A stretch of 64,000 nt of DNA from Auanema rhodensis (lineage: Eukaryota; Animalia; Nematoda). The translations under genes were made by a program, and so were the position numbers. The notes under the pieces were generated by a model. The model saw only the letters and a list, made by a program, of their open reading frames with translations, did not search any database and had not been told where the DNA came from. The stretch is taken from assembly GCA_964057225.1 (NCBI GenBank), contig OZ059895.1, positions 4,526,001 to 4,590,000 of the forward strand. The letters run 5' to 3'. Shown here piece after piece: positions 1-64,000 of this stretch. Position 1 is the stretch's first letter, and every line of letters begins with the position of its first letter.

Positions 1-1
1 T

Positions 2-3000
2 CTCGCAAATCGATTCGTATGATTCTTCAAAATGTTTCTGCAATTCCTCTTGGATCATTGTAGTAGCATACTGTAAATGATCTTGGGCTATTTTGTTCGA
101 TATATTTTGACGAAACTCTTGTACCGAGTCAATTTTCGTTGCTATGTATCTCGCATTTGCTTCCACTAAATTTGAGGTTTCTACTGATGGTGTTGAAGAA
201 GCTCGGTTTTTTCGAATCAATGTTGGAGAGGCTTCGGTTGTCTCTTGTATTTTTGGAATCTGTGCGTCTTTGTATATGGCATAGCTTCTTGTTGTTGTTG
301 GCGAACGAGCGGTTGATGTTGTGGTGCGTGCTGTTGTCGCAGCGGTCGTGTGAGGCGCCGTTGTTGATGGCTGTTGCTTCCATGATGGTGCTCTTGTGGT
401 GGTTGATGCATTTGTGTGAGGATTGTTCGTTATTTGCGGCTGTATTGTGGTAACTGATTGGATTGTTCCCTTCTGTTCGATCAAAGGTTGGACTGGTGTC
501 ACAACCGCGCCGCTAGCCGCGCCGCCTGCAGCGACGCTAGCCGCGCCGCCTGCCGCGACGCTGGATGTCCGTGTTGCGATTTGCCGAAAATTTGTTTCAT
601 TTTCCTCTGCCATTAAGATTTGAAGTTGTTCTTGTGTTATCCTACTTGATGTATAAGGTGTTTTTACATTATTGAGCAGGGGTAAAAATATTTCCAATAA
701 TAATTTCTTTGAAAGATTGCTGGGCTTGATCAGCTTAGGGTGTGGACCGATCGGTATTCCATAATTATTCTTCCTGTCATAAAATAGTTTATCTGTATTT
801 GGCATGAATTGTCGTGATGCTGGCAATTTTATAAATTTTCTGTCATCAATAAATGCTGCAGTTTTATTCCATCGTACTGTTGTGAGGGTTTTTAGTTCTC
901 TTAGTAAATTGATCGTTGCCTTAATGAATTCGCTTTTCTTCTGTTCCTCGTCAGTTAGTATACGTTTCCTTATTGGTGGCATTTGTATGAACGTTTGTAG
1001 GACTTCTTGTCGTGATGGAACTGTCAGTCCTTCTTCAATTATAACTGGTGTATTGGTTAAATTGAGAGCTATGCTTTCAATTCGTTCGCGATATGAACCT
1101 TCTTTCTTCCTTATGATTTCATCGAATTCGATTACTGTCAAACGATCTGATATTTGTTCGAGAAGCTGTTCAGATGTTAAGTATGATATTGCTGCCTTTG
1201 TAGTAATGGCTAATTCTCTTTGTGCTATATAATATAGCAGAGCTTCTTCTTTATCACTGAAATCGTATTGCTTGAGAAAATGTCGAACAGAATGTTCATT
1301 TATTTGAATTCTGAAGAAAAATTCGAATTTTTCTTTATGTGATGTTATCCATGCCTTTAGAGAGTATGTTGGATCTACTAAACGTCTTCCTTTGATTATA
1401 GGAATAATTGAAGTAATACCGGGATTACTCATTAATGGTCTTAGGAAAGTATATGGACAGACGTGAAGCAATACTGTTTCATAATCTTCAACTTCGTTGA
1501 TCCGATCTTGATCCAGTGGGAAAGAACATCCTTCGGTGACTGCACGTTTTGGTCTTTTAAACGGCAGCTTTTTGAACTCTCTTTCAATAAGGGTGGTTAT
1601 ATTGTTGTCGTTTGGAAATTTAGGAAGAATGATATAATTTCCTGATGTCGTATGGAACGCTGGCTGCCTGAAGCAAGAAGAAATAGGTTTCGGAGTTGGT
1701 TTGCTCGAAAGAATAAGTGCCGATTGTGTACTAGGGATTAAAATAGTATCTTGACTAATGATAGCGTCATATGTATGCATATCGATGTAATTACAACGTG
1801 AAGCAGTGGTTTGTGGGTCCCATATTATTATTGATGTACTTGATTCACAATTACCATGATGTGCATTGCATCCTTCCGTGTTTAATATTAAGTTTGACAA
1901 TATTGTATCGTCAGGCATACGGGTCATGACTCCGCGCTCTAATATTAGACGTGACCGCTCCTCGCACGCGTCGCGGTTGAACGCGCGCGCTGGGTCATAG
2001 GAGGGCTCCGGAGTTGCTTGGGTGATACTATCAATGCGTTGCAGTTCTATGTTATTCCACTTGCGATCGCGGATCGCCTGTCTGCATTCGCGCTCTCCTA
2101 TAGGCTGTATTCTATTTATTGTTCTGTTCGTATCGCGGAGGAATAGCAGGTCTCGTACGCATAACTTGTGTACTTCCTCTGAACAACGCCACGCATCCCA
2201 TTCGTGTGCTGTGTGATTTCTTGTGTACAGATGAACTTCTGTACGTAGCACATGGTTTTTCTCTGTTAATCTGCATTTTCTGATTGTTGGTGGCATAAGT
2301 AATGCGCCTCCTGTTGCTCTTGTACAGATTTGATATGTAGATGCACAGGGCAAGAATATTGCTGCTGTTATTGCCATGATAACTGTGAGCGTCAAAGGCG
2401 AAAGGGTGACAGAGTTTATTCTTGTTGAGCTTCTATCTCTTCCTCTTGAGTTGTCTCTTGGATTTTTGAATTGAACTCTTCTTTGTCCGTTGTTGTTATT
2501 GAATCTGCCTCGTTGGTTGTTATGACGAAAATTATAATTTCTTTGATGCCAATCAGAACTCGATTGCCTATTATCTTGTTCGTTATAATTTGTACGGCGA
2601 TTATTATTAGCGAAAGAACCGTAACGGTTTCGATTATTATTGAAATTAGAAAAGTTTTTATTTTTTTGATAATTTTGATAATTTTGATTATTTTGATAAT
2701 TTTGATTGTTTCTTATCATTTGGTTATCGCGTTGATAATTGCGATTAAATGTTTGGCTATCTCGTCTCTCATCATTACGCGCAAAGGGTGCTAGTGCTTT
2801 GTTCACAGCGTTGACCAACATCGATTGCGTGTCTGTTGTTTGGTTCACTATCGATTCCTCCCAGCGAGCTGCTTCAATCGCTTCTGTGAAGGATTTTGGC
2901 TTTGCTCGGATCACAGCTGGTTTTAGAGAATTTTTAAGTCCTCTGAGGAATGTTGATCTCAGTATTTGATCTTTATGTGGGTCATCAGATGCAAATGCAC

Positions 3001-4150
3001 TCAGTGCCATTGTTCTTAATGCTTGGGCGTATGCATCAATTGTCAATTCCCCTTGCGTGGTGTTTTGAAGGTTAATAAGTGCAGGGTCTTGGTTATATTC
3101 AGGGCAGAGCTTCGATGTTAGTGCTCTAATCAGATCATTCCACGAACCAGTTGTTTTAAGTTGTTCAGGAACTTGTCTGTAAGCTTCTTCTGCTGCTTCA
3201 TTTTTGAGAAGCAAAGGAAGAAGTGCTAACCTTTCAGGGATAACAAGGCCAATGGCATTAGCAAACAAGTTGAATTTACCCGTAAAATCACGGAAGTTAC
3301 GACTGCCGTCGTAAGTTGGACAGTAAGGCGAAAGTAAGGCTTGCGCGATTGTTGTTTTCCCTGCCCCAGGTAGTGAGGAAACAGCTTCCGTCATGATGTT
3401 ATTCGTACGGGTAGATGGTATTTTGATCGTTCTACCTGTTATTGGTGGGGTCTCCAAAATAGGGGTTGTTTGCGTGGATGGAATAGGTCTATTGGGTGCC
3501 TTAGGAAGTGAGTCTGTTGTTGTTAAGATGGGAGTAGAAGTTTGATGAATACTGGTATTTGGTGCAGGTGGTTGAATTGGTGAGATATTAATGTTAGGGA
3601 CTGATGAATATCTGCTTTTGCGCTTGGTGTTGAAAGTTTTATCTTTAGGCGAAAGGTTAAAAAGATCAGTAACAATGTTTCTAAGAGAACTAAGCCCACC
3701 CGCGCTAGAAGTTTTTGAAAGTAAAGGGGAATCGGTTGGTTCGGTTAGTGAGAGAGAGAGAGAAGCGTCGCTGATGTTTTGATTTTTCTTATTTTTATTA
3801 GAATTAGAGGAGCGTACCTTTTTAGGAGTGATCGGTGTTTGTTCCTCCACAATGATTGATAGTTCTTCTTCTATAGTAGGTACGTAGTCCGGGTCGCCTA
3901 GTTGTTCAGTAGGTGAGACAGAATCAGTAGTAGGAATAAGGAAATTATCCGGCTTCTTGTCGACTTTCTGCTCCTCTTCTAATATAGCGACGTCTTGAGC
4001 TCGAGCTCGACTTCTGGTAAAGGGAGCTGAGTCTTGGGAATCGAAATGCGTACTTATAGGTACGGCTGAATGGAATCTCTTAGCCACCTTGCTAGAACTC
4101 TTGGTTTGAAAAAACCTTGAGTGCTTGGTAACGTGTGGGATGTTGAGACG
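2..4150 (-). CDS. Gag-Env polyprotein (Gypsy capsid, N/Q/R-rich linker, signal peptide, gB-like class III fusogen); 3' end outside the window
   Basis: Manual translation is stop-free from 4150 to 2; first in-frame ATG at 3394. Capsid ~3330-2850 (CPTYDGSRNFRDFTGKFNLFANA...LQNTTQGELTIDAYAQALRTMA...FLRGLKNSLK...PKSFTEAIEAARWEE). Hydrophobic segment LSPLTLTVIMAITAAIFLPCAST, then YQIC at 2335. Cys-rich ectodomain, furin-type RPKR at 1555-1544, Thr-rich tract ~570-170, and a gB central-helix-like LQYATTMIQEELQKHFEESYESICE at ~75-2. Confidence 0.8.
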
Positions 4151-4348
4151 TTAAAGAATGCGGTGAATAAGGATGAGGATGTAGGCAAAATGAGAAAGGC
4201 TTTGGAGAGCGACCGGTGTCGTATCGACAACTTGTGAGAATGAGGTCGATGCCTTGGCCAATGGCGATGGATCCGCCTTCTACTGTGTGATATCGAGACT
4301 CTGGTGCTCTCCGTATTTTCTCTGTAGTTGAAAATCTGATTCACAAAA

Positions 4349-4363
4349 CATCTGGGGTGACCA
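4349..4363 (-). promoter_or_regulatory. Putative tRNA primer-binding site
   Basis: Minus strand reads TGGTCACCCCAGATG, starting 3 nt after the ...AATAACA LTR end. The cognate tRNA was not identified. Confidence 0.55.
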
Positions 4364-4366
4364 AGC

Positions 4367-5237
4367 TGTTATTTTACAAAACGTTTAGTGTAATTCGTAA
4401 TATTCGTTCAATTACAGCACATTTTACTGATTTGTATGCAACCATTTTCCTCATGCTGACTAAACTTATGTTTTGTTACACTAGTTTCTCGACCATGTGG
4501 TGTGTCATCTTGCAACAAAACTTATGGTGTAATTCGTAACATGCTTTTGATAAAAGAGCAGTTTAACAATAAATGTGCACCAATTTCTCTTTTGTGACCA
4601 AAAATAATTTTTGTTTCTTTACAATCTGGTTTTCAAATACATTTGGTGTAGCTCGCATTTTTCGTTGTAACAAAAGTCATGGGATTCGTAATATTAGTTT
4701 TACAAAAGAGCGTTTCGCAATGATGAATGTAGGTATTTCGTGATCAGAAATCGAATTTTGAAATAAAAGCAGAGTTAAATGGCTAAATATTACAAGAACT
4801 AGTATTAAAGTTGGAATAAGGTTCAATGCGTGAGTCTTATGCTTCTGAACAACAATAACGGTATGAGGAAGGTGACATTCAGTAAGGGGAGAAAATCCAA
4901 ACCGATATGCTTTAGCCAACACGACCTGTGTTAATCATGATTCAAATTCGAGATAATATTTTTCAACAGGATTTTTCGGACTATAGCGATCTATAAATTA
5001 ACAATCCTCCCTTTTTGGTGAGGTTTCCCGTGTAATTTTTTTTTCATGCGTACTGATTATAAATTTGGGATGTTAGAAGCAAAATTTGTCTGAACGAAAT
5101 CGTAACGCAAAATAAAATAGTCCTGATCGCAAAACAAACTTCATCCACGAAATATAAAGATATAACCGAAGTTATTCTTTCCTTGAAGCCAAAATTAATC
5201 CTTAAAAAGGAGAAAGCGTGGGAAATACGAAATAACA
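4367..5237 (-). repeat. Candidate 5' LTR (871 bp)
   Basis: TG...CA ends with 8-bp inverted termini TGTTATTT / AAATAACA, and it abuts the PBS. The second LTR is outside the window, so the outer boundary is unconfirmed. Confidence 0.55.
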
Positions 5238-5953
5238 ATTACTTTAGGTGAATTTGTTCACTAATTCAGCCTAAAGCCCTCATCAAGCTTCAAGGTTGGG
5301 TAACAGAGCATTTCAGATGTTATAAGCAAGGATACGAAATTTAAAGGTTCAGACGAAAGAATTTTTGTGAACAAACGGGAAAATAATAATCTCGAAACGT
5401 ATAATCCTTCTTTAAAAAAAAAGGATTCCTTGCCTCTGTTCCCATTTAACGTTGTTGGCCCCTCCGTATTGTGTTAAGACATAGAGTAGATGGTATGAGA
5501 AAAAGAGAGATGAAAGAAATTTGAAAATGAATTAACAACACAAACATTAAAGAGAAGGAAAAAAAAATTGTGATAAGTTCGAGGTGGAACCTCCACGTTC
5601 CGTTATGCTCCCGCGTCGATCTTACAGACCAATGGAGTCTACAAGATGAGCGTGGTAGTATTCCAGATGTAGCGGTTAAACATGGAGCATAAGGATAAAC
5701 ATAAGACTCGAGAAAGATTGGTTTATTATATCTACGTGATTACAATAAGATACATATAACTAAGTAAAGGTTAAACTAATAGAGAACAGAGAGAGAACGA
5801 CCAACCATCCATGATCGTCCCTGAGGCAAAGCTGAAGTGTTGTAATATGGAAAAGGGCGGGTCGTCTTCTCTCAGTCTCGCATTCTCTGACTCTAACCCG
5901 CCTGCTACAGCTTCGTCATATGAATGTAATGCATTGATCATCCGAATGGAACG

Positions 5954-8900
5954 TGAGTTTCCATGTACACTCAACATTGCTTCCAAAAACATTTTGACAA
6001 AAATTTTTTCGAAAAATTTCAAAATAATTTAGCAAAAAGTAGATGTTTTTAGATTCCTTTTTTCAAGGCAAAGATGATGGACAATGTTATTCAACGAAAA
6101 AATCAATTCTTCAGGGTGAAAATCGAGGATATAAGTGTGAACTTATATTAGTTGATATCTCGGTGCATTTTCAAGCTAGCGCAAATCTGATAACACAGAT
6201 CGACGCAGCTTAAAAATCCGCATCGAATGCACTATACTTCATTGAGAAACGCTTAATACAAAAATTAGTTATGATCGTTTGAAAAATGATGCATTAGTGT
6301 ATGTTGAGTTTCCATGTACACTCAACATTGCTTCCAAAAACATTTTGACAAAAATTTTTTCGAAAAATTTCAAAATAATTTAGCAAAAAGTAGATGTTTT
6401 TAGATTCCTTTTTTTAAGGCAAAAATGATGGACAATGTTATTCAACGAAAAAATCAATTCTTCAGGGTGAAAATCGAGGATATAAGTGTGAACTTATATC
6501 AGTTGATATCTCGGTGCATTTTCAAGCTAGCGCAAATCTGATAACACAGATCGACGCAGCTTAAAAATCCGCATCGAATGCACTATACTTCATTGAGAAA
6601 CGCTTAATACAAAAATTAGTTATGATCGTCTGAAAAATGATGCATTAGTGTATGTTGAGTTTCCATGTACACTCAACATTGCTTCCAAAAACATTTTGAC
6701 AAAAATTTTTTCGAAAAATTTCAAAATAATTTAGCAAAAAGTAGATGTTTTTAAATTCCTTTTTTTAAGGCAAAAATGATGGACAATGTTATTAAACGAA
6801 AAAATTAATTCTTCAGGGTGAAAATCGAGGATATAAGTGTGAACTTATATTAGTTGATATCTCGGTGCATTTTCAAGCTAGCGCAAATCTGATAACACAG
6901 ATCGACGCAGCTTAAAAATCCGCATCGAATGCACTATACTTCATTGAGAAACGCTTAATACAAAAATTAGTTATGATCGTTTGAAAAATGATGCATTAGT
7001 GTATGTTGAGTTTCCATGTACACTCAACATTGCTTCCAAAAACATTTTGACAAAAATTTTTTCGAAAAATTTCAAAATAATTTAGCAAAAAGTAGATGTT
7101 TTTAGATTCCTTTTTTTAAGGCAAAAATGATGGACAATGTTATTCAACGAAAAAATCAATTCTTCAGGGTGAAAATCGAGGATATAAGTGTGAACTTATA
7201 TCAGTTGATATCTCGGTGCATTTTCAAGCTAGCGCAAATCTGATAACACAGATCGACGCAGCTTAAAAATCCGCATCGAATGCACTATACTTCATTGAGA
7301 AACGCTTAATACAAAAATTAGTTATGATCGTTTGAAAAATGATGCATTAGTGTATGTTGAGTTTCCATGTACACTCAACATTGCTTCCAAAAACATTTTG
7401 ACAAAAATTTTTTCGAAAAATTTCAAAATAATTTAGCAAAAAGTAGATGTTTTTAGATTTCTTTTTTTAAGGCAAAAATGATGGACAATGTTATTAAACG
7501 AAAAAATTAATTCTTCAGGGTGAAAATCGAGGATATAAGTGTGAACTTATATCAGTTGATATCTCGGTGCATTTTCAAGCTAGCGCAAATCTGATAACAC
7601 AGATCGACGCAGCTTAAAAATCCGCATCGAATGCACTATACTACATTGAGAAACGCTTAATACAAAAATTAGTTATGATCGTTTGAAAAATGATGCATTA
7701 GTGTATGTTGAGTTTCCATGTACACTCAACATTGCTTCCAAAAACATTTTGACAAAAATTTTTTCGAAAAATTTCAAAATAATTTAGCAAAAAGTAGATG
7801 TTTTTAGATTCCTTTTTTCAAGGCAAAGACGATGGACAATGTTATTCAACGAAAAAATTAATTCTTCAGGGTGAAAATCGAGGATATAAGTGTGAACTTA
7901 TATCAGTTGATATCTCGGTGCATTTTCAAGCTAGCGCAAATCTGATAACACAGATCGACGCAGCTTAAAAATCCGCATCGAATGCACTATACTACATTGA
8001 GAAACGCTAAATACAAAAATTAGTTATGATCGTTTGAAAAATGATGCATTAGTGTATGTTGAGTTTCCATGTACACTCAACATTGCTTCCAAAAACATTT
8101 TGACAAAAATTTTTTCGAAAAATTTCAAAATAATTTAGCAAAAAGTAGATGTTTTTAGATTCCTTTATTCGAGGCAAAGATGATGGACAATGTTATTCAA
8201 CGAAAAAACTTCAGGGTGAAAATCGAGGATATAAGTGTGAACTTATATCAGTTGATATCTCGGTGCATTTTCAAGCTAGCGCAAACCTGATAACACAGAT
8301 CGACGCAGCTTAAAAATCCGCATCGAATGCACTATACTACATTGAGAAACGCTTAATACAAAAATTAGTTATGATCGTTTGAAAAATGATGCATTAGTGT
8401 ATGTTGAGTTTCCATGTACACTCAACATTGCTTCCAAAAACATTTTGACAAAAATTTTTTCGAAAAATTTCAAAATAATTTAGCAAAAAGTAGATGTTTT
8501 TAGATTCCTTTTTTCAAGGCAAAGACGATGGACAATGTTATTCAACGAAAAAATTAATTCTTCAGGGTGAAAATCGAGGATATAAGTGTGAACTTATATC
8601 AGTTGATATCTCGGTGCATTTTTAAGCTAGCGCAAATCTGATAACACAGATCGACGCAGCTTAAAAATCCGCATCGAATGCACTATACTACATTGAGAAA
8701 CGCTTAATACAAAAATTAGTTATGATCGTTTGAAAAATGATGCATTAGTGTATGTTGAGTTTCCATGTACACTCAACATTGCTTCCAAAAACATTTTGAC
8801 AAAAATTTTTTCGAAAAATTTCAAAATAATTTAGCAAAAAGTAGATGTTTTTAGATTCCTTTTTTCAAGGCAAAGATGATGGACAATGTTATTCAACGAA

Positions 8901-11900
8901 AAAATCAATTCTTCAGGGTGAAAATCGAGGATATAAGTGTGAACTTATATTAGTTGATATCTCGGTGCATTTTTAAGCTAGCGCAAATCTGATAACACAG
9001 ATCGACGCAGCTTAAAAATCCGCATCGAATGCACTATACTACATTGAGAAACGCTTAATACAAAAATTAGTTATGATCGTTTGAAAAATGATGCATTAGT
9101 GTATGTTGAGTTTCCATGTACACTCAACATTGCTTCCAAAAACATTTTGACAAAAATTTTTTCGAAAAATTTCAAAATAATTTAGCAAAAAGTAGATGTT
9201 TTTAGATTCCTTTTTTTAAGGCAAAAATGATGGACAATGTTATTAAACGAAAAAATTAATTCTTCAGGGTGAAAATCGAGGATATAAGTGTGAACTTATA
9301 TCAGTTGATATCTCGGTGCATTTTTAAGCTAGCGCAAATCTGATAACACAGATCGACGCAGCTTAAAAATCCGCATCGAATGCACTATACTACATTGAGA
9401 AACGCTTAATACAAAAATTAGTTATGATCGTTTGAAAAATGATGCATTAGTGTATGTTGAGTTTCCATGTACACTCAACATTGCTTCCAAAAACATTTTG
9501 ACAAAAATTTTTTCGAAAAATTTCAAAATAATTTAGCAAAAAGTAGATGTTTTTAGATTCCTTTTTTTAAGGCAAAAATGATGGACAATGTTATTCAACG
9601 AAAAAATCAATTCTTCAGGGTGAAAATCGAGGATATAAGTGTGAACTTATATCAGTTGATATCTCGGTGCATTTTTAAGCTAGCGCAAATCTGATAACAC
9701 AGATCGACGCAGCTTAAAAATCCGCATCGAATGCACTATACTACATTGAGAAACGCTTAATACAAAAATTAGTTATGATCGTTTGAAAAATGATGCATTA
9801 GTGTATGTTGAGTTTCCATGTACACTCAACATTGCTTCCAAAAACATTTTGACAAAAATTTTTTCGAAAAATTTCAAAATAATTTAGCAAAAAGTAGATG
9901 TTTTTAGATTCCTTTTTTCAAGGCAAAGACGATGGACAATGTTATTCAACGAAAAAATTAATTCTTCAGGGTGAAAATCGAGGATATAAGTGTGAACTTA
10001 TATCAGTTGATATCTCGGTGCATTTTTAAGCTAGCGCAAATCTGATAACACAGATCGACGCAGCTTAAAAATCCGCATCGAATGCACTATACTACATTGA
10101 GAAACGCTTAATACAAAAATTAGTTATGATCGTTTGAAAAATGATGCATTAGTGTATGTTGAGTTTCCATGTACACTCAACATTGCTTCCAAAAACATTT
10201 TGACAAAAATTTTTTCGAAAAATTTCAAAATAATTTAGCAAAAAGTAGATGTTTTTAGATTCCTTTTTTCAAGGCAAAGATGATGGACAATGTTATTCAA
10301 CGAAAAAATCAATTCTTCAGGGTGAAAATCGAGGATATAAGTGTGAACTTATATTAGTTGATATCTCGGTGCATTTTTAAGCTAGCGCAAATCTGATAAC
10401 ACAGATCGACGCAGCTTAAAAATCCGCATCGAATGCACTATACTACATTGAGAAACGCTTAATACAAAAATTAGTTATGATCGTTTGAAAAATGATGCAT
10501 TAGTGTATGTTGAGTTTCCATGTACACTCAACATTGCTTCCAAAAACATTTTGACAAAAATTTTTTCGAAAAATTTCAAAATAATTTAGCAAAAAGTAGA
10601 TGTTTTTAGATTCCTTTTTTTAAGGCAAAAATGATGGACAATGTTATTAAACGAAAAAATTAATTCTTCAGGGTGAAAATCGAGGATATAAGTGTGAACT
10701 TATATCAGTTGATATCTCGGTGCATTTTTAAGCTAGCGCAAATCTGATAACACAGATCGACGCAGCTTAAAAATCCGCATCGAATGCACTATACTACATT
10801 GAGAAACGCTTAATACAAAAATTAGTTATGATCGTTTGAAAAATGATGCATTAGTGTATGTTGAGTTTCCATGTACACTCAACATTGCTTCCAAAAACAT
10901 TTTGACAAAAATTTTTTCGAAAAATTTCAAAATAATTTAGCAAAAAGTAGATGTTTTTAGATTCCTTTTTTTAAGGCAAAAATGATGGACAATGTTATTA
11001 AACGAAAAAATTAATTCTTCAGGGTGAAAATCGAGGATATAAGTGTGAACTTATATCAGTTGATATCTCGGTGCATTTTCAAGCTAGCGCAAATCTGATA
11101 ACACAGATCGACGCAGCTTAAAAATCCGCATCGAATGCACTATACTTCATTGAGAAACGCTTAATACAAAAATTAGTTATGATCGTCTGAAAAATGATGC
11201 ATTAGTGTATGTTGAGTTTCCATGTACACTCAACATTGCTTCCAAAAACATTTTGACAAAAATTTTTTCGAAAAATTTCAAAATAATTTAGCAAAAAGTA
11301 GATGTTTTTAAATTCCTTTTTTTAAGGCAAAAATGATGGACAATGTTATTAAACGAAAAAATTAATTCTTCAGGGTGAAAATCGAGGATATAAGTGTGAA
11401 CTTATATTAGTTGATATCTCGGTGCATTTTCAAGCTAGCGCAAATCTGATAACACAGATCGACGCAGCTTAAAAATCCGCATCGAATGCACTATACTTCA
11501 TTGAGAAACGCTTAATACAAAAATTAGTTATGATCGTTTGAAAAATGATGCATTAGTGTATGTTGAGTTTCCATGTACACTCAACATTGCTTCCAAAAAC
11601 ATTTTGACAAAAATTTTTTCGAAAAATTTCAAAATAATTTAGCAAAAAGTAGATGTTTTTAGATTCCTTTTTTTAAGGCAAAAATGATGGACAATGTTAT
11701 TCAACGAAAAAATCAATTCTTCAGGGTGAAAATCGAGGATATAAGTGTGAACTTATATCAGTTGATATCTCGGTGCATTTTCAAGCTAGCGCAAATCTGA
11801 TAACACAGATCGACGCAGCTTAAAAATCCGCATCGAATGCACTATACTTCATTGAGAAACGCTTAATACAAAAATTAGTTATGATCGTTTGAAAAATGAT

Positions 11901-14900
11901 GCATTAGTGTATGTTGAGTTTCCATGTACACTCAACATTGCTTCCAAAAACATTTTGACAAAAATTTTTTCGAAAAATTTCAAAATAATTTAGCAAAAAG
12001 TAGATGTTTTTAGATTTCTTTTTTTAAGGCAAAAATGATGGACAATGTTATTAAACGAAAAAATTAATTCTTCAGGGTGAAAATCGAGGATATAAGTGTG
12101 AACTTATATCAGTTGATATCTCGGTGCATTTTCAAGCTAGCGCAAATCTGATAACACAGATCGACGCAGCTTAAAAATCCGCATCGAATGCACTATACTA
12201 CATTGAGAAACGCTTAATACAAAAATTAGTTATGATCGTTTGAAAAATGATGCATTAGTGTATGTTGAGTTTCCATGTACACTCAACATTGCTTCCAAAA
12301 ACATTTTGACAAAAATTTTTTCGAAAAATTTCAAAATAATTTAGCAAAAAGTAGATGTTTTTAGATTCCTTTTTTCAAGGCAAAGACGATGGACAATGTT
12401 ATTCAACGAAAAAATTAATTCTTCAGGGTGAAAATCGAGGATATAAGTGTGAACTTATATCAGTTGATATCTCGGTGCATTTTCAAGCTAGCGCAAATCT
12501 GATAACACAGATCGACGCAGCTTAAAAATCCGCATCGAATGCACTATACTACATTGAGAAACGCTAAATACAAAAATTAGTTATGATCGTTTGAAAAATG
12601 ATGCATTAGTGTATGTTGAGTTTCCATGTACACTCAACATTGCTTCCAAAAACATTTTGACAAAAATTTTTTCGAAAAATTTCAAAATAATTTAGCAAAA
12701 AGTAGATGTTTTTAGATTCCTTTATTCGAGGCAAAGATGATGGACAATGTTATTCAACGAAAAAACTTCAGGGTGAAAATCGAGGATATAAGTGTGAACT
12801 TATATCAGTTGATATCTCGGTGCATTTTCAAGCTAGCGCAAACCTGATAACACAGATCGACGCAGCTTAAAAATCCGCATCGAATGCACTATACTACATT
12901 GAGAAACGCTTAATACAAAAATTAGTTATGATCGTTTGAAAAATGATGCATTAGTGTATGTTGAGTTTCCATGTACACTCAACATTGCTTCCAAAAACAT
13001 TTTGACAAAAATTTTTTCGAAAAATTTCAAAATAATTTAGCAAAAAGTAGATGTTTTTAGATTCCTTTTTTCAAGGCAAAGACGATGGACAATGTTATTC
13101 AACGAAAAAATTAATTCTTCAGGGTGAAAATCGAGGATATAAGTGTGAACTTATATCAGTTGATATCTCGGTGCATTTTTAAGCTAGCGCAAATCTGATA
13201 ACACAGATCGACGCAGCTTAAAAATCCGCATCGAATGCACTATACTACATTGAGAAACGCTTAATACAAAAATTAGTTATGATCGTTTGAAAAATGATGC
13301 ATTAGTGTATGTTGAGTTTCCATGTACACTCAACATTGCTTCCAAAAACATTTTGACAAAAATTTTTTCGAAAAATTTCAAAATAATTTAGCAAAAAGTA
13401 GATGTTTTTAGATTCCTTTTTTCAAGGCAAAGATGATGGACAATGTTATTCAACGAAAAAATCAATTCTTCAGGGTGAAAATCGAGGATATAAGTGTGAA
13501 CTTATATTAGTTGATATCTCGGTGCATTTTTAAGCTAGCGCAAATCTGATAACACAGATCGACGCAGCTTAAAAATACGCATCGAATGCACTATACTTCA
13601 TTGAGAAACGCTTAATACAAAAATTAGTTATGATCGTTTGAAAAATGATGCATTAGTGTATGTTGAGTTTCCATGTACACTCAACATTGCTTCCAAAAAC
13701 ATTTTGACAAAAATTTTTTCGAAAAATTTCAAAATAATTTAGCGAAAAGTAGATGTTTTTAGATTCCTTTTTTCAAGGCAAAGATGATGGACAATGTTAT
13801 TCAACGAAAAAATTAATTCTTCAGGGTGAAAATCGAGGATATAAGTGTGAACATATATCAGTTGATATCTCGGTGCATTTTCAAGCTAGCGCAAATCTGA
13901 TAACACAGATCGACGCAGCTTAAAAATCCGCATCGAATGCACTATACTTCATTGAGAAACGCTTAATACAAAAATTAGTTATGATCGTTTGAAAAATGAT
14001 GCATTAGTGTATGTTGAGTTTCCATGTACACTCAACATTGCTTCCAAAAACATTTTGACAAAAATTTTTTCGAAAAATTTCAAAATAATTTAGCAAAAAA
14101 TAGATGTTTTTAGATTCCTTTTTTTAAGGCAAAAATGATGGACAATGTTATTCAACGAAAAAATCAATTCTTCAGGGTGAAAATCGAGGATATAAGTGTG
14201 AACTTATATCAGTTGATATCTCGGTGCATTTTCAAGCTAGCGCAAATCTGATAACACAGATCGACGCAGCTTAAAAATCCGCATCGAATGCACTATACTT
14301 CATTGAGAAACGCTTAATACAAAAATTAGTTATGATCGTTTGAAAAATGATGCATTAGTGTATGTTGAGTTTCCATGTACACTCAACATTGCTTCCAAAA
14401 ACATTTTGACAAAAATTTTTTCGAAAAATTTCAAGATAATTTAGCGAAAAGTAGATGTTTTTAGATTCCTTTTTTCAAGGCAAAGATGATGGACAATGTT
14501 ATTCAACGAAAAAATTAATTCTTCAGGGTGAAAATCGAGGATATAAGTGTGAACATATATCAGTTGATATCTCGGTGCATTTTCAAGCTAGCGCAAATCT
14601 GATAACACAGATCGACGCAGCTTAAAAATCCGCATCGAATGCACTATACTTCATTGAGAAACGCTTAATACAAAAATTAGTTATGATCGTTTGAAAAATG
14701 ATGCATTAGTGTATGTTGAGTTTCCATGTACACTCAACATTGCTTCCAAAAACATTTTGACAAAAATTTTTTTGAAAAATTTCAAGATAATTTAGCGAAA
14801 AGTAGATGTTTTTAGATTCCTTTTTTCAAGGCAAAGATGATGGACAATGTTATTCAACGAAAAAATTAATTCTTCAGGGTGAAAATCGAGGATATAAGTG

Positions 14901-17900
14901 TGAACTTATATCAGTTGATATCTCGGTGCATTTTCAAGCTAGCGCAAATCTGATAACACAGATCGACGCAGCTTAAAAATCCGCATCGAATGCACTATAC
15001 TTCATTGAGAAACGCTTAATACAAAAATTAGTTATGATCGTTTGAAAAATGATGCATTAGTGTATGTTGAGTTTCCATGTACACTCAACATTGCTTCCAA
15101 AAACATTTTGACAAAAATTTTTTCGAAAAATTTCAAGATAATTTAGCGAAAAGTAGATGTTTTTAGATTCCTTTTTTCAAGGCAAAGATGATGGACAATG
15201 TTATTCAACGAAAAAATTAATTCTTCAGGGTGAAAATCGAGGATATAAGTGTGAACATATATCAGTTGATATCTCGGTGCATTTTCAAGCTAGCGCAAAT
15301 CTGATAACACAGATCGACGCAGCTTAAAAATCCGCATCGAATGCACTATACTTCATTGAGAAACGCTTAATACAAAAATTAGTTATGATCGTTTGAAAAA
15401 TGATGCATTAGTGTATGTTGAGTTTCCATGTACACTCAACATTGCTTCCAAAAACATTTTGACAAAAATTTTTTTGAAAAATTTCAAGATAATTTAGCGA
15501 AAAGTAGATGTTTTTAGATTCCTTTTTTCAAGGCAAAGATGATGGACAATGTTATTCAACGAAAAAATTAATTCTTCAGGGTGAAAATCGAGGATATAAG
15601 TGTGAACATATATCAGTTGATATCTCGGTGCATTTTCAAGTTAGCGCAAATCTGATAACACAGATCGACGCAGCTTAAAAATCCGCATCGAATGCACTAT
15701 ACTACATTGAGAAACGCTTAATACAAAAATTAGTTATGATCGTTTGAAAAATGATGCATTAGTGTATGTTGAGTTTCCATGTACACTCAACATTGCTTCC
15801 AAAAACATTTTGACAAAAATTTTTTCGAAAAATTTCAAAATAATTTAGCAAAAAGTAGATGTTTTTAGATTCCTTTTTTCAAGGCAAAGATGATGGACAA
15901 TGTTATTCAACGAAAAAATCAATTCTTCAGGGTGAAAATCGAGGATATAAGTGTGAACTTATATTAGTTGATATCTCGGTGCATTTTCAAGCTAGCGCAA
16001 ATCTGATAACACAGATCGACGCAGCTTAAAAATCCGCATCGAATGCACTATACTTCATTGAGAAACGCTTAATACAAAAATTAGTTATGATCGTTTGAAA
16101 AATGATGCATTAGTGTATGTTGAGTTTCCATGTACACTCAACATTGCTTCCAAAAACATTTTGACAAAAATTTTTTCGAAAAATTTCAAAATAATTTAGC
16201 AAAAAGTAGATGTTTTTAGATTCCTTTTTTTAAGGCAAAAATGATGGACAATGTTATTCAACGAAAAAATCAATTCTTCAGGGTGAAAATCGAGGATATA
16301 AGTGTGAACTTATATCAGTTGATATCTCGGTGCATTTTCAAGCTAGCGCAAATCTGATAACACAGATCGACGCAGCTTAAAAATCCGCATCGAATGCACT
16401 ATACTTCATTGAGAAACGCTTAATACAAAAATTAGTTATGATCGTTTGAAAAATGATGCATTAGTGTATGTTGAGTTTCCATGTACACTCAACATTGCTT
16501 CCAAAAACATTTTGACAAAAATTTTTTCGAAAAATTTCAAAATAATTTAGCAAAAAGTAGATGTTTTTAGATTCCTTTTTTCAAGGCAAAGACGATGGAC
16601 AATGTTATTCAACGAAAAAATTAATTCTTCAGGGTGAAAATCGAGGATATAAGTGTGAACTTATATCAGTTGATATCTCGGTGCATTTTCAAGCTAGCGC
16701 AAATCTGATAACACAGATCGCCGCAGCTTAAAAATCCGCATCGAATGCACTATACTTCATTGAGAAACGCTTAATACAAAAATTAGTTATGATCGTTTGA
16801 AAAATGATGCATTAGTGTATGTTGAGTTTCCATGTACACTCAACATTGCTTCCAAAAACATTTTGACAAAAATTTTTTCGAAAAATTTCAAAATAATTTA
16901 GCAAAAAGTAGATGTTTTTAAATTCCTTTATTCGAGGCAAAGATGATGGACAATGTTATTCAACGAAAAAACTTCAGGGTGAAAATCGAGGATATAAGTG
17001 TGAACTTATATCAGTTGATATCTCGGTGCATTTTCAAGCTAGCGCAAATCTGATAACACAGATCGACGCAGCTTAAAAATCCGCATCGAATGCACTATAC
17101 TTCATTGAGAAACGCTTAATACAAAAATTAGTTATGATCGTTTGAAAAATGATGCATTAGTGTATGTTGAGTTTCCATGTACACTCAACATTGCTTCCAA
17201 AAACATTTTGACAAAAATTTTTTCGAAAAATTTCAAAATAATTTAGCAAAAAATAGATGTTTTTAGATTCCTTTTTTTAAGGCAAAAATGATGGACAATG
17301 TTATTCAACGAAAAAATCAATTCTTCAGGGTGAAAATCGAGGATATAAGTGTGAACTTATATCAGTTGATATCTCGGTGCATTTTCAAGCTAGCGCAAAT
17401 CTGATAACACAGATCGACGCAGCTTAAAAATCCGCATCGAATGCACTATACTTCATTGAGAAACGCTTAATACAAAAATTAGTTATGATCGTTTGAAAAA
17501 TGATGCATTAGTGTATGTTGAGTTTCCATGTACACTCAACATTGCTTCCAAAAACATTTTGACAAAAATTTTTTCGAAAAATTTCAAAATAATTTAGCAA
17601 AAAGTAGATGTTTTTAGATTCCTTTTTTCAAGGCAAAGACGATGGACAATGTTATTCAACGAAAAAATTAATTCTTCAGGGTGAAAATCGAGGATATAAG
17701 TGTGAACTTATATCAGTTGATATCTCGGTGCATTTTCAAGCTAGCGCAAATCTGATAACACAGATCGACGCAGCTTAAAAATCCGCATCGAATGCACTAT
17801 ACTTCATTGAGAAACGCTTAATACAAAAATTAGTTATGATCGTTTGAAAAATGATGCATTAGTGTATGTTGAGTTTCCATGTACACTCAACATTGCTTCC

Positions 17901-20900
17901 AAAAACATTTTGACAAAAATTTTTTCGAAAAATTTCAAGATAATTTAGCGAAAAGTAGATGTTTTTAGATTCCTTTTTTCAAGGCAAAGATGATGGACAA
18001 TGTTATTCAACGAAAAAATTAATTCTTCAGGGTGAAAATCGAGGATATAAGTGTGAACATATATCAGTTGATATCTCGGTGCATTTTCAAGCTAGCGCAA
18101 ATCTGATAACACAGATCGACGCAGCTTAAAAATCCGCATCGAATGCACTATACTTCATTGAGAAACGCTTAATACAAAAATTAGTTATGATCGTTTGAAA
18201 AATGATGCATTAGTGTATGTTGAGTTTCCATGTACACTCAACATTGCTTCCAAAAACATTTTGACAAAAATTTTTTTGAAAAATTTCAAGATAATTTAGC
18301 GAAAAGTAGATGTTTTTAGATTCCTTTTTTCAAGGCAAAGATGATGGACAATGTTATTCAACGAAAAAATTAATTCTTCAGGGTGAAAATCGAGGATATA
18401 AGTGTGAACATATATCAGTTGATATCTCGGTGCATTTTCAAGCTAGCGCAAATCTGATAACACAGATCGACGCAGCTTAAAAATCCGCATCGAATGCACT
18501 ATACTACATTGAGAAACGCTTAATACAAAAATTAGTTATGATCGTTTGAAAAATGATGCATTAGTGTATGTTGAGTTTCCATGTACACTCAACATTGCTT
18601 CCAAAAACATTTTGACAAAAATTTTTTCGTAAAATTTCAAAATAATTTAGCAAAAAGTAGATGTTTTTAGATTCCTTTTTTCAAGGCAAAGATGATGGAC
18701 AATGTTATTCAACGAAAAAATCAATTCTTCAGGGTGAAAATCGAGGATATAAGTGTGAACTTATATTAGTTGATATCTCGGTGCATTTTCAAGCTAGCGC
18801 AAATCTGATAACACAGATCGACGCAGCTTAAAAATCCGCATCGAATGCACTATACTTCATTGAGAAACGCTTAATACAAAAATTAGTTATGATCGTTTGA
18901 AAAATGATGCATTAGTGTATGTTGAGTTTCCATGTACACTCAACATTGCTTCCAAAAACATTTTGACAAAAATTTTTTCGAAAAATTTCAAAATAATTTA
19001 GCAAAAAGTAGATGTTTTTAGATTCCTTTTTTTAAGGCAAAAATGATGGACAATGTTATTCAACGAAAAAATCAATTCTTCAGGGTGAAAATCGAGGATA
19101 TAAGTGTGAACTTATATCAGTTGATATCTCGGTGCATTTTCAAGCTAGCGCAAATCTGATAACACAGATCGACGCAGCTTAAAAATCCGCATCGAATGCA
19201 CTATACTTCATTGAGAAACGCTTAATACAAAAATTAGTTATGATCGTTTGAAAAATGATGCATTAGTGTATGTTGAGTTTCCATGTACACTCAACATTGC
19301 TTCCAAAAACATTTTGACAAAAATTTTTTCGAAAAATTTCAAAATAATTTAGCAAAAAGTAGATGTTTTTAGATTCCTTTTTTCAAGGCAAAGACGATGG
19401 ACAATGTTATTCAACGAAAAAATTAATTCTTCAGGGTGAAAATCGAGGATATAAGTGTGAACTTATATCAGTTGATATCTCGGTGCATTTTCAAGCTAGC
19501 GCAAATCTGATAACACAGATCGCCGCAGCTTAAAAATCCGCATCGAATGCACTATACTTCATTGAGAAACGCTTAATACAAAAATTAGTTATGATCGTTT
19601 GAAAAATGATGCATTAGTGTATGTTGAGTTTCCATGTACACTCAACATTGCTTCCAAAAACATTTTGACAAAAATTTTTTCGAAAAATTTCAAAATAATT
19701 TAGCAAAAAGTAGATGTTTTTAAATTCCTTTATTCGAGGCAAAGATGATGGACAATGTTATTCAACGAAAAAACTTCAGGGTGAAAATCGAGGATATAAG
19801 TGTGAACTTATATCAGTTGATATCTCGGTGCATTTTTAAGCTAGCGCAAATCTGATAACACAGATCGACGCAGCTTAAAAATCCGCATCGAATGCACTAT
19901 ACTACATTGAGAAACGCTTAATACAAAAATTAGTTATGATCGTTTGAAAAATGATGCATTAGTGTATGTTGAGTTTCCATGTACACTCAACATTGCTTCC
20001 AAAAACATTTTGACAAAAATTTTTTCGAAAAATTTCAAAATAATTTAGCAAAAAGTAGATGTTTTTAGATTCCTTTTTTCAAGGCAAAGATGATGGACAA
20101 TGTTATTCAACGAAAAAATCAATTCTTCAGGGTGAAAATCGAGGATATAAGTGTGAACTTATATCAGTTGATATCTCGGTGCATTTTCAAGCTAGCGCAA
20201 ATCTGATAACACAGATCGCCGCAGCTTAAAAATCCGCATCGAATGCACTATATTTCATTGAGAAACGCTTAATACAAAAATTAGTTATGATCGTTTGAAA
20301 AATGATGCATTAGTGTATGTTGAGTTTCCATGTACACTCAACATTGCTTCCAAAAACATTTTGACAAAAATTTTTTCGAAAAATTTCAAAATAATTTAGC
20401 AAAAAGTAGATGTTTTTAGATTCCTTTTTTAAGGCAAAAATGATGGACAATGTTATTAAACGAAAAAATTAATTCTTCAGGGTGAAAATCGAGGATATAA
20501 GTGTGAACTTATATCAGTTGATATCTCGGTGCATTTTCAAGCTAGCGCAAATCTGATAACACAGATCGACGTAGCTTAAAAATCCGCATCGAATGCACTA
20601 TACTACATTGAGAAACGCTAAATACAAAAATTAGTTATGATCGTCTGAAAAATGATGCATTAGTGTATGTTGAGTTTCCATGTACACTCAACATTGCTTC
20701 CAAAAACATTTTGACAAAAATTTTTTCGAAAAATTTCAAAATAATTTAGCAAAAAGTAGATGTTTTTAAATTCCTTTATTCGAGGCAAAGATGATGGACA
20801 ATGTTATTCAACGAAAAAACTTCAGGGTGAAAATCGAGGATATAAGTGTGAACTTATATCAGTTGATATCTCGGTGCATTTTTAAGCTAGCGCGAATCTG

Positions 20901-23900
20901 ATAACACAGATCGACGCAGCTTAAAAATCCGCATCGAATGCACTATACTACATTGAGAAACGCTTAATACAAAAATTAGTTATGATCGTTTGAAAAATGA
21001 TGCATTAGTGTATGTTGAGTTTCCATGTACACTCAACATTGCTTCCAAAAACATTTTGACAAAAATTTTTTCGAAAAATTTCAAAATAATTTAGCAAAAA
21101 GTAGATGTTTTTAGATTCCTTTTTTCAAGGCAAAGACGATGGACAATGTTATTCAACGAAAAAATTAATTCTTCAGGGTGAAAATCGAGGATATAAGTGT
21201 GAACTTATATCAGTTGATATCTCGGTGCATTTTCAAGCTAGCGCAAATCTGATAACACAGATCGCCGCAGCTTAAAAATCCGCATCGAATGCACTATACT
21301 TCATTGAGAAACGCTTAATACAAAAATTAGTTATGATCGTTTGAAAAATGATGCATTAGTGTATGTTGAGTTTCCATGTACACTCAACATTGCTTCCAAA
21401 AACATTTTGACAAAAATTTTTTCGAAAAATTTCAAAATAATTTAGCAAAAAGTAGATGTTTTTAAATTCCTTTATTCGAGGCAAAGATGATGGACAATGT
21501 TATTCAACGAAAAAACTTCAGGGTGAAAATCGAGGATATAAGTGTGAACTTATATCAGTTGATATCTCGGTGCATTTTTAAGCTAGCGCAAATCTGATAA
21601 CACAGATCGACGCAGCTTAAAAATCCGCATCGAATGCACTATACTACATTGAGAAACGCTTAATACAAAAATTAGTTATGATCGTTTGAAAAATGATGCA
21701 TTAGTGTATGTTGAGTTTCCATGTACACTCAACATTGCTTCCAAAAACATTTTGACAAAAATTTTTTCGAAAAATTTCAAAATAATTTAGCAAAAAGTAG
21801 ATGTTTTTAGATTCCTTTTTTCAAGGCAAAGATGATGGACAATGTTATTCAACGAAAAAATCAATTCTTCAGGGTGAAAATCGAGGATATAAGTGTGAAC
21901 TTATATCAGTTGATATCTCGGTGCATTTTCAAGCTAGCGCAAATCTGATAACACAGATCGCCGCAGCTTAAAAATCCGCATCGAATGCACTATATTTCAT
22001 TGAGAAACGCTTAATACAAAAATTAGTTATGATCGTTTGAAAAATGATGCATTAGTGTATGTTGAGTTTCCATGTACACTCAACATTGCTTCCAAAAACA
22101 TTTTGACAAAAATTTTTTCGAAAAATTTCAAAATAATTTAGCAAAAAGTAGATGTTTTTAGATTCCTTTTTTAAGGCAAAAATGATGGACAATGTTATTA
22201 AACGAAAAAATTAATTCTTCAGGGTGAAAATCGAGGATATAAGTGTGAACTTATATCAGTTGATATCTCGGTGCATTTTCAAGCTAGCGCAAATCTGATA
22301 ACACAGATCGACGCAGCTTAAAAATCCGCATCGAATGCACTATACTACATTGAGAAACGCTAAATACAAAAATTAGTTATGATCGTCTGAAAAATGATGC
22401 ATTAGTGTATGTTGAGTTTCCATGTACACTCAACATTGCTTCCAAAAACATTTTGACAAAAATTTTTTCGAAAAATTTCAAAATAATTTAGCAAAAAGTA
22501 GATGTTTTTAAATTCCTTTATTCGAGGCAAAGATGATGGACAATGTTATTCAACGAAAAAACTTCAGGGTGAAAATCGAGGATATAAGTGTGAACTTATA
22601 TCAGTTGATATCTCGGTGCATTTTTAAGCTAGCGCAAATCTGATAACACAGATCGACGCAGCTTAAAAATCCGCATCGAATGCACTATACTACATTGAGA
22701 AACGCTTAATACAAAAATTAGTTATGATCGTTTGAAAAATGATGCATTAGTGTATGTTGAGTTTCCATGTACACTCAACATTGCTTCCAAAAACATTTTG
22801 ACAAAAATTTTTTCGAAAAATTTCAAAATAATTTAGCAAAAAGTAGATGTTTTTAGATTCCTTTTTTCAAGGCAAAGATGATGGACAATGTTATTCAACG
22901 AAAAAATCAATTCTTCAGGGTGAAAATCGAGGATATAAGTGTGAACTTATATTAGTTGATATCTCGGTGCATTTTCAAGCTAGCGCAAATCTGATAACAC
23001 AGATCGACGCAGCTTAAAAATCCGCATCGAATGCACTATACTTCATTGAGAAACGCTTAATACAAAAATTAGTTATGATCGTTTGAAAAATGATGCATTA
23101 GTGTATGTTGAGTTTCCATGTACACTCAACATTGCTTCCAAAAACATTTTGACAAAAATTTTTTCGAAAAATTTCAAAATAATTTAGCAAAAAGTAGATG
23201 TTTTTAGATTCCTTTTTTAAGGCAAAAATGATGGACAATGTTATTCAACGAAAAAATCAATTCTTCAGGGTGAAAATCGAGGATATAAGTGTGAACTTAT
23301 ATCAGTTGATATCTCGGTGCATTTTCAAGCTAGCGCAAATCTGATAACACAGATCGACGCAGCTTAAAAATCCGCATCGAATGCACTATACTACATTGAG
23401 AAACGCTAAATACAAAAATTAGTTATGATCGTTTGAAAAATGATGCATTAGTGTATGTTGAGTTTCCATGTACACTCAACATTGCTTCCAAAAACATTTT
23501 GACAAAAATTTTTTCGAAAAATTTCAAAATAATTTAGCAAAAAGTAGATGTTTTTAGATTCCTTTATTCGAGGCAAAGATGATGGACAATGTTATTCAAC
23601 GAAAAAATTAATTCTTCAGGGTGAAAATCGAGGATATAAGTGTGAACTTATATCAGTTGATATCTCGGTGCATTTTCAAGCTAGCGCAAACCTGATAACA
23701 CAGATCGACGCAGCTTAAAAATCCGCATCGAATGCACTATACTACATTGAGAAACGCTTAATACAAAAATTAGTTATGATCGTTTGAAAAATGATGCATT
23801 AGTGTATGTTGAGTTTCCATGTACACTCAACATTGCTTCCAAAAACATTTTGACAAAAATTTTTTCGAAAAATTTCAAAATAATTTAGCAAAAAGTAGAT

Positions 23901-26900
23901 GTTTTTAGATTCCTTTTTTCAAGGCAAAGACGATGGACAATGTTATTCAACGAAAAAATTAATTCTTCAGGGTGAAAATCGAGGATATAAGTGTGAACTT
24001 ATATCAGTTGATATCTCGGTGCATTTTCAAGCTAGCGCAAATCTGATAACACAGATCGACGCAGCTTAAAAATCCGCATCGAATGCACTATACTTCATTG
24101 AGAAACGCTTAATACAAAAATTAGTTATGATTGTTTGAAAAATGATGCATTAGTGTATGTTGAGTTTCCATGTACACTCAACATTGCTTCCAAAAACATT
24201 TTGACAAAAATTTTTTCGAAAAATTTCAAAATAATATAGCAAAAAGTAGATGTTTTTAGATTCCTTTTTTCAAGGCAAAGACGATGGACAATGTTATTCA
24301 ACGAAAAAATTAATTCTTCAGGGTGAAAATCGAGGATATAAGTGTGAACTTATATCAGTTGATATCTCGGTGCATTTTTAAGCTAGCGCAAATCTGATAA
24401 CACAGATCGACGCAGCTTAAAAATCCGCATCGAATGCACTATACTACATTGAGAAACGCTTAATACAAAAATTAGTTATGATCGTTTGAAAAATGATGCA
24501 TTAGTGTATGTTGAGTTTCCATGTACACTCAACATTGCTTCCAAAAACATTTTGACAAAAATTTTTTCGAAAAATTTCAAAATAATTTAGCAAAAAGTAG
24601 ATGTTTTTAGATTCCTTTTTTCAAGGCAAAGATGATGGACAATGTTATTCAACGAAAAAATCAATTCTTCAGGGTGAAAATCGAGGATATAAGTGTGAAC
24701 TTATATTAGTTGATATCTCGGTGCATTTTCAAGCTAGCGCAAATCTGATAACACAGATCGACGCAGCTTAAAAATCCGCATCGAATGCACTATACTTCAT
24801 TGAGAAACGCTTAATACAAAAATTAGTTATGATCGTTTGAAAAATGATGCATTAGTGTATGTTGAGTTTCCATGTACACTCAACATTGCTTCCAAAAACA
24901 TTTTGACAAAAATTTTTTCGAAAAATTTCAAAATAATATAGCAAAAAGTAGATGTTTTCAGATTTCTTTTTTCAAGGCAAAGACGATAGACAATGTTATT
25001 CAACGAAAAAATTAATTCTTCAGGGTGAAAATCGAGGATATAAGTGTGAACTTATATCAGTTGATATCTCGGTGCATTTTCAAGCTAGCGCAAACCTGAT
25101 AACACAGATCGACGCAGCTTAAAAATCCGCATCGAATGCACTATACTTCATTGAGAAACGCTTAATACAAAAATTAGTTATGATCGTTTGAAAAATGATG
25201 CATTAGTGTATGTTGAGTTTCCATGTACACTCAACATTGCTTCCAAAAACATTTTGACAAAAATTTTTTCGAAAAATTTCAAAATAATTTAGCAAAAAGT
25301 AGATGTTTTTAGATTCCTTTTTTCAAGGCAAAGATGATGGACAATGTTATTCAACGAAAAAATCAATTCTTCAGGGTGAAAATCGAGGATATAAGTGTGA
25401 ACTTATATTAGTTGATATCTCGGTGCATTTTCAAGCTAGCGCAAATCTGATAACACAGATCGACGCAGCTTAAAAATCCGCATCGAATGCACTATACTTC
25501 ATTGAGAAACGCTTAATACAAAAATTAGTTATGATCGTTTGAAAAATGATGCATTAGTGTATGTTGAGTTTCCATGTACACTCAACATTGCTTCCAAAAA
25601 CATTTTGACAAAAATTTTTTCGAAAAATTTCAAAATAATATAGCAAAAAGTAGATGTTTTTAGATTCCTTTTTTCAAGGCAAAGAGGATGGACAATGTTA
25701 TTCAACGAAAAAATTAATTCTTCAGGGTGAAAATCGAGGATATATGTGTGAACTTATATCAGTTGATATCTCGGTGCATTTTCAAGCTAGCGCAAATCTG
25801 ATAACACAGATCGACGCAGCTTAAAAATCCGCATCGAATGCACTATACTTTATTGAGAAACGCTTAATACAAAAATTAGTTATGATCGTTTGAAAAATGA
25901 TGCATTAGTGTATGTTGAGTTTCCATGTACACTCAACATTGCTTCCAAAAACATTTTGACAACAATTTTTTCGAAAAATTTCAAAATAATTTAGCAAAAA
26001 GTAGATGTTTTTAGATTCCTTTTTTTAAGGCAAAAATGATGGACAATGTTATTCAACGAAAAAATCAATTCTTCAGGGTGAAAATCGAGGATATAAGTGT
26101 GAACTTATATCAGTTGATATCTCGGTGCATTTTCAAGCTAGCGCAAATCTGATAACACAGATCGACGCAGCTTAAAAATCCGCATCGAATGCACTATACT
26201 TCATTGAGAAACGCTTAATACAAAAATTAGTTATGATCGTTTGAAAAATGATGCATTAGTGTATGTTGAGTTTCCATGTACACTCAACATTGCTTCCAAA
26301 AACATTTTGACAAAAATTTTTTCGAAAAATTTCAAAATAATTTAGCAAAAAGTAGATGTTTTTAGATTCCTTTTTTCAAGGCAAAGACGATGGACAATGT
26401 TATTCAACGAAAAAATTAATTCTTCAGGGTGAAAATCGAGGATATAAGTGTGAACTTATATCAGTTGATATCTCGGTGCATTTTCAAGCTAGCGCAAATC
26501 TGATAACACAGATCGACGCAGCTTAAAAATCCGCATCTTATGCACTATACTACATTGAGAAACGCTAAATACAAAAATTAGTTATGATCGTTTGAAAAAT
26601 GATGCATTAGTGTATGTTGAGTTTCCATGTACACTCAACATTGCTTCCAAAAACATTTTGACAAAAATTTTTTCGAAAAATTTCAAAATAATTTAGCAAA
26701 AAGTAGATGTTTTTAGATTCCTTTATTCGAGGCAAAGATGATGGACAATGTTATTCAACGAAAAAACTTCAGGGTGAAAATCGAGGATATAAGTGTGAAC
26801 TTATATCAGTTGATATCTCGGTGCATTTTCAAGCTAGCGCAAACCTGATGCCACAGATCGACGCAGCTTAAAAATCCGCATCGAATGCACTATACTACAT

Positions 26901-29900
26901 TGAGAAACGCTTAATACAAAAATTAGTTATGATCGTTTGAAAAATGATGCATTAGTGTATGTTGAGTTTCCATGTACACTCAACATTGCTTCCAAAAACA
27001 TTTTGACAAAAATTTTTTCGAAAAATTTCAAAATAATTTAGCAAAAAGTAGATGTTTTTAGATTCCTTTTTTCAAGGCAAAGACGATGGACAATGTTATT
27101 CAACGAAAAAATTAATTCTTCAGGGTGAAAATCGAGGATATAAGTGTGAACTTATATCAGTTGATATCTCGGTGCATTTTTAAGCTAGCGCAAATCTGAT
27201 AACACAGATCGACGCAGCTTAAAAATCCGCATCGAATGCACTATACTACATTGAGAAACGCTTAATACAAAAATTAGTTATGATCGTTTGAAAAATGATG
27301 CATTAGTGTATGTTGAGTTTCCATGTACACTCAACATTGCTTCCAAAAACATTTTGACAAAAATTTTTTCGAAAAATTTCAAAATAATTTAGCAAAAAGT
27401 AGATGTTTTTAGATTCCTTTTTTCAAGGCAAAGATGATGGACAATGTTATTCAACGAAAAAATCAATTCTTCAGGGTGAAAATCGAGGATATAAGTGTGA
27501 ACTTATATTAGTTGATATCTCGGTGCATTTTCAAGCTAGCGCAAATCTGATAACACAGATCGACGCAGCTTAAAAATCCGCATCGAATGCACTATACTTC
27601 ATTGAGAAACGCTTAATACAAAAATTAGTTATGATCGTTTGAAAAATGATGCATTAGTGTATGTTGAGTTTCCATGTACACTCAACATTGCTTCCAAAAA
27701 CATTTTGACAAAAATTTTTTCGAAAAATTTCAAAATAATTTAGCAAAAAGTAGATGTTTTTAGATTCCTTTTTTTAAGGCAAAAATGATGGACAATGTTA
27801 TTCAACGAAAAAATCAATTCTTCAGGGTGAAAATCGAGGATATAAGTGTGAACTTATATCAGTTGATATCTCGGTGCATTTTCAAGCTAGCGCAAATCTG
27901 ATAACACAGATCGACGCAGCTTAAAAATCCGCATCGAATGCACTATACTACATTGAGAAACGCTAAATACAAAAATTAGTTATGATCGTTTGAAAAATGA
28001 TGCATTAGTGTATGTTGAGTTTCCATGTACACTCAACATTGCTTCCAAAAACATTTTGACAAAAATTTTTTCGAAAAATTTCAAAATAATTTAGCAAAAA
28101 GTAGATGTTTTTAGATTCCTTTATTCGAGGCAAAGATGATGGACAATGTTATTCAACGAAAAAATTAATTCTTCAGGGTGAAAATCGAGGATATAAGTGT
28201 GAACTTATATCAGTTGATATCTCGGTGCATTTTCAAGCTAGCGCAAACCTGATAACACAGATCGACGCAGCTTAAAAATCCGCATCGAATGCACTATACT
28301 ACATTGAGAAACGCTTAATACAAAAATTAGTTATGATCGTTTGAAAAATGATGCATTAGTGTATGTTGAGTTTCCATGTACACTCAACATTGCTTCCAAA
28401 AACATTTTGACAAAAATTTTTTCGAAAAATTTCAAAATAATTTAGCAAAAAGTAGATGTTTTTAGATTCCTTTTTTCAAGGCAAAGACGATGGACAATGT
28501 TATTCAACGAAAAAATTAATTCTTCAGGGTGAAAATCGAGGATATAAGTGTGAACTTATATCAGTTGATATCTCGGTGCATTTTCAAGCTAGCGCAAATC
28601 TGATAACACAGATCGACGCAGCTTAAAAATCCGCATCGAATGCACTATACTTCATTGAGAAACGCTTAATACAAAAATTAGTTATGATTGTTTGAAAAAT
28701 GATGCATTAGTGTATGTTGAGTTTCCATGTACACTCAACATTGCTTCCAAAAACATTTTGACAAAAATTTTTTCGAAAAATTTCAAAATAATATAGCAAA
28801 AAGTAGATGTTTTTAGATTCCTTTTTTCAAGGCAAAGACGATGGACAATGTTATTCAACGAAAAAATTAATTCTTCAGGGTGAAAATCGAGGATATAAGT
28901 GTGAACTTATATCAGTTGATATCTCGGTGCATTTTTAAGCTAGCGCAAATCTGATAACACAGATCGACGCAGCTTAAAAATCCGCATCGAATGCACTATA
29001 CTACATTGAGAAACGCTTAATACAAAAATTAGTTATGATCGTTTGAAAAATGATGCATTAGTGTATGTTGAGTTTCCATGTACACTCAACATTGCTTCCA
29101 AAAACATTTTGACAAAAATTTTTTCGAAAAATTTCAAAATAATTTAGCAAAAAGTAGATGTTTTTAGATTCCTTTTTTCAAGGCAAAGATGATGGACAAT
29201 GTTATTCAACGAAAAAATCAATTCTTCAGGGTGAAAATCGAGGATATAAGTGTGAACTTATATTAGTTGATATCTCGGTGCATTTTCAAGCTAGCGCAAA
29301 TCTGATAACACAGATCGACGCAGCTTAAAAATCCGCATCGAATGCACTATACTTCATTGAGAAACGCTTAATACAAAAATTAGTTATGATCGTTTGAAAA
29401 ATGATGCATTAGTGTATGTTGAGTTTCCATGTACACTCAACATTGCTTCCAAAAACATTTTGACAAAAATTTTTTCGAAAAATTTCAAAATAATTTAGCA
29501 AAAAGTAGATGTTTTTAGATTCCTTTATTCGAGGCAAAGATGATGGACAATGTTATTCAACGAAAAAATTAATTCTTCAGGGTGAAAATCGAGGATATAA
29601 GTGTGAACTTATATCAGTTGATATCTCGGTGCATTTTCAAGCTAGCGCAAACCTGATAACACAGATCGACGCAGCTTAAAAATCCGCATCGAATGCACTA
29701 TACTACATTGAGAAACGCTTAATACAAAAATTAGTTATGATCGTTTGAAAAATGATGCATTAGTGTATGTTGAGTTTCCATGTACACTCAACATTGCTTC
29801 CAAAAACATTTTGACAAAAATTTTTTCGAAAAATTTCAAAATAATTTAGCAAAAAGTAGATGTTTTTAGATTCCTTTTTTCAAGGCAAAGACGATGGACA

Positions 29901-32490
29901 ATGTTATTCAACGAAAAAATTAATTCTTCAGGGTGAAAATCGAGGATATAAGTGTGAACTTATATCAGTTGATATCTCGGTGCATTTTCAAGCTAGCGCA
30001 AATCTGATAACACAGATCGACGCAGCTTAAAAATCCGCATCGAATGCACTATACTTCATTGAGAAACGCTTAATACAAAAATTAGTTATGATTGTTTGAA
30101 AAATGATGCATTAGTGTATGTTGAGTTTCCATGTACACTCAACATTGCTTCCAAAAACATTTTGACAAAAATTTTTTCGAAAAATTTCAAAATAATATAG
30201 CAAAAAGTAGATGTTTTTAGATTCCTTTTTTCAAGGCAAAGACGATGGACAATGTTATTCAACGAAAAAATTAATTCTTCAGGGTGAAAATCGAGGATAT
30301 AAGTGTGAACTTATATCAGTTGATATCTCGGTGCATTTTTAAGCTAGCGCAAATCTGATAACACAGATCGACGCAGCTTAAAAATCCGCATCGAATGCAC
30401 TATACTACATTGAGAAACGCTTAATACAAAAATTAGTTATGATCGTTTGAAAAATGATGCATTAGTGTATGTTGAGTTTCCATGTACACTCAACATTGCT
30501 TCCAAAAACATTTTGACAAAAATTTTTTCGAAAAATTTCAAAATAATTTAGCAAAAAGTAGATGTTTTTAGATTCCTTTTTTCAAGGCAAAGATGATGGA
30601 CAATGTTATTCAACGAAAAAATCAATTCTTCAGGGTGAAAATCGAGGATATAAGTGTGAACTTATATTAGTTGATATCTCGGTGCATTTTCAAGCTAGCG
30701 CAAATCTGATAACACAGATCGACGCAGCTTAAAAATCCGCATCGAATGCACTATACTTCATTGAGAAACGCTTAATACAAAAATTAGTTATGATCGTTTG
30801 AAAAATGATGCATTAGTGTATGTTGAGTTTCCATGTACACTCAACATTGCTTCCAAAAACATTTTGACAAAAATTTTTTCGAAAAATTTCAAAATAATAT
30901 AGCAAAAAGTAGATGTTTTTAGATTTCTTTTTTCAAGGCAAAGACGATGGACAATGTTATTCAACGAAAAAATTAATTCTTCAGGGTGAAAATCGAGGAT
31001 ATAAGTGTGAACTTATATCAGTTGATATCTCGGTGCATTTTCAAGCTAGCGCAAACCTGATAACACAGATCGACGCAGCTTAAAAATCCGCATCGAATGC
31101 ACTATACTTCATTGAGAAACGCTTAATACAAAAATTAGTTATGATCGTTTGAAAAATGATGCATTAGTGTATGTTGAGTTTCCATGTACACTCAACATTG
31201 CTTCCAAAAACATTTTGACAAAAATTTTTTCGAAAAATTTCAAAATAATTTAGCAAAAAGTAGATGTTTTTAGATTCCTTTTTTCAAGGCAAAGATGATG
31301 GACAATGTTATTCAACGAAAAAATCAATTCTTCAGGGTGAAAATCGAGGATATAAGTGTGAACTTATATTAGTTGATATCTCGGTGCATTTTCAAGCTAG
31401 CGCAAATCTGATAACACAGATCGACGCAGCTTAAAAATCCGCATCGAATGCACTATACTTCATTGAGAAACGCTTAATACAAAAATTAGTTATGATCGTT
31501 TGAAAAATGATGCATTAGTGTATGTTGAGTTTCCATGTACACTCAACATTGCTTCCAAAAACATTTTGACAAAAATTTTTTCGAAAAATTTCAAAATAAT
31601 TTAGCAAAAAGTAGATGTTTTTAGATTCCTTTTTTCAAGGCAAAGACGATGGACAATGTTATTCAACGAAAAAATTAATTATTCAGGGTGAAAATCGAGG
31701 ATATAAGTGTGAACTTATATCAGTTGATATCTCGGTGCATTTTCAAGCTAGCGCAAATCTGATAACACAGATCGACGCAGCTTAAAAATCCGCATCGAAT
31801 GCACTATACTTCATTGAGAAACGCTTAATACAAAAATTAGTTATGATCGTTTGAAAAATGATGCATTAGTGTATGTTGAGTTTCCATGTACACTCAACAT
31901 TGCTTCCAAAAACATTTTGACAAAAATTTTTTCGAAAAATTTCAAAATAATATAGCAAAAAGTAGATGTTTTTAGATTCCTTTTTTCAAGGCAAAGACGA
32001 TGGACAATGTTATTCAACGAAAAAATTAATTCTTCAGGGTGAAAATCGAGGATATATGTGTGAACTTATATCAGTTGATATCTCGGTGCATTTTCAAGCT
32101 AGCGCAAATCTGATAACACAGATCGACGCAGCTTAAAAATCCGCATCGAATGCACTATACTTTATTGAGAAACGCTTAATACAAAAATTAGTTATGATCG
32201 TTTGAAAAATGATGCATTAGTGTATGTTGAGTTTCCATGTACACTCAACATTGCTTCCAAAAACATTTTGACAACAATTTTTTCGAAAAATTTCAAAATA
32301 ATTTAGCAAAAAGTAGATGTTTTTAGATTCCTTTTTTCAAGGCAAAGATGATGGACAATGTTATTCAACGAAAAAATTAATTCTTCAGGGTGAAAATCGA
32401 GGATATAAGTGTGAACATATATCAGTTGATATCTCGGTGCATTTTCAAGCTAGCGCAAATCTGATAACACAGATCGACGCAGCTTAAAAA
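5954..32490. repeat. 351-bp tandem satellite array, about 76 monomers
   Basis: tgagtttccatgtacactc recurs at 5954, 6305, 6656 and onward (period 351). Monomers differ by a few SNPs, with 345-bp (6-bp deletion) and 350-bp variants. Confidence 0.99.
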
Positions 32491-32548
32491 TTATTCTATT
32501 TTACTAGTCTACGACGTTAAATAAGAATTATATTTATTCGAAATGCTT
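32491..32548. repeat. DIRS 3' terminal sequence (terminal extension and start of the terminal repeat)
   Basis: 32491-32542 is the exact reverse complement of 32921-32972, and tatatttattcgaaatgctt (32529-32548) recurs at 32974-32993. Confidence 0.85.
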
Positions 32549-32920
32549 TATTTCGTAATAGGTCCTCACATAAAACAAACAAAAAAAAAATTCAAATTAT
32601 CTCTCAGGTTCCCTTTCCCACGTTTCTTTGGGCGGGAAACAGTGAGAGTAAGCGATCGTCCTTATTCATTTCAGGTGTCCAAAAAAGGAAGAATAGAAAG
32701 GCAGCATAACAATAACAAAATAAAAGAACAATAGTAACAGAAGGAAAGGAAAGGCTGCGGATAGCAGGCAGCATGCTAATCTATCTCTTGCGGTCGTAGT
32801 TGGTGCGTTGTGCAGGCTTGAATCTGGAAAGTTATGATAAAGACATCGAAAGTGGGCGAGCTCGAGTGGAAGTCCTCAGGTTGGTTAGCGGGAGCGCAGT
32901 AGGGGTGGAGGTGGGAGATA

Positions 32921-32993
32921 TTCGAATAAATATAATTCTTATTTAACGTCGTAGACTAGTAAAATAGAATAACTATATTTATTCGAAATGCTT
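32921..32993. repeat. DIRS internal complementary region (ICR)
   Basis: Two abutting segments matching the element termini, located just past the YR stop codon, as in DIRS1-like elements. Confidence 0.85.
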
Positions 32994-32995
32994 CT

Positions 32996-33841
32996 TCAAA
33001 AAAGAATCTTGGACTGGAACGAGGTTCTTCGCTCATAGTGGGTGAAGAAGGTTTTTTCTGAAGCCCAGTTAGCCGCCTTGAGGATGTCGCCTATAGGTAG
33101 ACCTTGCGCTAGTGCCTTCGAGGTCACAGCCGAGCGTGTTGAGTGAGCTTTGAAGGTAGTGGGTATGCCCGCGCTGTGCAGGGTCTTTCTAATCCAACCA
33201 GAAATGGTGGTGGGTTCCACTGCTGCTCCATTCTTTCTGTTAAGAAAGAGGCATCTTGTTCGGCGGAGTTCCATGGTTCGAGATAGGTATTCATTTATGC
33301 AGTTAATAGGGCACAGGTTATTGCGTGTGGGGAAGTTCTCGAACTTCGCTTCATGCGGGGGTCCCTTAGATCTGTTTTTATTGCGTTTATTTATGAAGAA
33401 AGTTAACCCTTCTGCGTCGATACGCATGTGATCTAGGGAGAAAACGGCCAATTCGCTCACCCTCTTTGGAGAGCATAGGGCCAATAGAGTGGCTAGCTTG
33501 TGAGTGAGAGACTCTAGGCTGAGTTGGACGTTGGGGCCCAGCCTATCAAGGAAGTCCAAGACTTCGGAGGGGTCCCAGGTGTCTACGTACCTAGCCCCTG
33601 AAGGCTTCTCTCTGAACAAACCCCTCATGAGGCGGAGGAGCAGCACGTTCTCCTTTAGGGAGGGGGAGACCCCTAGGTGATCGGCCAATGCGGATATCGC
33701 TACCTTGTGTATGCGTACTGTGGAGAAGGCCTTAGTTTGAGCGAGAAATGATAGATAGTTAGCAACCGTTACTGGGTTGGGAGTAAAAGGTATCTTCTGC
33801 TTATTGCAGTAAGCTTTCCAGTTCTTGAGAGCACAGCCGTA
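32996..33841 (-). pseudogene. DIRS tyrosine recombinase, C-terminal part (split by Maverick A)
   Basis: Catalytic motifs PKRVSEL, CP, HSTRS, AANW and HY are present. The first residues of the ORF-track protein come from the Maverick TIR. Confidence 0.93.
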
Positions 33842-34470
33842 AGTAGAGAGCCATGCCGAATTTACTAACCACGCCCCCAAACAGTTGCTAAAAACATACT
33901 TTTGGGGGCGTCAGCTGCTAAAAACATACTTTTGGGGGCGTCAGCTGTCAAAATCATATTTTCGGCGTCAGGTGTCAAAAATATACTTTTCCTCCCGATG
34001 CAGGCTCTCGAGCCTGCGCATGAATCAAAATGCATGATTTTTTTTTAAATCTTTTTAAAAATTATTTTTTAATGTATTTTAAATGAATTTTTATTATTTA
34101 TATATTTGTTAATTGTATTTGTAAATATTTTCAAACTTATTTCTTTTTAAATGTATTTTTAATATTTATATATGTTTTAAATATTATTATTTAATTATTT
34201 CTTTTTAAATATATTTTTAAACTTATTTCTTTTTAAATGTATTCGATATTAATATATTTTTTAATTGTATCTTTAAAACTGAATAAATTATTTCTCATAT
34301 ATATTGTTTTTTTTATTTATTTAAATAAATTTAAAAGGTAATCAATACGTTCACTGTACCTCTTATGGGTTAATCAATGGAACTCATATCGAAGGTTAAT
34401 TCGATAAGAAGTAATAAATATTTAAACTAAATTTAATGAAACACATATCGAAGGTTAATTCGATAAGATC
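33842..34470 (+). repeat. Maverick A left TIR (imperfect, ~630 bp)
   Basis: Inverted match to ~50113-50741. Contains ~30-bp tandem sub-repeats (33882-33990) and the hairpin gcaggctctcgagcctgc (34000-34017). Confidence 0.9.
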
Positions 34471-35356
34471 GTTAAAACAGGTGCACTACACATGTACCAC
34501 ATGGCAAAAGTTGTGTTCATAAAAATATGATAAATAGCTGTACACCACATGTACCTATAACGCTAAAGAATACTTACTATGCCAAGGGGTCATGAGTATA
34601 TACGAATATTTTCAAACTTTTTAGCATCAAAAAATGTTACTTTAAAGTAATTGTTGTTGTAGCCCTAATAGTTTATAAATGTTCTGATAGCTAATGTATT
34701 TCATAACTATGTTCAAGAATAGAATAAATGTTTCGTAATATATTTATTGAACAATAAATTTTCATTTAAAATTAGAACATGTGTTAACATTTTGTAAGAG
34801 TTTCTTTTTTACAAAGTGTCTGGAAATGTTGTACTTGTAATCGGATGTGTACAAGTCTGTTTTTCGCAACAATCCTGCGTTTCCTCAGAAGGATCCAACA
34901 TTTTGAATTAGTGTTTCCTAAACTATAAAAATAAGAGTGTACCACAGCTGTTATAATAAGAATATGAATACAATATTAAACGATCCTATTGTAATATTCC
35001 ACAATTTTGGCTGACAGTTGTTATTGTATAAGGACTTGTCACAAATGAGTTGAATTATTGTTAAATGTTTGGATTTACGAAATCGAATGCTGTAACAAGT
35101 AATTAATAAGCGGTTAGTTTACAGGTTGTTAATCCGGCAACTGTTGGCGCAATCGGTGAATTTTAGCGCATTTGGCAGCTGTTTGCGCAACAAACTGCTA
35201 ATTAATGTATAAATGCATATATTTGTTGTAATATATAACAAATAGAAAAGCCGCATACAGCAGTCAACTGTTTTGTGAAAGAGGCGGAGTGGGTAGCGCT
35301 TTACAACAAAGTTTGTATAAAAGGTGGCAAAATTTTTTAGACCGAAATTTGCATTT

Positions 35357-35480
35357 CAGCTCCGCCAACAAGTCGACTCTACGATCCAGCTCTGTCAACA
35401 AGTCTACTCTCCGATCCAGCTCCGCCACCAAGTCTTCTCGCCGATCCACCTCTGCCAACAAGCCGACGATCTGATCCAAC
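35357..35480 (+). repeat. Four degenerate 30-bp tandem repeats upstream of the accessory gene
   Basis: cagctccgccaacaagtcgactctacgatc-like units, in frame with the downstream ORF (LRQQVDSTIQ-like). Confidence 0.8.
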
Positions 35481-35578
35481 GTCAACAGACTGCTGCTAGG
35501 ACTTTCCTCTACTCTACTTGGACCCTAGACGTAAAAGTTCGTTGTTCTTTAGGAAAAGCCTCTAATTGGGCTACAAAC

Positions 35579-36172
35579 ATGAAGCGTTCCGCTCTTGTTG
35601 ATGTAGAGAATATTGTACCTTCGACACCGGAACCGGATGTTTCAAGACCACCCACACCAGGACCCAACTTTGCTGCCACATTCTTTGGTAAGGTTTTATT
35701 TTTGTTATTAATTATTTTTTGTTTAGACACACCAAAAAAGCAGGTACAAATCTCAAAGGATAGCTCTCCACAACAGCCTGTAGTTATGAGACCAATATGT
35801 CTCTGCAAAACTTGTAGGGATACATTGCAAGTCGTAGACGAGTACCACTGTTTCAGCCTCTGTGTCAAGTGTAGAGCGAGGAATGATGCCTTAGGGCTTT
35901 TAAAAGTTTTCCGTCATTATAAACCTGAAAATTCAACAATCAATGTGAGATTATGAAATTATTAATTCTAATTATTATTTTTTCTTTTACAGATGCGTTC
36001 CTATTCTAGCATGTCATCAAAACAATTGTTGAATAATATGGGTTACATTGCCATTTATACTGATGAGTCAACTGTCAAGTCTTTTGGTTATAAGCAGAAT
36101 GTGTTCTACTTTAAATTAAGTCAACAGGCGCTCAACTTGAATATGCTTATCCGTTTTGATCCATCGTTTTGA
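35579..36172 (+). CDS. Spliced Maverick accessory gene with a Cys/His zinc-binding cluster (~168 aa), function unknown
   Basis: Predicted exons 35579-35687, 35727-35944 and 35993-36172, joined by GT-AG introns that keep the frame. Motif CLCKTC-x11-HCFSLCVKC; Pro/Thr/acidic N-terminus. Confidence 0.6.
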
Positions 36173-36469
36173 CTACAACAAGCACAAACTGTTTAATGGA
36201 CAGTTGGTTGATTTTGTTATGTTATATTTAAATTTTCTTAGCCGTAACATTTTTTTTTCCAGCTCTTGAAGTTTGAAATTATCCATCAACAGCCAACTCT
36301 CAAACCAACTGGTAAGCATTGAAAATTTAAATATTAATCAGTTTATAATTATAGGTTATATCATTGTCTTGGCTTTTATGTTTTGCTGGTTTTTTATTGT
36401 TACAATATAAACGATTGATCAAATAAATCATTTATTATTAATACAATTGTTTACAACAACAGTGAGAAA

Positions 36470-37576
36470 TTATACATTTAAATTTTCTGCATCTATCCAT
36501 TCATTAAAGTTGTCGGGATAGCCACTCCATTTTACAAATACTTGGCGTTTACCATTTCGTGTACGCTCTTTCAAAACTTTCTCAATATAGTACTGGTTGC
36601 TTTTATTAGTAGCCAACATAAGTTCAGGCTCATAGAATATTCCCTTTATACGTTCACCATTATAATCTACAAGTTTATACACGGTTGGGTTCCCGGCTAC
36701 AATCTCATCAATTGTGAATAGTTCCATTGTATATCCAGACTCGTAACTTTTTTTAAAAGTACGCCTGTTCTTGCTTATGCGAACATTATCACCAATTTTG
36801 AATCGGTTGCGAACAGCTGGTGCATATTCTTCAACGAATATATTTGCTGTAACATCTACGGGGCGCATTTTAATCGACCGATTATAAGATTTGTTTATTC
36901 CTTCGACCAAGTCATCTAGTATATCAATCCATCGATGATTATTCTTGTAATAGAGATATTTCATCATGCGCGTTTTTAAAGTTCTATTTGCTCGCTCCAC
37001 CATTGCCGCCTTTTGTGGTGAACTTGTTGATCCATGCAGTATGGCAAATTTTTTGAATAGTTTTTCACAATGACTATTATAAAACTCTGCACCGTTATCC
37101 GTTATTAGTTGGATTGGTATAAAATCCTTGAATACATTTTCAAATGCAGTAGCAACCTCTAAACCACCTTTAGTTTTCAAAGGCCTAACATATAACATGC
37201 GTGTATAAACATCAATCATGGTCAACATGTAAGCATAGCCGTCATTTGATTTTTTATATTTTTGCATATCAACCAAATCTGCTTGCATTGTTAGGAATCG
37301 ACCACAGCCTCTAGTCTTTTTAGTCTGCATATGCAGTCTCGTTGGTTTATGACGTGTAAAAGTTTCAGAGTCTTGCAAAAAACTTTCAACTTGTGCTTTT
37401 GCGATGCCATGCTTTCGCGCTTCCAATATTAGATTTTTGGCAGACGTATAAGAAGCTGGATGCTTAATATTATAATAAATGTTCTCCAAAACATTACTTC
37501 CATAATCTAATGTAGAATCGTTTACGGCCTTTACCATTCTGTGTTTCTCCCGCCTGAGGTGTGTAATATGATTCAC
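36470..37576 (-). CDS. Maverick retroviral-like (rve) integrase with C-terminal chromodomain
   Basis: QADLVDM, IDVYTR, TDNGAEF and VERANRTLK (DDE core); C-terminal YYIEKVL...VKWSGYPDNFNEWI. Confidence 0.96.
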   Translation of the reverse strand: MNHITHLRREKHRMVKAVNDSTLDYGSNVLENIYYNIKHPASYTSAKNLILEARKHGIAKAQVESFLQDSETFTRHKPTRLHMQTKKTRGCGRFLTMQADLVDMQKYKKSNDGYAYMLTMIDVYTRMLYVRPLKTKGGLEVATAFENVFKDFIPIQLITDNGAEFYNSHCEKLFKKFAILHGSTSSPQKAAMVERANRTLKTRMMKYLYYKNNHRWIDILDDLVEGINKSYNRSIKMRPVDVTANIFVEEYAPAVRNRFKIGDNVRISKNRRTFKKSYESGYTMELFTIDEIVAGNPTVYKLVDYNGERIKGIFYEPELMLATNKSNQYYIEKVLKERTRNGKRQVFVKWSGYPDNFNEWIDAENLNV

Positions 37577-38411
37577 CAGTGTCAGCGGGTTTTGTCTTTT
37601 TATTTATAGCTTTGGATTTAAATGTACGACGCGGAGAGGGTGAATATCGAATAACAGCCTTACGGTGACGTGGTGTTCTAGGTAATATATTAATAGTAGC
37701 ATCCAAGTCTGTGACAGCCGATGTGGATGTAGGCACGGGCTCAACTGAATCCTTGTTACTGACGGCAGGCTCTACATTTTTTGCCTTCTTATTAGGGCTA
37801 GAGACCCCATTACTGGCTAAGAATTTGGCTAATACTGAGAATCCATTGGGTTCCGTTTTTGTTTTATCCAGTACAAAATCCAAAATTTTTGTAATATTTG
37901 TGTTTGGTACGGGCTCATTATTAATCACAAGTTGGTTATTTTTGTTTGTACGCACCTCTGGAAATCTTTCCCACAGATCGTTGTACTTTCGTGGCAGCTT
38001 GTATTCTGGCAATAATGGTGGATCAGCATTTTCCACTTGTACTGATATAGGCGCATCTATGCTTTCTCTATAGTTTTTGAGACGGGTGGTTGAGAAGTTG
38101 AGACATCTTTTAAAACCAAAATAAGCAATTCCACATGAAATTATTGTTTTCAATTGTTTGTGTGAAATCGTTGCCAATAAAGTTTTAGCCTTTTCGGGTG
38201 TGCGTATCAAAGCTATTTGACGTAATAATGAGGATATGGGCAAAAGGGTTTTATATTCCTTGTTAGTTAAGAAGAAATTATTATTTTTCACAATATTAAA
38301 TACAATTTCAACAATAATTTCAATTTGTGAAAAAGAAAATGAGGAAACAGAACAAGGGGTTTTGGCACAAGAAGATAAAAAGTTGTAATTTGACAAAATA
38401 CGACCACTCAT
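37494..38411 (-). CDS. Maverick conserved hypothetical protein (possibly two fused modules)
   Basis: 305-aa ORF between the ATPase and integrase, with a C-terminal QNGKG protease-type motif. Its start is repeated in copy B at 63898. Confidence 0.7.
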   Translation of the reverse strand: MSGRILSNYNFLSSCAKTPCSVSSFSFSQIEIIVEIVFNIVKNNNFFLTNKEYKTLLPISSLLRQIALIRTPEKAKTLLATISHKQLKTIISCGIAYFGFKRCLNFSTTRLKNYRESIDAPISVQVENADPPLLPEYKLPRKYNDLWERFPEVRTNKNNQLVINNEPVPNTNITKILDFVLDKTKTEPNGFSVLAKFLASNGVSSPNKKAKNVEPAVSNKDSVEPVPTSTSAVTDLDATINILPRTPRHRKAVIRYSPSPRRTFKSKAINKKTKPADTGESYYTPQAGETQNGKGRKRFYIRLWK

Positions 38412-38423
38412 TGAACATGCACA

Positions 38424-39048
38424 TTAAACACTGAATATATTTCTGGCTACATAAACAATAGGGTGCTCCGCAGTTATATCTGATAGTATACGCTGTTTCT
38501 CATTTGTTAAAGGATGGTTGTCAATCAGTAAATGACTATAGGGTGTAGACATTGTATCATCATATGCTTCTAGAGCATTTTTAAAGCGGGGGCCAAATAA
38601 TTGTTGCAGACAATTGCGTATTTGTAATATATCCGAATGACTTTTCATTAGTATTATATATGTACTATTAATTCGACTGGTCCTGTCGAGCTGAAATGCA
38701 GCTTGCACAAGATTAAACACTGCCAAATTCCAGTGATGTGCCCACACTGTAAAAATGTTGTTGAGTAATTCTTTAGCGGCTTTATTCGATGAGAAAAAAT
38801 TCATCAAATCATCCAGCACTAGTATGGTGTTTACTCCCTTTTGCTCGAAATTGAATAACTATTAAACGCTCATCATTTAATGGAACACCTGACGATGCTC
38901 CACATTGACTGAACCAGAATATTCTATCAATGGGGACGTTGAAAAACTTTTCAGTATTTTCACATATACGTTTTATAAGGGTAGTTTTACCACATTGCGT
39001 TGCCCCTATTACAGTTGTCTGACTGGGTAGTTTGAAGCTGAAAACCAT
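38424..39048 (-). pseudogene. Packaging ATPase (A32/FtsK-like), frameshifted in copy A
   Basis: Walker A GATQCGKTT and Walker B LVLDDLM lie in different frames. Compared with copy B, 27 bp are replaced by 4 bp at 38847-38850. Confidence 0.92.
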
Positions 39049-39127
39049 AATCAACCACTCGTAAATGTACCTATAATGCAAATGATTTCATTTATACTAG
39101 TGTGCACGCATCAGGTGGTGGTCTCTG

Positions 39128-39985
39128 ATGGATGATTTTTACATTACTTTGCCGTCATCAGTTGACTCTGAAAAAAGTAATACCTCATCAGTGTTTCTTA
39201 CCAGGTTACCTGAAACATTAAGGCTACGCAATAACAGATATTGCATTGGGCTGACAGACATAATTTTTCCGTGTTCGATATTAAATGTACAAGAAAATCT
39301 TTCTTATACACTACGTTTTTCCAACAGAAAGTTTATTCTGCACTTACCCAAGGGTAACTATGCAAATGGTGATGAAATAATACGCAGAATCAATGCTGGA
39401 AAAGAACAATTTATTGCTAGTAGCACTAAACCTCTTGGAGCTGAGGAAGAAGCACGTATAAAGGGTTTAATAGATAAAGATGAAGATGTGAAAAAGTGGT
39501 ATAATAATCGACAAGCTGAGGCTAAACTTGTCAAGGAAATGCTGGCAGACGCCACGTTTCGGTTTAACAAAACACTACAACGCATAGAGTTTGTAACAAG
39601 TAAGCGGCTATTATTGAATGCAACACTCGGTGATGCTCTCGCATATTTTCTTGGCTTTGAGAATAAAATTATCAACGACACGTTAATAGCCAGGCGCCCC
39701 ATTGATTTTTCAAATAACATTAATACAATGTATATATATTGTGATATTGTAGAATATTCCATTCTCGGTAATGTGAAAGCTAATTTACTTGCATGTTTAC
39801 CTGTACCACCTCCCACTGAATTTGGTAAAATGATTGCCAAAACGTTTAATCCTATTCGTTATGTACCAATCACTAAGCAAACACTCGATACTATACGTAT
39901 TGAAATTTTAGATGAATTTGGCCGCCCTATGCAATTTAATTATGGTTCTACAGTTGTTACATTACATGTTAAAAATGTGAAATAA
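39128..39985 (+). CDS. Minor capsid (penton-like) protein, intact
   Basis: N-terminal DDFYITLPS...F.TRLP and C-terminal MYIYCDIVE...F.PIRYVP...IRIEILDEFG...TLH, typical of Polinton minor capsids. Confidence 0.88.
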   Translation: MDDFYITLPSSVDSEKSNTSSVFLTRLPETLRLRNNRYCIGLTDIIFPCSILNVQENLSYTLRFSNRKFILHLPKGNYANGDEIIRRINAGKEQFIASSTKPLGAEEEARIKGLIDKDEDVKKWYNNRQAEAKLVKEMLADATFRFNKTLQRIEFVTSKRLLLNATLGDALAYFLGFENKIINDTLIARRPIDFSNNINTMYIYCDIVEYSILGNVKANLLACLPVPPPTEFGKMIAKTFNPIRYVPITKQTLDTIRIEILDEFGRPMQFNYGSTVVTLHVKNVK

Positions 39986-39990
39986 ATGTT

Positions 39991-40440
39991 TTATTCAACA
40001 GTTATACAAGACCACATTACGATTTTCGAAGGTTTAAAAGGTAGTTCAGCGCCGTTTTGTTCGATGCGCGGCTCGTGTTGTGAATATTCTCGGTTACTAT
40101 TGCAGCGGCATCGTTTTGGTTCGGTTGACTGTACAAACTCCTGAGTTTTTTCAGAGGGTTCGCTGGTATCATTTCCATCACCATCTTTACCATTCGTTCC
40201 ATTACTATTATGAAGACGCCGAATATGACGCTGACAATTGAATCTTGTTCAATAAGGGCACAAACGTCTACGAACACCATCCAAATGTCCATATTTTTGA
40301 ATAAAGTCAGCATTGCTGATATAACTGTTACATACGGGTTGAATCCCGTCATGTCTTTTCAATATGTGATCACTAAAATGCTTGACTGATGAAAATATTT
40401 CCTTGCACGTAACACAATACTTGTTACATAAAAGTTCCAT
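39991..40440 (-). pseudogene. C2H2 zinc-finger gene, truncated in copy A
   Basis: A 15-bp deletion relative to copy B near 40250 creates CPY-TGA inside the second finger. Confidence 0.8.
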
Positions 40441-40481
40441 TAGAGGAAAATAAAAAACAACCACACACAGTCAACTCACTT

Positions 40482-40652
40482 TTATATAATGAGTGGAATA
40501 ATGACTAGTGTAGTACAAAAGCCTAGTCCCAGAGATATTCCTTTAATGAATGGCACTGAAATACGTTTCAAAATCTTTTTGTACAGGGGTGTTGGCACAG
40601 ATTGTTCCAACGTGTATCTTATACATAATTCACAGTGACAGGGAATATTCAT
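40482..40652 (-). CDS. Small (56 aa) CxCxxC protein with a C-terminal hydrophobic segment
   Basis: MNIPCHCELC...GISLGLGFCTTLVIIPLII; open in both copies. Confidence 0.5.
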   Translation of the reverse strand: MNIPCHCELCIRYTLEQSVPTPLYKKILKRISVPFIKGISLGLGFCTTLVIIPLII

Positions 40653-40698
40653 AACTGACCACCTAATGTAGCAGGTGACGTTTTAATGGCAAAGTTGA

Positions 40699-41154
40699 TC
40701 ATATGCTAGATAATTTATAGTCGAATACTTTATGCATAAACGCTTTAATAAAGACATCATCGTTTTGTAATAGTTTAAAAAATGAACAAATGCTTTCAAA
40801 TGTATTACCAGCTGACAACATTAGTATTACAAATATTGCATAACCACCACAAGTGTATTCAATTATGCGTTGTGGTTTGCAAGTATTAACTTTTACATTT
40901 TTATATTTGGCCAGATAATGACGAATGTACTTGTTCATTTTATAACCCAAGCTACAGAAAAAGTAAGCTTGATCATTACGTACAAAGATGACTTGCCAAT
41001 GTGTGCCCGGTTTATCGTGTGTGTCAGTATTTACAACAAGTGCAAAGTTCTTTCGACGTGTTTTGGGTAGAGTATCGGCGTTAAATACACCGAAGAATAG
41101 TTTTCGAGTGATGCGGACAGATCGCAATAGTGACGCTATTTCAGACGAATACAT
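40699..41154 (-). CDS. Adenain-like cysteine (maturation) protease
   Basis: VVNTD...PGTHW and Q...TCGGYA motifs. Confidence 0.92.
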   Translation of the reverse strand: MYSSEIASLLRSVRITRKLFFGVFNADTLPKTRRKNFALVVNTDTHDKPGTHWQVIFVRNDQAYFFCSLGYKMNKYIRHYLAKYKNVKVNTCKPQRIIEYTCGGYAIFVILMLSAGNTFESICSFFKLLQNDDVFIKAFMHKVFDYKLSSI

Positions 41155-41204
41155 TTAGTAAAATGATCTAGTGTAACTTTTGTATTGCGCACGTGCGGTT
41201 CAAT

Positions 41205-41657
41205 ATGCCACACCTCCTTCTAGACTTGAACTCAATTCAATGGACAACACTTTTGAATCAACAAATGGGTGGGGCGCCATTTAGTGGAATGATGTTTCAA
41301 CGTGGTATGCAGAGAGGTCATGGCCTGGGTGGTATACTGGCAACTTTGGCATCGTTTTTACCTCGCATTATTCAATCACCTATAGCCCAAAATCTCATCA
41401 ATGCTGGAAGGAATGCATTATCCAGTGCTGTAAGCAATAGTCCAGTTGTAAACTCACCTCTTGGCGGCCAGTTGCTAAAAACTAGCAATGAAATTGTTGA
41501 TGGGGTGCTCAAGGGCGATAATATCAAGCAAACTCTTAAAACAGCCGGCCGGCAGGCTATACGAGATCTTACCGGTTTGGGCAAGCGGCGACGACGCAAA
41601 ACCACAAAACCTCATAAGCGTCTGTGCATAACTCGTGAGCGGTCGTATCGTATTTAA
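41205..41657 (+). CDS. Virion core or membrane-lytic precursor-like protein
   Basis: QMGG and QRGHGLGG protease-type sites, then an amphipathic helix and a basic tail (GKRRRRK); directly upstream of the major capsid gene. Confidence 0.7.
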   Translation: MPHLLLDLNSIQWTTLLNQQMGGAPFSGMMFQRGMQRGHGLGGILATLASFLPRIIQSPIAQNLINAGRNALSSAVSNSPVVNSPLGGQLLKTSNEIVDGVLKGDNIKQTLKTAGRQAIRDLTGLGKRRRRKTTKPHKRLCITRERSYRI

Positions 41658-42992
41658 ATGGCTAAATTGATAGATTCAAAATCAGCACAAGCACTTTTAC
41701 CTAATATTAATTATAGTGACATACCGGCGTCGGCATTAGGTGTTGAATCCACTCGTACTGTACAAGTTCCTTTAAAAAATACTTTTCTTCCTCAAGGACC
41801 ATGGGAATTTGTTATAGCCCAAAATTCCAAATCATTTCTTAATCTGAGAAGGTGTTGGTTGAATGTAAAATTCAAAATTGTAACCACAAACGGTGATCCA
41901 GTACCAGACAACCTTGTTTTTGCACCATGCCAACAATTTGCAGCCAGTTTGATACACTCGTATCATTTAAAAATTGGTGATGTTAGCGTGTATGACTCTA
42001 CCGTAAATCATGCCTACAAAACATATATTGAGAATATTCTAATGTATAGCAACGATGTTAAAGAGAGCAAACTTGCCATATCAGGCTATTATGCGGATAG
42101 ATATATAGATAATGCAGCCAGTCCTGGCTTTAGAGCGCGACAAGGGCTTGTTAAAAATGGCATATTGTGTGAGATGGCTGCTCCCATCAGTATCGACTTA
42201 TTCAATCAGGAACGACTGTTTGTAAACTATTCAAAAATGGAGCTAACTGCATATCCAAACCGTGATAATTTCTTAATTGACACACTTGGATGGAATAATG
42301 AAAGCAAGGATGCTGCAATGAAGGAGGAGTTTCCAAACCTGAAAATAGATATCAACGATGTGCACTTGCTTATTCAAGAGTTTGATCTAAACGCTGGATT
42401 AGCTATGGCTATAGAAGATAAACTTGTAAAGGAACGAATACACTACCCCATGACGTCAGTGAAAATGCGCTCTTATTTCATAGAAGGAGGCCGTTTGGAT
42501 TCACCCAATAACATATTATTCACGTCGCATACACCGAAACGTGTTGTAGTAGGTCTTGTCGGCGCACACGCCTATAATGGTACTTTTAAACATTCGCCAT
42601 TCAACTTTAAACCGTTTGAATTGAAAAATATATACTTGACGCTCAACAATCGGGTAATACCTACCCGCCCTTATAATTTAGAATGGCGTTCTTCCTATGC
42701 CACAGCATATATTGACATGTTGGAGGGTTTGGGTCTTGGTCGTACAGATTCATCCAATGGTATTACACCAGCAATGTATAAAACCGGCTTCACATTTTTT
42801 GTATTTGATATTTCACCGACTGTACACTCGTCCGAGTTATTTGATGTTATACGACAAGGTAATGTGGCCCTGAAATTGGAATTTGGTCAACAAACGCCGC
42901 AAGAGGGTTTATATGCTATTGTTTATGCAGAATATGACTCTATTCTTTCAATTGACAACAATCGTGCTCCATATATTGATACCAGTTTGTAA
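41658..42992 (+). CDS. Major capsid protein (double jelly-roll)
   Basis: 444 aa; GP.EF, P.RVVVGLV...AYNG....SPFNF.PF and G.TFFVFDISP motifs typical of Polinton MCPs. Confidence 0.93.
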   Translation: MAKLIDSKSAQALLPNINYSDIPASALGVESTRTVQVPLKNTFLPQGPWEFVIAQNSKSFLNLRRCWLNVKFKIVTTNGDPVPDNLVFAPCQQFAASLIHSYHLKIGDVSVYDSTVNHAYKTYIENILMYSNDVKESKLAISGYYADRYIDNAASPGFRARQGLVKNGILCEMAAPISIDLFNQERLFVNYSKMELTAYPNRDNFLIDTLGWNNESKDAAMKEEFPNLKIDINDVHLLIQEFDLNAGLAMAIEDKLVKERIHYPMTSVKMRSYFIEGGRLDSPNNILFTSHTPKRVVVGLVGAHAYNGTFKHSPFNFKPFELKNIYLTLNNRVIPTRPYNLEWRSSYATAYIDMLEGLGLGRTDSSNGITPAMYKTGFTFFVFDISPTVHSSELFDVIRQGNVALKLEFGQQTPQEGLYAIVYAEYDSILSIDNNRAPYIDTSL

Positions 42993-43130
42993 TGTATGTA
43001 ATAAACTCTTTAAAACATTTGATGAGAAGAATAAAATTTATTAATACAACTATACATAAAAATCTATAAATACAACCATATACAAATATACACGCGATAA
43101 TAAAATTTATAAATTCAAATATATTAAAAA

Positions 43131-46100
43131 TTATTCACAATAACCATAGGGTAAAGTACTAAAATCGTCTAGATAACAAAGTTTATCCATTACGACCTTG
43201 GTACTCTTTGTCATGTCCATCGTGGATATGGCACCAAGCTGCCTCTTTAATAACGTTGTTTTGGTTTTTAAAACCAATTTTTCTCCATCCATCACGAGTC
43301 CTCGAACCAATCGCTCCATACTTTGATAGTTTACCACGGTGGCTGCCGTGTGGTCCAGCGTCTGTAATTTTAAAAAGTTTCTCAATAATATATTTTTATA
43401 CTTACCACTCCCTTTGCCTTGGTGATATACTTGACCTGACCAGCTGCATTTACTAGCTCATAACTATAAACTTTTGCAGCTGGTGAAACAAATTTGGTCA
43501 TTGACCAACCATCGGGTATTTCTGAGGTTAGTTTACCTAACCATTCACCCTTCATATCCTCAATTGGATCAGGCTGATCGAGGCATTTTAAATAAATTAG
43601 AGAATCGGTGTCTAAATGATGTACGTTTAAATTGTATACAAAGTATAAAATTACCTGTATACACCAAGTTCTTTCCAATTTTTTCCATTGCCTTATACAA
43701 TAGTAGCCTTGCATGAGCGGTTGTATAAGCCGCTATGGCTACATTTGTAAACGGCGCTGGTGCCAGGTGTGAGTCTTCTGGCACTGTTGTACAGTACGCC
43801 ACATCGTCCACAATTTTGAAGCCCGTGAGTTCCCTTGCAGGATCAGTTATGATCCTACCAATTTCAGGATCCTCAACACCAATAATCTTGGTTTGGGCTT
43901 TATCCGGTCTTTGACCCATTTTACCCCATACACTATAAACAAATTTGTAAATTTTTATTTTTAAAAGTTTACATACCTATTCAGCTGTAGTTTGGCAATG
44001 CTACGCATGGCCGCATTCTTTTCAATTTTGTTGCTATCCAGAGCAACACCAGTGTTCTCCTCGTGCTCTTGGAGATATTTTAGCTGTAAAATTCTATTTA
44101 ATGCCATACTTTTCATGACACATACCTTTTCAGCCTCTGTCATATTTGGCTTAGGCCAGCCCGATGCCTCTTGCTTAATTTTTATGTACTTTTGTACAAA
44201 ATCCTTGAATAGGCCGCCTTGCTGCCATTCATCCCAGTGCCAAACCTCATAAACATGAAGCACTTTGTAGCCACGCTGTATGGCACATTCGAGCTCTACA
44301 TGCGTTACAGTCAGATGCAGCTTTCGAGCGTCTTCATCATCTTGGTGCGGGCATGTTACATTTTTGCCTCTGTTTGCACATGTGCGGCAGTTTGTAAAAA
44401 TTAATTTACCGCCTATGCGTGTTCCTAATACAGGATACATCAAATTTGTGGGTGCAAGCACGTCACATTTCACAAGGCCCTTGTATGGGCAGCATGCCTC
44501 AAAACTCTCAAAGCCCTCAGTAATCACTTTAGGATTACCCACAGGGTAATAGGCATCAAATGCCGTTACATATGGATAAAGTGAACAAAAGTCCACATAC
44601 TCTAGTGAGTATCTATCCGAAGCTTGGGCCAGAAGCTTATATGTTTGAGTTCGGCCGCCGGTGAAGGCATCTCGAGGTGCCAATCGAGTTACAACCTCAG
44701 TGTCCTTCATAAAATTTGCCATTTGCTCATTTGATGACATTTGAGCAGTAATTTCGTGTTCCCACACAGTGGTTACACTAATGCCCTGGCTTTGAATAGC
44801 CTCAAGCCTTTTCATGGTTTTTTCATAAACCTAAATGTTTCAGCTTAAAATGATTAAAAAAGTCACAATTACCTCTTCCATTGTTTCACCATTTCTGCCT
44901 GGTGCAATAGCAGTCTTGTTGGTGCACTGGGGGCAACCATGATAAATACAGCCATTAAACTACAAAATTTTATCATTTTTTACATTTATTACAAATTACT
45001 CACCTCATAGCCGTGATTAGCCACACTGTCATAAGCATCAAGTAGATAGCGTTGGCCATCTACTCGCACAACAAATTCACCACCATTAAGCTTATGCATT
45101 AATGGGCGGCCTAATCCGTGTTCTAGCCATTTAATGTATTTTATGGCAATTATACTCTGCTTCTGGCCGGCATAATAACCAGTCTCAGGCAGAATACCCA
45201 CTTGGTTCTCTTTAATGTGGTTCATTTTCAACTGTAATATACTAGTTTTGAAAATGCTTGTATTTTAAAAAACTTGCCTGGAATAAAGAGAAACTGGCAA
45301 ATGTCATACATTGTATGACAGGATTCCAGCCAGTGGTGGCGGTTGCCAACTTCATGTACACTTTCATACAGTTGGTTAAAATACGGACATCTGTCCTACA
45401 ATATTCCAGAAGCTCCTCATCAAAATCAAACACACTTTGATTACGCTCCTCATACCAAATATTGAATGAAGCTAGGTCTTCTGCTTTCATTCTAGCAGTA
45501 CAATAGTAATGCTTTGGTGGCAAGGATGGTAGCACTTTGCCATAATTTATTGGGTGGTTAAAGAGGTATGGGAATTGTCCTTTACTCATATCAGGTACAC
45601 CAAATGCCTTGGGTAACGCTGATAAGGGTAAAGGCACTAGTAAATAACTATCTTTAAAACATAAATGGTTAATGTTTTGACCTCTTAATGGCTTGACAAC
45701 CATGCTAATAATCTTGGTCCCATTTAAAATGGGGTCAGGATATATTCCACGGTTTATCAGCCTAGACACCAAGAAATGTATGTCAAAGCGCGACCCGTTG
45801 TGCGCAATCAAAATTGCATTATCATTCTCAGAAAAGTTGAGTAACCAATCAAGGAAACGATCTGTTACAGACCATTCACTATCACCTTGTTGGTACCCAA
45901 AATGGCCCTCCTTGGTTGTGCATTTCTCACAGGAATTGGCATCTATACAACTTTCACAAAATTTGTTATACACAACCATATTGGGCCATTGTTCATCTGC
46001 ATATTCATGAACATTTGTGCCGTTTTTTAACACAACTGTTTCAAAGTCATAAAATATAATCTTAAACAAGTAAGCATTACACTTGTAAAGATGTTAAATA

Positions 46101-48900
46101 CAAACCTTGAACTTTTCTTGCTTCTTTTTTAGCTGAGCCTTCTTCTTGTCGTTAGGTGGAACCCAACAACAAGAGTGCTCTTCAGGCTTTGTCTGACCGC
46201 ACTTTTTGCAGAATTTTTCATTGCAATTGTGCGGTCTATCAGCACGGACCATGTGATAGTGATCACACGCCACACATGTCTGAATTTAAGCTTGTTATGT
46301 ACAACTTTAAATTTTCACAAAATACCTTGAATTTTCGGCAGGCTTTTCGCAAATGCCTATCGAAGCATTGTTGAGTTTTAAACAAAACTCTACAACTATC
46401 ACACCTCACGCTACTCTCAACCACATTCCCCATCGCATTACAATTATAGGTGTGGCATTTTTTACATTTGGCTTTACATCTATGCAACACTGTATTGTAA
46501 GATAACTTACAGTGTTGACATATAATACCATCAAAAATTTTCGAACGACTACCAGCTGTAATACAATCATAGTGATTATTTCGGTAACCTAGTGTTACCA
46601 ATTTGCTAGCCGCTTCATTAAATATTTTCTGGATAGTGTACATACGCTGTCCAGGCGGTCTAGCATATACTACAAACTTATAGTTTGTATTACAGCTGGC
46701 AATAATGTTTAAATGAATTAAATTATAATTTGGTAAATCTACAGAAATACCACACCTATTTAATAAATTGATATGGTGTGGCTGATTTGGCAATAAGATG
46801 TAATTGCGACGAAGGTTTTGCAGCCTTCGCTTCTCATCGCCATCTTCAGTGGCCAGCTCGTCAGCTTTCCACATTCCCACAACTGCTGATCTAGCCAGAC
46901 AATGTGAGTCAGTGTTGGCAATGGTTCCAGGTATTTTGAGTTCGGGGTCAAAATAAAACCCGACTCTACCTTCACCAGGCATCAGGCTTGGCTGCGCTGG
47001 CCTTTCATCAAACACATACATCTCAATATTCATTGCCTGGCTGATCACAGCCTCTCGTTTTGATTGCTGCACCTTGCTGATGGCATTCATAATGGCTACG
47101 CCATCCAGATGCTCCCTTCTACGAAAGTCCATAAATATGGAGCCCTTTTCAAAGGAAGGGTGCTCAATTGATAAACAAAATAAGGCTTTTTGCTTATCAG
47201 GCACACCGCTTTCAGCAAGACAACGATCAAGGAATTCGTTGAATAACCGCGGCATGATAACATGCATTGGTTCATCAACATTTTCCAAGTGTGGGAACGT
47301 GAGCGATCGAACGACCACGTTGGTAAAACGACCGGTGCGTTTTATGCGCCGGTGTGACCACTATAATAAACAACATTTATAACAGTTTACATGCTTTTTT
47401 TATTTTTATTTTTAAAAGTTTAAATAAAAATAGTTTTAAGAATATATATGAATTGTTTCATCTTTTGCTTAAAATTATTATGTCTCTTTGTTTGTTATAG
47501 TCGTTATTTTTTTTTTATTTAATTGAAATGTTTTCAAATATATGTTTAGTTTGTTTCAAAACGATTAGAAAAATACAAAATATTTAAATGTTTCAGTTTT
47601 TGAGCATCATTTTTTTTTTTAATGTTTAAAAATTTAATAAATAAAAATTAAATAATAGTAGAATTATAAAATTGTTTAAAATATATATAAATAAAAGAGA
47701 TGAAGTGAAATGGTTTAGAAAATACAAAATATTTAAATGTTTCAGTTTTTGAGCATCACAATATTGAAATTTAAATGTTTTTTAGTGATTAAAAATTTAA
47801 TAAACGAAATTATGAAAAAGTGATAGAAATTTAAATTTGTTCAAGATATGTGATTAAATAAAAGAGATGAAGTGAAATGGCTTAGAAAATATAAATCAAT
47901 TTCATGTTTCAGTTTTTGAGCATCACAATATTGAAATTTAAATGTTTTTTTAATGATTAAAAATTTAAAAAATGAAATTATGAAATAGTGGTAGAAATAT
48001 AAAATTGTTTAAAATAGATGAAGTGAAATGGTTTAGAAAAAAAACAAAATATTTAAATGTTTCTGTTTTTGCGCATCAAAATATTTAAATTTAAGTGTAA
48101 TTTAATGATTAAAAAGTTTAATAAATAAAAATTATAAAGTAGTGGTAAAAATTTAAAATTGTTTAAAATATGAAATTAAATAAAAGAGATGGAGTGAAAT
48201 GATTTGAAAAATACAAAATATTTAAATGTGTCAGTTTTTGAGCATCAAAATATTTAAATTTAAGTGTATTTTAATGAATAAAAATTTAATAAATGATATT
48301 ATGGCATGGATTTGGGATAAGATTTTATTTTATTTTTCAAAAAGCCACCAAATGTATGATGATTTGTTTAAAAATAGATGGCAGAATTCAAAATTGCTCA
48401 AGATATGTAATCAAATAAAAGATATAGAGTGAAAAGAATTGTAACATGAAAAAAAAAAAAAAAGGTTAAAAGCTCGTACCTTTATTTGACAAACATCGTT
48501 GAAGGATGAACCGCCTCCTAATTGTTCTCCACTAGTTGATGGCATCTCGGGATTCCATTCTCTGGAAAAAAAAAATTTCATGCTTTTTCATTATATGATA
48601 GCTTACTCATTATCGCTGTCATCCAAGGTGATAACTTCAATAACCCTTGATGACGAGGGACCACTATTGGAAGTGGTTATTGCGGGGTCACACAGCTCAA
48701 CACCACCACTCTCGGTAAGTTTTATGCGCTTACTAAAAAAAAAACAAAGATGTATATTTTAAAAATATTGTTAAATTACCTGAGTTGATAAATTTCCTCA
48801 TAATCGAACCCCAACTCTTCACATACACGCTTATAACTGAAAATAAATATTTTAATTAAAAAAAAAAAGATAGGAAAAAACACAACCTGTTAGCAGCCAT
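43131..48900 (-). CDS. polB: Protein-primed family B DNA polymerase, 14 exons, ~1370 aa, intact in copy A
   Basis: Exons 48900-48887, 48836-48780, 48732-48607, 48561-48480, 47360-46326, 46279-46106, 46060-45278, 45231-45004, 44959-44873, 44830-44126, 44083-43977, 43932-43655, 43611-43406 and 43361-43131 (4113 nt, stop-free). Motifs FYDFET, HNGSRFD, YCRTDV, DFCSLYP, KLQLNSVWGK, YTDTDS and KAKG. The first four exons are less certain. Confidence 0.9.
47560..48300. repeat. Degenerate ~150-170 bp AT-rich tandem repeats inside the 1.1-kb polB intron 4
   Basis: gatgaagtgaaatgg...aaatgtttcagtttttgagcatc-like units recur near 47699, 47867, 48017 and 48188. Confidence 0.8.
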
Positions 48901-49129
48901 TGTATCTTGTTAGAATAAAATTATGCAAACTCTGAGAGGTAGTTATCCATATTTCATTTTACACATTTATATTACACTTCATTGCAAGAACAGTCAGTTG
49001 TTTTATTGTCACGTAACAATGTTGCCAACACTCAACATTGTATCATATTACAGCTGTCAACAGTGGCAGTTGCCAATCCGCTGTTAATAAATACGCATGT
49101 ATTGTTGTGGTCAGCGCAACTGTTTCAAC

Positions 49130-50195
49130 AATCTTATCGAATTAATCATCGATATGTGTTCTTTGAGTTAGGGTATTAGAATATTAGTAATATACACACT
49201 AAAACTTTTTCTATATACTCTTCTTTCCAAGTAATTTGAGAATATTAGAAATCTTGATGCATATGCTATACAGCTATTTGTTATACTTTAATGAACAAGT
49301 GCTTTGCCATTTGGTTCATTGTAGGTCAACGTATCTGTTTCACCAATCTTATCGAATTGATATTCGATATGTGTTCCATTAACATTTTTGATACTAAAAA
49401 CTATATACCCATGACCCCTTGGCATAGTAAGTATTCGTTAGCGTTATGGGTACTTGTGCTGTACAGCTATTTATCATATTTTTATGAACAAAACTTTTGC
49501 CATGTGGTACATGTGTGGGTCAGCGCACCTGTTTTAACGATCTTATCGAATTAATCTTCGATATGTGTTCCATTGGAAACAACACAATTGTTTGTGAATC
49601 CTATCGAATTAACCTTCGATATGTGTTTTATTGAGTTAGTATATTAGAATATACTAATATAAAATTAAAAAAAAAAGGTTCTTTAAACTATTCTTTCATG
49701 TAATTTGAAAATATTAGACAACTTGGTACATGTGGTGTACAGCTATTTATCATATTTTTATGAACAAAACGTTTGCCATGTGGTTTTTGTGTGGGTCAGT
49801 GCACCTGTTTTAACGATCTTATCGAATTAACCTTCGATATGTGTTCCATTAACTTTTGTATTTCATATCGTTCTTATCGAATTAACCTTCGATATGTGTT
49901 CCATTAACTTTTGTATTCCATATCGTTCTTATCGAATTAACTTTCGATATGTGTTCCATTGATTTACCCATAATAGGTACGGTGAACAAAATGGTTCGCC
50001 TAGATAAACAACAAACTTTTTAAAAGTTAAATTAATAATTATAAACTATAATAAACACAATCTATAAACAATGTAAACAAATAAAATTAAAAAATAAATA
50101 TATAAAATATATCTTATCGAATTAACCTTCGATATGTGTTTCATTAAATTTAGTTTAAATATTTATTACTTCTTATCGAATTAACCTTCGATATG
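49130..50195. promoter_or_regulatory. Cluster of nine TATCGAA-N6-TTCGATA dyad sites between the TIR and the polB start
   Basis: cttatcgaattaaccttcgatatg-like motif recurs. Two more copies lie in the left TIR (near 34387 and 34447). Function is inferred. Confidence 0.6.
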
Positions 50196-50741
50196 AGTTC
50201 CATTGATTAACCCATAAAAGGTACGGTGAACATATTAATTAGCTTTTATATATTTTATTCAAATTTTATAAATTAAAACAAAAACAATATATATTAAAAA
50301 GTTTATTCAAATGTATAAATATTAAAAATACATTTAAAGGGAGATAATTTTAATAATATTTTAAAAATATATAAAATACATTTAAAAAGAAATAATTAAA
50401 TAATAATATTTAAAACATATATTAATAATAAAAATTCATTTAAAAAGAAATAAGTTTAAAAATATTTACAAATACAATTAACAAATATATAAATAATAAA
50501 AATTCATTTAAAATAATACATTAAAAAATAATTAAAAAAAAAAAATCATGCATTTTGATCCATGCGCAGGCTCGAGAGCCTGCCTCGGGAGGAAAAGTAT
50601 ATTTTTGACAGCTGACGCCGAAAATATGATTTTGACAGCTGACGCCCCCAAAAGTATGATTTTAGCAGCTGACGCCCTCAAAAGTATGTTTTTAGCAACT
50701 GTTTGGGGGCGTGGTTAGTAAATTCGGCATGGCTCTCTACT
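50113..50741 (-). repeat. Maverick A right (polB-side) TIR
   Basis: Reverse complement of the left TIR with mismatches; nearly identical to the Maverick B TIR starting at 51624. Confidence 0.9.
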
Positions 50742-51170
50742 GCCGTACTGTTTGCGTGTTCCTGGGGCCCAGGATTCGTTTAGGAGTCTCTTAGTCTCTG
50801 CTGTTACTCCCTCAAAGGAGTTTGTTAAATCTTCCACGCTGCTAATTGGAAATTCGGCGACTGCAGGAGAGGATGTGGGTTTCCTTCCCGGTCGGACAGC
50901 AGGTTCGGGTGTTGGAGCAGCAAGGGAGGCTCCTTGGATCTCTCTTGGAGTAGGGGAAACCACATTTGGCTCTTCCAGAATGGTGCTATCACTATAGCCG
51001 ACCTCTGGGAGCTGGCGAGCTTTCCTAAGGTCTTGTGCAGGAGGTGGAAAGGTGGAAATACGTAAAGTAATCCGTCTGGCAGCTGCTGCCAATTGAACAA
51101 GAGTGCGTTCACTCCTAATGCGGCGCAATCTGGAAAGAAGGAGTAGAAAAGGGCGCATTTGGCGTTCCAA
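50742..51170 (-). pseudogene. DIRS tyrosine recombinase, N-terminal part
   Basis: ...LLNESWAPGTRKQYG rejoins in frame to CALKNWKAYC (from 33835 downward) once Maverick A and one TSD copy are removed. Confidence 0.88.
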
Positions 51171-51623
51171 GTGGACGCGAACAGGTCTATTTTGGGTTCA
51201 CCCCATTTGGAAAATATTGATCTAGTGATCTCCGGATGGAGCGACCAGTCTTCCTTCAAAATTCTGCCGCGGGACAGGCAGTCGGCAGCCGTATTGATTT
51301 TTCCCGCTATATGCGATGCTCTGATTCTGAGCTTACGGGTATCGGCAAATTGCCATAACTCCAGTGCTAATCTAGTGCCCTTCTGGGATTGACTCCCGCC
51401 CCTACGGTTGATGTAGGCAATGGCAGAAGTATTATCTAAGAGTAAGAGAACGTCGTGATTGCGCCAGGTCTTGCCGAACTCTGTTAGACCCTTCGTTGCT
51501 GCAATCAGCTCCAGCCAGTTTATATGGTTGTTAATGCGTTCTGCCTCGGACCAAGATCCTGACAAGGTATTACCTTCCCACGAAGCGCCAAAACCCTCCA
51601 GGGAGGCATCTGAGGTAATGGAG
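50825..51623 (-). pseudogene. DIRS pol ORF C-terminus: RNase H and DNA N6-adenine methyltransferase-like domain (cut from the upstream RT by Maverick B)
   Basis: ITSDASLEGFGA, HINWLELIAA, LLDNTSAIAYINRRGG, HIAGKINTAADCLSR, followed by IDLFASTWN and YVFPPF. Confidence 0.93.
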
Positions 51624-53464
51624 AGTAGAGAGCCATGCCGAATTTACTAACCACGCCCCCAAACAGTTGCTAAAAACATACTTTTGAGGGCGTCAGCTGC
51701 TAAAATCATACTTTTGGGGGCGTCAGCTGTCAAAATCATATTTTCGGCGTCAGCTGTCAAAAATATACTTTTCCTCCCGAGGCAGGCTCTCGAGCCTGCG
51801 CATGGATCAAAATGCATGATTTTTTTTTTAAAATTATTTTTTAATGTATTATTTTAAATGAATTTTTATTATTTATATATTTGTTAATTGTATTTGTAAA
51901 TATTTTTAAACTTATTTCTTTTTAAATGAATTTTTATTATTAATATATGTTTTAAATATTATTATTTAATTATTTCTTTTTAAATGTATTTTATATATTT
52001 TTAAAATATTATTAAAATTATCTCCCTTTAAATGTATTTTTAATATTTATACATTTGAATAAACTTTTTAATATATATTGTTTTTGTTTTAATTTATAAA
52101 ATTTGAATAAAATATATAAAAGCTAATTAATATGTTCACCGTACCTTTTATGGGTTAATCAATGGAACTCATATCGAAGGTTAATTCGATAAGAAGTAAT
52201 AAATATTTAAACTAAATTTAATGAAACACATATCGAAGGTTAATTCGATAAGATATATTTTATATATTTATTTTTTAATTTTATTTGTTTACATTGTTTA
52301 TAGATTGTGTTTATTATAGTTTATAATTATTAATTTAACTTTTAAAAAGTTTGTTGTTTATCTAGGCGAACCATTTTGTTCACCGTACCTATTATGGGTA
52401 AATCAATGGAACACATATCGAAAGTTAATTCGATAAGAACGATATGGAATACAAAAGTTAATGGAACACATATCGAAGGTTAATTCGATAAGAACGATAT
52501 GAAATACAAAAGTTAATGGAACACATATCGAAGGTTAATTCGATAAGATCGTTAAAACAGGTGCACTGACCCACACAAAAACCACATGGCAAACGTTTTG
52601 TTCATAAAAATATGATAAATAGCTGTACACCACATGTACCAAGTTGTCTAATATTTTCAAATTACATGAAAGAATAGTTTAAAGAACCTTTTTTTTTTAA
52701 TTTTATATTAGTATATTCTAATATACTAACTCAATAAAACACATATCGAAGGTTAATTCGATAGGATTCACAAACAATTGTGTTGTTTCCAATGGAACAC
52801 ATATCGAAGATTAATTCGATAAGATCGTTAAAACAGGTGCGCTGACCCACACATGTACCACATGGCAAAAGTTTTGTTCATAAAAATATGATAAATAGCT
52901 GTACAGCACAAGTACCCATAACGCTAACGAATACTTACTATGCCAAGGGGTCATGGGTATATAGTTTTTAGTATCAAAAATGTTAATGGAACACATATCG
53001 AATATCAATTCGATAAGATTGGTGAAACAGATACGTTGACCTACAATGAACCAAATGGCAAAGCACTTGTTCATTAAAGTATAACAAATAGCTGTATAGC
53101 ATATGCATCAAGATTTCTAATATTCTCAAATTACTTGGAAAGAAGAGTATATAGAAAAAGTTTTAGTGTGTATATTACTAATATTCTAATACCCTAACTC
53201 AAAGAACACATATCGATGATTAATTCGATAAGATTGTTGAAACAGTTGCGCTGACCACAACAATACATGCGTATTTATTAACAGCGGATTGGCAACTGCC
53301 ACTGTTGACAGCTGTAATATGATACAATGTTGAGTGTTGGCAACATTGTTACGTGACAATAAAACAACTGACTGTTCTTGCAATGAAGTGTAATATAAAT
53401 GTGTAAAATGAAATATGGATAACTACCTCTCAGAGTTTGCATAATTTTATTCTAACAAGATACA

Positions 53465-56400
53465 ATGGCTGCTAACAGGTTGTGTTTTTTCCTATCTTTT
53501 TTTTTTTAATTAAAATATTTATTTTCAGTTATAAGCGTGTATGTGAAGAGTTGGGGTTCGATTATGAGGAAATTTATCAACTCAGGTAATTTAACAATAT
53601 TTTTAAAATATACATCTTTGTTTTTTTTTTAGTAAGCGCATAAAACTTACCGAGAGTGGTGGTGTTGAGCTGTGTGACCCCGCAATAACCACTTCCAATA
53701 GTGGTCCCTCGTCATCAAGGGTTATTGAAGTTATCACCTTGGATGACAGCGATAATGAGTAAGCTATCATATAATGAAAAAGCATGAAATTTTTTTTTTC
53801 CAGAGAATGGAATCCCGAGATGCCATCAACTAGTGGAGAACAATTAGGAGGCGGTTCATCCTTCAACGATGTTTGTCAAATAAAGGTACGAGCTTTTAAC
53901 CTTTTTTTTTTTTTTTCATGTTACAATTCTTTTCACTCTATATCTTTTATTTGATTACATATCTTGAGCAATTTTGAATTCTGCCATCTATTTTTAAACA
54001 AATCATCATACATTTGGTGGCTTTTTGAAAAATAAAATAAAATCTTATCCCAAATCCATGCCATAATATCATTTATTAAATTTTTATTCATTAAAATACA
54101 CTTAAATTTAAATATTTTGATGCTCAAAAACTGACACATTTAAATATTTTGTATTTTTCAAATCATTTCACTCCATCTCTTTTATTTAATTTCATATTTT
54201 AAACAATTTTAAATTTTTACCACTACTTTATAATTTTTATTTATTAAACTTTTTAATCATTAAATTACACTTAAATTTAAATATTTTGATGCGCAAAAAC
54301 AGAAACATTTAAATATTTTGTTTTTTTTCTAAACCATTTCACTTCATCTATTTTAAACAATTTTATATTTCTACCACTATTTCATAATTTCATTTTTTAA
54401 ATTTTTAATCATTAAAAAAACATTTAAATTTCAATATTGTGATGCTCAAAAACTGAAACATGAAATTGATTTATATTTTCTAAGCCATTTCACTTCATCT
54501 CTTTTATTTAATCACATATCTTGAACAAATTTAAATTTCTATCACTTTTTCATAATTTCGTTTATTAAATTTTTAATCACTAAAAAACATTTAAATTTCA
54601 ATATTGTGATGCTCAAAAACTGAAACATTTAAATATTTTGTATTTTCTAAACCATTTCACTTCATCTCTTTTATTTATATATATTTTAAACAATTTTATA
54701 ATTCTACTATTATTTAATTTTTATTTATTAAATTTTTAAACATTAAAAAAAAAAAATGATGCTCAAAAACTGAAACATTTAAATATTTTGTATTTTTCTA
54801 ATCGTTTTGAAACAAACTAAACATATATTTGAAAACATTTCAATTAAATAAAAAAAAAATAACGACTATAACAAACAAAGAGACATAATAATTTTAAGCA
54901 AAAGATGAAACAATTCATATATATTCTTAAAACTATTTTTATTTAAACTTTTAAAAATAAAAATAAAAAAAGCATGTAAACTGTTATAAATGTTGTTTAT
55001 TATAGTGGTCACACCGGCGCATAAAACGCACCGGTCGTTTTACCAACGTGGTCGTTCGATCGCTCACGTTCCCACACTTGGAAAATGTTGATGAACCAAT
55101 GCATGTTATCATGCCGCGGTTATTCAACGAATTCCTTGATCGTTGTCTTGCTGAAAGCGGTGTGCCTGATAAGCAAAAAGCCTTATTTTGTTTATCAATT
55201 GAGCACCCTTCCTTTGAAAAGGGCTCCATATTTATGGACTTTCGTAGAAGGGAGCATCTGGATGGCGTAGCCATTATGAATGCCATCAGCAAGGTGCAGC
55301 AATCAAAACGAGAGGCTGTGATCAGCCAGGCAATGAATATTGAGATGTATGTGTTTGATGAAAGGCCAGCGCAGCCAAGCCTGATGCCTGGTGAAGGTAG
55401 AGTCGGGTTTTATTTTGACCCCGAACTCAAAATACCTGGAACCATTGCCAACACTGACTCACATTGTCTGGCTAGATCAGCAGTTGTGGGAATGTGGAAA
55501 GCTGACGAGCTGGCCACTGAAGATGGCGATGAGAAGCGAAGGCTGCAAAACCTTCGTCGCAATTACATCTTATTGCCAAATCAGCCACACCATATCAATT
55601 TATTAAATAGGTGTGGTATTTCTGTAGATTTACCAAATTATAATTTAATTCATTTAAACATTATTGCCAGCTGTAATACAAACTATAAGTTTGTAGTATA
55701 TGCTAGACCGCCTGGACAGCGTATGTACACTATCCAGAAAATATTTAATGAAGCGGCTAGCAAATTGGTAACACTAGGTTACCGAAATAATCACTATGAT
55801 TGTATTACAGCTGGTAGTCGTTCGAAAATTTTTGATGGTATTATATGTCAACACTGTAAGTTATCTTACAATACAGTGTTGCATAGATGTAAAGCCAAAT
55901 GTAAAAAATGCCACACCTATAATTGTAATGCGATGGGGAATGTGGTTGAGAGTAGCGTGAGGTGTGATAGTTGTAGAGTTTTGTTTAAAACTCAACAATG
56001 CTTCGATAGGCATTTGCGAAAAGCCTGCCGAAAATTCAAGGTATTTTGTGAAAATTTAAAGTTGTACATAACAAGCTTAAATTCAGACATGTGTGGCGTG
56101 TGATCACTATCACATGGTCCGTGCTGATAGACCGCACAATTGCAATGAAAAATTCTGCAAAAAGTGCGGTCAGACAAAGCCTGAAGAGCACTCTTGTTGT
56201 TGGGTTCCACCTAACGACAAGAAGAAGGCTCAGCTAAAAAAGAAGCAAGAAAAGTTCAAGGTTTGTATTTAACATCTTTACAAGTGTAATGCTTACTTGT
56301 TTAAGATTATATTTTATGACTTTGAAACAGTTGTGTTAAAAAACGGCACAAATGTTCATGAATATGCAGATGAACAATGGCCCAATATGGTTGTGTATAA

Positions 56401-59237
56401 CAAATTTTGTGAAAGTTGTATAGATGCGCCAATTCCTGTGAGAAATGCACAACCAAGGAGGGCCATTTTGGGTACCAACAAGGTGATAGTGAATGGTCTG
56501 TAACAGATCGTTTCCTTGATTGGTTACTCAACTTTTCTGAGAATGATAATGCAATTTTGATTGCGCACAACGGGTCGCGCTTTGACATACATTTCTTGGT
56601 GTCTAGGCTGATAAACCGTGGAATATATCCTGACCCCATTTTAAATGGGACCAAGATTATTAGCATGGTTGTCAAGCCATTAAGAGGTCAAAACATTAAC
56701 CATTTATGTTTTAAAGATAGTTATTTACTAGTGCCTTTACCCTTATCAGCGTTACCCAAGGCATTTGGTGTACCTGATATGAGTAAAGGACAATTCCCAT
56801 ACCTCTTTAACCACCCAATAAATTATGGCAAAGTGCTACCATCCTTGCCACCAAAGCATTACTATTGTACTGCTAGAATGAAAGCAGAAGACCTAGCTTC
56901 ATTCAATATTTGGTATGAGGAGCGTAATCAAAGTGTGTTTGATTTTGATGAGGAGCTTCTGGAATATTGTAGGACAGATGTCCGTATTTTAACCAACTGT
57001 ATGAAAGTGTACATGAAGTTGGCAACCGCCACCACTGGCTGGAATCCTGTCATACAATGTATGACATTTGCCAGTTTCTCTTTATTCCAGGCAAGTTTTT
57101 TAAAATACAAGCATTTTCAAAACTAGTATATTACAGTTGAAAATGAACCACATTAAAGAGAACCAAGTGGGTATTCTGCCTGAGACTGGTTATTATGCCG
57201 GCCAGAAGCAGAGTATAATTGCCATAAAATACATTAAATGGCTAGAACACGGATTAGGCCGCCCATTAATGCATAAGCTTAATGGTGGTGAATTTGTTGT
57301 GCGAGTAGATGGCCAACGCTATCTACTTGATGCTTATGACAGTGTGGCTAATCACGGCTATGAGGTGAGTAATTTGTAATAAATGTAAAAAATGATAAAA
57401 TTTTGTAGTTTAATGGCTGTATTTATCATGGTTGCCCCCAGTGCACCAACAAGACTGCTATTGCACCAGGCAGAAATGGTGAAACAATGGAAGAGGTAAT
57501 TGTGACTTTTTTAATCATTTTAAGCTGAAACATTTAGGTTTATGAAAAAACCATGAAAAGGCTTGAGGCTATTCAAAGCCAGGGCATTAGTGTAACCACT
57601 GTGTGGGAACACGAAATTACTGCTCAAATGTCATCAAATGAGCAAATGGCAAATTTTATGAAGGACACTGAGGTTGTAACTCGATTGGCACCTCGAGATG
57701 CCTTCACCGGCGGCCGAACTCAAACATATAAGCTTCTGGCCCAAGCTTCGGATAGATACTCACTAGAGTATGTGGACTTTTGTTCACTTTATCCATATGT
57801 AACGGCATTTGATGCCTATTACCCTGTGGGTAATCCTAAAGTGATTACTGAGGGCTTTGAGAGTTTTGAGGCATGCTGCCCATACAAGGGCCTTGTGAAA
57901 TGTGACGTGCTTGCACCCACAAATTTGATGTATCCTGTATTAGGAACACGCATAGGCGGTAAATTAATTTTTACAAACTGCCGCACATGTGCAAACAGAG
58001 GCAAAAATGTAACATGCCCGCACCAAGATGATGAAGACGCTCGAAAGCTGCATCTGACTGTAACGCATGTAGAGCTCGAATGTGCCATACAGCGTGGCTA
58101 CAAAGTGCTTCATGTTTATGAGGTTTGGCACTGGGATGAATGGCAGCAAGGCGGCCTATTCAAGGATTTTGTACAAAAGTACATAAAAATTAAGCAAGAG
58201 GCATCGGGCTGGCCTAAGCCAAATATGACAGAGGCTGAAAAGGTATGTGTCATGAAAAGTATGGCATTAAATAGAATTTTACAGCTAAAATATCTCCAAG
58301 AGCACGAGGAGAACACTGGTGTTGCTCTGGATAGCAACAAAATTGAAAAGAATGCGGCCATGCGTAGCATTGCCAAACTACAGCTGAATAGGTATGTAAA
58401 CTTTTAAAAATAAAAATTTACAAATTTGTTTATAGTGTATGGGGTAAAATGGGTCAAAGACCGGATAAAGCCCAAACCAAGATTATTGGTGTTGAGGATC
58501 CTGAAATTGGTAGGATCATAACTGATCCTGCAAGGGAACTCACGGGCTTCAAAATTGTGGACGATGTGGCGTACTGTACAACAGTGCCAGAAGACTCACA
58601 CCTGGCACCAGCGCCGTTTACAAATGTAGCCATAGCGGCTTATACAACCGCTCATGCAAGGCTACTATTGTATAAGGCAATGGAAAAAATTGGAAAGAAC
58701 TTGGTGTATACAGGTAATTTTATACTTTGTATACAATTTAAACGTACATCATTTAGACACCGATTCTCTAATTTATTTAAAATGCCTCGATCAGCCTGAT
58801 CCAATTGAGGATATGAAGGGTGAATGGTTAGGTAAACTAACCTCAGAAATACCCGATGGTTGGTCAATGACCAAATTTGTTTCACCAGCTGCAAAAGTTT
58901 ATAGTTATGAGCTAGTAAATGCAGCTGGTCAGGTCAAGTATATCACCAAGGCAAAGGGAGTGGTAAGTATAAAAATATATTATTGAGAAACTTTTTAAAA
59001 TTACAGACGCTGGACCACACGGCAGCCACCGTGGTAAACTATCAAAGTATGGAGCGATTGGTTCGAGGACTCGTGATGGATGGAGAAAAATTGGTTTTAA
59101 AAACCAAAACAACGTTATTAAAGAGGCAGCTTGGTGCCATATCCACGATGGACATGACAAAGAGTACCAAGGTCGTAATGGATAAACTTTGTTATCTAGA
59201 CGATTTTAGTACTTTACCCTATGGTTATTGTGAATAA
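53465..59237 (+). pseudogene. polB: pPolB copy B, same 14-exon structure, frameshifted
   Basis: 2-bp insertion (gatgcgcc vs gatgcc) at ~56427 in exon 7, just after the ExoI motif, giving a stop at 56503. Confidence 0.85.
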
Positions 59238-59375
59238 TTTTTAATATATTTGAATTTATAAATTTTATTATCGCGTGTATATTTGTATATGGTTGTATTT
59301 ATAGATTTTTATGTATAGTTGTATTAATAAATTTTATTCTTCTCATCAAATGTTTTAAAGAGTTTATTACATACA

Positions 59376-60710
59376 TTACAAACTGGTATCAATATATGGA
59401 GCACGATTGTTGTCAATTGAAAGAATAGAGTCATATTCTGCATAAACAATAGCATATAAACCCTCTTGCGGCGTTTGTTGACCAAATTCCAATTTCAGGG
59501 CCACATTACCTTGTCGTATAACATCAAATAACTCGGACGAGTGTACAGTCGGTGAAATATCAAATACAAAAAATGTGAAGCCGGTTTTATACATTGCTGG
59601 TGTAATACCATTGGATGAATCTGTACGACCAAGACCCAAACCCTCCAACATGTCAATATATGCTGTGGCATAGGAAGAACGCCATTCTAAATTATAAGGG
59701 CGGGTAGGTATTACCCGATTGTTGAGCGTCAAGTATATATTTTTCAATTCAAACGGTTTAAAGTTGAATGGCGAATGTTTAAAAGTACCATTATAGGCGT
59801 GTGCGCCGACAAGACCTACTACAACACGTTTCGGTGTATGCGACGTGAATAATATGTTATTGGGTGAATCCAAACGGCCTCCTTCTATGAAATAAGAGCG
59901 CATTTTCACTGACGTCATGGGGTAGTGTATTCGTTCCTTTACAAGTTTATCTTCTATAGCCATAGCTAATCCAGCGTTTAGATCAAACTCTTGAATAAGC
60001 AAGTGCACATCGTTGATATCTATTTTCAGGTTTGGAAACTCCTCCTTCATTGCAGCATCCTTGCTTTCATTATTCCATCCAAGTGTGTCAATTAAGAAAT
60101 TATCACGGTTTGGATATGCAGTTAGCTCCATTTTTGAATAGTTTACAAACAGTCGTTCCTGATTGAATAAGTCGATACTGATGGGAGCAGCCATCTCACA
60201 CAATATGCCATTTTTAACAAGCCCTTGTCGCGCTCTAAAGCCAGGACTGGCTGCATTATCTATATATCTATCCGCATAATAGCCTGATATGGCAAGTTTG
60301 CTCTCTTTAACATCGTTGCTATACATTAGAATATTCTCAATATATGTTTTGTAGGCATGATTTACGGTAGAGTCATACACGCTAACATCACCAATTTTTA
60401 AATGATACGAGTGTATCAAACTGGCTGCAAATTGTTGGCATGGTGCAAAAACAAGGTTGTCTGGTACTGGATCACCGTTTGTGGTTACAATTTTGAATTT
60501 TACATTCAACCAACACCTTCTCAGATTAAGAAATGATTTGGAATTTTGGGCTATAACAAATTCCCATGGTCCTTGAGGAAGAAAAGTATTTTTTAAAGGA
60601 ACTTGTACAGTACGAGTGGATTCAACACCTAATGCCGACGCCGGTATGTCACTATAATTAATATTAGGTAAAAGTGCTTGTGCTGATTTTGAATCTATCA
60701 ATTTAGCCAT
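59376..60710 (-). CDS. Major capsid protein, copy B
   Basis: Translation identical to copy A. Confidence 0.93.
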   Translation of the reverse strand: MAKLIDSKSAQALLPNINYSDIPASALGVESTRTVQVPLKNTFLPQGPWEFVIAQNSKSFLNLRRCWLNVKFKIVTTNGDPVPDNLVFAPCQQFAASLIHSYHLKIGDVSVYDSTVNHAYKTYIENILMYSNDVKESKLAISGYYADRYIDNAASPGFRARQGLVKNGILCEMAAPISIDLFNQERLFVNYSKMELTAYPNRDNFLIDTLGWNNESKDAAMKEEFPNLKIDINDVHLLIQEFDLNAGLAMAIEDKLVKERIHYPMTSVKMRSYFIEGGRLDSPNNILFTSHTPKRVVVGLVGAHAYNGTFKHSPFNFKPFELKNIYLTLNNRVIPTRPYNLEWRSSYATAYIDMLEGLGLGRTDSSNGITPAMYKTGFTFFVFDISPTVHSSELFDVIRQGNVALKLEFGQQTPQEGLYAIVYAEYDSILSIDNNRAPYIDTSL

Positions 60711-61163
60711 TTAAATACGATACGACCGCTCACGAGTTATGCACAGACGCTTATGAGGTTTTGTGGTTTTGCGTCGTCGCCGCTTGCCCAAACCGGTAAG
60801 ATCTCGTATAGCCTGCCGGCCGGCTGTTTTAAGAGTTTGCTTGATATTATCGCCCTTGAGCACCCCATCAACAATTTCATTGCTAGTTTTTAGCAACTGG
60901 CCGCCAAGAGGTGAGTTTACAACTGGACTATTGCTTACAGCACTGGATAATGCATTCCTTCCAGCATTGATGAGATTTTGGGCTATAGGTGATTGAATAA
61001 TGCGTGGTAAAAACGATGCCAATGTTGCCAGTATACCACCCAGGCCATGACCTCTCTGCATACCACGTTGAAACATCATTCCACTAAATGGCGCCCCACC
61101 CATTTGTTGATTCAAAAGTGTTGTCCATTGAATTGAGTTCAAGTCTAGAAGGAGGTGTGGCAT
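60711..61163 (-). CDS. Virion core or membrane-lytic precursor-like protein, copy B
   Basis: Translation identical to A; synonymous SNPs near 61005 and 61023. Confidence 0.7.
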   Translation of the reverse strand: MPHLLLDLNSIQWTTLLNQQMGGAPFSGMMFQRGMQRGHGLGGILATLASFLPRIIQSPIAQNLINAGRNALSSAVSNSPVVNSPLGGQLLKTSNEIVDGVLKGDNIKQTLKTAGRQAIRDLTGLGKRRRRKTTKPHKRLCITRERSYRI

Positions 61164-61213
61164 ATTGAACCGCACGTGCGCAATACAAAAGTTACACTAG
61201 ATCATTTTACTAA

Positions 61214-61669
61214 ATGTATTCGTCTGAAATAGCGTCACTATTGCGATCTGTCCGCATCACTCGAAAACTATTCCTCGGTGTATTTAGCGCGGATACTCTA
61301 CCCAAAACACGTCGAAAGAACTTTGCACTTGTTGTAAATACTGACACACACGATAAACCGGGCACACATTGGCAAGTCATCTTTGTACGTAATGATCAAG
61401 CCTACTTTTTCTGTAGCTTGGGTTATAAAATGAACAAGTACATTCGTCATTATCTGGCCAAATATAAAAATGTAAAAGTTAATACTTGCAAACCACAACG
61501 CATAATTGAATACACTTGTGGTGGTTATGCAATATTTGTAATACTAATGTTGTCAGCTGGTAATACATTTGAAAGCATTTGTTCATTTTTTAAACTATTA
61601 CAAAACGATGATGTCTTTATTAAAGCGTTTATGCATAAAGTATTCGACTATAAATTATCTAGCATGTGA
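61214..61669 (+). CDS. Adenain-like cysteine protease, copy B
   Basis: 151 aa, three amino-acid differences from A. Confidence 0.92.
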   Translation: MYSSEIASLLRSVRITRKLFLGVFSADTLPKTRRKNFALVVNTDTHDKPGTHWQVIFVRNDQAYFFCSLGYKMNKYIRHYLAKYKNVKVNTCKPQRIIEYTCGGYAIFVILMLSAGNTFESICSFFKLLQNDDVFIKAFMHKVFDYKLSSM

Positions 61670-61716
61670 TCAACCTCGCCATTAAAAACGTCACCTGCTA
61701 CATTAGGTGGTCAGTT

Positions 61717-61887
61717 ATGAATATTCCCTGTCACTGTGAATTATGTATAAGATACACGTTGGAACAATCTGTGCCAACACCCCTGTACAAAAAGATTTTG
61801 AAACGTATTTCAGTGCCATTCATTAAAGGAATATCTCTGGGACTAGGCTTTTGTACAACACTAGTCATTATTCCACTCATTATATAA
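61717..61887 (+). CDS. Small CxCxxC/hydrophobic protein, copy B
   Basis: Same 56-aa ORF as 40482-40652. Confidence 0.5.
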   Translation: MNIPCHCELCIRYTLEQSVPTPLYKKILKRISVPFIKGISLGLGFCTTLVIIPLII

Positions 61888-61928
61888 AAGTGAGTTGACT
61901 GTGTGTGGTTGTTTTTTATTTTCCTCTA

Positions 61929-62393
61929 ATGGAACTTTTATGTAACAAGTATTGTGTTACGTGCAAGGAAATATTTTCATCAGCCAAGCATTTTAGTGAT
62001 CACGTATTAAAAAGACATGACGGGATTCAACCCGTATGTAACAGTTATATCAGCAATGCTGACTTTATTCAAAAATATGGACATTTGGATGGTGTTCGTA
62101 GACGTTTGTGCCCTTATTGTAGTGAAACTTTTGGAACAAGATTCAATTGTCAGCGTCATATTCGGCGTCTTCATAATAGTAATGGAACGAATGGTAAAGA
62201 TGGTGATGGAAATGATACCAGCGAACCCTCTGAAAAAACTGAGGAGTTTGTACAGTCAACCGAACCAAAACGATGCCGCTGCAATAGTAACCGAGAATAT
62301 TCACAACACGAGCCGCGCATCGAACAAAACGGCGCTGAACTACCTTTTAAACCTTCGAAAATCGTAATGTGGTCTTGTATAACTGTTGAATAA
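61929..62393 (+). CDS. Two-finger C2H2 zinc-finger protein, intact in copy B
   Basis: CVTCKEIFSSAKHFSDHVLKRH and CPYCSETFGTRFNCQRHIRRLH. Confidence 0.82.
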   Translation: MELLCNKYCVTCKEIFSSAKHFSDHVLKRHDGIQPVCNSYISNADFIQKYGHLDGVRRRLCPYCSETFGTRFNCQRHIRRLHNSNGTNGKDGDGNDTSEPSEKTEEFVQSTEPKRCRCNSNREYSQHEPRIEQNGAELPFKPSKIVMWSCITVE

Positions 62394-62398
62394 AACAT

Positions 62399-63158
62399 TT
62401 ATTTCACATTTTTAACATGTAATGTAACAACTGTAGAACCATAATTAAATTGCATAGGGCGGCCAAATTCATCTAAAATTTCAATACGTATAGTATCGAG
62501 TGTTTGCTTAGTGATTGGTACATAACGAATAGGATTAAATGTTTTGGCAATCATTTTACCAAATTCGGTGGGAGGTGGTACAGGTAAACATGCAAGTAAA
62601 TTAGCTTTCACATTACCGAGAATGGAATATTCTACAATATCACAATATATATACATTGTATTAATGTTATTTGAAAAATCAATGGGGCGCCTGGCTATTA
62701 ACGTGTCGTAGTGTTTTGTTAAATCGAAACGTGGCGTCTGCCAGCATTTCCTTGACAAGTTTAGCCTCAGCTTGTCGATTATTATACCACTTTTTCACAT
62801 CTTCATCTTTATCTATCAAACCCTTTATACGTGCTTCTTCCTCAGCTCCAAGAGGTTTAGTGCTGCTAGCAATAAATTGTTCTTTTCCAGCATTGATTCC
62901 GCGTATTATTTCATCACCATTTGCATAGTTACCTTTGGGCAAGTGCAGAATAAACTTTCTGTTGGAAAAACGTAGTGTATAAGAAAGATTTTCTTGTACA
63001 TTTAATATCGAACACGGAAAGATTATGTCTGTCAGCCCAATGCAATATCTGTTATTGCGTAGCCTTAATGTTTCAGGTAACCTGGTAAGAAACACTGATG
63101 AGGTATTACTTTTTTCAGAGTCAACTGATGACGGCAAAGTAATGTAAAAGTCATCCAT
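62399..63158 (-). pseudogene. Minor capsid protein, frameshifted in copy B
   Basis: 98-bp deletion (equivalent to A 39579-39676) at 62707/62708 with AC microhomology. Confidence 0.9.
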
Positions 63159-63237
63159 CAGAGACCACCACCTGATGCGTGCACACCAGTATAAATGAAA
63201 TCATTTGCATTATAGGTACATTTACGAGTGGTTGATT

Positions 63238-63885
63238 ATGGTTTTCAGCTTCAAACTACCCAGTCAGACAACTGTAATAGGGGCAACGCAATGTGGTAAA
63301 ACTACCCTTATAAAACGTATATGTGAAAATACTGAAAAGTTTTTCAACGTCCCCATTGATAGAATATTCTGGTTCAGTCAATGTGGAGCATCGTCAGGTG
63401 TTCCATTAAATGATGAGCGTTTAATAGTTATTCAAGGACCACCTGATCCGGATATAATAAAAGAGCAAAAGGGAGTAAACACCATACTAGTGCTGGATGA
63501 TTTGATGAATTTTTTCTCATCGAATAAAGCGGCTAAAGAATTACTCAACAACATTTTTACAGTGTGGGCACATCACTGGAATTTGGCAGTGTTTAATCTT
63601 GTGCAAGCTGCATTTCAGCTAGACAGGACCAGTCGAATTAATAGTACATATATAATACTGATGAAAAGTCATTCGGATATATTACAAATACGTAATTGTC
63701 TGCAACAATTATTTGGCCCCCGCTTTAAAAATGCTCTAGAAGCATATGATGATGCAATGTCTACACCCTATAGTCATTTACTGATTGACAACCATCCTTT
63801 AACAAATGAGAAACAGCGTATACTATCAGATATAACAGCGGAGCACCCTATTGTTTATGTAGCCAGAAATATATTCAGTGTTTAA
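63238..63885 (+). CDS. Packaging ATPase, intact in copy B
   Basis: Continuous frame with GATQCGKTT, LVLDDLM, AHHWN and LVQ. Confidence 0.93.
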   Translation: MVFSFKLPSQTTVIGATQCGKTTLIKRICENTEKFFNVPIDRIFWFSQCGASSGVPLNDERLIVIQGPPDPDIIKEQKGVNTILVLDDLMNFFSSNKAAKELLNNIFTVWAHHWNLAVFNLVQAAFQLDRTSRINSTYIILMKSHSDILQIRNCLQQLFGPRFKNALEAYDDAMSTPYSHLLIDNHPLTNEKQRILSDITAEHPIVYVARNIFSV

Positions 63886-63897
63886 TGTGCATGTTCA

Positions 63898-64000
63898 ATG
63901 AGTGGTCGTATTTTGTCAAATTACAACTTTTTATCTTCTTGTGCCAAAACCCCTTGTTCTGTTTCCTCATTTTCTTTTTCACAAATTGAAATTATTGTTG
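63898..64000 (+). CDS. Start of the Maverick conserved hypothetical protein, copy B (partial)
   Basis: MSGRILSNYNFLSSCAK matches the copy A ORF starting at 38411. Confidence 0.65.
   Translation, partial: MSGRILSNYNFLSSCAKTPCSVSSFSFSQIEIIV

Follow-up and report, generated by a model that had tools for sequence, protein, structure and literature searches.

A gypsy-type capsid and a gB-type fusogen in one open frame of Auanema rhodensis: the probable 5' half of a GAG-ENV-POL element

The DNA analysed here (the window) is a stretch of 64,000 nucleotides from Auanema rhodensis (contig OZ059895.1, positions 4,526,001 to 4,590,000). At its left end, the minus strand carries a long terminal repeat (LTR), a primer-binding site (PBS), a leader and a long open frame that runs off the window. 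Read 5' to 3' on that strand, the features are as follows.

5596..5953, minus strand: 5' LTR of 358 bp, CGTTCC...GGAACG (from the loose ends of other copies and the satellite start at 5954)
5584..5595, minus strand: primer-binding site TGGAGGTTCCAC, tRNA-Gln type (from sequence; adjoins the LTR)
4151..5583, minus strand: AT-rich leader of ~1.4 kb (from sequence)
3395..4150, minus strand: ATG-less, stop-free stretch of 252 codons, S/T/P-rich, 5' of gag (shuffle test)
2846..3322, minus strand: Ty3/gypsy capsid, aa 277-435 (Pfam PF03732 and PF19259, own profile)
2423..2845, minus strand: N/Q/R-rich linker without zinc knuckle (composition; comparison of gag-env chains)
2804..2815, minus strand: VNAV, candidate viral-protease site after the capsid (motif enrichment; putative function)
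2408..2419, minus strand: INSV, candidate viral-protease site that may free Gag from the signal segment (motif enrichment; putative function)
2336..2410, minus strand: internal signal-like hydrophobic segment, aa 581-605 (hydropathy)
1556..2335, minus strand: N-terminal part of Env with a class III fusogen fold, gB domain I/II region (AlphaFold and Foldseek)
1544..1555, minus strand: RPKR, furin-type site (from sequence)
101..1543, minus strand: Env insert of ~500 aa, predicted helical over aa 870-1190, then S/T-rich (comparison with P0002 and P0015, low-confidence model)
2..85, minus strand: start of a gB-type central helix (domain III), truncated by the window edge (P0002 alignment and profile)

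On the minus strand, positions 2-4150 hold 1383 codons without a stop, and the frame is still open at the window edge. A first-pass annotation of this DNA had reported a stop-free frame of at least this length, and the frame is real, the longest in 200 shuffles being 176 aa. Its absence from the list of open reading frames is probably due only to its running off the window. Among 15 substitutions listed within the frame, 9 are synonymous and none creates a stop; near the frame start, 3 of 4 differences are at third positions, a number too small to judge a bias. The earliest ATG is codon 253 (nt 3394). None of 2000 shuffles kept the 252 codons 5' of it free of stops (shuffle mean, 12.5 stops), and comparison of this ATG-less extension with the homologues' own extensions gave no sequence match. 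It is possible that the frame is entered by splicing or at a non-AUG codon.

The proposed Gypsy-type capsid was supported by Pfam, with Retrotrans_gag (PF03732) matching at aa 315-406 (E 4e-6, exceeding the curated cut-off) and Ty3_capsid (PF19259) at aa 310-440, under the curated cut-off. The frame gave no Pfam match to DUF1759 or Peptidase_A17, which are BEL/Pao features. The following linker (170 aa) has a combined N, Q and R content of 45% and contains no CCHC, as had also been described. CCHC is missing from 38 of 44 gag-env chains (query included). The linker is likely an equivalent of the RNA-binding nucleocapsid.

By hydropathy, the strongest hydrophobic segment of the chain spans aa 581-606, with YQIC next at 606, the position at which a signal-like stretch had been claimed. 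A hydrophobic segment lies immediately N-terminal to Env in 39 of the 44 gag-env chains (query included). An AlphaFold model of aa 606-850, based on a 59-sequence alignment, reached a pLDDT of 91.8. In a Foldseek search against the PDB, every match listed was a herpesvirus gB (E 7.1e-11 for the best one; TM by query 0.51-0.60). In BFVD, the glycoproteins of Keturi virus, Beihai rhabdo-like virus 3 and Nyavirus ranked highest and gB came next (E 8e-14 to 4e-11), and nyamivirus G matched the model with E 4.3e-12. An ESM Atlas query with the Env N-terminus returned no usable match. Thus, the class III fusogen match on which the first-pass annotation had staked its reading was obtained, both with herpes gB and with nyamivirus G, and a gB-like fusogen follows gag in frame via an internal signal-like segment.

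The RPKR that had been pointed out is located at aa 866 and is the sole R-x-[KR]-R site of the chain; RTKR occupies its place in P0002, the closest homologue. The claim of a Cys-rich ectodomain was borne out in part: aa 606 to ~850 are gB-like, but ~500 residues without a family match precede the central helix. This insert, ~510 aa between the gB-like halves, begins 24 aa ahead of the furin site. Among 45 non-BEL homologues with both Env halves, the gap between them has a median of 87 and reaches 400 in three; the median in 14 BEL/Pao rows is 41. The insert between gB domains II and III varies from 27 to 511 aa. Identity of the query insert to P0002 is 48% over aa 870-1060 and 21% in the diverged S/T-rich end, and the 190 aa that follow the furin site are also related to P0015, another Auanema protein. 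The model of the insert is helical and unreliable (pLDDT 45). Word-index, ESM Atlas and wide fold searches assigned the insert no family or fold: the best Z in the wide fold search with the insert model was 3.8 and uninformative, the ESM Atlas matches (0.78-0.83) lay below the lead threshold, and the word-index search gave no match. The last is a weak blank, as are other blanks of this index, since P0002 plainly has the insert and was nevertheless missed. A 24-nt repeat in the env insert (505-562) has one unit fewer, in frame, in contigs of 3/3 DNA runs.

The LQYA helix, said to resemble the gB central helix, begins close to the window edge, with LQYA at aa 1359. The final 28 residues (1356-1383) fit the beginning of a profile of the central helix derived from homologues (E 1.4e-7 in a single comparison) and align with P0002 aa ~920-946, a collinear part assigned to PF00606 and PF24664 by Pfam. 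Both findings argue for the resemblance.

A HMMER search with aa 604-873 of the query Env returned 112 proteins at E<=0.001, or 113 with P0002. The Pfam scan covered 52 of the 112, so that BEL/Pao and Pol labels are lower bounds. Gag and env share a single chain in 43 of the 113 homologues; the domain order, for which a search in other genomes had been suggested, is therefore not a one-off. Env is followed by protease or reverse transcriptase (PR or RT) in at least 24 of the 113, gag, env and Pol occur together in at least 18, and at least 13 with this env family are BEL/Pao pol-env chains. No Pol is visible in 25 of the 43 gag-env chains, most of which end inside Env. A related-locus search found no loci in viral contigs and none in metagenome contigs.

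When the whole protein was used in the word-index search, P0002 was the only match, with none among longer proteins. P0002 is an unnamed and unannotated protein of Auanema sp. JU1783 (organism as given by its source). It is 40% identical to the query over 1020 columns (59% in the Env N-terminal part, 55% in the gag tail) and combines in a single chain gag, env (PF24664/PF00606), a TM at 1159-1193, a protease at 1287-1373 and the start of RT, early in which the chain ends. In a quick env tree (95 env pieces, no bootstrap, rows with <180 profile positions excluded), the query was sister to P0002 (SH-aLRT 100) within a 10-row group (99). The named members of this group are Auanema, Pristionchus and Caenorhabditis, and it contains no BEL/Pao row. 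Eight of the nine other members are named as nematode proteins, and four of the nine carry Pol. P0118, which clusters at 90% with group member P0008, is a chain of 2341 aa with the complete gag-env-PR-RT-RH-IN set. P0120, one chain of 2593 aa, carries a motif of the Env published for Cbre_errantivirus_2, as given in the available part of PMC13524379, and through it the query is homologous to this element (24% over 280 aa, E 5e-16). In the Caenorhabditis relative P0016, the protease and integrase zinc-domain matches each occur twice, an internal duplication.

The LTR ends form a 6-bp inverted repeat with CG..CG in place of TG..CA, and the loose ends of other copies fall at 5596 and 5953/5955. 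The four bases next to the 5' LTR read CTCA. The PBS, TGGAGGTTCCAC, is the exact reverse complement of that listed for Clat_errantivirus_4 and Ctro_errantivirus_1 (PMC13524379, Supplementary file 1). Among 36 published nematode elements in the accessible part of the same source, the site is identical in 2 and of Gln type in 8. The leader contains no ATG-started frame of >=40 aa and no credible Rfam match; a mir-14 match was dismissed as chance (25.5 bits vs a gathering score of 53).

A polypurine tract (PPT) lies ahead of another LTR copy in 4/4 runs (X1, X2, X3 and X7), indicating that two-LTR copies exist. The window thus holds a 5' LTR and a PBS, and in sister copies a PPT precedes a second LTR. 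CA comes after this PPT, and the PBS starts with TG. With these dinucleotides, the linear cDNA would carry a perfect 8-bp inverted repeat at its ends, and the integrase would produce CG-3' rather than CA-3' ends. The gag/env junction is covered by sister contigs of three studies, which differ little from the query (an X1 contig differs over 3064 nt by 12 letters and one 24-nt in-frame repeat) and reach 876, 983 and 1647 nt beyond the window edge. The element is apparently young and recently mobile. LTR depth exceeded interior depth in the contigs and was not taken as copy number. One presumed RNA run contained diverged relatives only, with no bearing on expression. For the window's own LTR/satellite junction there was no contig cover in 4 runs, the contigs showing presence and not absence.

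Further insertion sites were seen in other flanks. At one of them, an apparent 4-bp duplication, ATGT, is followed by tRNA-like sequence with an A-box by consensus; the two ATGT flanks are loose ends from different runs, 5596 (X2) and 5953 (X7), which we paired. This hints at Ty3-like targeting of Pol III genes. Over 5572-5611, many other contigs match in no more than the LTR 3' end and the PBS, with divergent sequence beyond, which suggests that several related families use this end and primer.

A candidate motif, [VI]N[AGSTNK][VIL] or, in short, [VI]N-x-[VIL], occurs at four polyprotein boundaries. The motif was picked post hoc, and half of the chains are without it before the signal. It is found just ahead of the signal in 22 of 44 chains (shuffle mean ~1.0, maximum 5), or 20 of 42 without the two chains that suggested it; after the capsid in 14 of 42 (shuffle maximum 5); and after the Env TM and at the protease N-terminus in 7 of 23 each. 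In controls, the motif occurred in 2 of 42 linker windows and in none of 218 Env windows or 13 BEL/Pao pol-env junctions. Because the chains are related, the shuffles overstate the significance of these counts. A retroviral-type protease must cut at polyprotein boundaries of this kind, and the location of the motif suggests that the protease would free Gag from its membrane anchor. Judged from sequence, the sites are likely cut by the element's own protease.

We consider it highly probable that a Ty3/gypsy LTR element has its 5' half in this region, with one frame that encodes the capsid, the signal-like segment and a gB-fold Env, and likely continues into TM, PR, RT, RNase H and integrase. 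The window itself contains the LTR, the tRNA-Gln PBS and the open frame with its domain order and fusogen fold; a TM after Env and then Pol in the same chain are seen in homologues only. Pol itself would very probably be located downstream of Env, beyond the window. The hydrophobic segments suggest a topology with Gag in the cytosol, Env in the lumen and Pol again in the cytosol after the TM. Accommodating this topology, Gag would be synthesised in the cytosol, Env would be threaded into the ER by the internal signal, and signal peptidase would cut near YQIC to free the Env N-terminus. With the Env TM the chain would return to the cytosol, where Pol would fold. Cuts by the element's aspartic protease at [VI]N-x-[VIL] after the capsid, before the signal, after the TM and before the protease would release Gag and Pol from the membrane, while furin would cleave Env at RPKR and particles would bud with a class III fusogen.

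An internal-signal topology with separation by signal peptidase, the model of the first-pass annotation, is plausible from the sequence. That model had no cytosolic cut to free Gag, a gap that the candidate motif may fill. In flavivirus C-prM-E, an internal signal tethers the capsid, and the chain is cut by a viral protease on the cytosolic side and by signal peptidase on the luminal side; any likeness would be an analogy only, between unrelated proteins and with a class II fusogen on the flavivirus side. A second, weaker hydrophobic stretch is present ahead of the protease in P0002 (aa 1254-1273), P0010 (1040-1061) and P0056 (1159-1180). A membrane-spanning role would place Pol in the lumen, and a membrane tether is therefore more likely.

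The earlier reading had allowed for either gag-env(-pol) or a pol-less element. Gag-env-pol is favoured, as the nearest relatives have Pol. A non-autonomous gag-env element mobilised by a helper would fit a window without Pol, but the sister contig that runs 1647 nt past the edge meets no LTR over that length, while Env would be expected to end at ~750 nt if collinear with P0002. Together with the Pol of the nearest relatives, this makes a pol-less element very unlikely. Pol might also be encoded in a separate frame after Env in an element of the same type, reached by read-through or frameshift, so that Gag-Env is the main product and less Pol is made. A strict 1:1:1 ratio of Gag, Env and Pol is wasteful for a capsid, and five of the 43 gag-env homologues (P0005, P0007, P0062, P0066 and P0086) finish soon after the Env TM. 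However, P0002, together with P0010 and P0118 of the query's env group, reads into the protease without a stop, and we regard a separate Pol frame as very improbable.

The fusion could in principle stem from a one-off deletion, by which gag became joined to env in an element of gag-pol-env or BEL/Pao type, given that the env family is shared by at least 13 BEL/Pao pol-env chains among the homologues. The capsid, however, is of gypsy type, and the junction is collinear in Auanema P0002, spanned by the contigs of three studies and common to 43 of the 113 homologues. These findings on the junction, among them the comparison of sister copies proposed earlier as a check for such a loss of pol, effectively refute it.

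A single Ty3/gypsy frame with Pol behind Env would place the region in the published nematode GAG-ENV-POL class, the assignment of Pol resting on relatives. The novelty implied for env directly after gag did not hold, as this order has already been published for nematodes (PMC13524379). In the available part of that paper, elements of Nematoda, Bryozoa and Platyhelminthes have gB-type ENV only, in the order GAG-ENV-POL, and the nematode order is credited to Sacco et al. 2022 (endogenous retroviruses from nematodes, termed 'non-canonical'). In the query, no Pol domain separates capsid and fusogen, and Env is of the HSV/gB type by AlphaFold, Foldseek and the central-helix profile. The frame is continuous across gag-env, with the env-pol junction outside the window. 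The window contains no RT; the capsid is gypsy-type and the env groups with gypsy-Pol chains. The elements of the 2022 study reportedly have a single continuous gag-env-pro-pol ORF and a nyamivirus-like env.

As far as the accessible part of PMC13524379 goes, the query resembles the nematode GAG-ENV-POL elements in gene order within the window, env type, gypsy capsid and tRNA-Gln PBS, and its Env shares cysteine spacing and short motifs, compared by eye, with the published nematode C1 rows. It differs from them in the ~510-aa Env insert, the CG..CG LTR ends and the long ATG-less N-terminal frame. The canonical errantivirus arrangement, with env after pol in its own ORF, is not that of the query. 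Among BEL/Pao elements, according to the available part of PMC9094657, Atlas encodes a class II env in one Gag-Pol-Env chain of 2828 aa and Tas has a gB-like env. Atlas is thus similar in placing Env within one polyprotein and Tas in its class III env, but both have Env last after Pol and BEL/Pao enzymes, whereas in the query Env lies directly behind a gypsy capsid and not in a gag-pol-env order with Pao-type gag and enzymes. Herpesvirus gB and the Nyamiviridae/Chuviridae-like glycoproteins share the N-terminal ectodomain fold with the query and the central helix with P0002; they differ in being stand-alone genes with N-terminal signals, at 10-18% identity.

CG...CG ends, the boundary motif and the ~500-aa insert were not found in the literature searched; Sacco et al. 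2022 may already discuss processing. The papers listed on non-canonical LTR ends were plant or general ones only, and CG ends are not thereby unreported. The available text of PMC13524379 does not address the freeing of Gag and Pol or the role of the insert, and its figure supplements may bear on the latter. More tentatively, and on balance doubtfully, these features may mark an Auanema-related sublineage with a CG-3'-joining integrase that targets sites just upstream of tRNA genes, own-protease [VI]N-x-[VIL] cuts at the cytosolic face of every membrane segment, and a furin-exposed helical Env domain of ~320 aa, a receptor-binding or shielding module captured in a gB-type fusogen. As the architecture is already catalogued, the element matters modestly. 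This copy is useful for its open frame and apparently recent mobility, and makes testable both the release of Gag and Pol from a membrane-threaded chain and the role of the variable insert. CG termini would hide such elements from LTR finders based on TG..CA.

The remainder of the window is rich in repeats. A 351-bp satellite (5954-32491; 75.8 copies, 98% matches) adjoins the element. A tyrosine recombinase (PF00589, E 2e-8) at 32996-33910 and, at 50825-51643, a frame that weakly matches a DNA adenine methylase are likely pieces of a DIRS-type element. Two near-identical Maverick/Polinton-like copies lie in inverted orientation at 36470-47652 and 54714-64000, with integrase-chromodomain, adenoviral-type protease and ATPase. 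Their arms are 99-100% complementary over up to 5260 nt, and the pair reflects either a recent duplication in inverted orientation or an artefact of the assembly.

Follow-up and report, generated by a model that had tools for sequence, protein, structure and literature searches.

The window, the whole stretch of 64,000 nt that was analysed, contains a Maverick (Polinton) element of 16,900 nt (copy 1, 33842..50741), whose ends read AGTAG...CTACT. It has terminal inverted repeats (TIRs) of about 630 nt at 88% identity and is flanked on both sides by the 6-bp target duplication GCCGTA. Near the left end lies a small gene on the plus strand (35579..36172), in which two introns of 39 and 48 nt are predicted from frame fit and splice signals, leaving about 168 codons. 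An rve integrase with a chromodomain follows on the minus strand (36470..37537) as a single ORF with a start codon; PF00665 (37.3 bits against a cut-off of 32.6) and PF00385 are both above cut-off. The putative packaging ATPase (38426..39050, minus) has a sub-threshold Pfam match and is broken by a deletion in copy 1, while it is a single 215-aa ORF in copy 2. The probable minor capsid protein (39128..39985, plus) is a single ORF named from its position, its size and weak matches in other Polinton loci, and a Pfam search of it gave no match. The putative adenovirus-type protease (40699..41154, minus; PF00770, E 0.002, under the curated cut-off), a small basic ORF of presumed core type (41205..41657, plus) and the major capsid protein (MCP; 41658..42992, plus, 444 aa) are also single ORFs. 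The MCP has Atlas neighbours at 0.98, with the double jelly-roll-like domain PF21738 on 15-24% of their members, and virophage MCP clusters at 0.96, at a recognition value below the bar of the tool. Its matches occur in the same gene block of other loci encoding a protein-primed family B DNA polymerase (pPolB), where homologues of the ATPase, protease and minor capsid protein also adjoin pPolB, with Pfam matches sub-threshold or none. TIRs, the 6-bp duplication, a pPolB (PF03175), a retroviral-like integrase and a double jelly-roll MCP of low recognition value place the element among Polintons/Mavericks. The pPolB gene itself occupies 43131..48900 on the minus strand, and PF03175 is above cut-off on its exons 7 and 10.

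A second copy lies inverted at 51624..64000 and runs off the window, so that only one of its ends is inside. All 12 short pPolB introns in this copy are letter-identical to those of copy 1, whereas its exon 7 of pPolB has a frameshift and its minor-capsid ORF is interrupted. Since the introns are common to two copies with different flanks, the element has moved with them; the two sets of flanks show past movement only. The introns are confined to one core gene: pPolB has 13 in 4,113 nt, whereas the remaining core ORFs, 5,811 nt together, have none (P about 1e-5; the ORF test is blind to in-frame stop-free introns). The other seven core ORFs are without introns by the same test.

The polymerase frame runs from an ATG at 48900 to a TAA at 43133-43131. 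Fourteen exons joined across 13 introns give 4,113 coding nt, or 1,370 codons and a stop, with no internal stop in any exon or in the five split codons. Twelve introns measure 42-50 nt and one 1,119 nt, in agreement with an earlier note on this DNA, which had proposed a stop-free pPolB of about 1370 aa split by 13 introns, all of 42-50 nt except one of about 1.12 kb. Twelve have GT-AG ends and one GC-AG ends. The exon preceding an intron ends in AG in 11 of 13 cases, against a background of 6% (P 4e-12), and G+C is 20% in the short introns against 42% in the exons (in a model with the intron-7 donor 4 nt off). The intron ends and the exon-end AG consensus fit the major class of spliceosomal introns.

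Exons 1-4 (48900-48887, 48836-48780, 48732-48607 and 48561-48480) are predicted from frame fit, GT-AG ends and G+C contrast to encode an acidic N-terminal leader; they are separated by introns 1 (48886-48837, 50 nt), 2 (48779-48733, 47 nt) and 3 (48606-48562, 45 nt). Intron 4 (48479-47361), the long one, has 18% G+C, and in it a 167-nt unit is repeated in tandem about 4.2 times. Exon 5 (46326..47360), the longest with 345 codons, matches columns 43-344 of the homologue profile (E 3e-38), and retention of intron 5 (46325-46280, 46 nt, phase 0) shifts the frame. The Cys-rich exon 6 (46106..46279; columns 351-407) is followed by intron 6 (46105-46061, 45 nt, phase 0), whose retention brings in an in-frame stop. 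Exon 7 (45278..46060) holds the N-terminal part of PF03175, the proofreading exonuclease region by the established domain order. Intron 7 (45277-45232, 46 nt, phase 0) begins at a strong GC donor, AG/GCAAGT, the sole donor among those tried that gives both frame and profile collinearity. Its GC-AG ends are absent from the earlier note. Exons 8 and 9 (44873..45231) are divided by intron 8 (45003-44960, 44 nt) and followed by intron 9 (44872-44831, 42 nt, two in-frame stops). Exon 10 (44126..44830; columns 748-976) carries polymerase motif A, and intron 10 (44125-44084, 42 nt) is in frame and stop-free. Exon 11 (43977..44083; columns 978-1011) encodes the first half of motif B, which is interrupted by intron 11 (43976-43933, 44 nt) at phase 2 within the Ser of KLQLN-S-VWGK. 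Exon 12 and intron 12 occupy 43612..43932, the intron (43654-43612, 43 nt) splitting the first Asp codon of YT-D-TDS (motif C) at phase 1. The segment 43131..43611 comprises exon 13, intron 13 (43405-43362, 44 nt, phase 0, after KAKGV) and exon 14. The sites of introns 11, 12 and 13 are the ones that the earlier note had described by motif.

Exons 5-14 tile the homologue profile in order. At junctions 7-13, where 23-25 of 25 proteins are informative, and at junction 4, where 17 are, the median homologue is as long as the spliced form, while at junction 6 the homologues are one residue longer than the spliced form (14 informative, all within one residue of it). At intron 10, which no stop betrays, 23 homologues are within one residue of the spliced length. 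The closest named relative, the Auanema protein P0188 (55-73% identical), is collinear across junctions 8-11. The homologue comparison is uninformative at junctions 1-3 and 5, so that the support for exons 1-4 and introns 1-4 comes chiefly from their fit to the frame, their splice signals and the contrast in G+C.

Contigs of related copies (88-94% identical, depth 2-4, one contig per junction) skip introns 8, 10, 11 and 13. Exact joints across introns 11 and 13 are found in contigs of run X1. At introns 8 (run X2) and 10 (run X1), the loose ends of the contigs, read by eye, continue in the next exon with 14 of 16 and 21 of 24 letters in agreement. One contig without intron 8 still has intron 9, as partly spliced RNA would. 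This evidence spans five of the 13 introns, four skipped and one retained; intron 7 is ambiguous, and intron 12 lies outside the RNA-like contigs. Over its 42 nt, the retained intron 9 has 5 substitutions and 5 indels relative to that of the window, and 28 of the 35 exon differences listed for related contigs are synonymous. The contigs of runs X1-X3 come from related element copies and not from the window copy; that they are RNA is our guess.

We consider it probable, at roughly 0.8, that this is a Maverick polymerase gene with 13 introns that are removed by host splicing and were acquired singly, one after another, in a lineage resident in nematodes. Transcripts of the integrated copy would be processed by the host major spliceosome, and full-length polymerase would be made only once the introns are removed. 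Retention of any single intron introduces a stop in 12 of 13 cases, intron 10 alone being stop-free in frame, which bears out the suggestion that replication may depend on splicing; the introns would then act as a 13-step splicing gate on replication. In the tree, the window pPolB groups with proteins of Caenorhabditis, Auanema and Steinernema (support 98/91). Among 80 metagenome loci, no intron-sized insertion was found at junctions 8 (0/26), 9 (0/19), 10 (0/77), 12 (0/56) or 13 (0/10). As the window introns are mostly missing from relatives, they are likely gains in the nematode-resident lineage and not ancestral, consistent with the host-style acquisition put forward previously.

The comparison of intron positions gave a different picture at motif B. 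Three metagenome loci (L001, L027 and L028) have an intron at the exact site and phase of window intron 11, and five more (L011, L012, L018, L019 and L023) have one 5 nt away. In DNA, motif-B introns occur in three separate branches and two registers; the distribution needs at least 4 changes on the tree, and an AU test rejects a clade of the window with L001 and L027 (p 4e-5). The introns at the shared site have no similarity to each other, although old introns would show none either. Truncated homologue ORFs end in columns 1006-1016 in 18 of 60 cases against 3.2 expected locally, though in some of these the contig itself may stop within a conserved stretch. Seven of them end LN-R, which is the read-through of AG/G, and Arg is found there in none of 118 continuing proteins. 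Motif B is a recurrent intron site in these sequences, and distantly related elements likely gained their introns there independently. The emphasis that had been placed on catalytic motifs holds in part: of nine alignable junctions, three fall among the most conserved 10% of positions, yet for all nine together the enrichment is not significant (P 0.09). What makes the motif-B site noteworthy is instead its recurrence in unrelated elements.

The most likely route of insertion, at about even odds, is the repair of DNA breaks. It would leave a short, AT-rich filler sequence after an exon-terminal AG, and those inserts that host short-intron recognition removes would be tolerated. Parallel intron gain in Daphnia pulex, as far as described in the available text (PMC4202315), is similar in that independent AT-rich introns arose at nearly the same site, with a break-repair model proposed. 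That case concerns the genes of a single host species, where repeats of 4-12 bp often accompany the introns, whereas here the site is the catalytic motif of a mobile element in distant lineages, and the repeats at the intron junctions are 0-4 nt, too short to leave a clear break-repair footprint. Introners were considered and rejected: no near-identical family was seen among the 12 short pPolB introns, the best pair score within this set was reached by 14% of 200 shuffles, and the introns are thus unlike each other. In dinoflagellate eupolintoviral elements, intron-type insertions also lie within Polinton-like proviruses, but the accessible text (PMC12166617) describes introner transposon copies, most of which postdate integration and which are depleted in coding regions, in contrast to the dissimilar introns that sit in one core gene here and moved with the element. 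Their concentration in the polymerase and recurrence at motif B are likely explained by cutting and exchange of this locus between elements, or else by splicing being affordable only for genes expressed early from the provirus. With 13 introns next to neighbours that have none, this ancestrally intron-poor gene offers a compact natural system for studying spliceosomal intron gain, and repeated motif-B gains in unrelated lineages make break-repair and proto-splice-site models directly testable. That the polymerase is spliced while the capsid, integrase and ATPase genes are not also suggests that Mavericks pass through two regimes of expression in their life cycle.

Such genes are easily overlooked. 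In the portions of the literature available to us, core genes of nematode Mavericks are called intronless (Widen et al., 10.1101/2022.07.12.499685), a cross-eukaryote search accepted pPolB ORFs only from 900 aa upwards and leaves spliceosomal introns unmentioned (Jeong et al., 10.1101/2023.08.22.554363), and intact elements are defined by intronless ORFs (Barreat and Katzourakis, PMC8097293). By this last definition, which asks for unbroken intronless core ORFs, copy 1 is not intact, with its 13 pPolB introns and broken ATPase. A longest exon of 345 codons agrees with the earlier prediction that ORF-based surveys would miss or downgrade the gene, although tBLASTn-based survey steps could still catch an intron-split pPolB. 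As Maverick core genes are described and searched as intron-free, intron-rich copies would be scored as fossils or dropped, and active-element counts and pPolB trees would be biased. Our literature search found no paper reporting intron-bearing Maverick polymerases in animals. In the same partial sources, the nematode elements of Widen et al. and Jeong et al. share with the window element the TIRs, 6-bp duplication, pPolB, integrase and capsid genes, the putative ATPase and protease genes and an intron-bearing accessory gene near the left end, but the core genes of the former are described as intronless, where the window pPolB has 13 introns; vertebrate Mavericks (PMC8097293) share the predicted core gene set, TIRs and 6-bp duplication.

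On the fold of P0188, exons 8 and 9 together with the first part of exon 10 are predicted to encode a Vsr-like nuclease domain between the exonuclease and polymerase parts of the window pPolB. Residues 12-137 of the P0188 model align with Vsr (1cw0) at Z 9.5 and rmsd 3.6 over 113 residues, and resemble the I-Bth0305I fold at Z 7.6, while Foldseek E-values alone are not significant. The available text of Jeong et al. describes such an insertion in a marine pPolB2 subgroup. Endonucleases of Polintons, such as this domain, might promote replacement of pPolB among co-resident elements by cutting rival genes at conserved motifs, motif B among them. Break repair would then make an insert that host splicing turns into a cost-free immunity allele, and selection of target-destroying, spliced-out insertions would raise spliceosomal introns at motif B repeatedly, as with inteins and group I introns. 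This proposal would account for the motif-B recurrence and the truncated ORFs, and a motif-A intron in L001 and L027 and the motif-C intron of the window fit it as well. Intein sites I and II are presumably motifs A and B. Inteins of family B polymerases occupy three conserved positions, one of them YGD/TDS (PMC549080, in part); the corresponding D/TDS bond region of motif C is two codons and two bases downstream of window intron 12. Inteins and group I introns also occupy active-site motifs of these polymerases repeatedly, and spliceosomal introns normally have no preference for conserved sites, according to the accessible parts of PMC549080 and PMC2814812; inteins and group I introns self-splice and carry homing endonucleases, however, whereas the Maverick introns are spliceosomal, 42-160 nt long and without an ORF. 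Polymerase cassettes are exchanged between elements, L011 and L024 being about 100% identical on both sides and 71-84% across the polymerase core, but the borders of this exchange are at the ends of the core, away from the intron. Introns 8 and 9 split the nuclease domain itself, and the other window introns, taken together, do not favour conserved sites. We regard nuclease-driven immunity as unlikely.

It is equally doubtful that the introns serve to give the transcript the look of a host gene and so let it escape small-RNA silencing in the germline. Genes with few introns, possibly of viral origin, are the targets of ERI-6/7-dependent siRNAs in C. elegans (PMC11414722, in part), and the intron density of pPolB is high, with introns also predicted in the left-end gene. 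On the other hand, the integrase, ATPase, protease and capsid ORFs are intron-free, the 10-bp AA/TT periodicity was not found in intron 4, whose score is equalled or exceeded by 281 of 300 shuffles, and recurrence at one motif is left unexplained.

Rather less probable is an old or horizontally acquired origin, in which the motif-B intron, perhaps with others, is ancestral and mostly lost, or was spread by recombination of polymerase cassettes. The identical site and phase in three loci and the mobility of pPolB cassettes (L011/L024; Jeong et al., in part) speak for it, and two closer relatives (P0039 and P0108) stop 3-5 residues past the intron-10 site, Val (a GT codon) coming first, hinting that intron 10 may be common to their clade. 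The number of changes on the tree, the several registers within a few codons and the dissimilarity of the introns at the shared site, which old introns would have as well, stand against it, and only one of the five L001 introns coincides with a window intron.

A regulated switch, in which tissue or small-RNA control keeps introns and so limits active polymerase in time or place, appears improbable. The third intron of the P element, as far as the available text goes (PMC7776569), is a precedent for a key enzyme of a mobile element that needs host splicing, but its regulation has been shown, whereas that of the window gene is hypothetical. The contig retaining intron 9 and the GC donor of intron 7 would suit such control; a lone partly spliced contig is, however, ordinary pre-mRNA output, and one regulated intron would be enough where 13 are found. 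Finally, a decayed pseudogene whose AT-rich insertions merely resemble introns is scarcely credible and largely refuted, since, although each window copy has a lesion in some core gene, all 13 insertions fit the frame with GT/GC-AG ends in a stop-free 14-exon model, four are skipped in related-copy contigs, exon changes are mostly synonymous, and the element moved with its introns.

The intron-rich pPolB is a real gene within Maverick copy 1. Rebuilt from stop positions, splice signals and homologue matches, it runs on the minus strand from an ATG at 48900 to a TAA at 43131 in 14 exons (4,113 nt, 1,370 codons); neither the exons nor the split codons contain a stop. This model bears out an earlier note, which had described a stop-free polymerase of about 1370 aa split by 13 introns, three of them interrupting KLQLN-S-VWGK (motif B) and YT-D-TDS (motif C) and following KAKGV, all as stated. 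Twelve introns measure 42-50 nt and one 1,119 nt. GT-AG ends are found in 12 of the 13, and intron 7 (45277-45232) has GC-AG ends and the donor sequence AG|GCAAGT; a nearby GT donor at 45273 was rejected for breaking the frame, as was a 14th intron at 46742-46696, where the stretch is also open and homologous. G+C content is 20% in the short introns versus 42% in the exons, and an AG ends 11 of 13 exons (background 6%). Retention of any single one of 12 introns introduces a stop, intron 10 alone being open in frame.

The homologues fit the spliced form. Exons 5-14 tile in order a profile of 25 homologues of at least 900 aa (taken from 38), with gaps of 0-6 columns at the junctions. Length comparison is informative at junctions 4 and 6-13, not at 1-3 and 5. 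At junctions 7-13 the median homologue span equals the spliced span rather than the longer one in which the intron is translated; 17 informative homologues agree at junction 4, and junction 6 is one residue off. Alignment to homologues, a check proposed in the earlier note, favours splicing at junctions 4 and 7-13. The closest named protein, P0188 (an Auanema gene model of 322 aa), is collinear across junctions 8-11 at 55-73% identity, with an internal gap of its own relative to exon 10. In the polymerase tree the protein clusters with homologues from Caenorhabditis, Auanema and Steinernema (support 98/91). Taken with the intron size, this placement makes a nematode host likely, although Mavericks cross species. 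No relatives were found in a viral contig collection, nor a PDB sequence match for the homologue P0001.

Three sequencing runs of the same species label, presumed to be RNA (X1, X2 and X3), gave 2, 5 and 0 contigs over 43100-47400. The source copies are about 88-94% identical, contig depth is 2-4, and every splice event is seen in a single contig of a related copy. Introns 11 and 13 are skipped exactly at two joints in X1 contigs. By eye, a loose end in X1 resumes in exon 10 past intron 10 (21/24 letters match, following six exon-11 positions with 2/6 matching), and one in X2 resumes in exon 8 past intron 8 (14/16 letters). The latter contig keeps intron 9, which differs there by 5 substitutions and 5 indels. 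Another extends 8 nt beyond the intron-7 acceptor, which decides nothing because exon end and intron end match there at 7 of 8 positions. Of the junctions that the earlier note listed for checking in transcripts, those of introns 8, 10, 11 and 13 are seen joined in these presumed RNA contigs of related copies, with intron 9 retained and intron 7 undecided. Among the 40 contig differences shown (4 more are not), 35 are exonic: 28 synonymous, 7 nonsynonymous and no stops. The simplest reading is partly spliced RNA from related copies under selection, although the skips may instead come from intron-less DNA copies. One X2 contig (depth 2.6) skips, by eye, 45 nt of exon 8 (45111-45155) that can be read with GT-AG ends in one register, whereas a second contig runs straight through; cryptic splicing within the nuclease domain and a deletion in a related copy are both possible.

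Copy 1 (33842-50741, 16,900 nt) has TIRs and a perfect 6-bp duplication. Besides pPolB, it carries ORFs for integrase, ATPase, protease and capsid. The TIRs, the duplication, pPolB, the integrase and the capsid gene identify the element as a Polinton/Maverick. Its introns are concentrated in the polymerase: seven core ORFs (5,811 nt, with the ATPase taken from copy 2) contain no interruption versus 13 in the 4,113 nt of pPolB, a contrast that a random split would give with P about 1e-5. Two introns are also predicted, from frame fit and splice signals, in a small left-end gene. An intron-candidate scan of the element is weak, being tuned on the introns of pPolB itself, and it also gave 4 candidates on the antisense strand and 1 in the protease. 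The left-end gene is preceded by a 30-nt tandem repeat in 4 copies (35357-35478) and followed by more intron-like stretches (36203-36354). Copy 2, inverted and starting at 51624, has another flank, and its 12 short introns are all letter-identical to those of copy 1; the introns therefore moved along when the element transposed. In either copy, some core gene carries a lesion. The copies lie head-to-head (38309-50741 and 51624-64000). Between 38.3 and 41.4 kb they differ by about 36 substitutions plus several indels, but in 41.4-50.5 kb (capsid, polymerase and most of the right end) by no substitution at all, pointing to a conversion tract, to a recombinant element or to an assembly collapse near the palindrome centre.

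Maverick core genes are described as intronless in the consulted parts of Widen et al. (10.1101/2022.07.12.499685) and Barreat and Katzourakis (PMC8097293). A survey step in the available text of Jeong et al. (10.1101/2023.08.22.554363) needed a 900-aa ORF, and the introns met in the accessible sections of PMC11296320 and PMC12220804 are self-splicing only. The literature searched, which did not extend to supplements, subscription papers or Repbase reports, yielded no paper describing spliceosomal introns in the pPolB of an animal Maverick. Among the best 80 of 301 confirmed metagenome loci, intron-sized insertions are absent from informative loci at junctions 8 (0/26), 9 (0/19), 10 (0/77), 12 (0/56) and 13 (0/10); near junction 7 there is one in 1/40, at another register. 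P0095, an 836-aa protein of the same clade assumed to be a plain ORF call, runs through junctions 5-9. Two closer homologue fragments end with Val just past the intron-10 site, a sequence-level hint that intron 10 may be common to the clade. Introners are known in dinoflagellate Polinton-like elements, according to the part of PMC12166617 consulted. Such an origin was rejected here: the 12 short pPolB introns of the gene share no similarity and junction repeats are 0-4 nt, thus giving no introner signature and no clear repair footprint. The introns were presumably acquired one at a time; the most likely route is break repair behind an exon AG, as proposed for Daphnia in the accessible part of PMC4202315. 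The host would then transcribe the provirus, and removal of all 13 introns by the major spliceosome would yield the only full-length polymerase.

The recurrence of introns at motif B is the part most worth following. Junction 11 has an insertion in 8/69 informative loci (of the best 80 of 301). In three loci (L001, L027, L028), a GT-AG intron 103-158 nt long matches intron 11 exactly in position and phase; in five (L011, L012, L018, L019, L023), an intron of 87-90 nt lies 5 nt downstream. The carriers fall into two lineages whose identity to the window protein is 36-39% (L028 is too short for the tree). An AU test rejects a clade of the window protein with L001 and L027 (p 4e-5), and at least 4 changes of the intron label are required on a tree of 42 rows whose gene models were not scored for introns. 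L001 and L027 represent a separate intron-bearing lineage; L001 has five introns (88 to about 270 nt), of which one interrupts the motif A Ser codon and another motif B.

At the protein level, where contigs may also break at conserved sequence, 60 of 185 homologues end between profile columns 980 and 1225, and 18 of these ends fall in columns 1006-1016 (expected 2.7 if uniform, 3.2 from neighbouring columns); 5 lie in the motif C region. Column counts were used because a motif-pattern control (15/124 ends after motif B versus 0-1 elsewhere) is biased, whole-motif patterns being unable to match interrupted motifs. Seven homologues with pairwise identity of only 39-57% end in LN-R, the product expected from reading into an intron at the motif-B site, and Arg occupies that position in 0/118 continuing proteins. 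Other ends, LNSFCK or SxW, fit two or three further registers. In locus L003, unrelated AT-rich sequence without an obvious donor follows motif B SLW (4574-4785), possibly another kind of insertion; P0131 ends alike.

A conserved proto-splice context would produce this recurrence without selection. Enrichment of the window junctions at conserved columns is not significant (P 0.09; 3/9 in the top tenth). Intron gain at motif B driven by a nuclease is an unlikely alternative. In its favour, the polymerase carries a Vsr-like domain: the predicted model of P0188 matches Vsr (Z 9.5) and the homing endonuclease I-Bth0305I (Z 7.6), and also a mitoribosomal protein (Z 9.7). In family B polymerases, inteins sit at three conserved positions (PMC549080, accessible part), whereas spliceosomal introns usually show no preference for conserved sites (PMC2814812, in part); a literature search on intein sites a/b/c found nothing. 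Polymerase cassettes also swap between otherwise identical elements, and pPolB exchange among elements appears in the consulted part of Jeong et al. (10.1101/2023.08.22.554363). L011 (4900-8500) is about 100% identical to L024 on both sides and 71-84% across the polymerase core, which is about 92% identical to that of L023 and carries the motif-B intron; judged by these alignments, this is a clean cassette swap. However, a homing-type breakpoint was looked for at the L011 intron and not found.

Escape from silencing by means of introns has a precedent in C. elegans (PMC11414722, in part), yet it does not account for the core genes that lack introns, and no PATC-like 10-bp periodicity is seen in intron 4; we regard it as doubtful. 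A splicing switch of the P-element type (PMC7776569, accessible part), for which the one retained intron is the sole support, is very improbable.

Copy 1 is flanked, on the same strand, by a tyrosine-recombinase ORF (PF00589) and a weakly matching Dam-like methyltransferase ORF (32996-33910 and 50742-51643). Both Mavericks appear to be inserted, 882 nt apart, in one retroelement that we take to be DIRS-like from its domain order. Directly left of this cluster lies a satellite array (6109-32500; 351-nt unit, about 75 copies, 98-100% identity). An open frame of at least 1,383 aa on the minus strand at 2-4150, gag-like in its first half and cysteine-rich and envelope-like in its second, is probably an LTR retroelement, labelled by eye.
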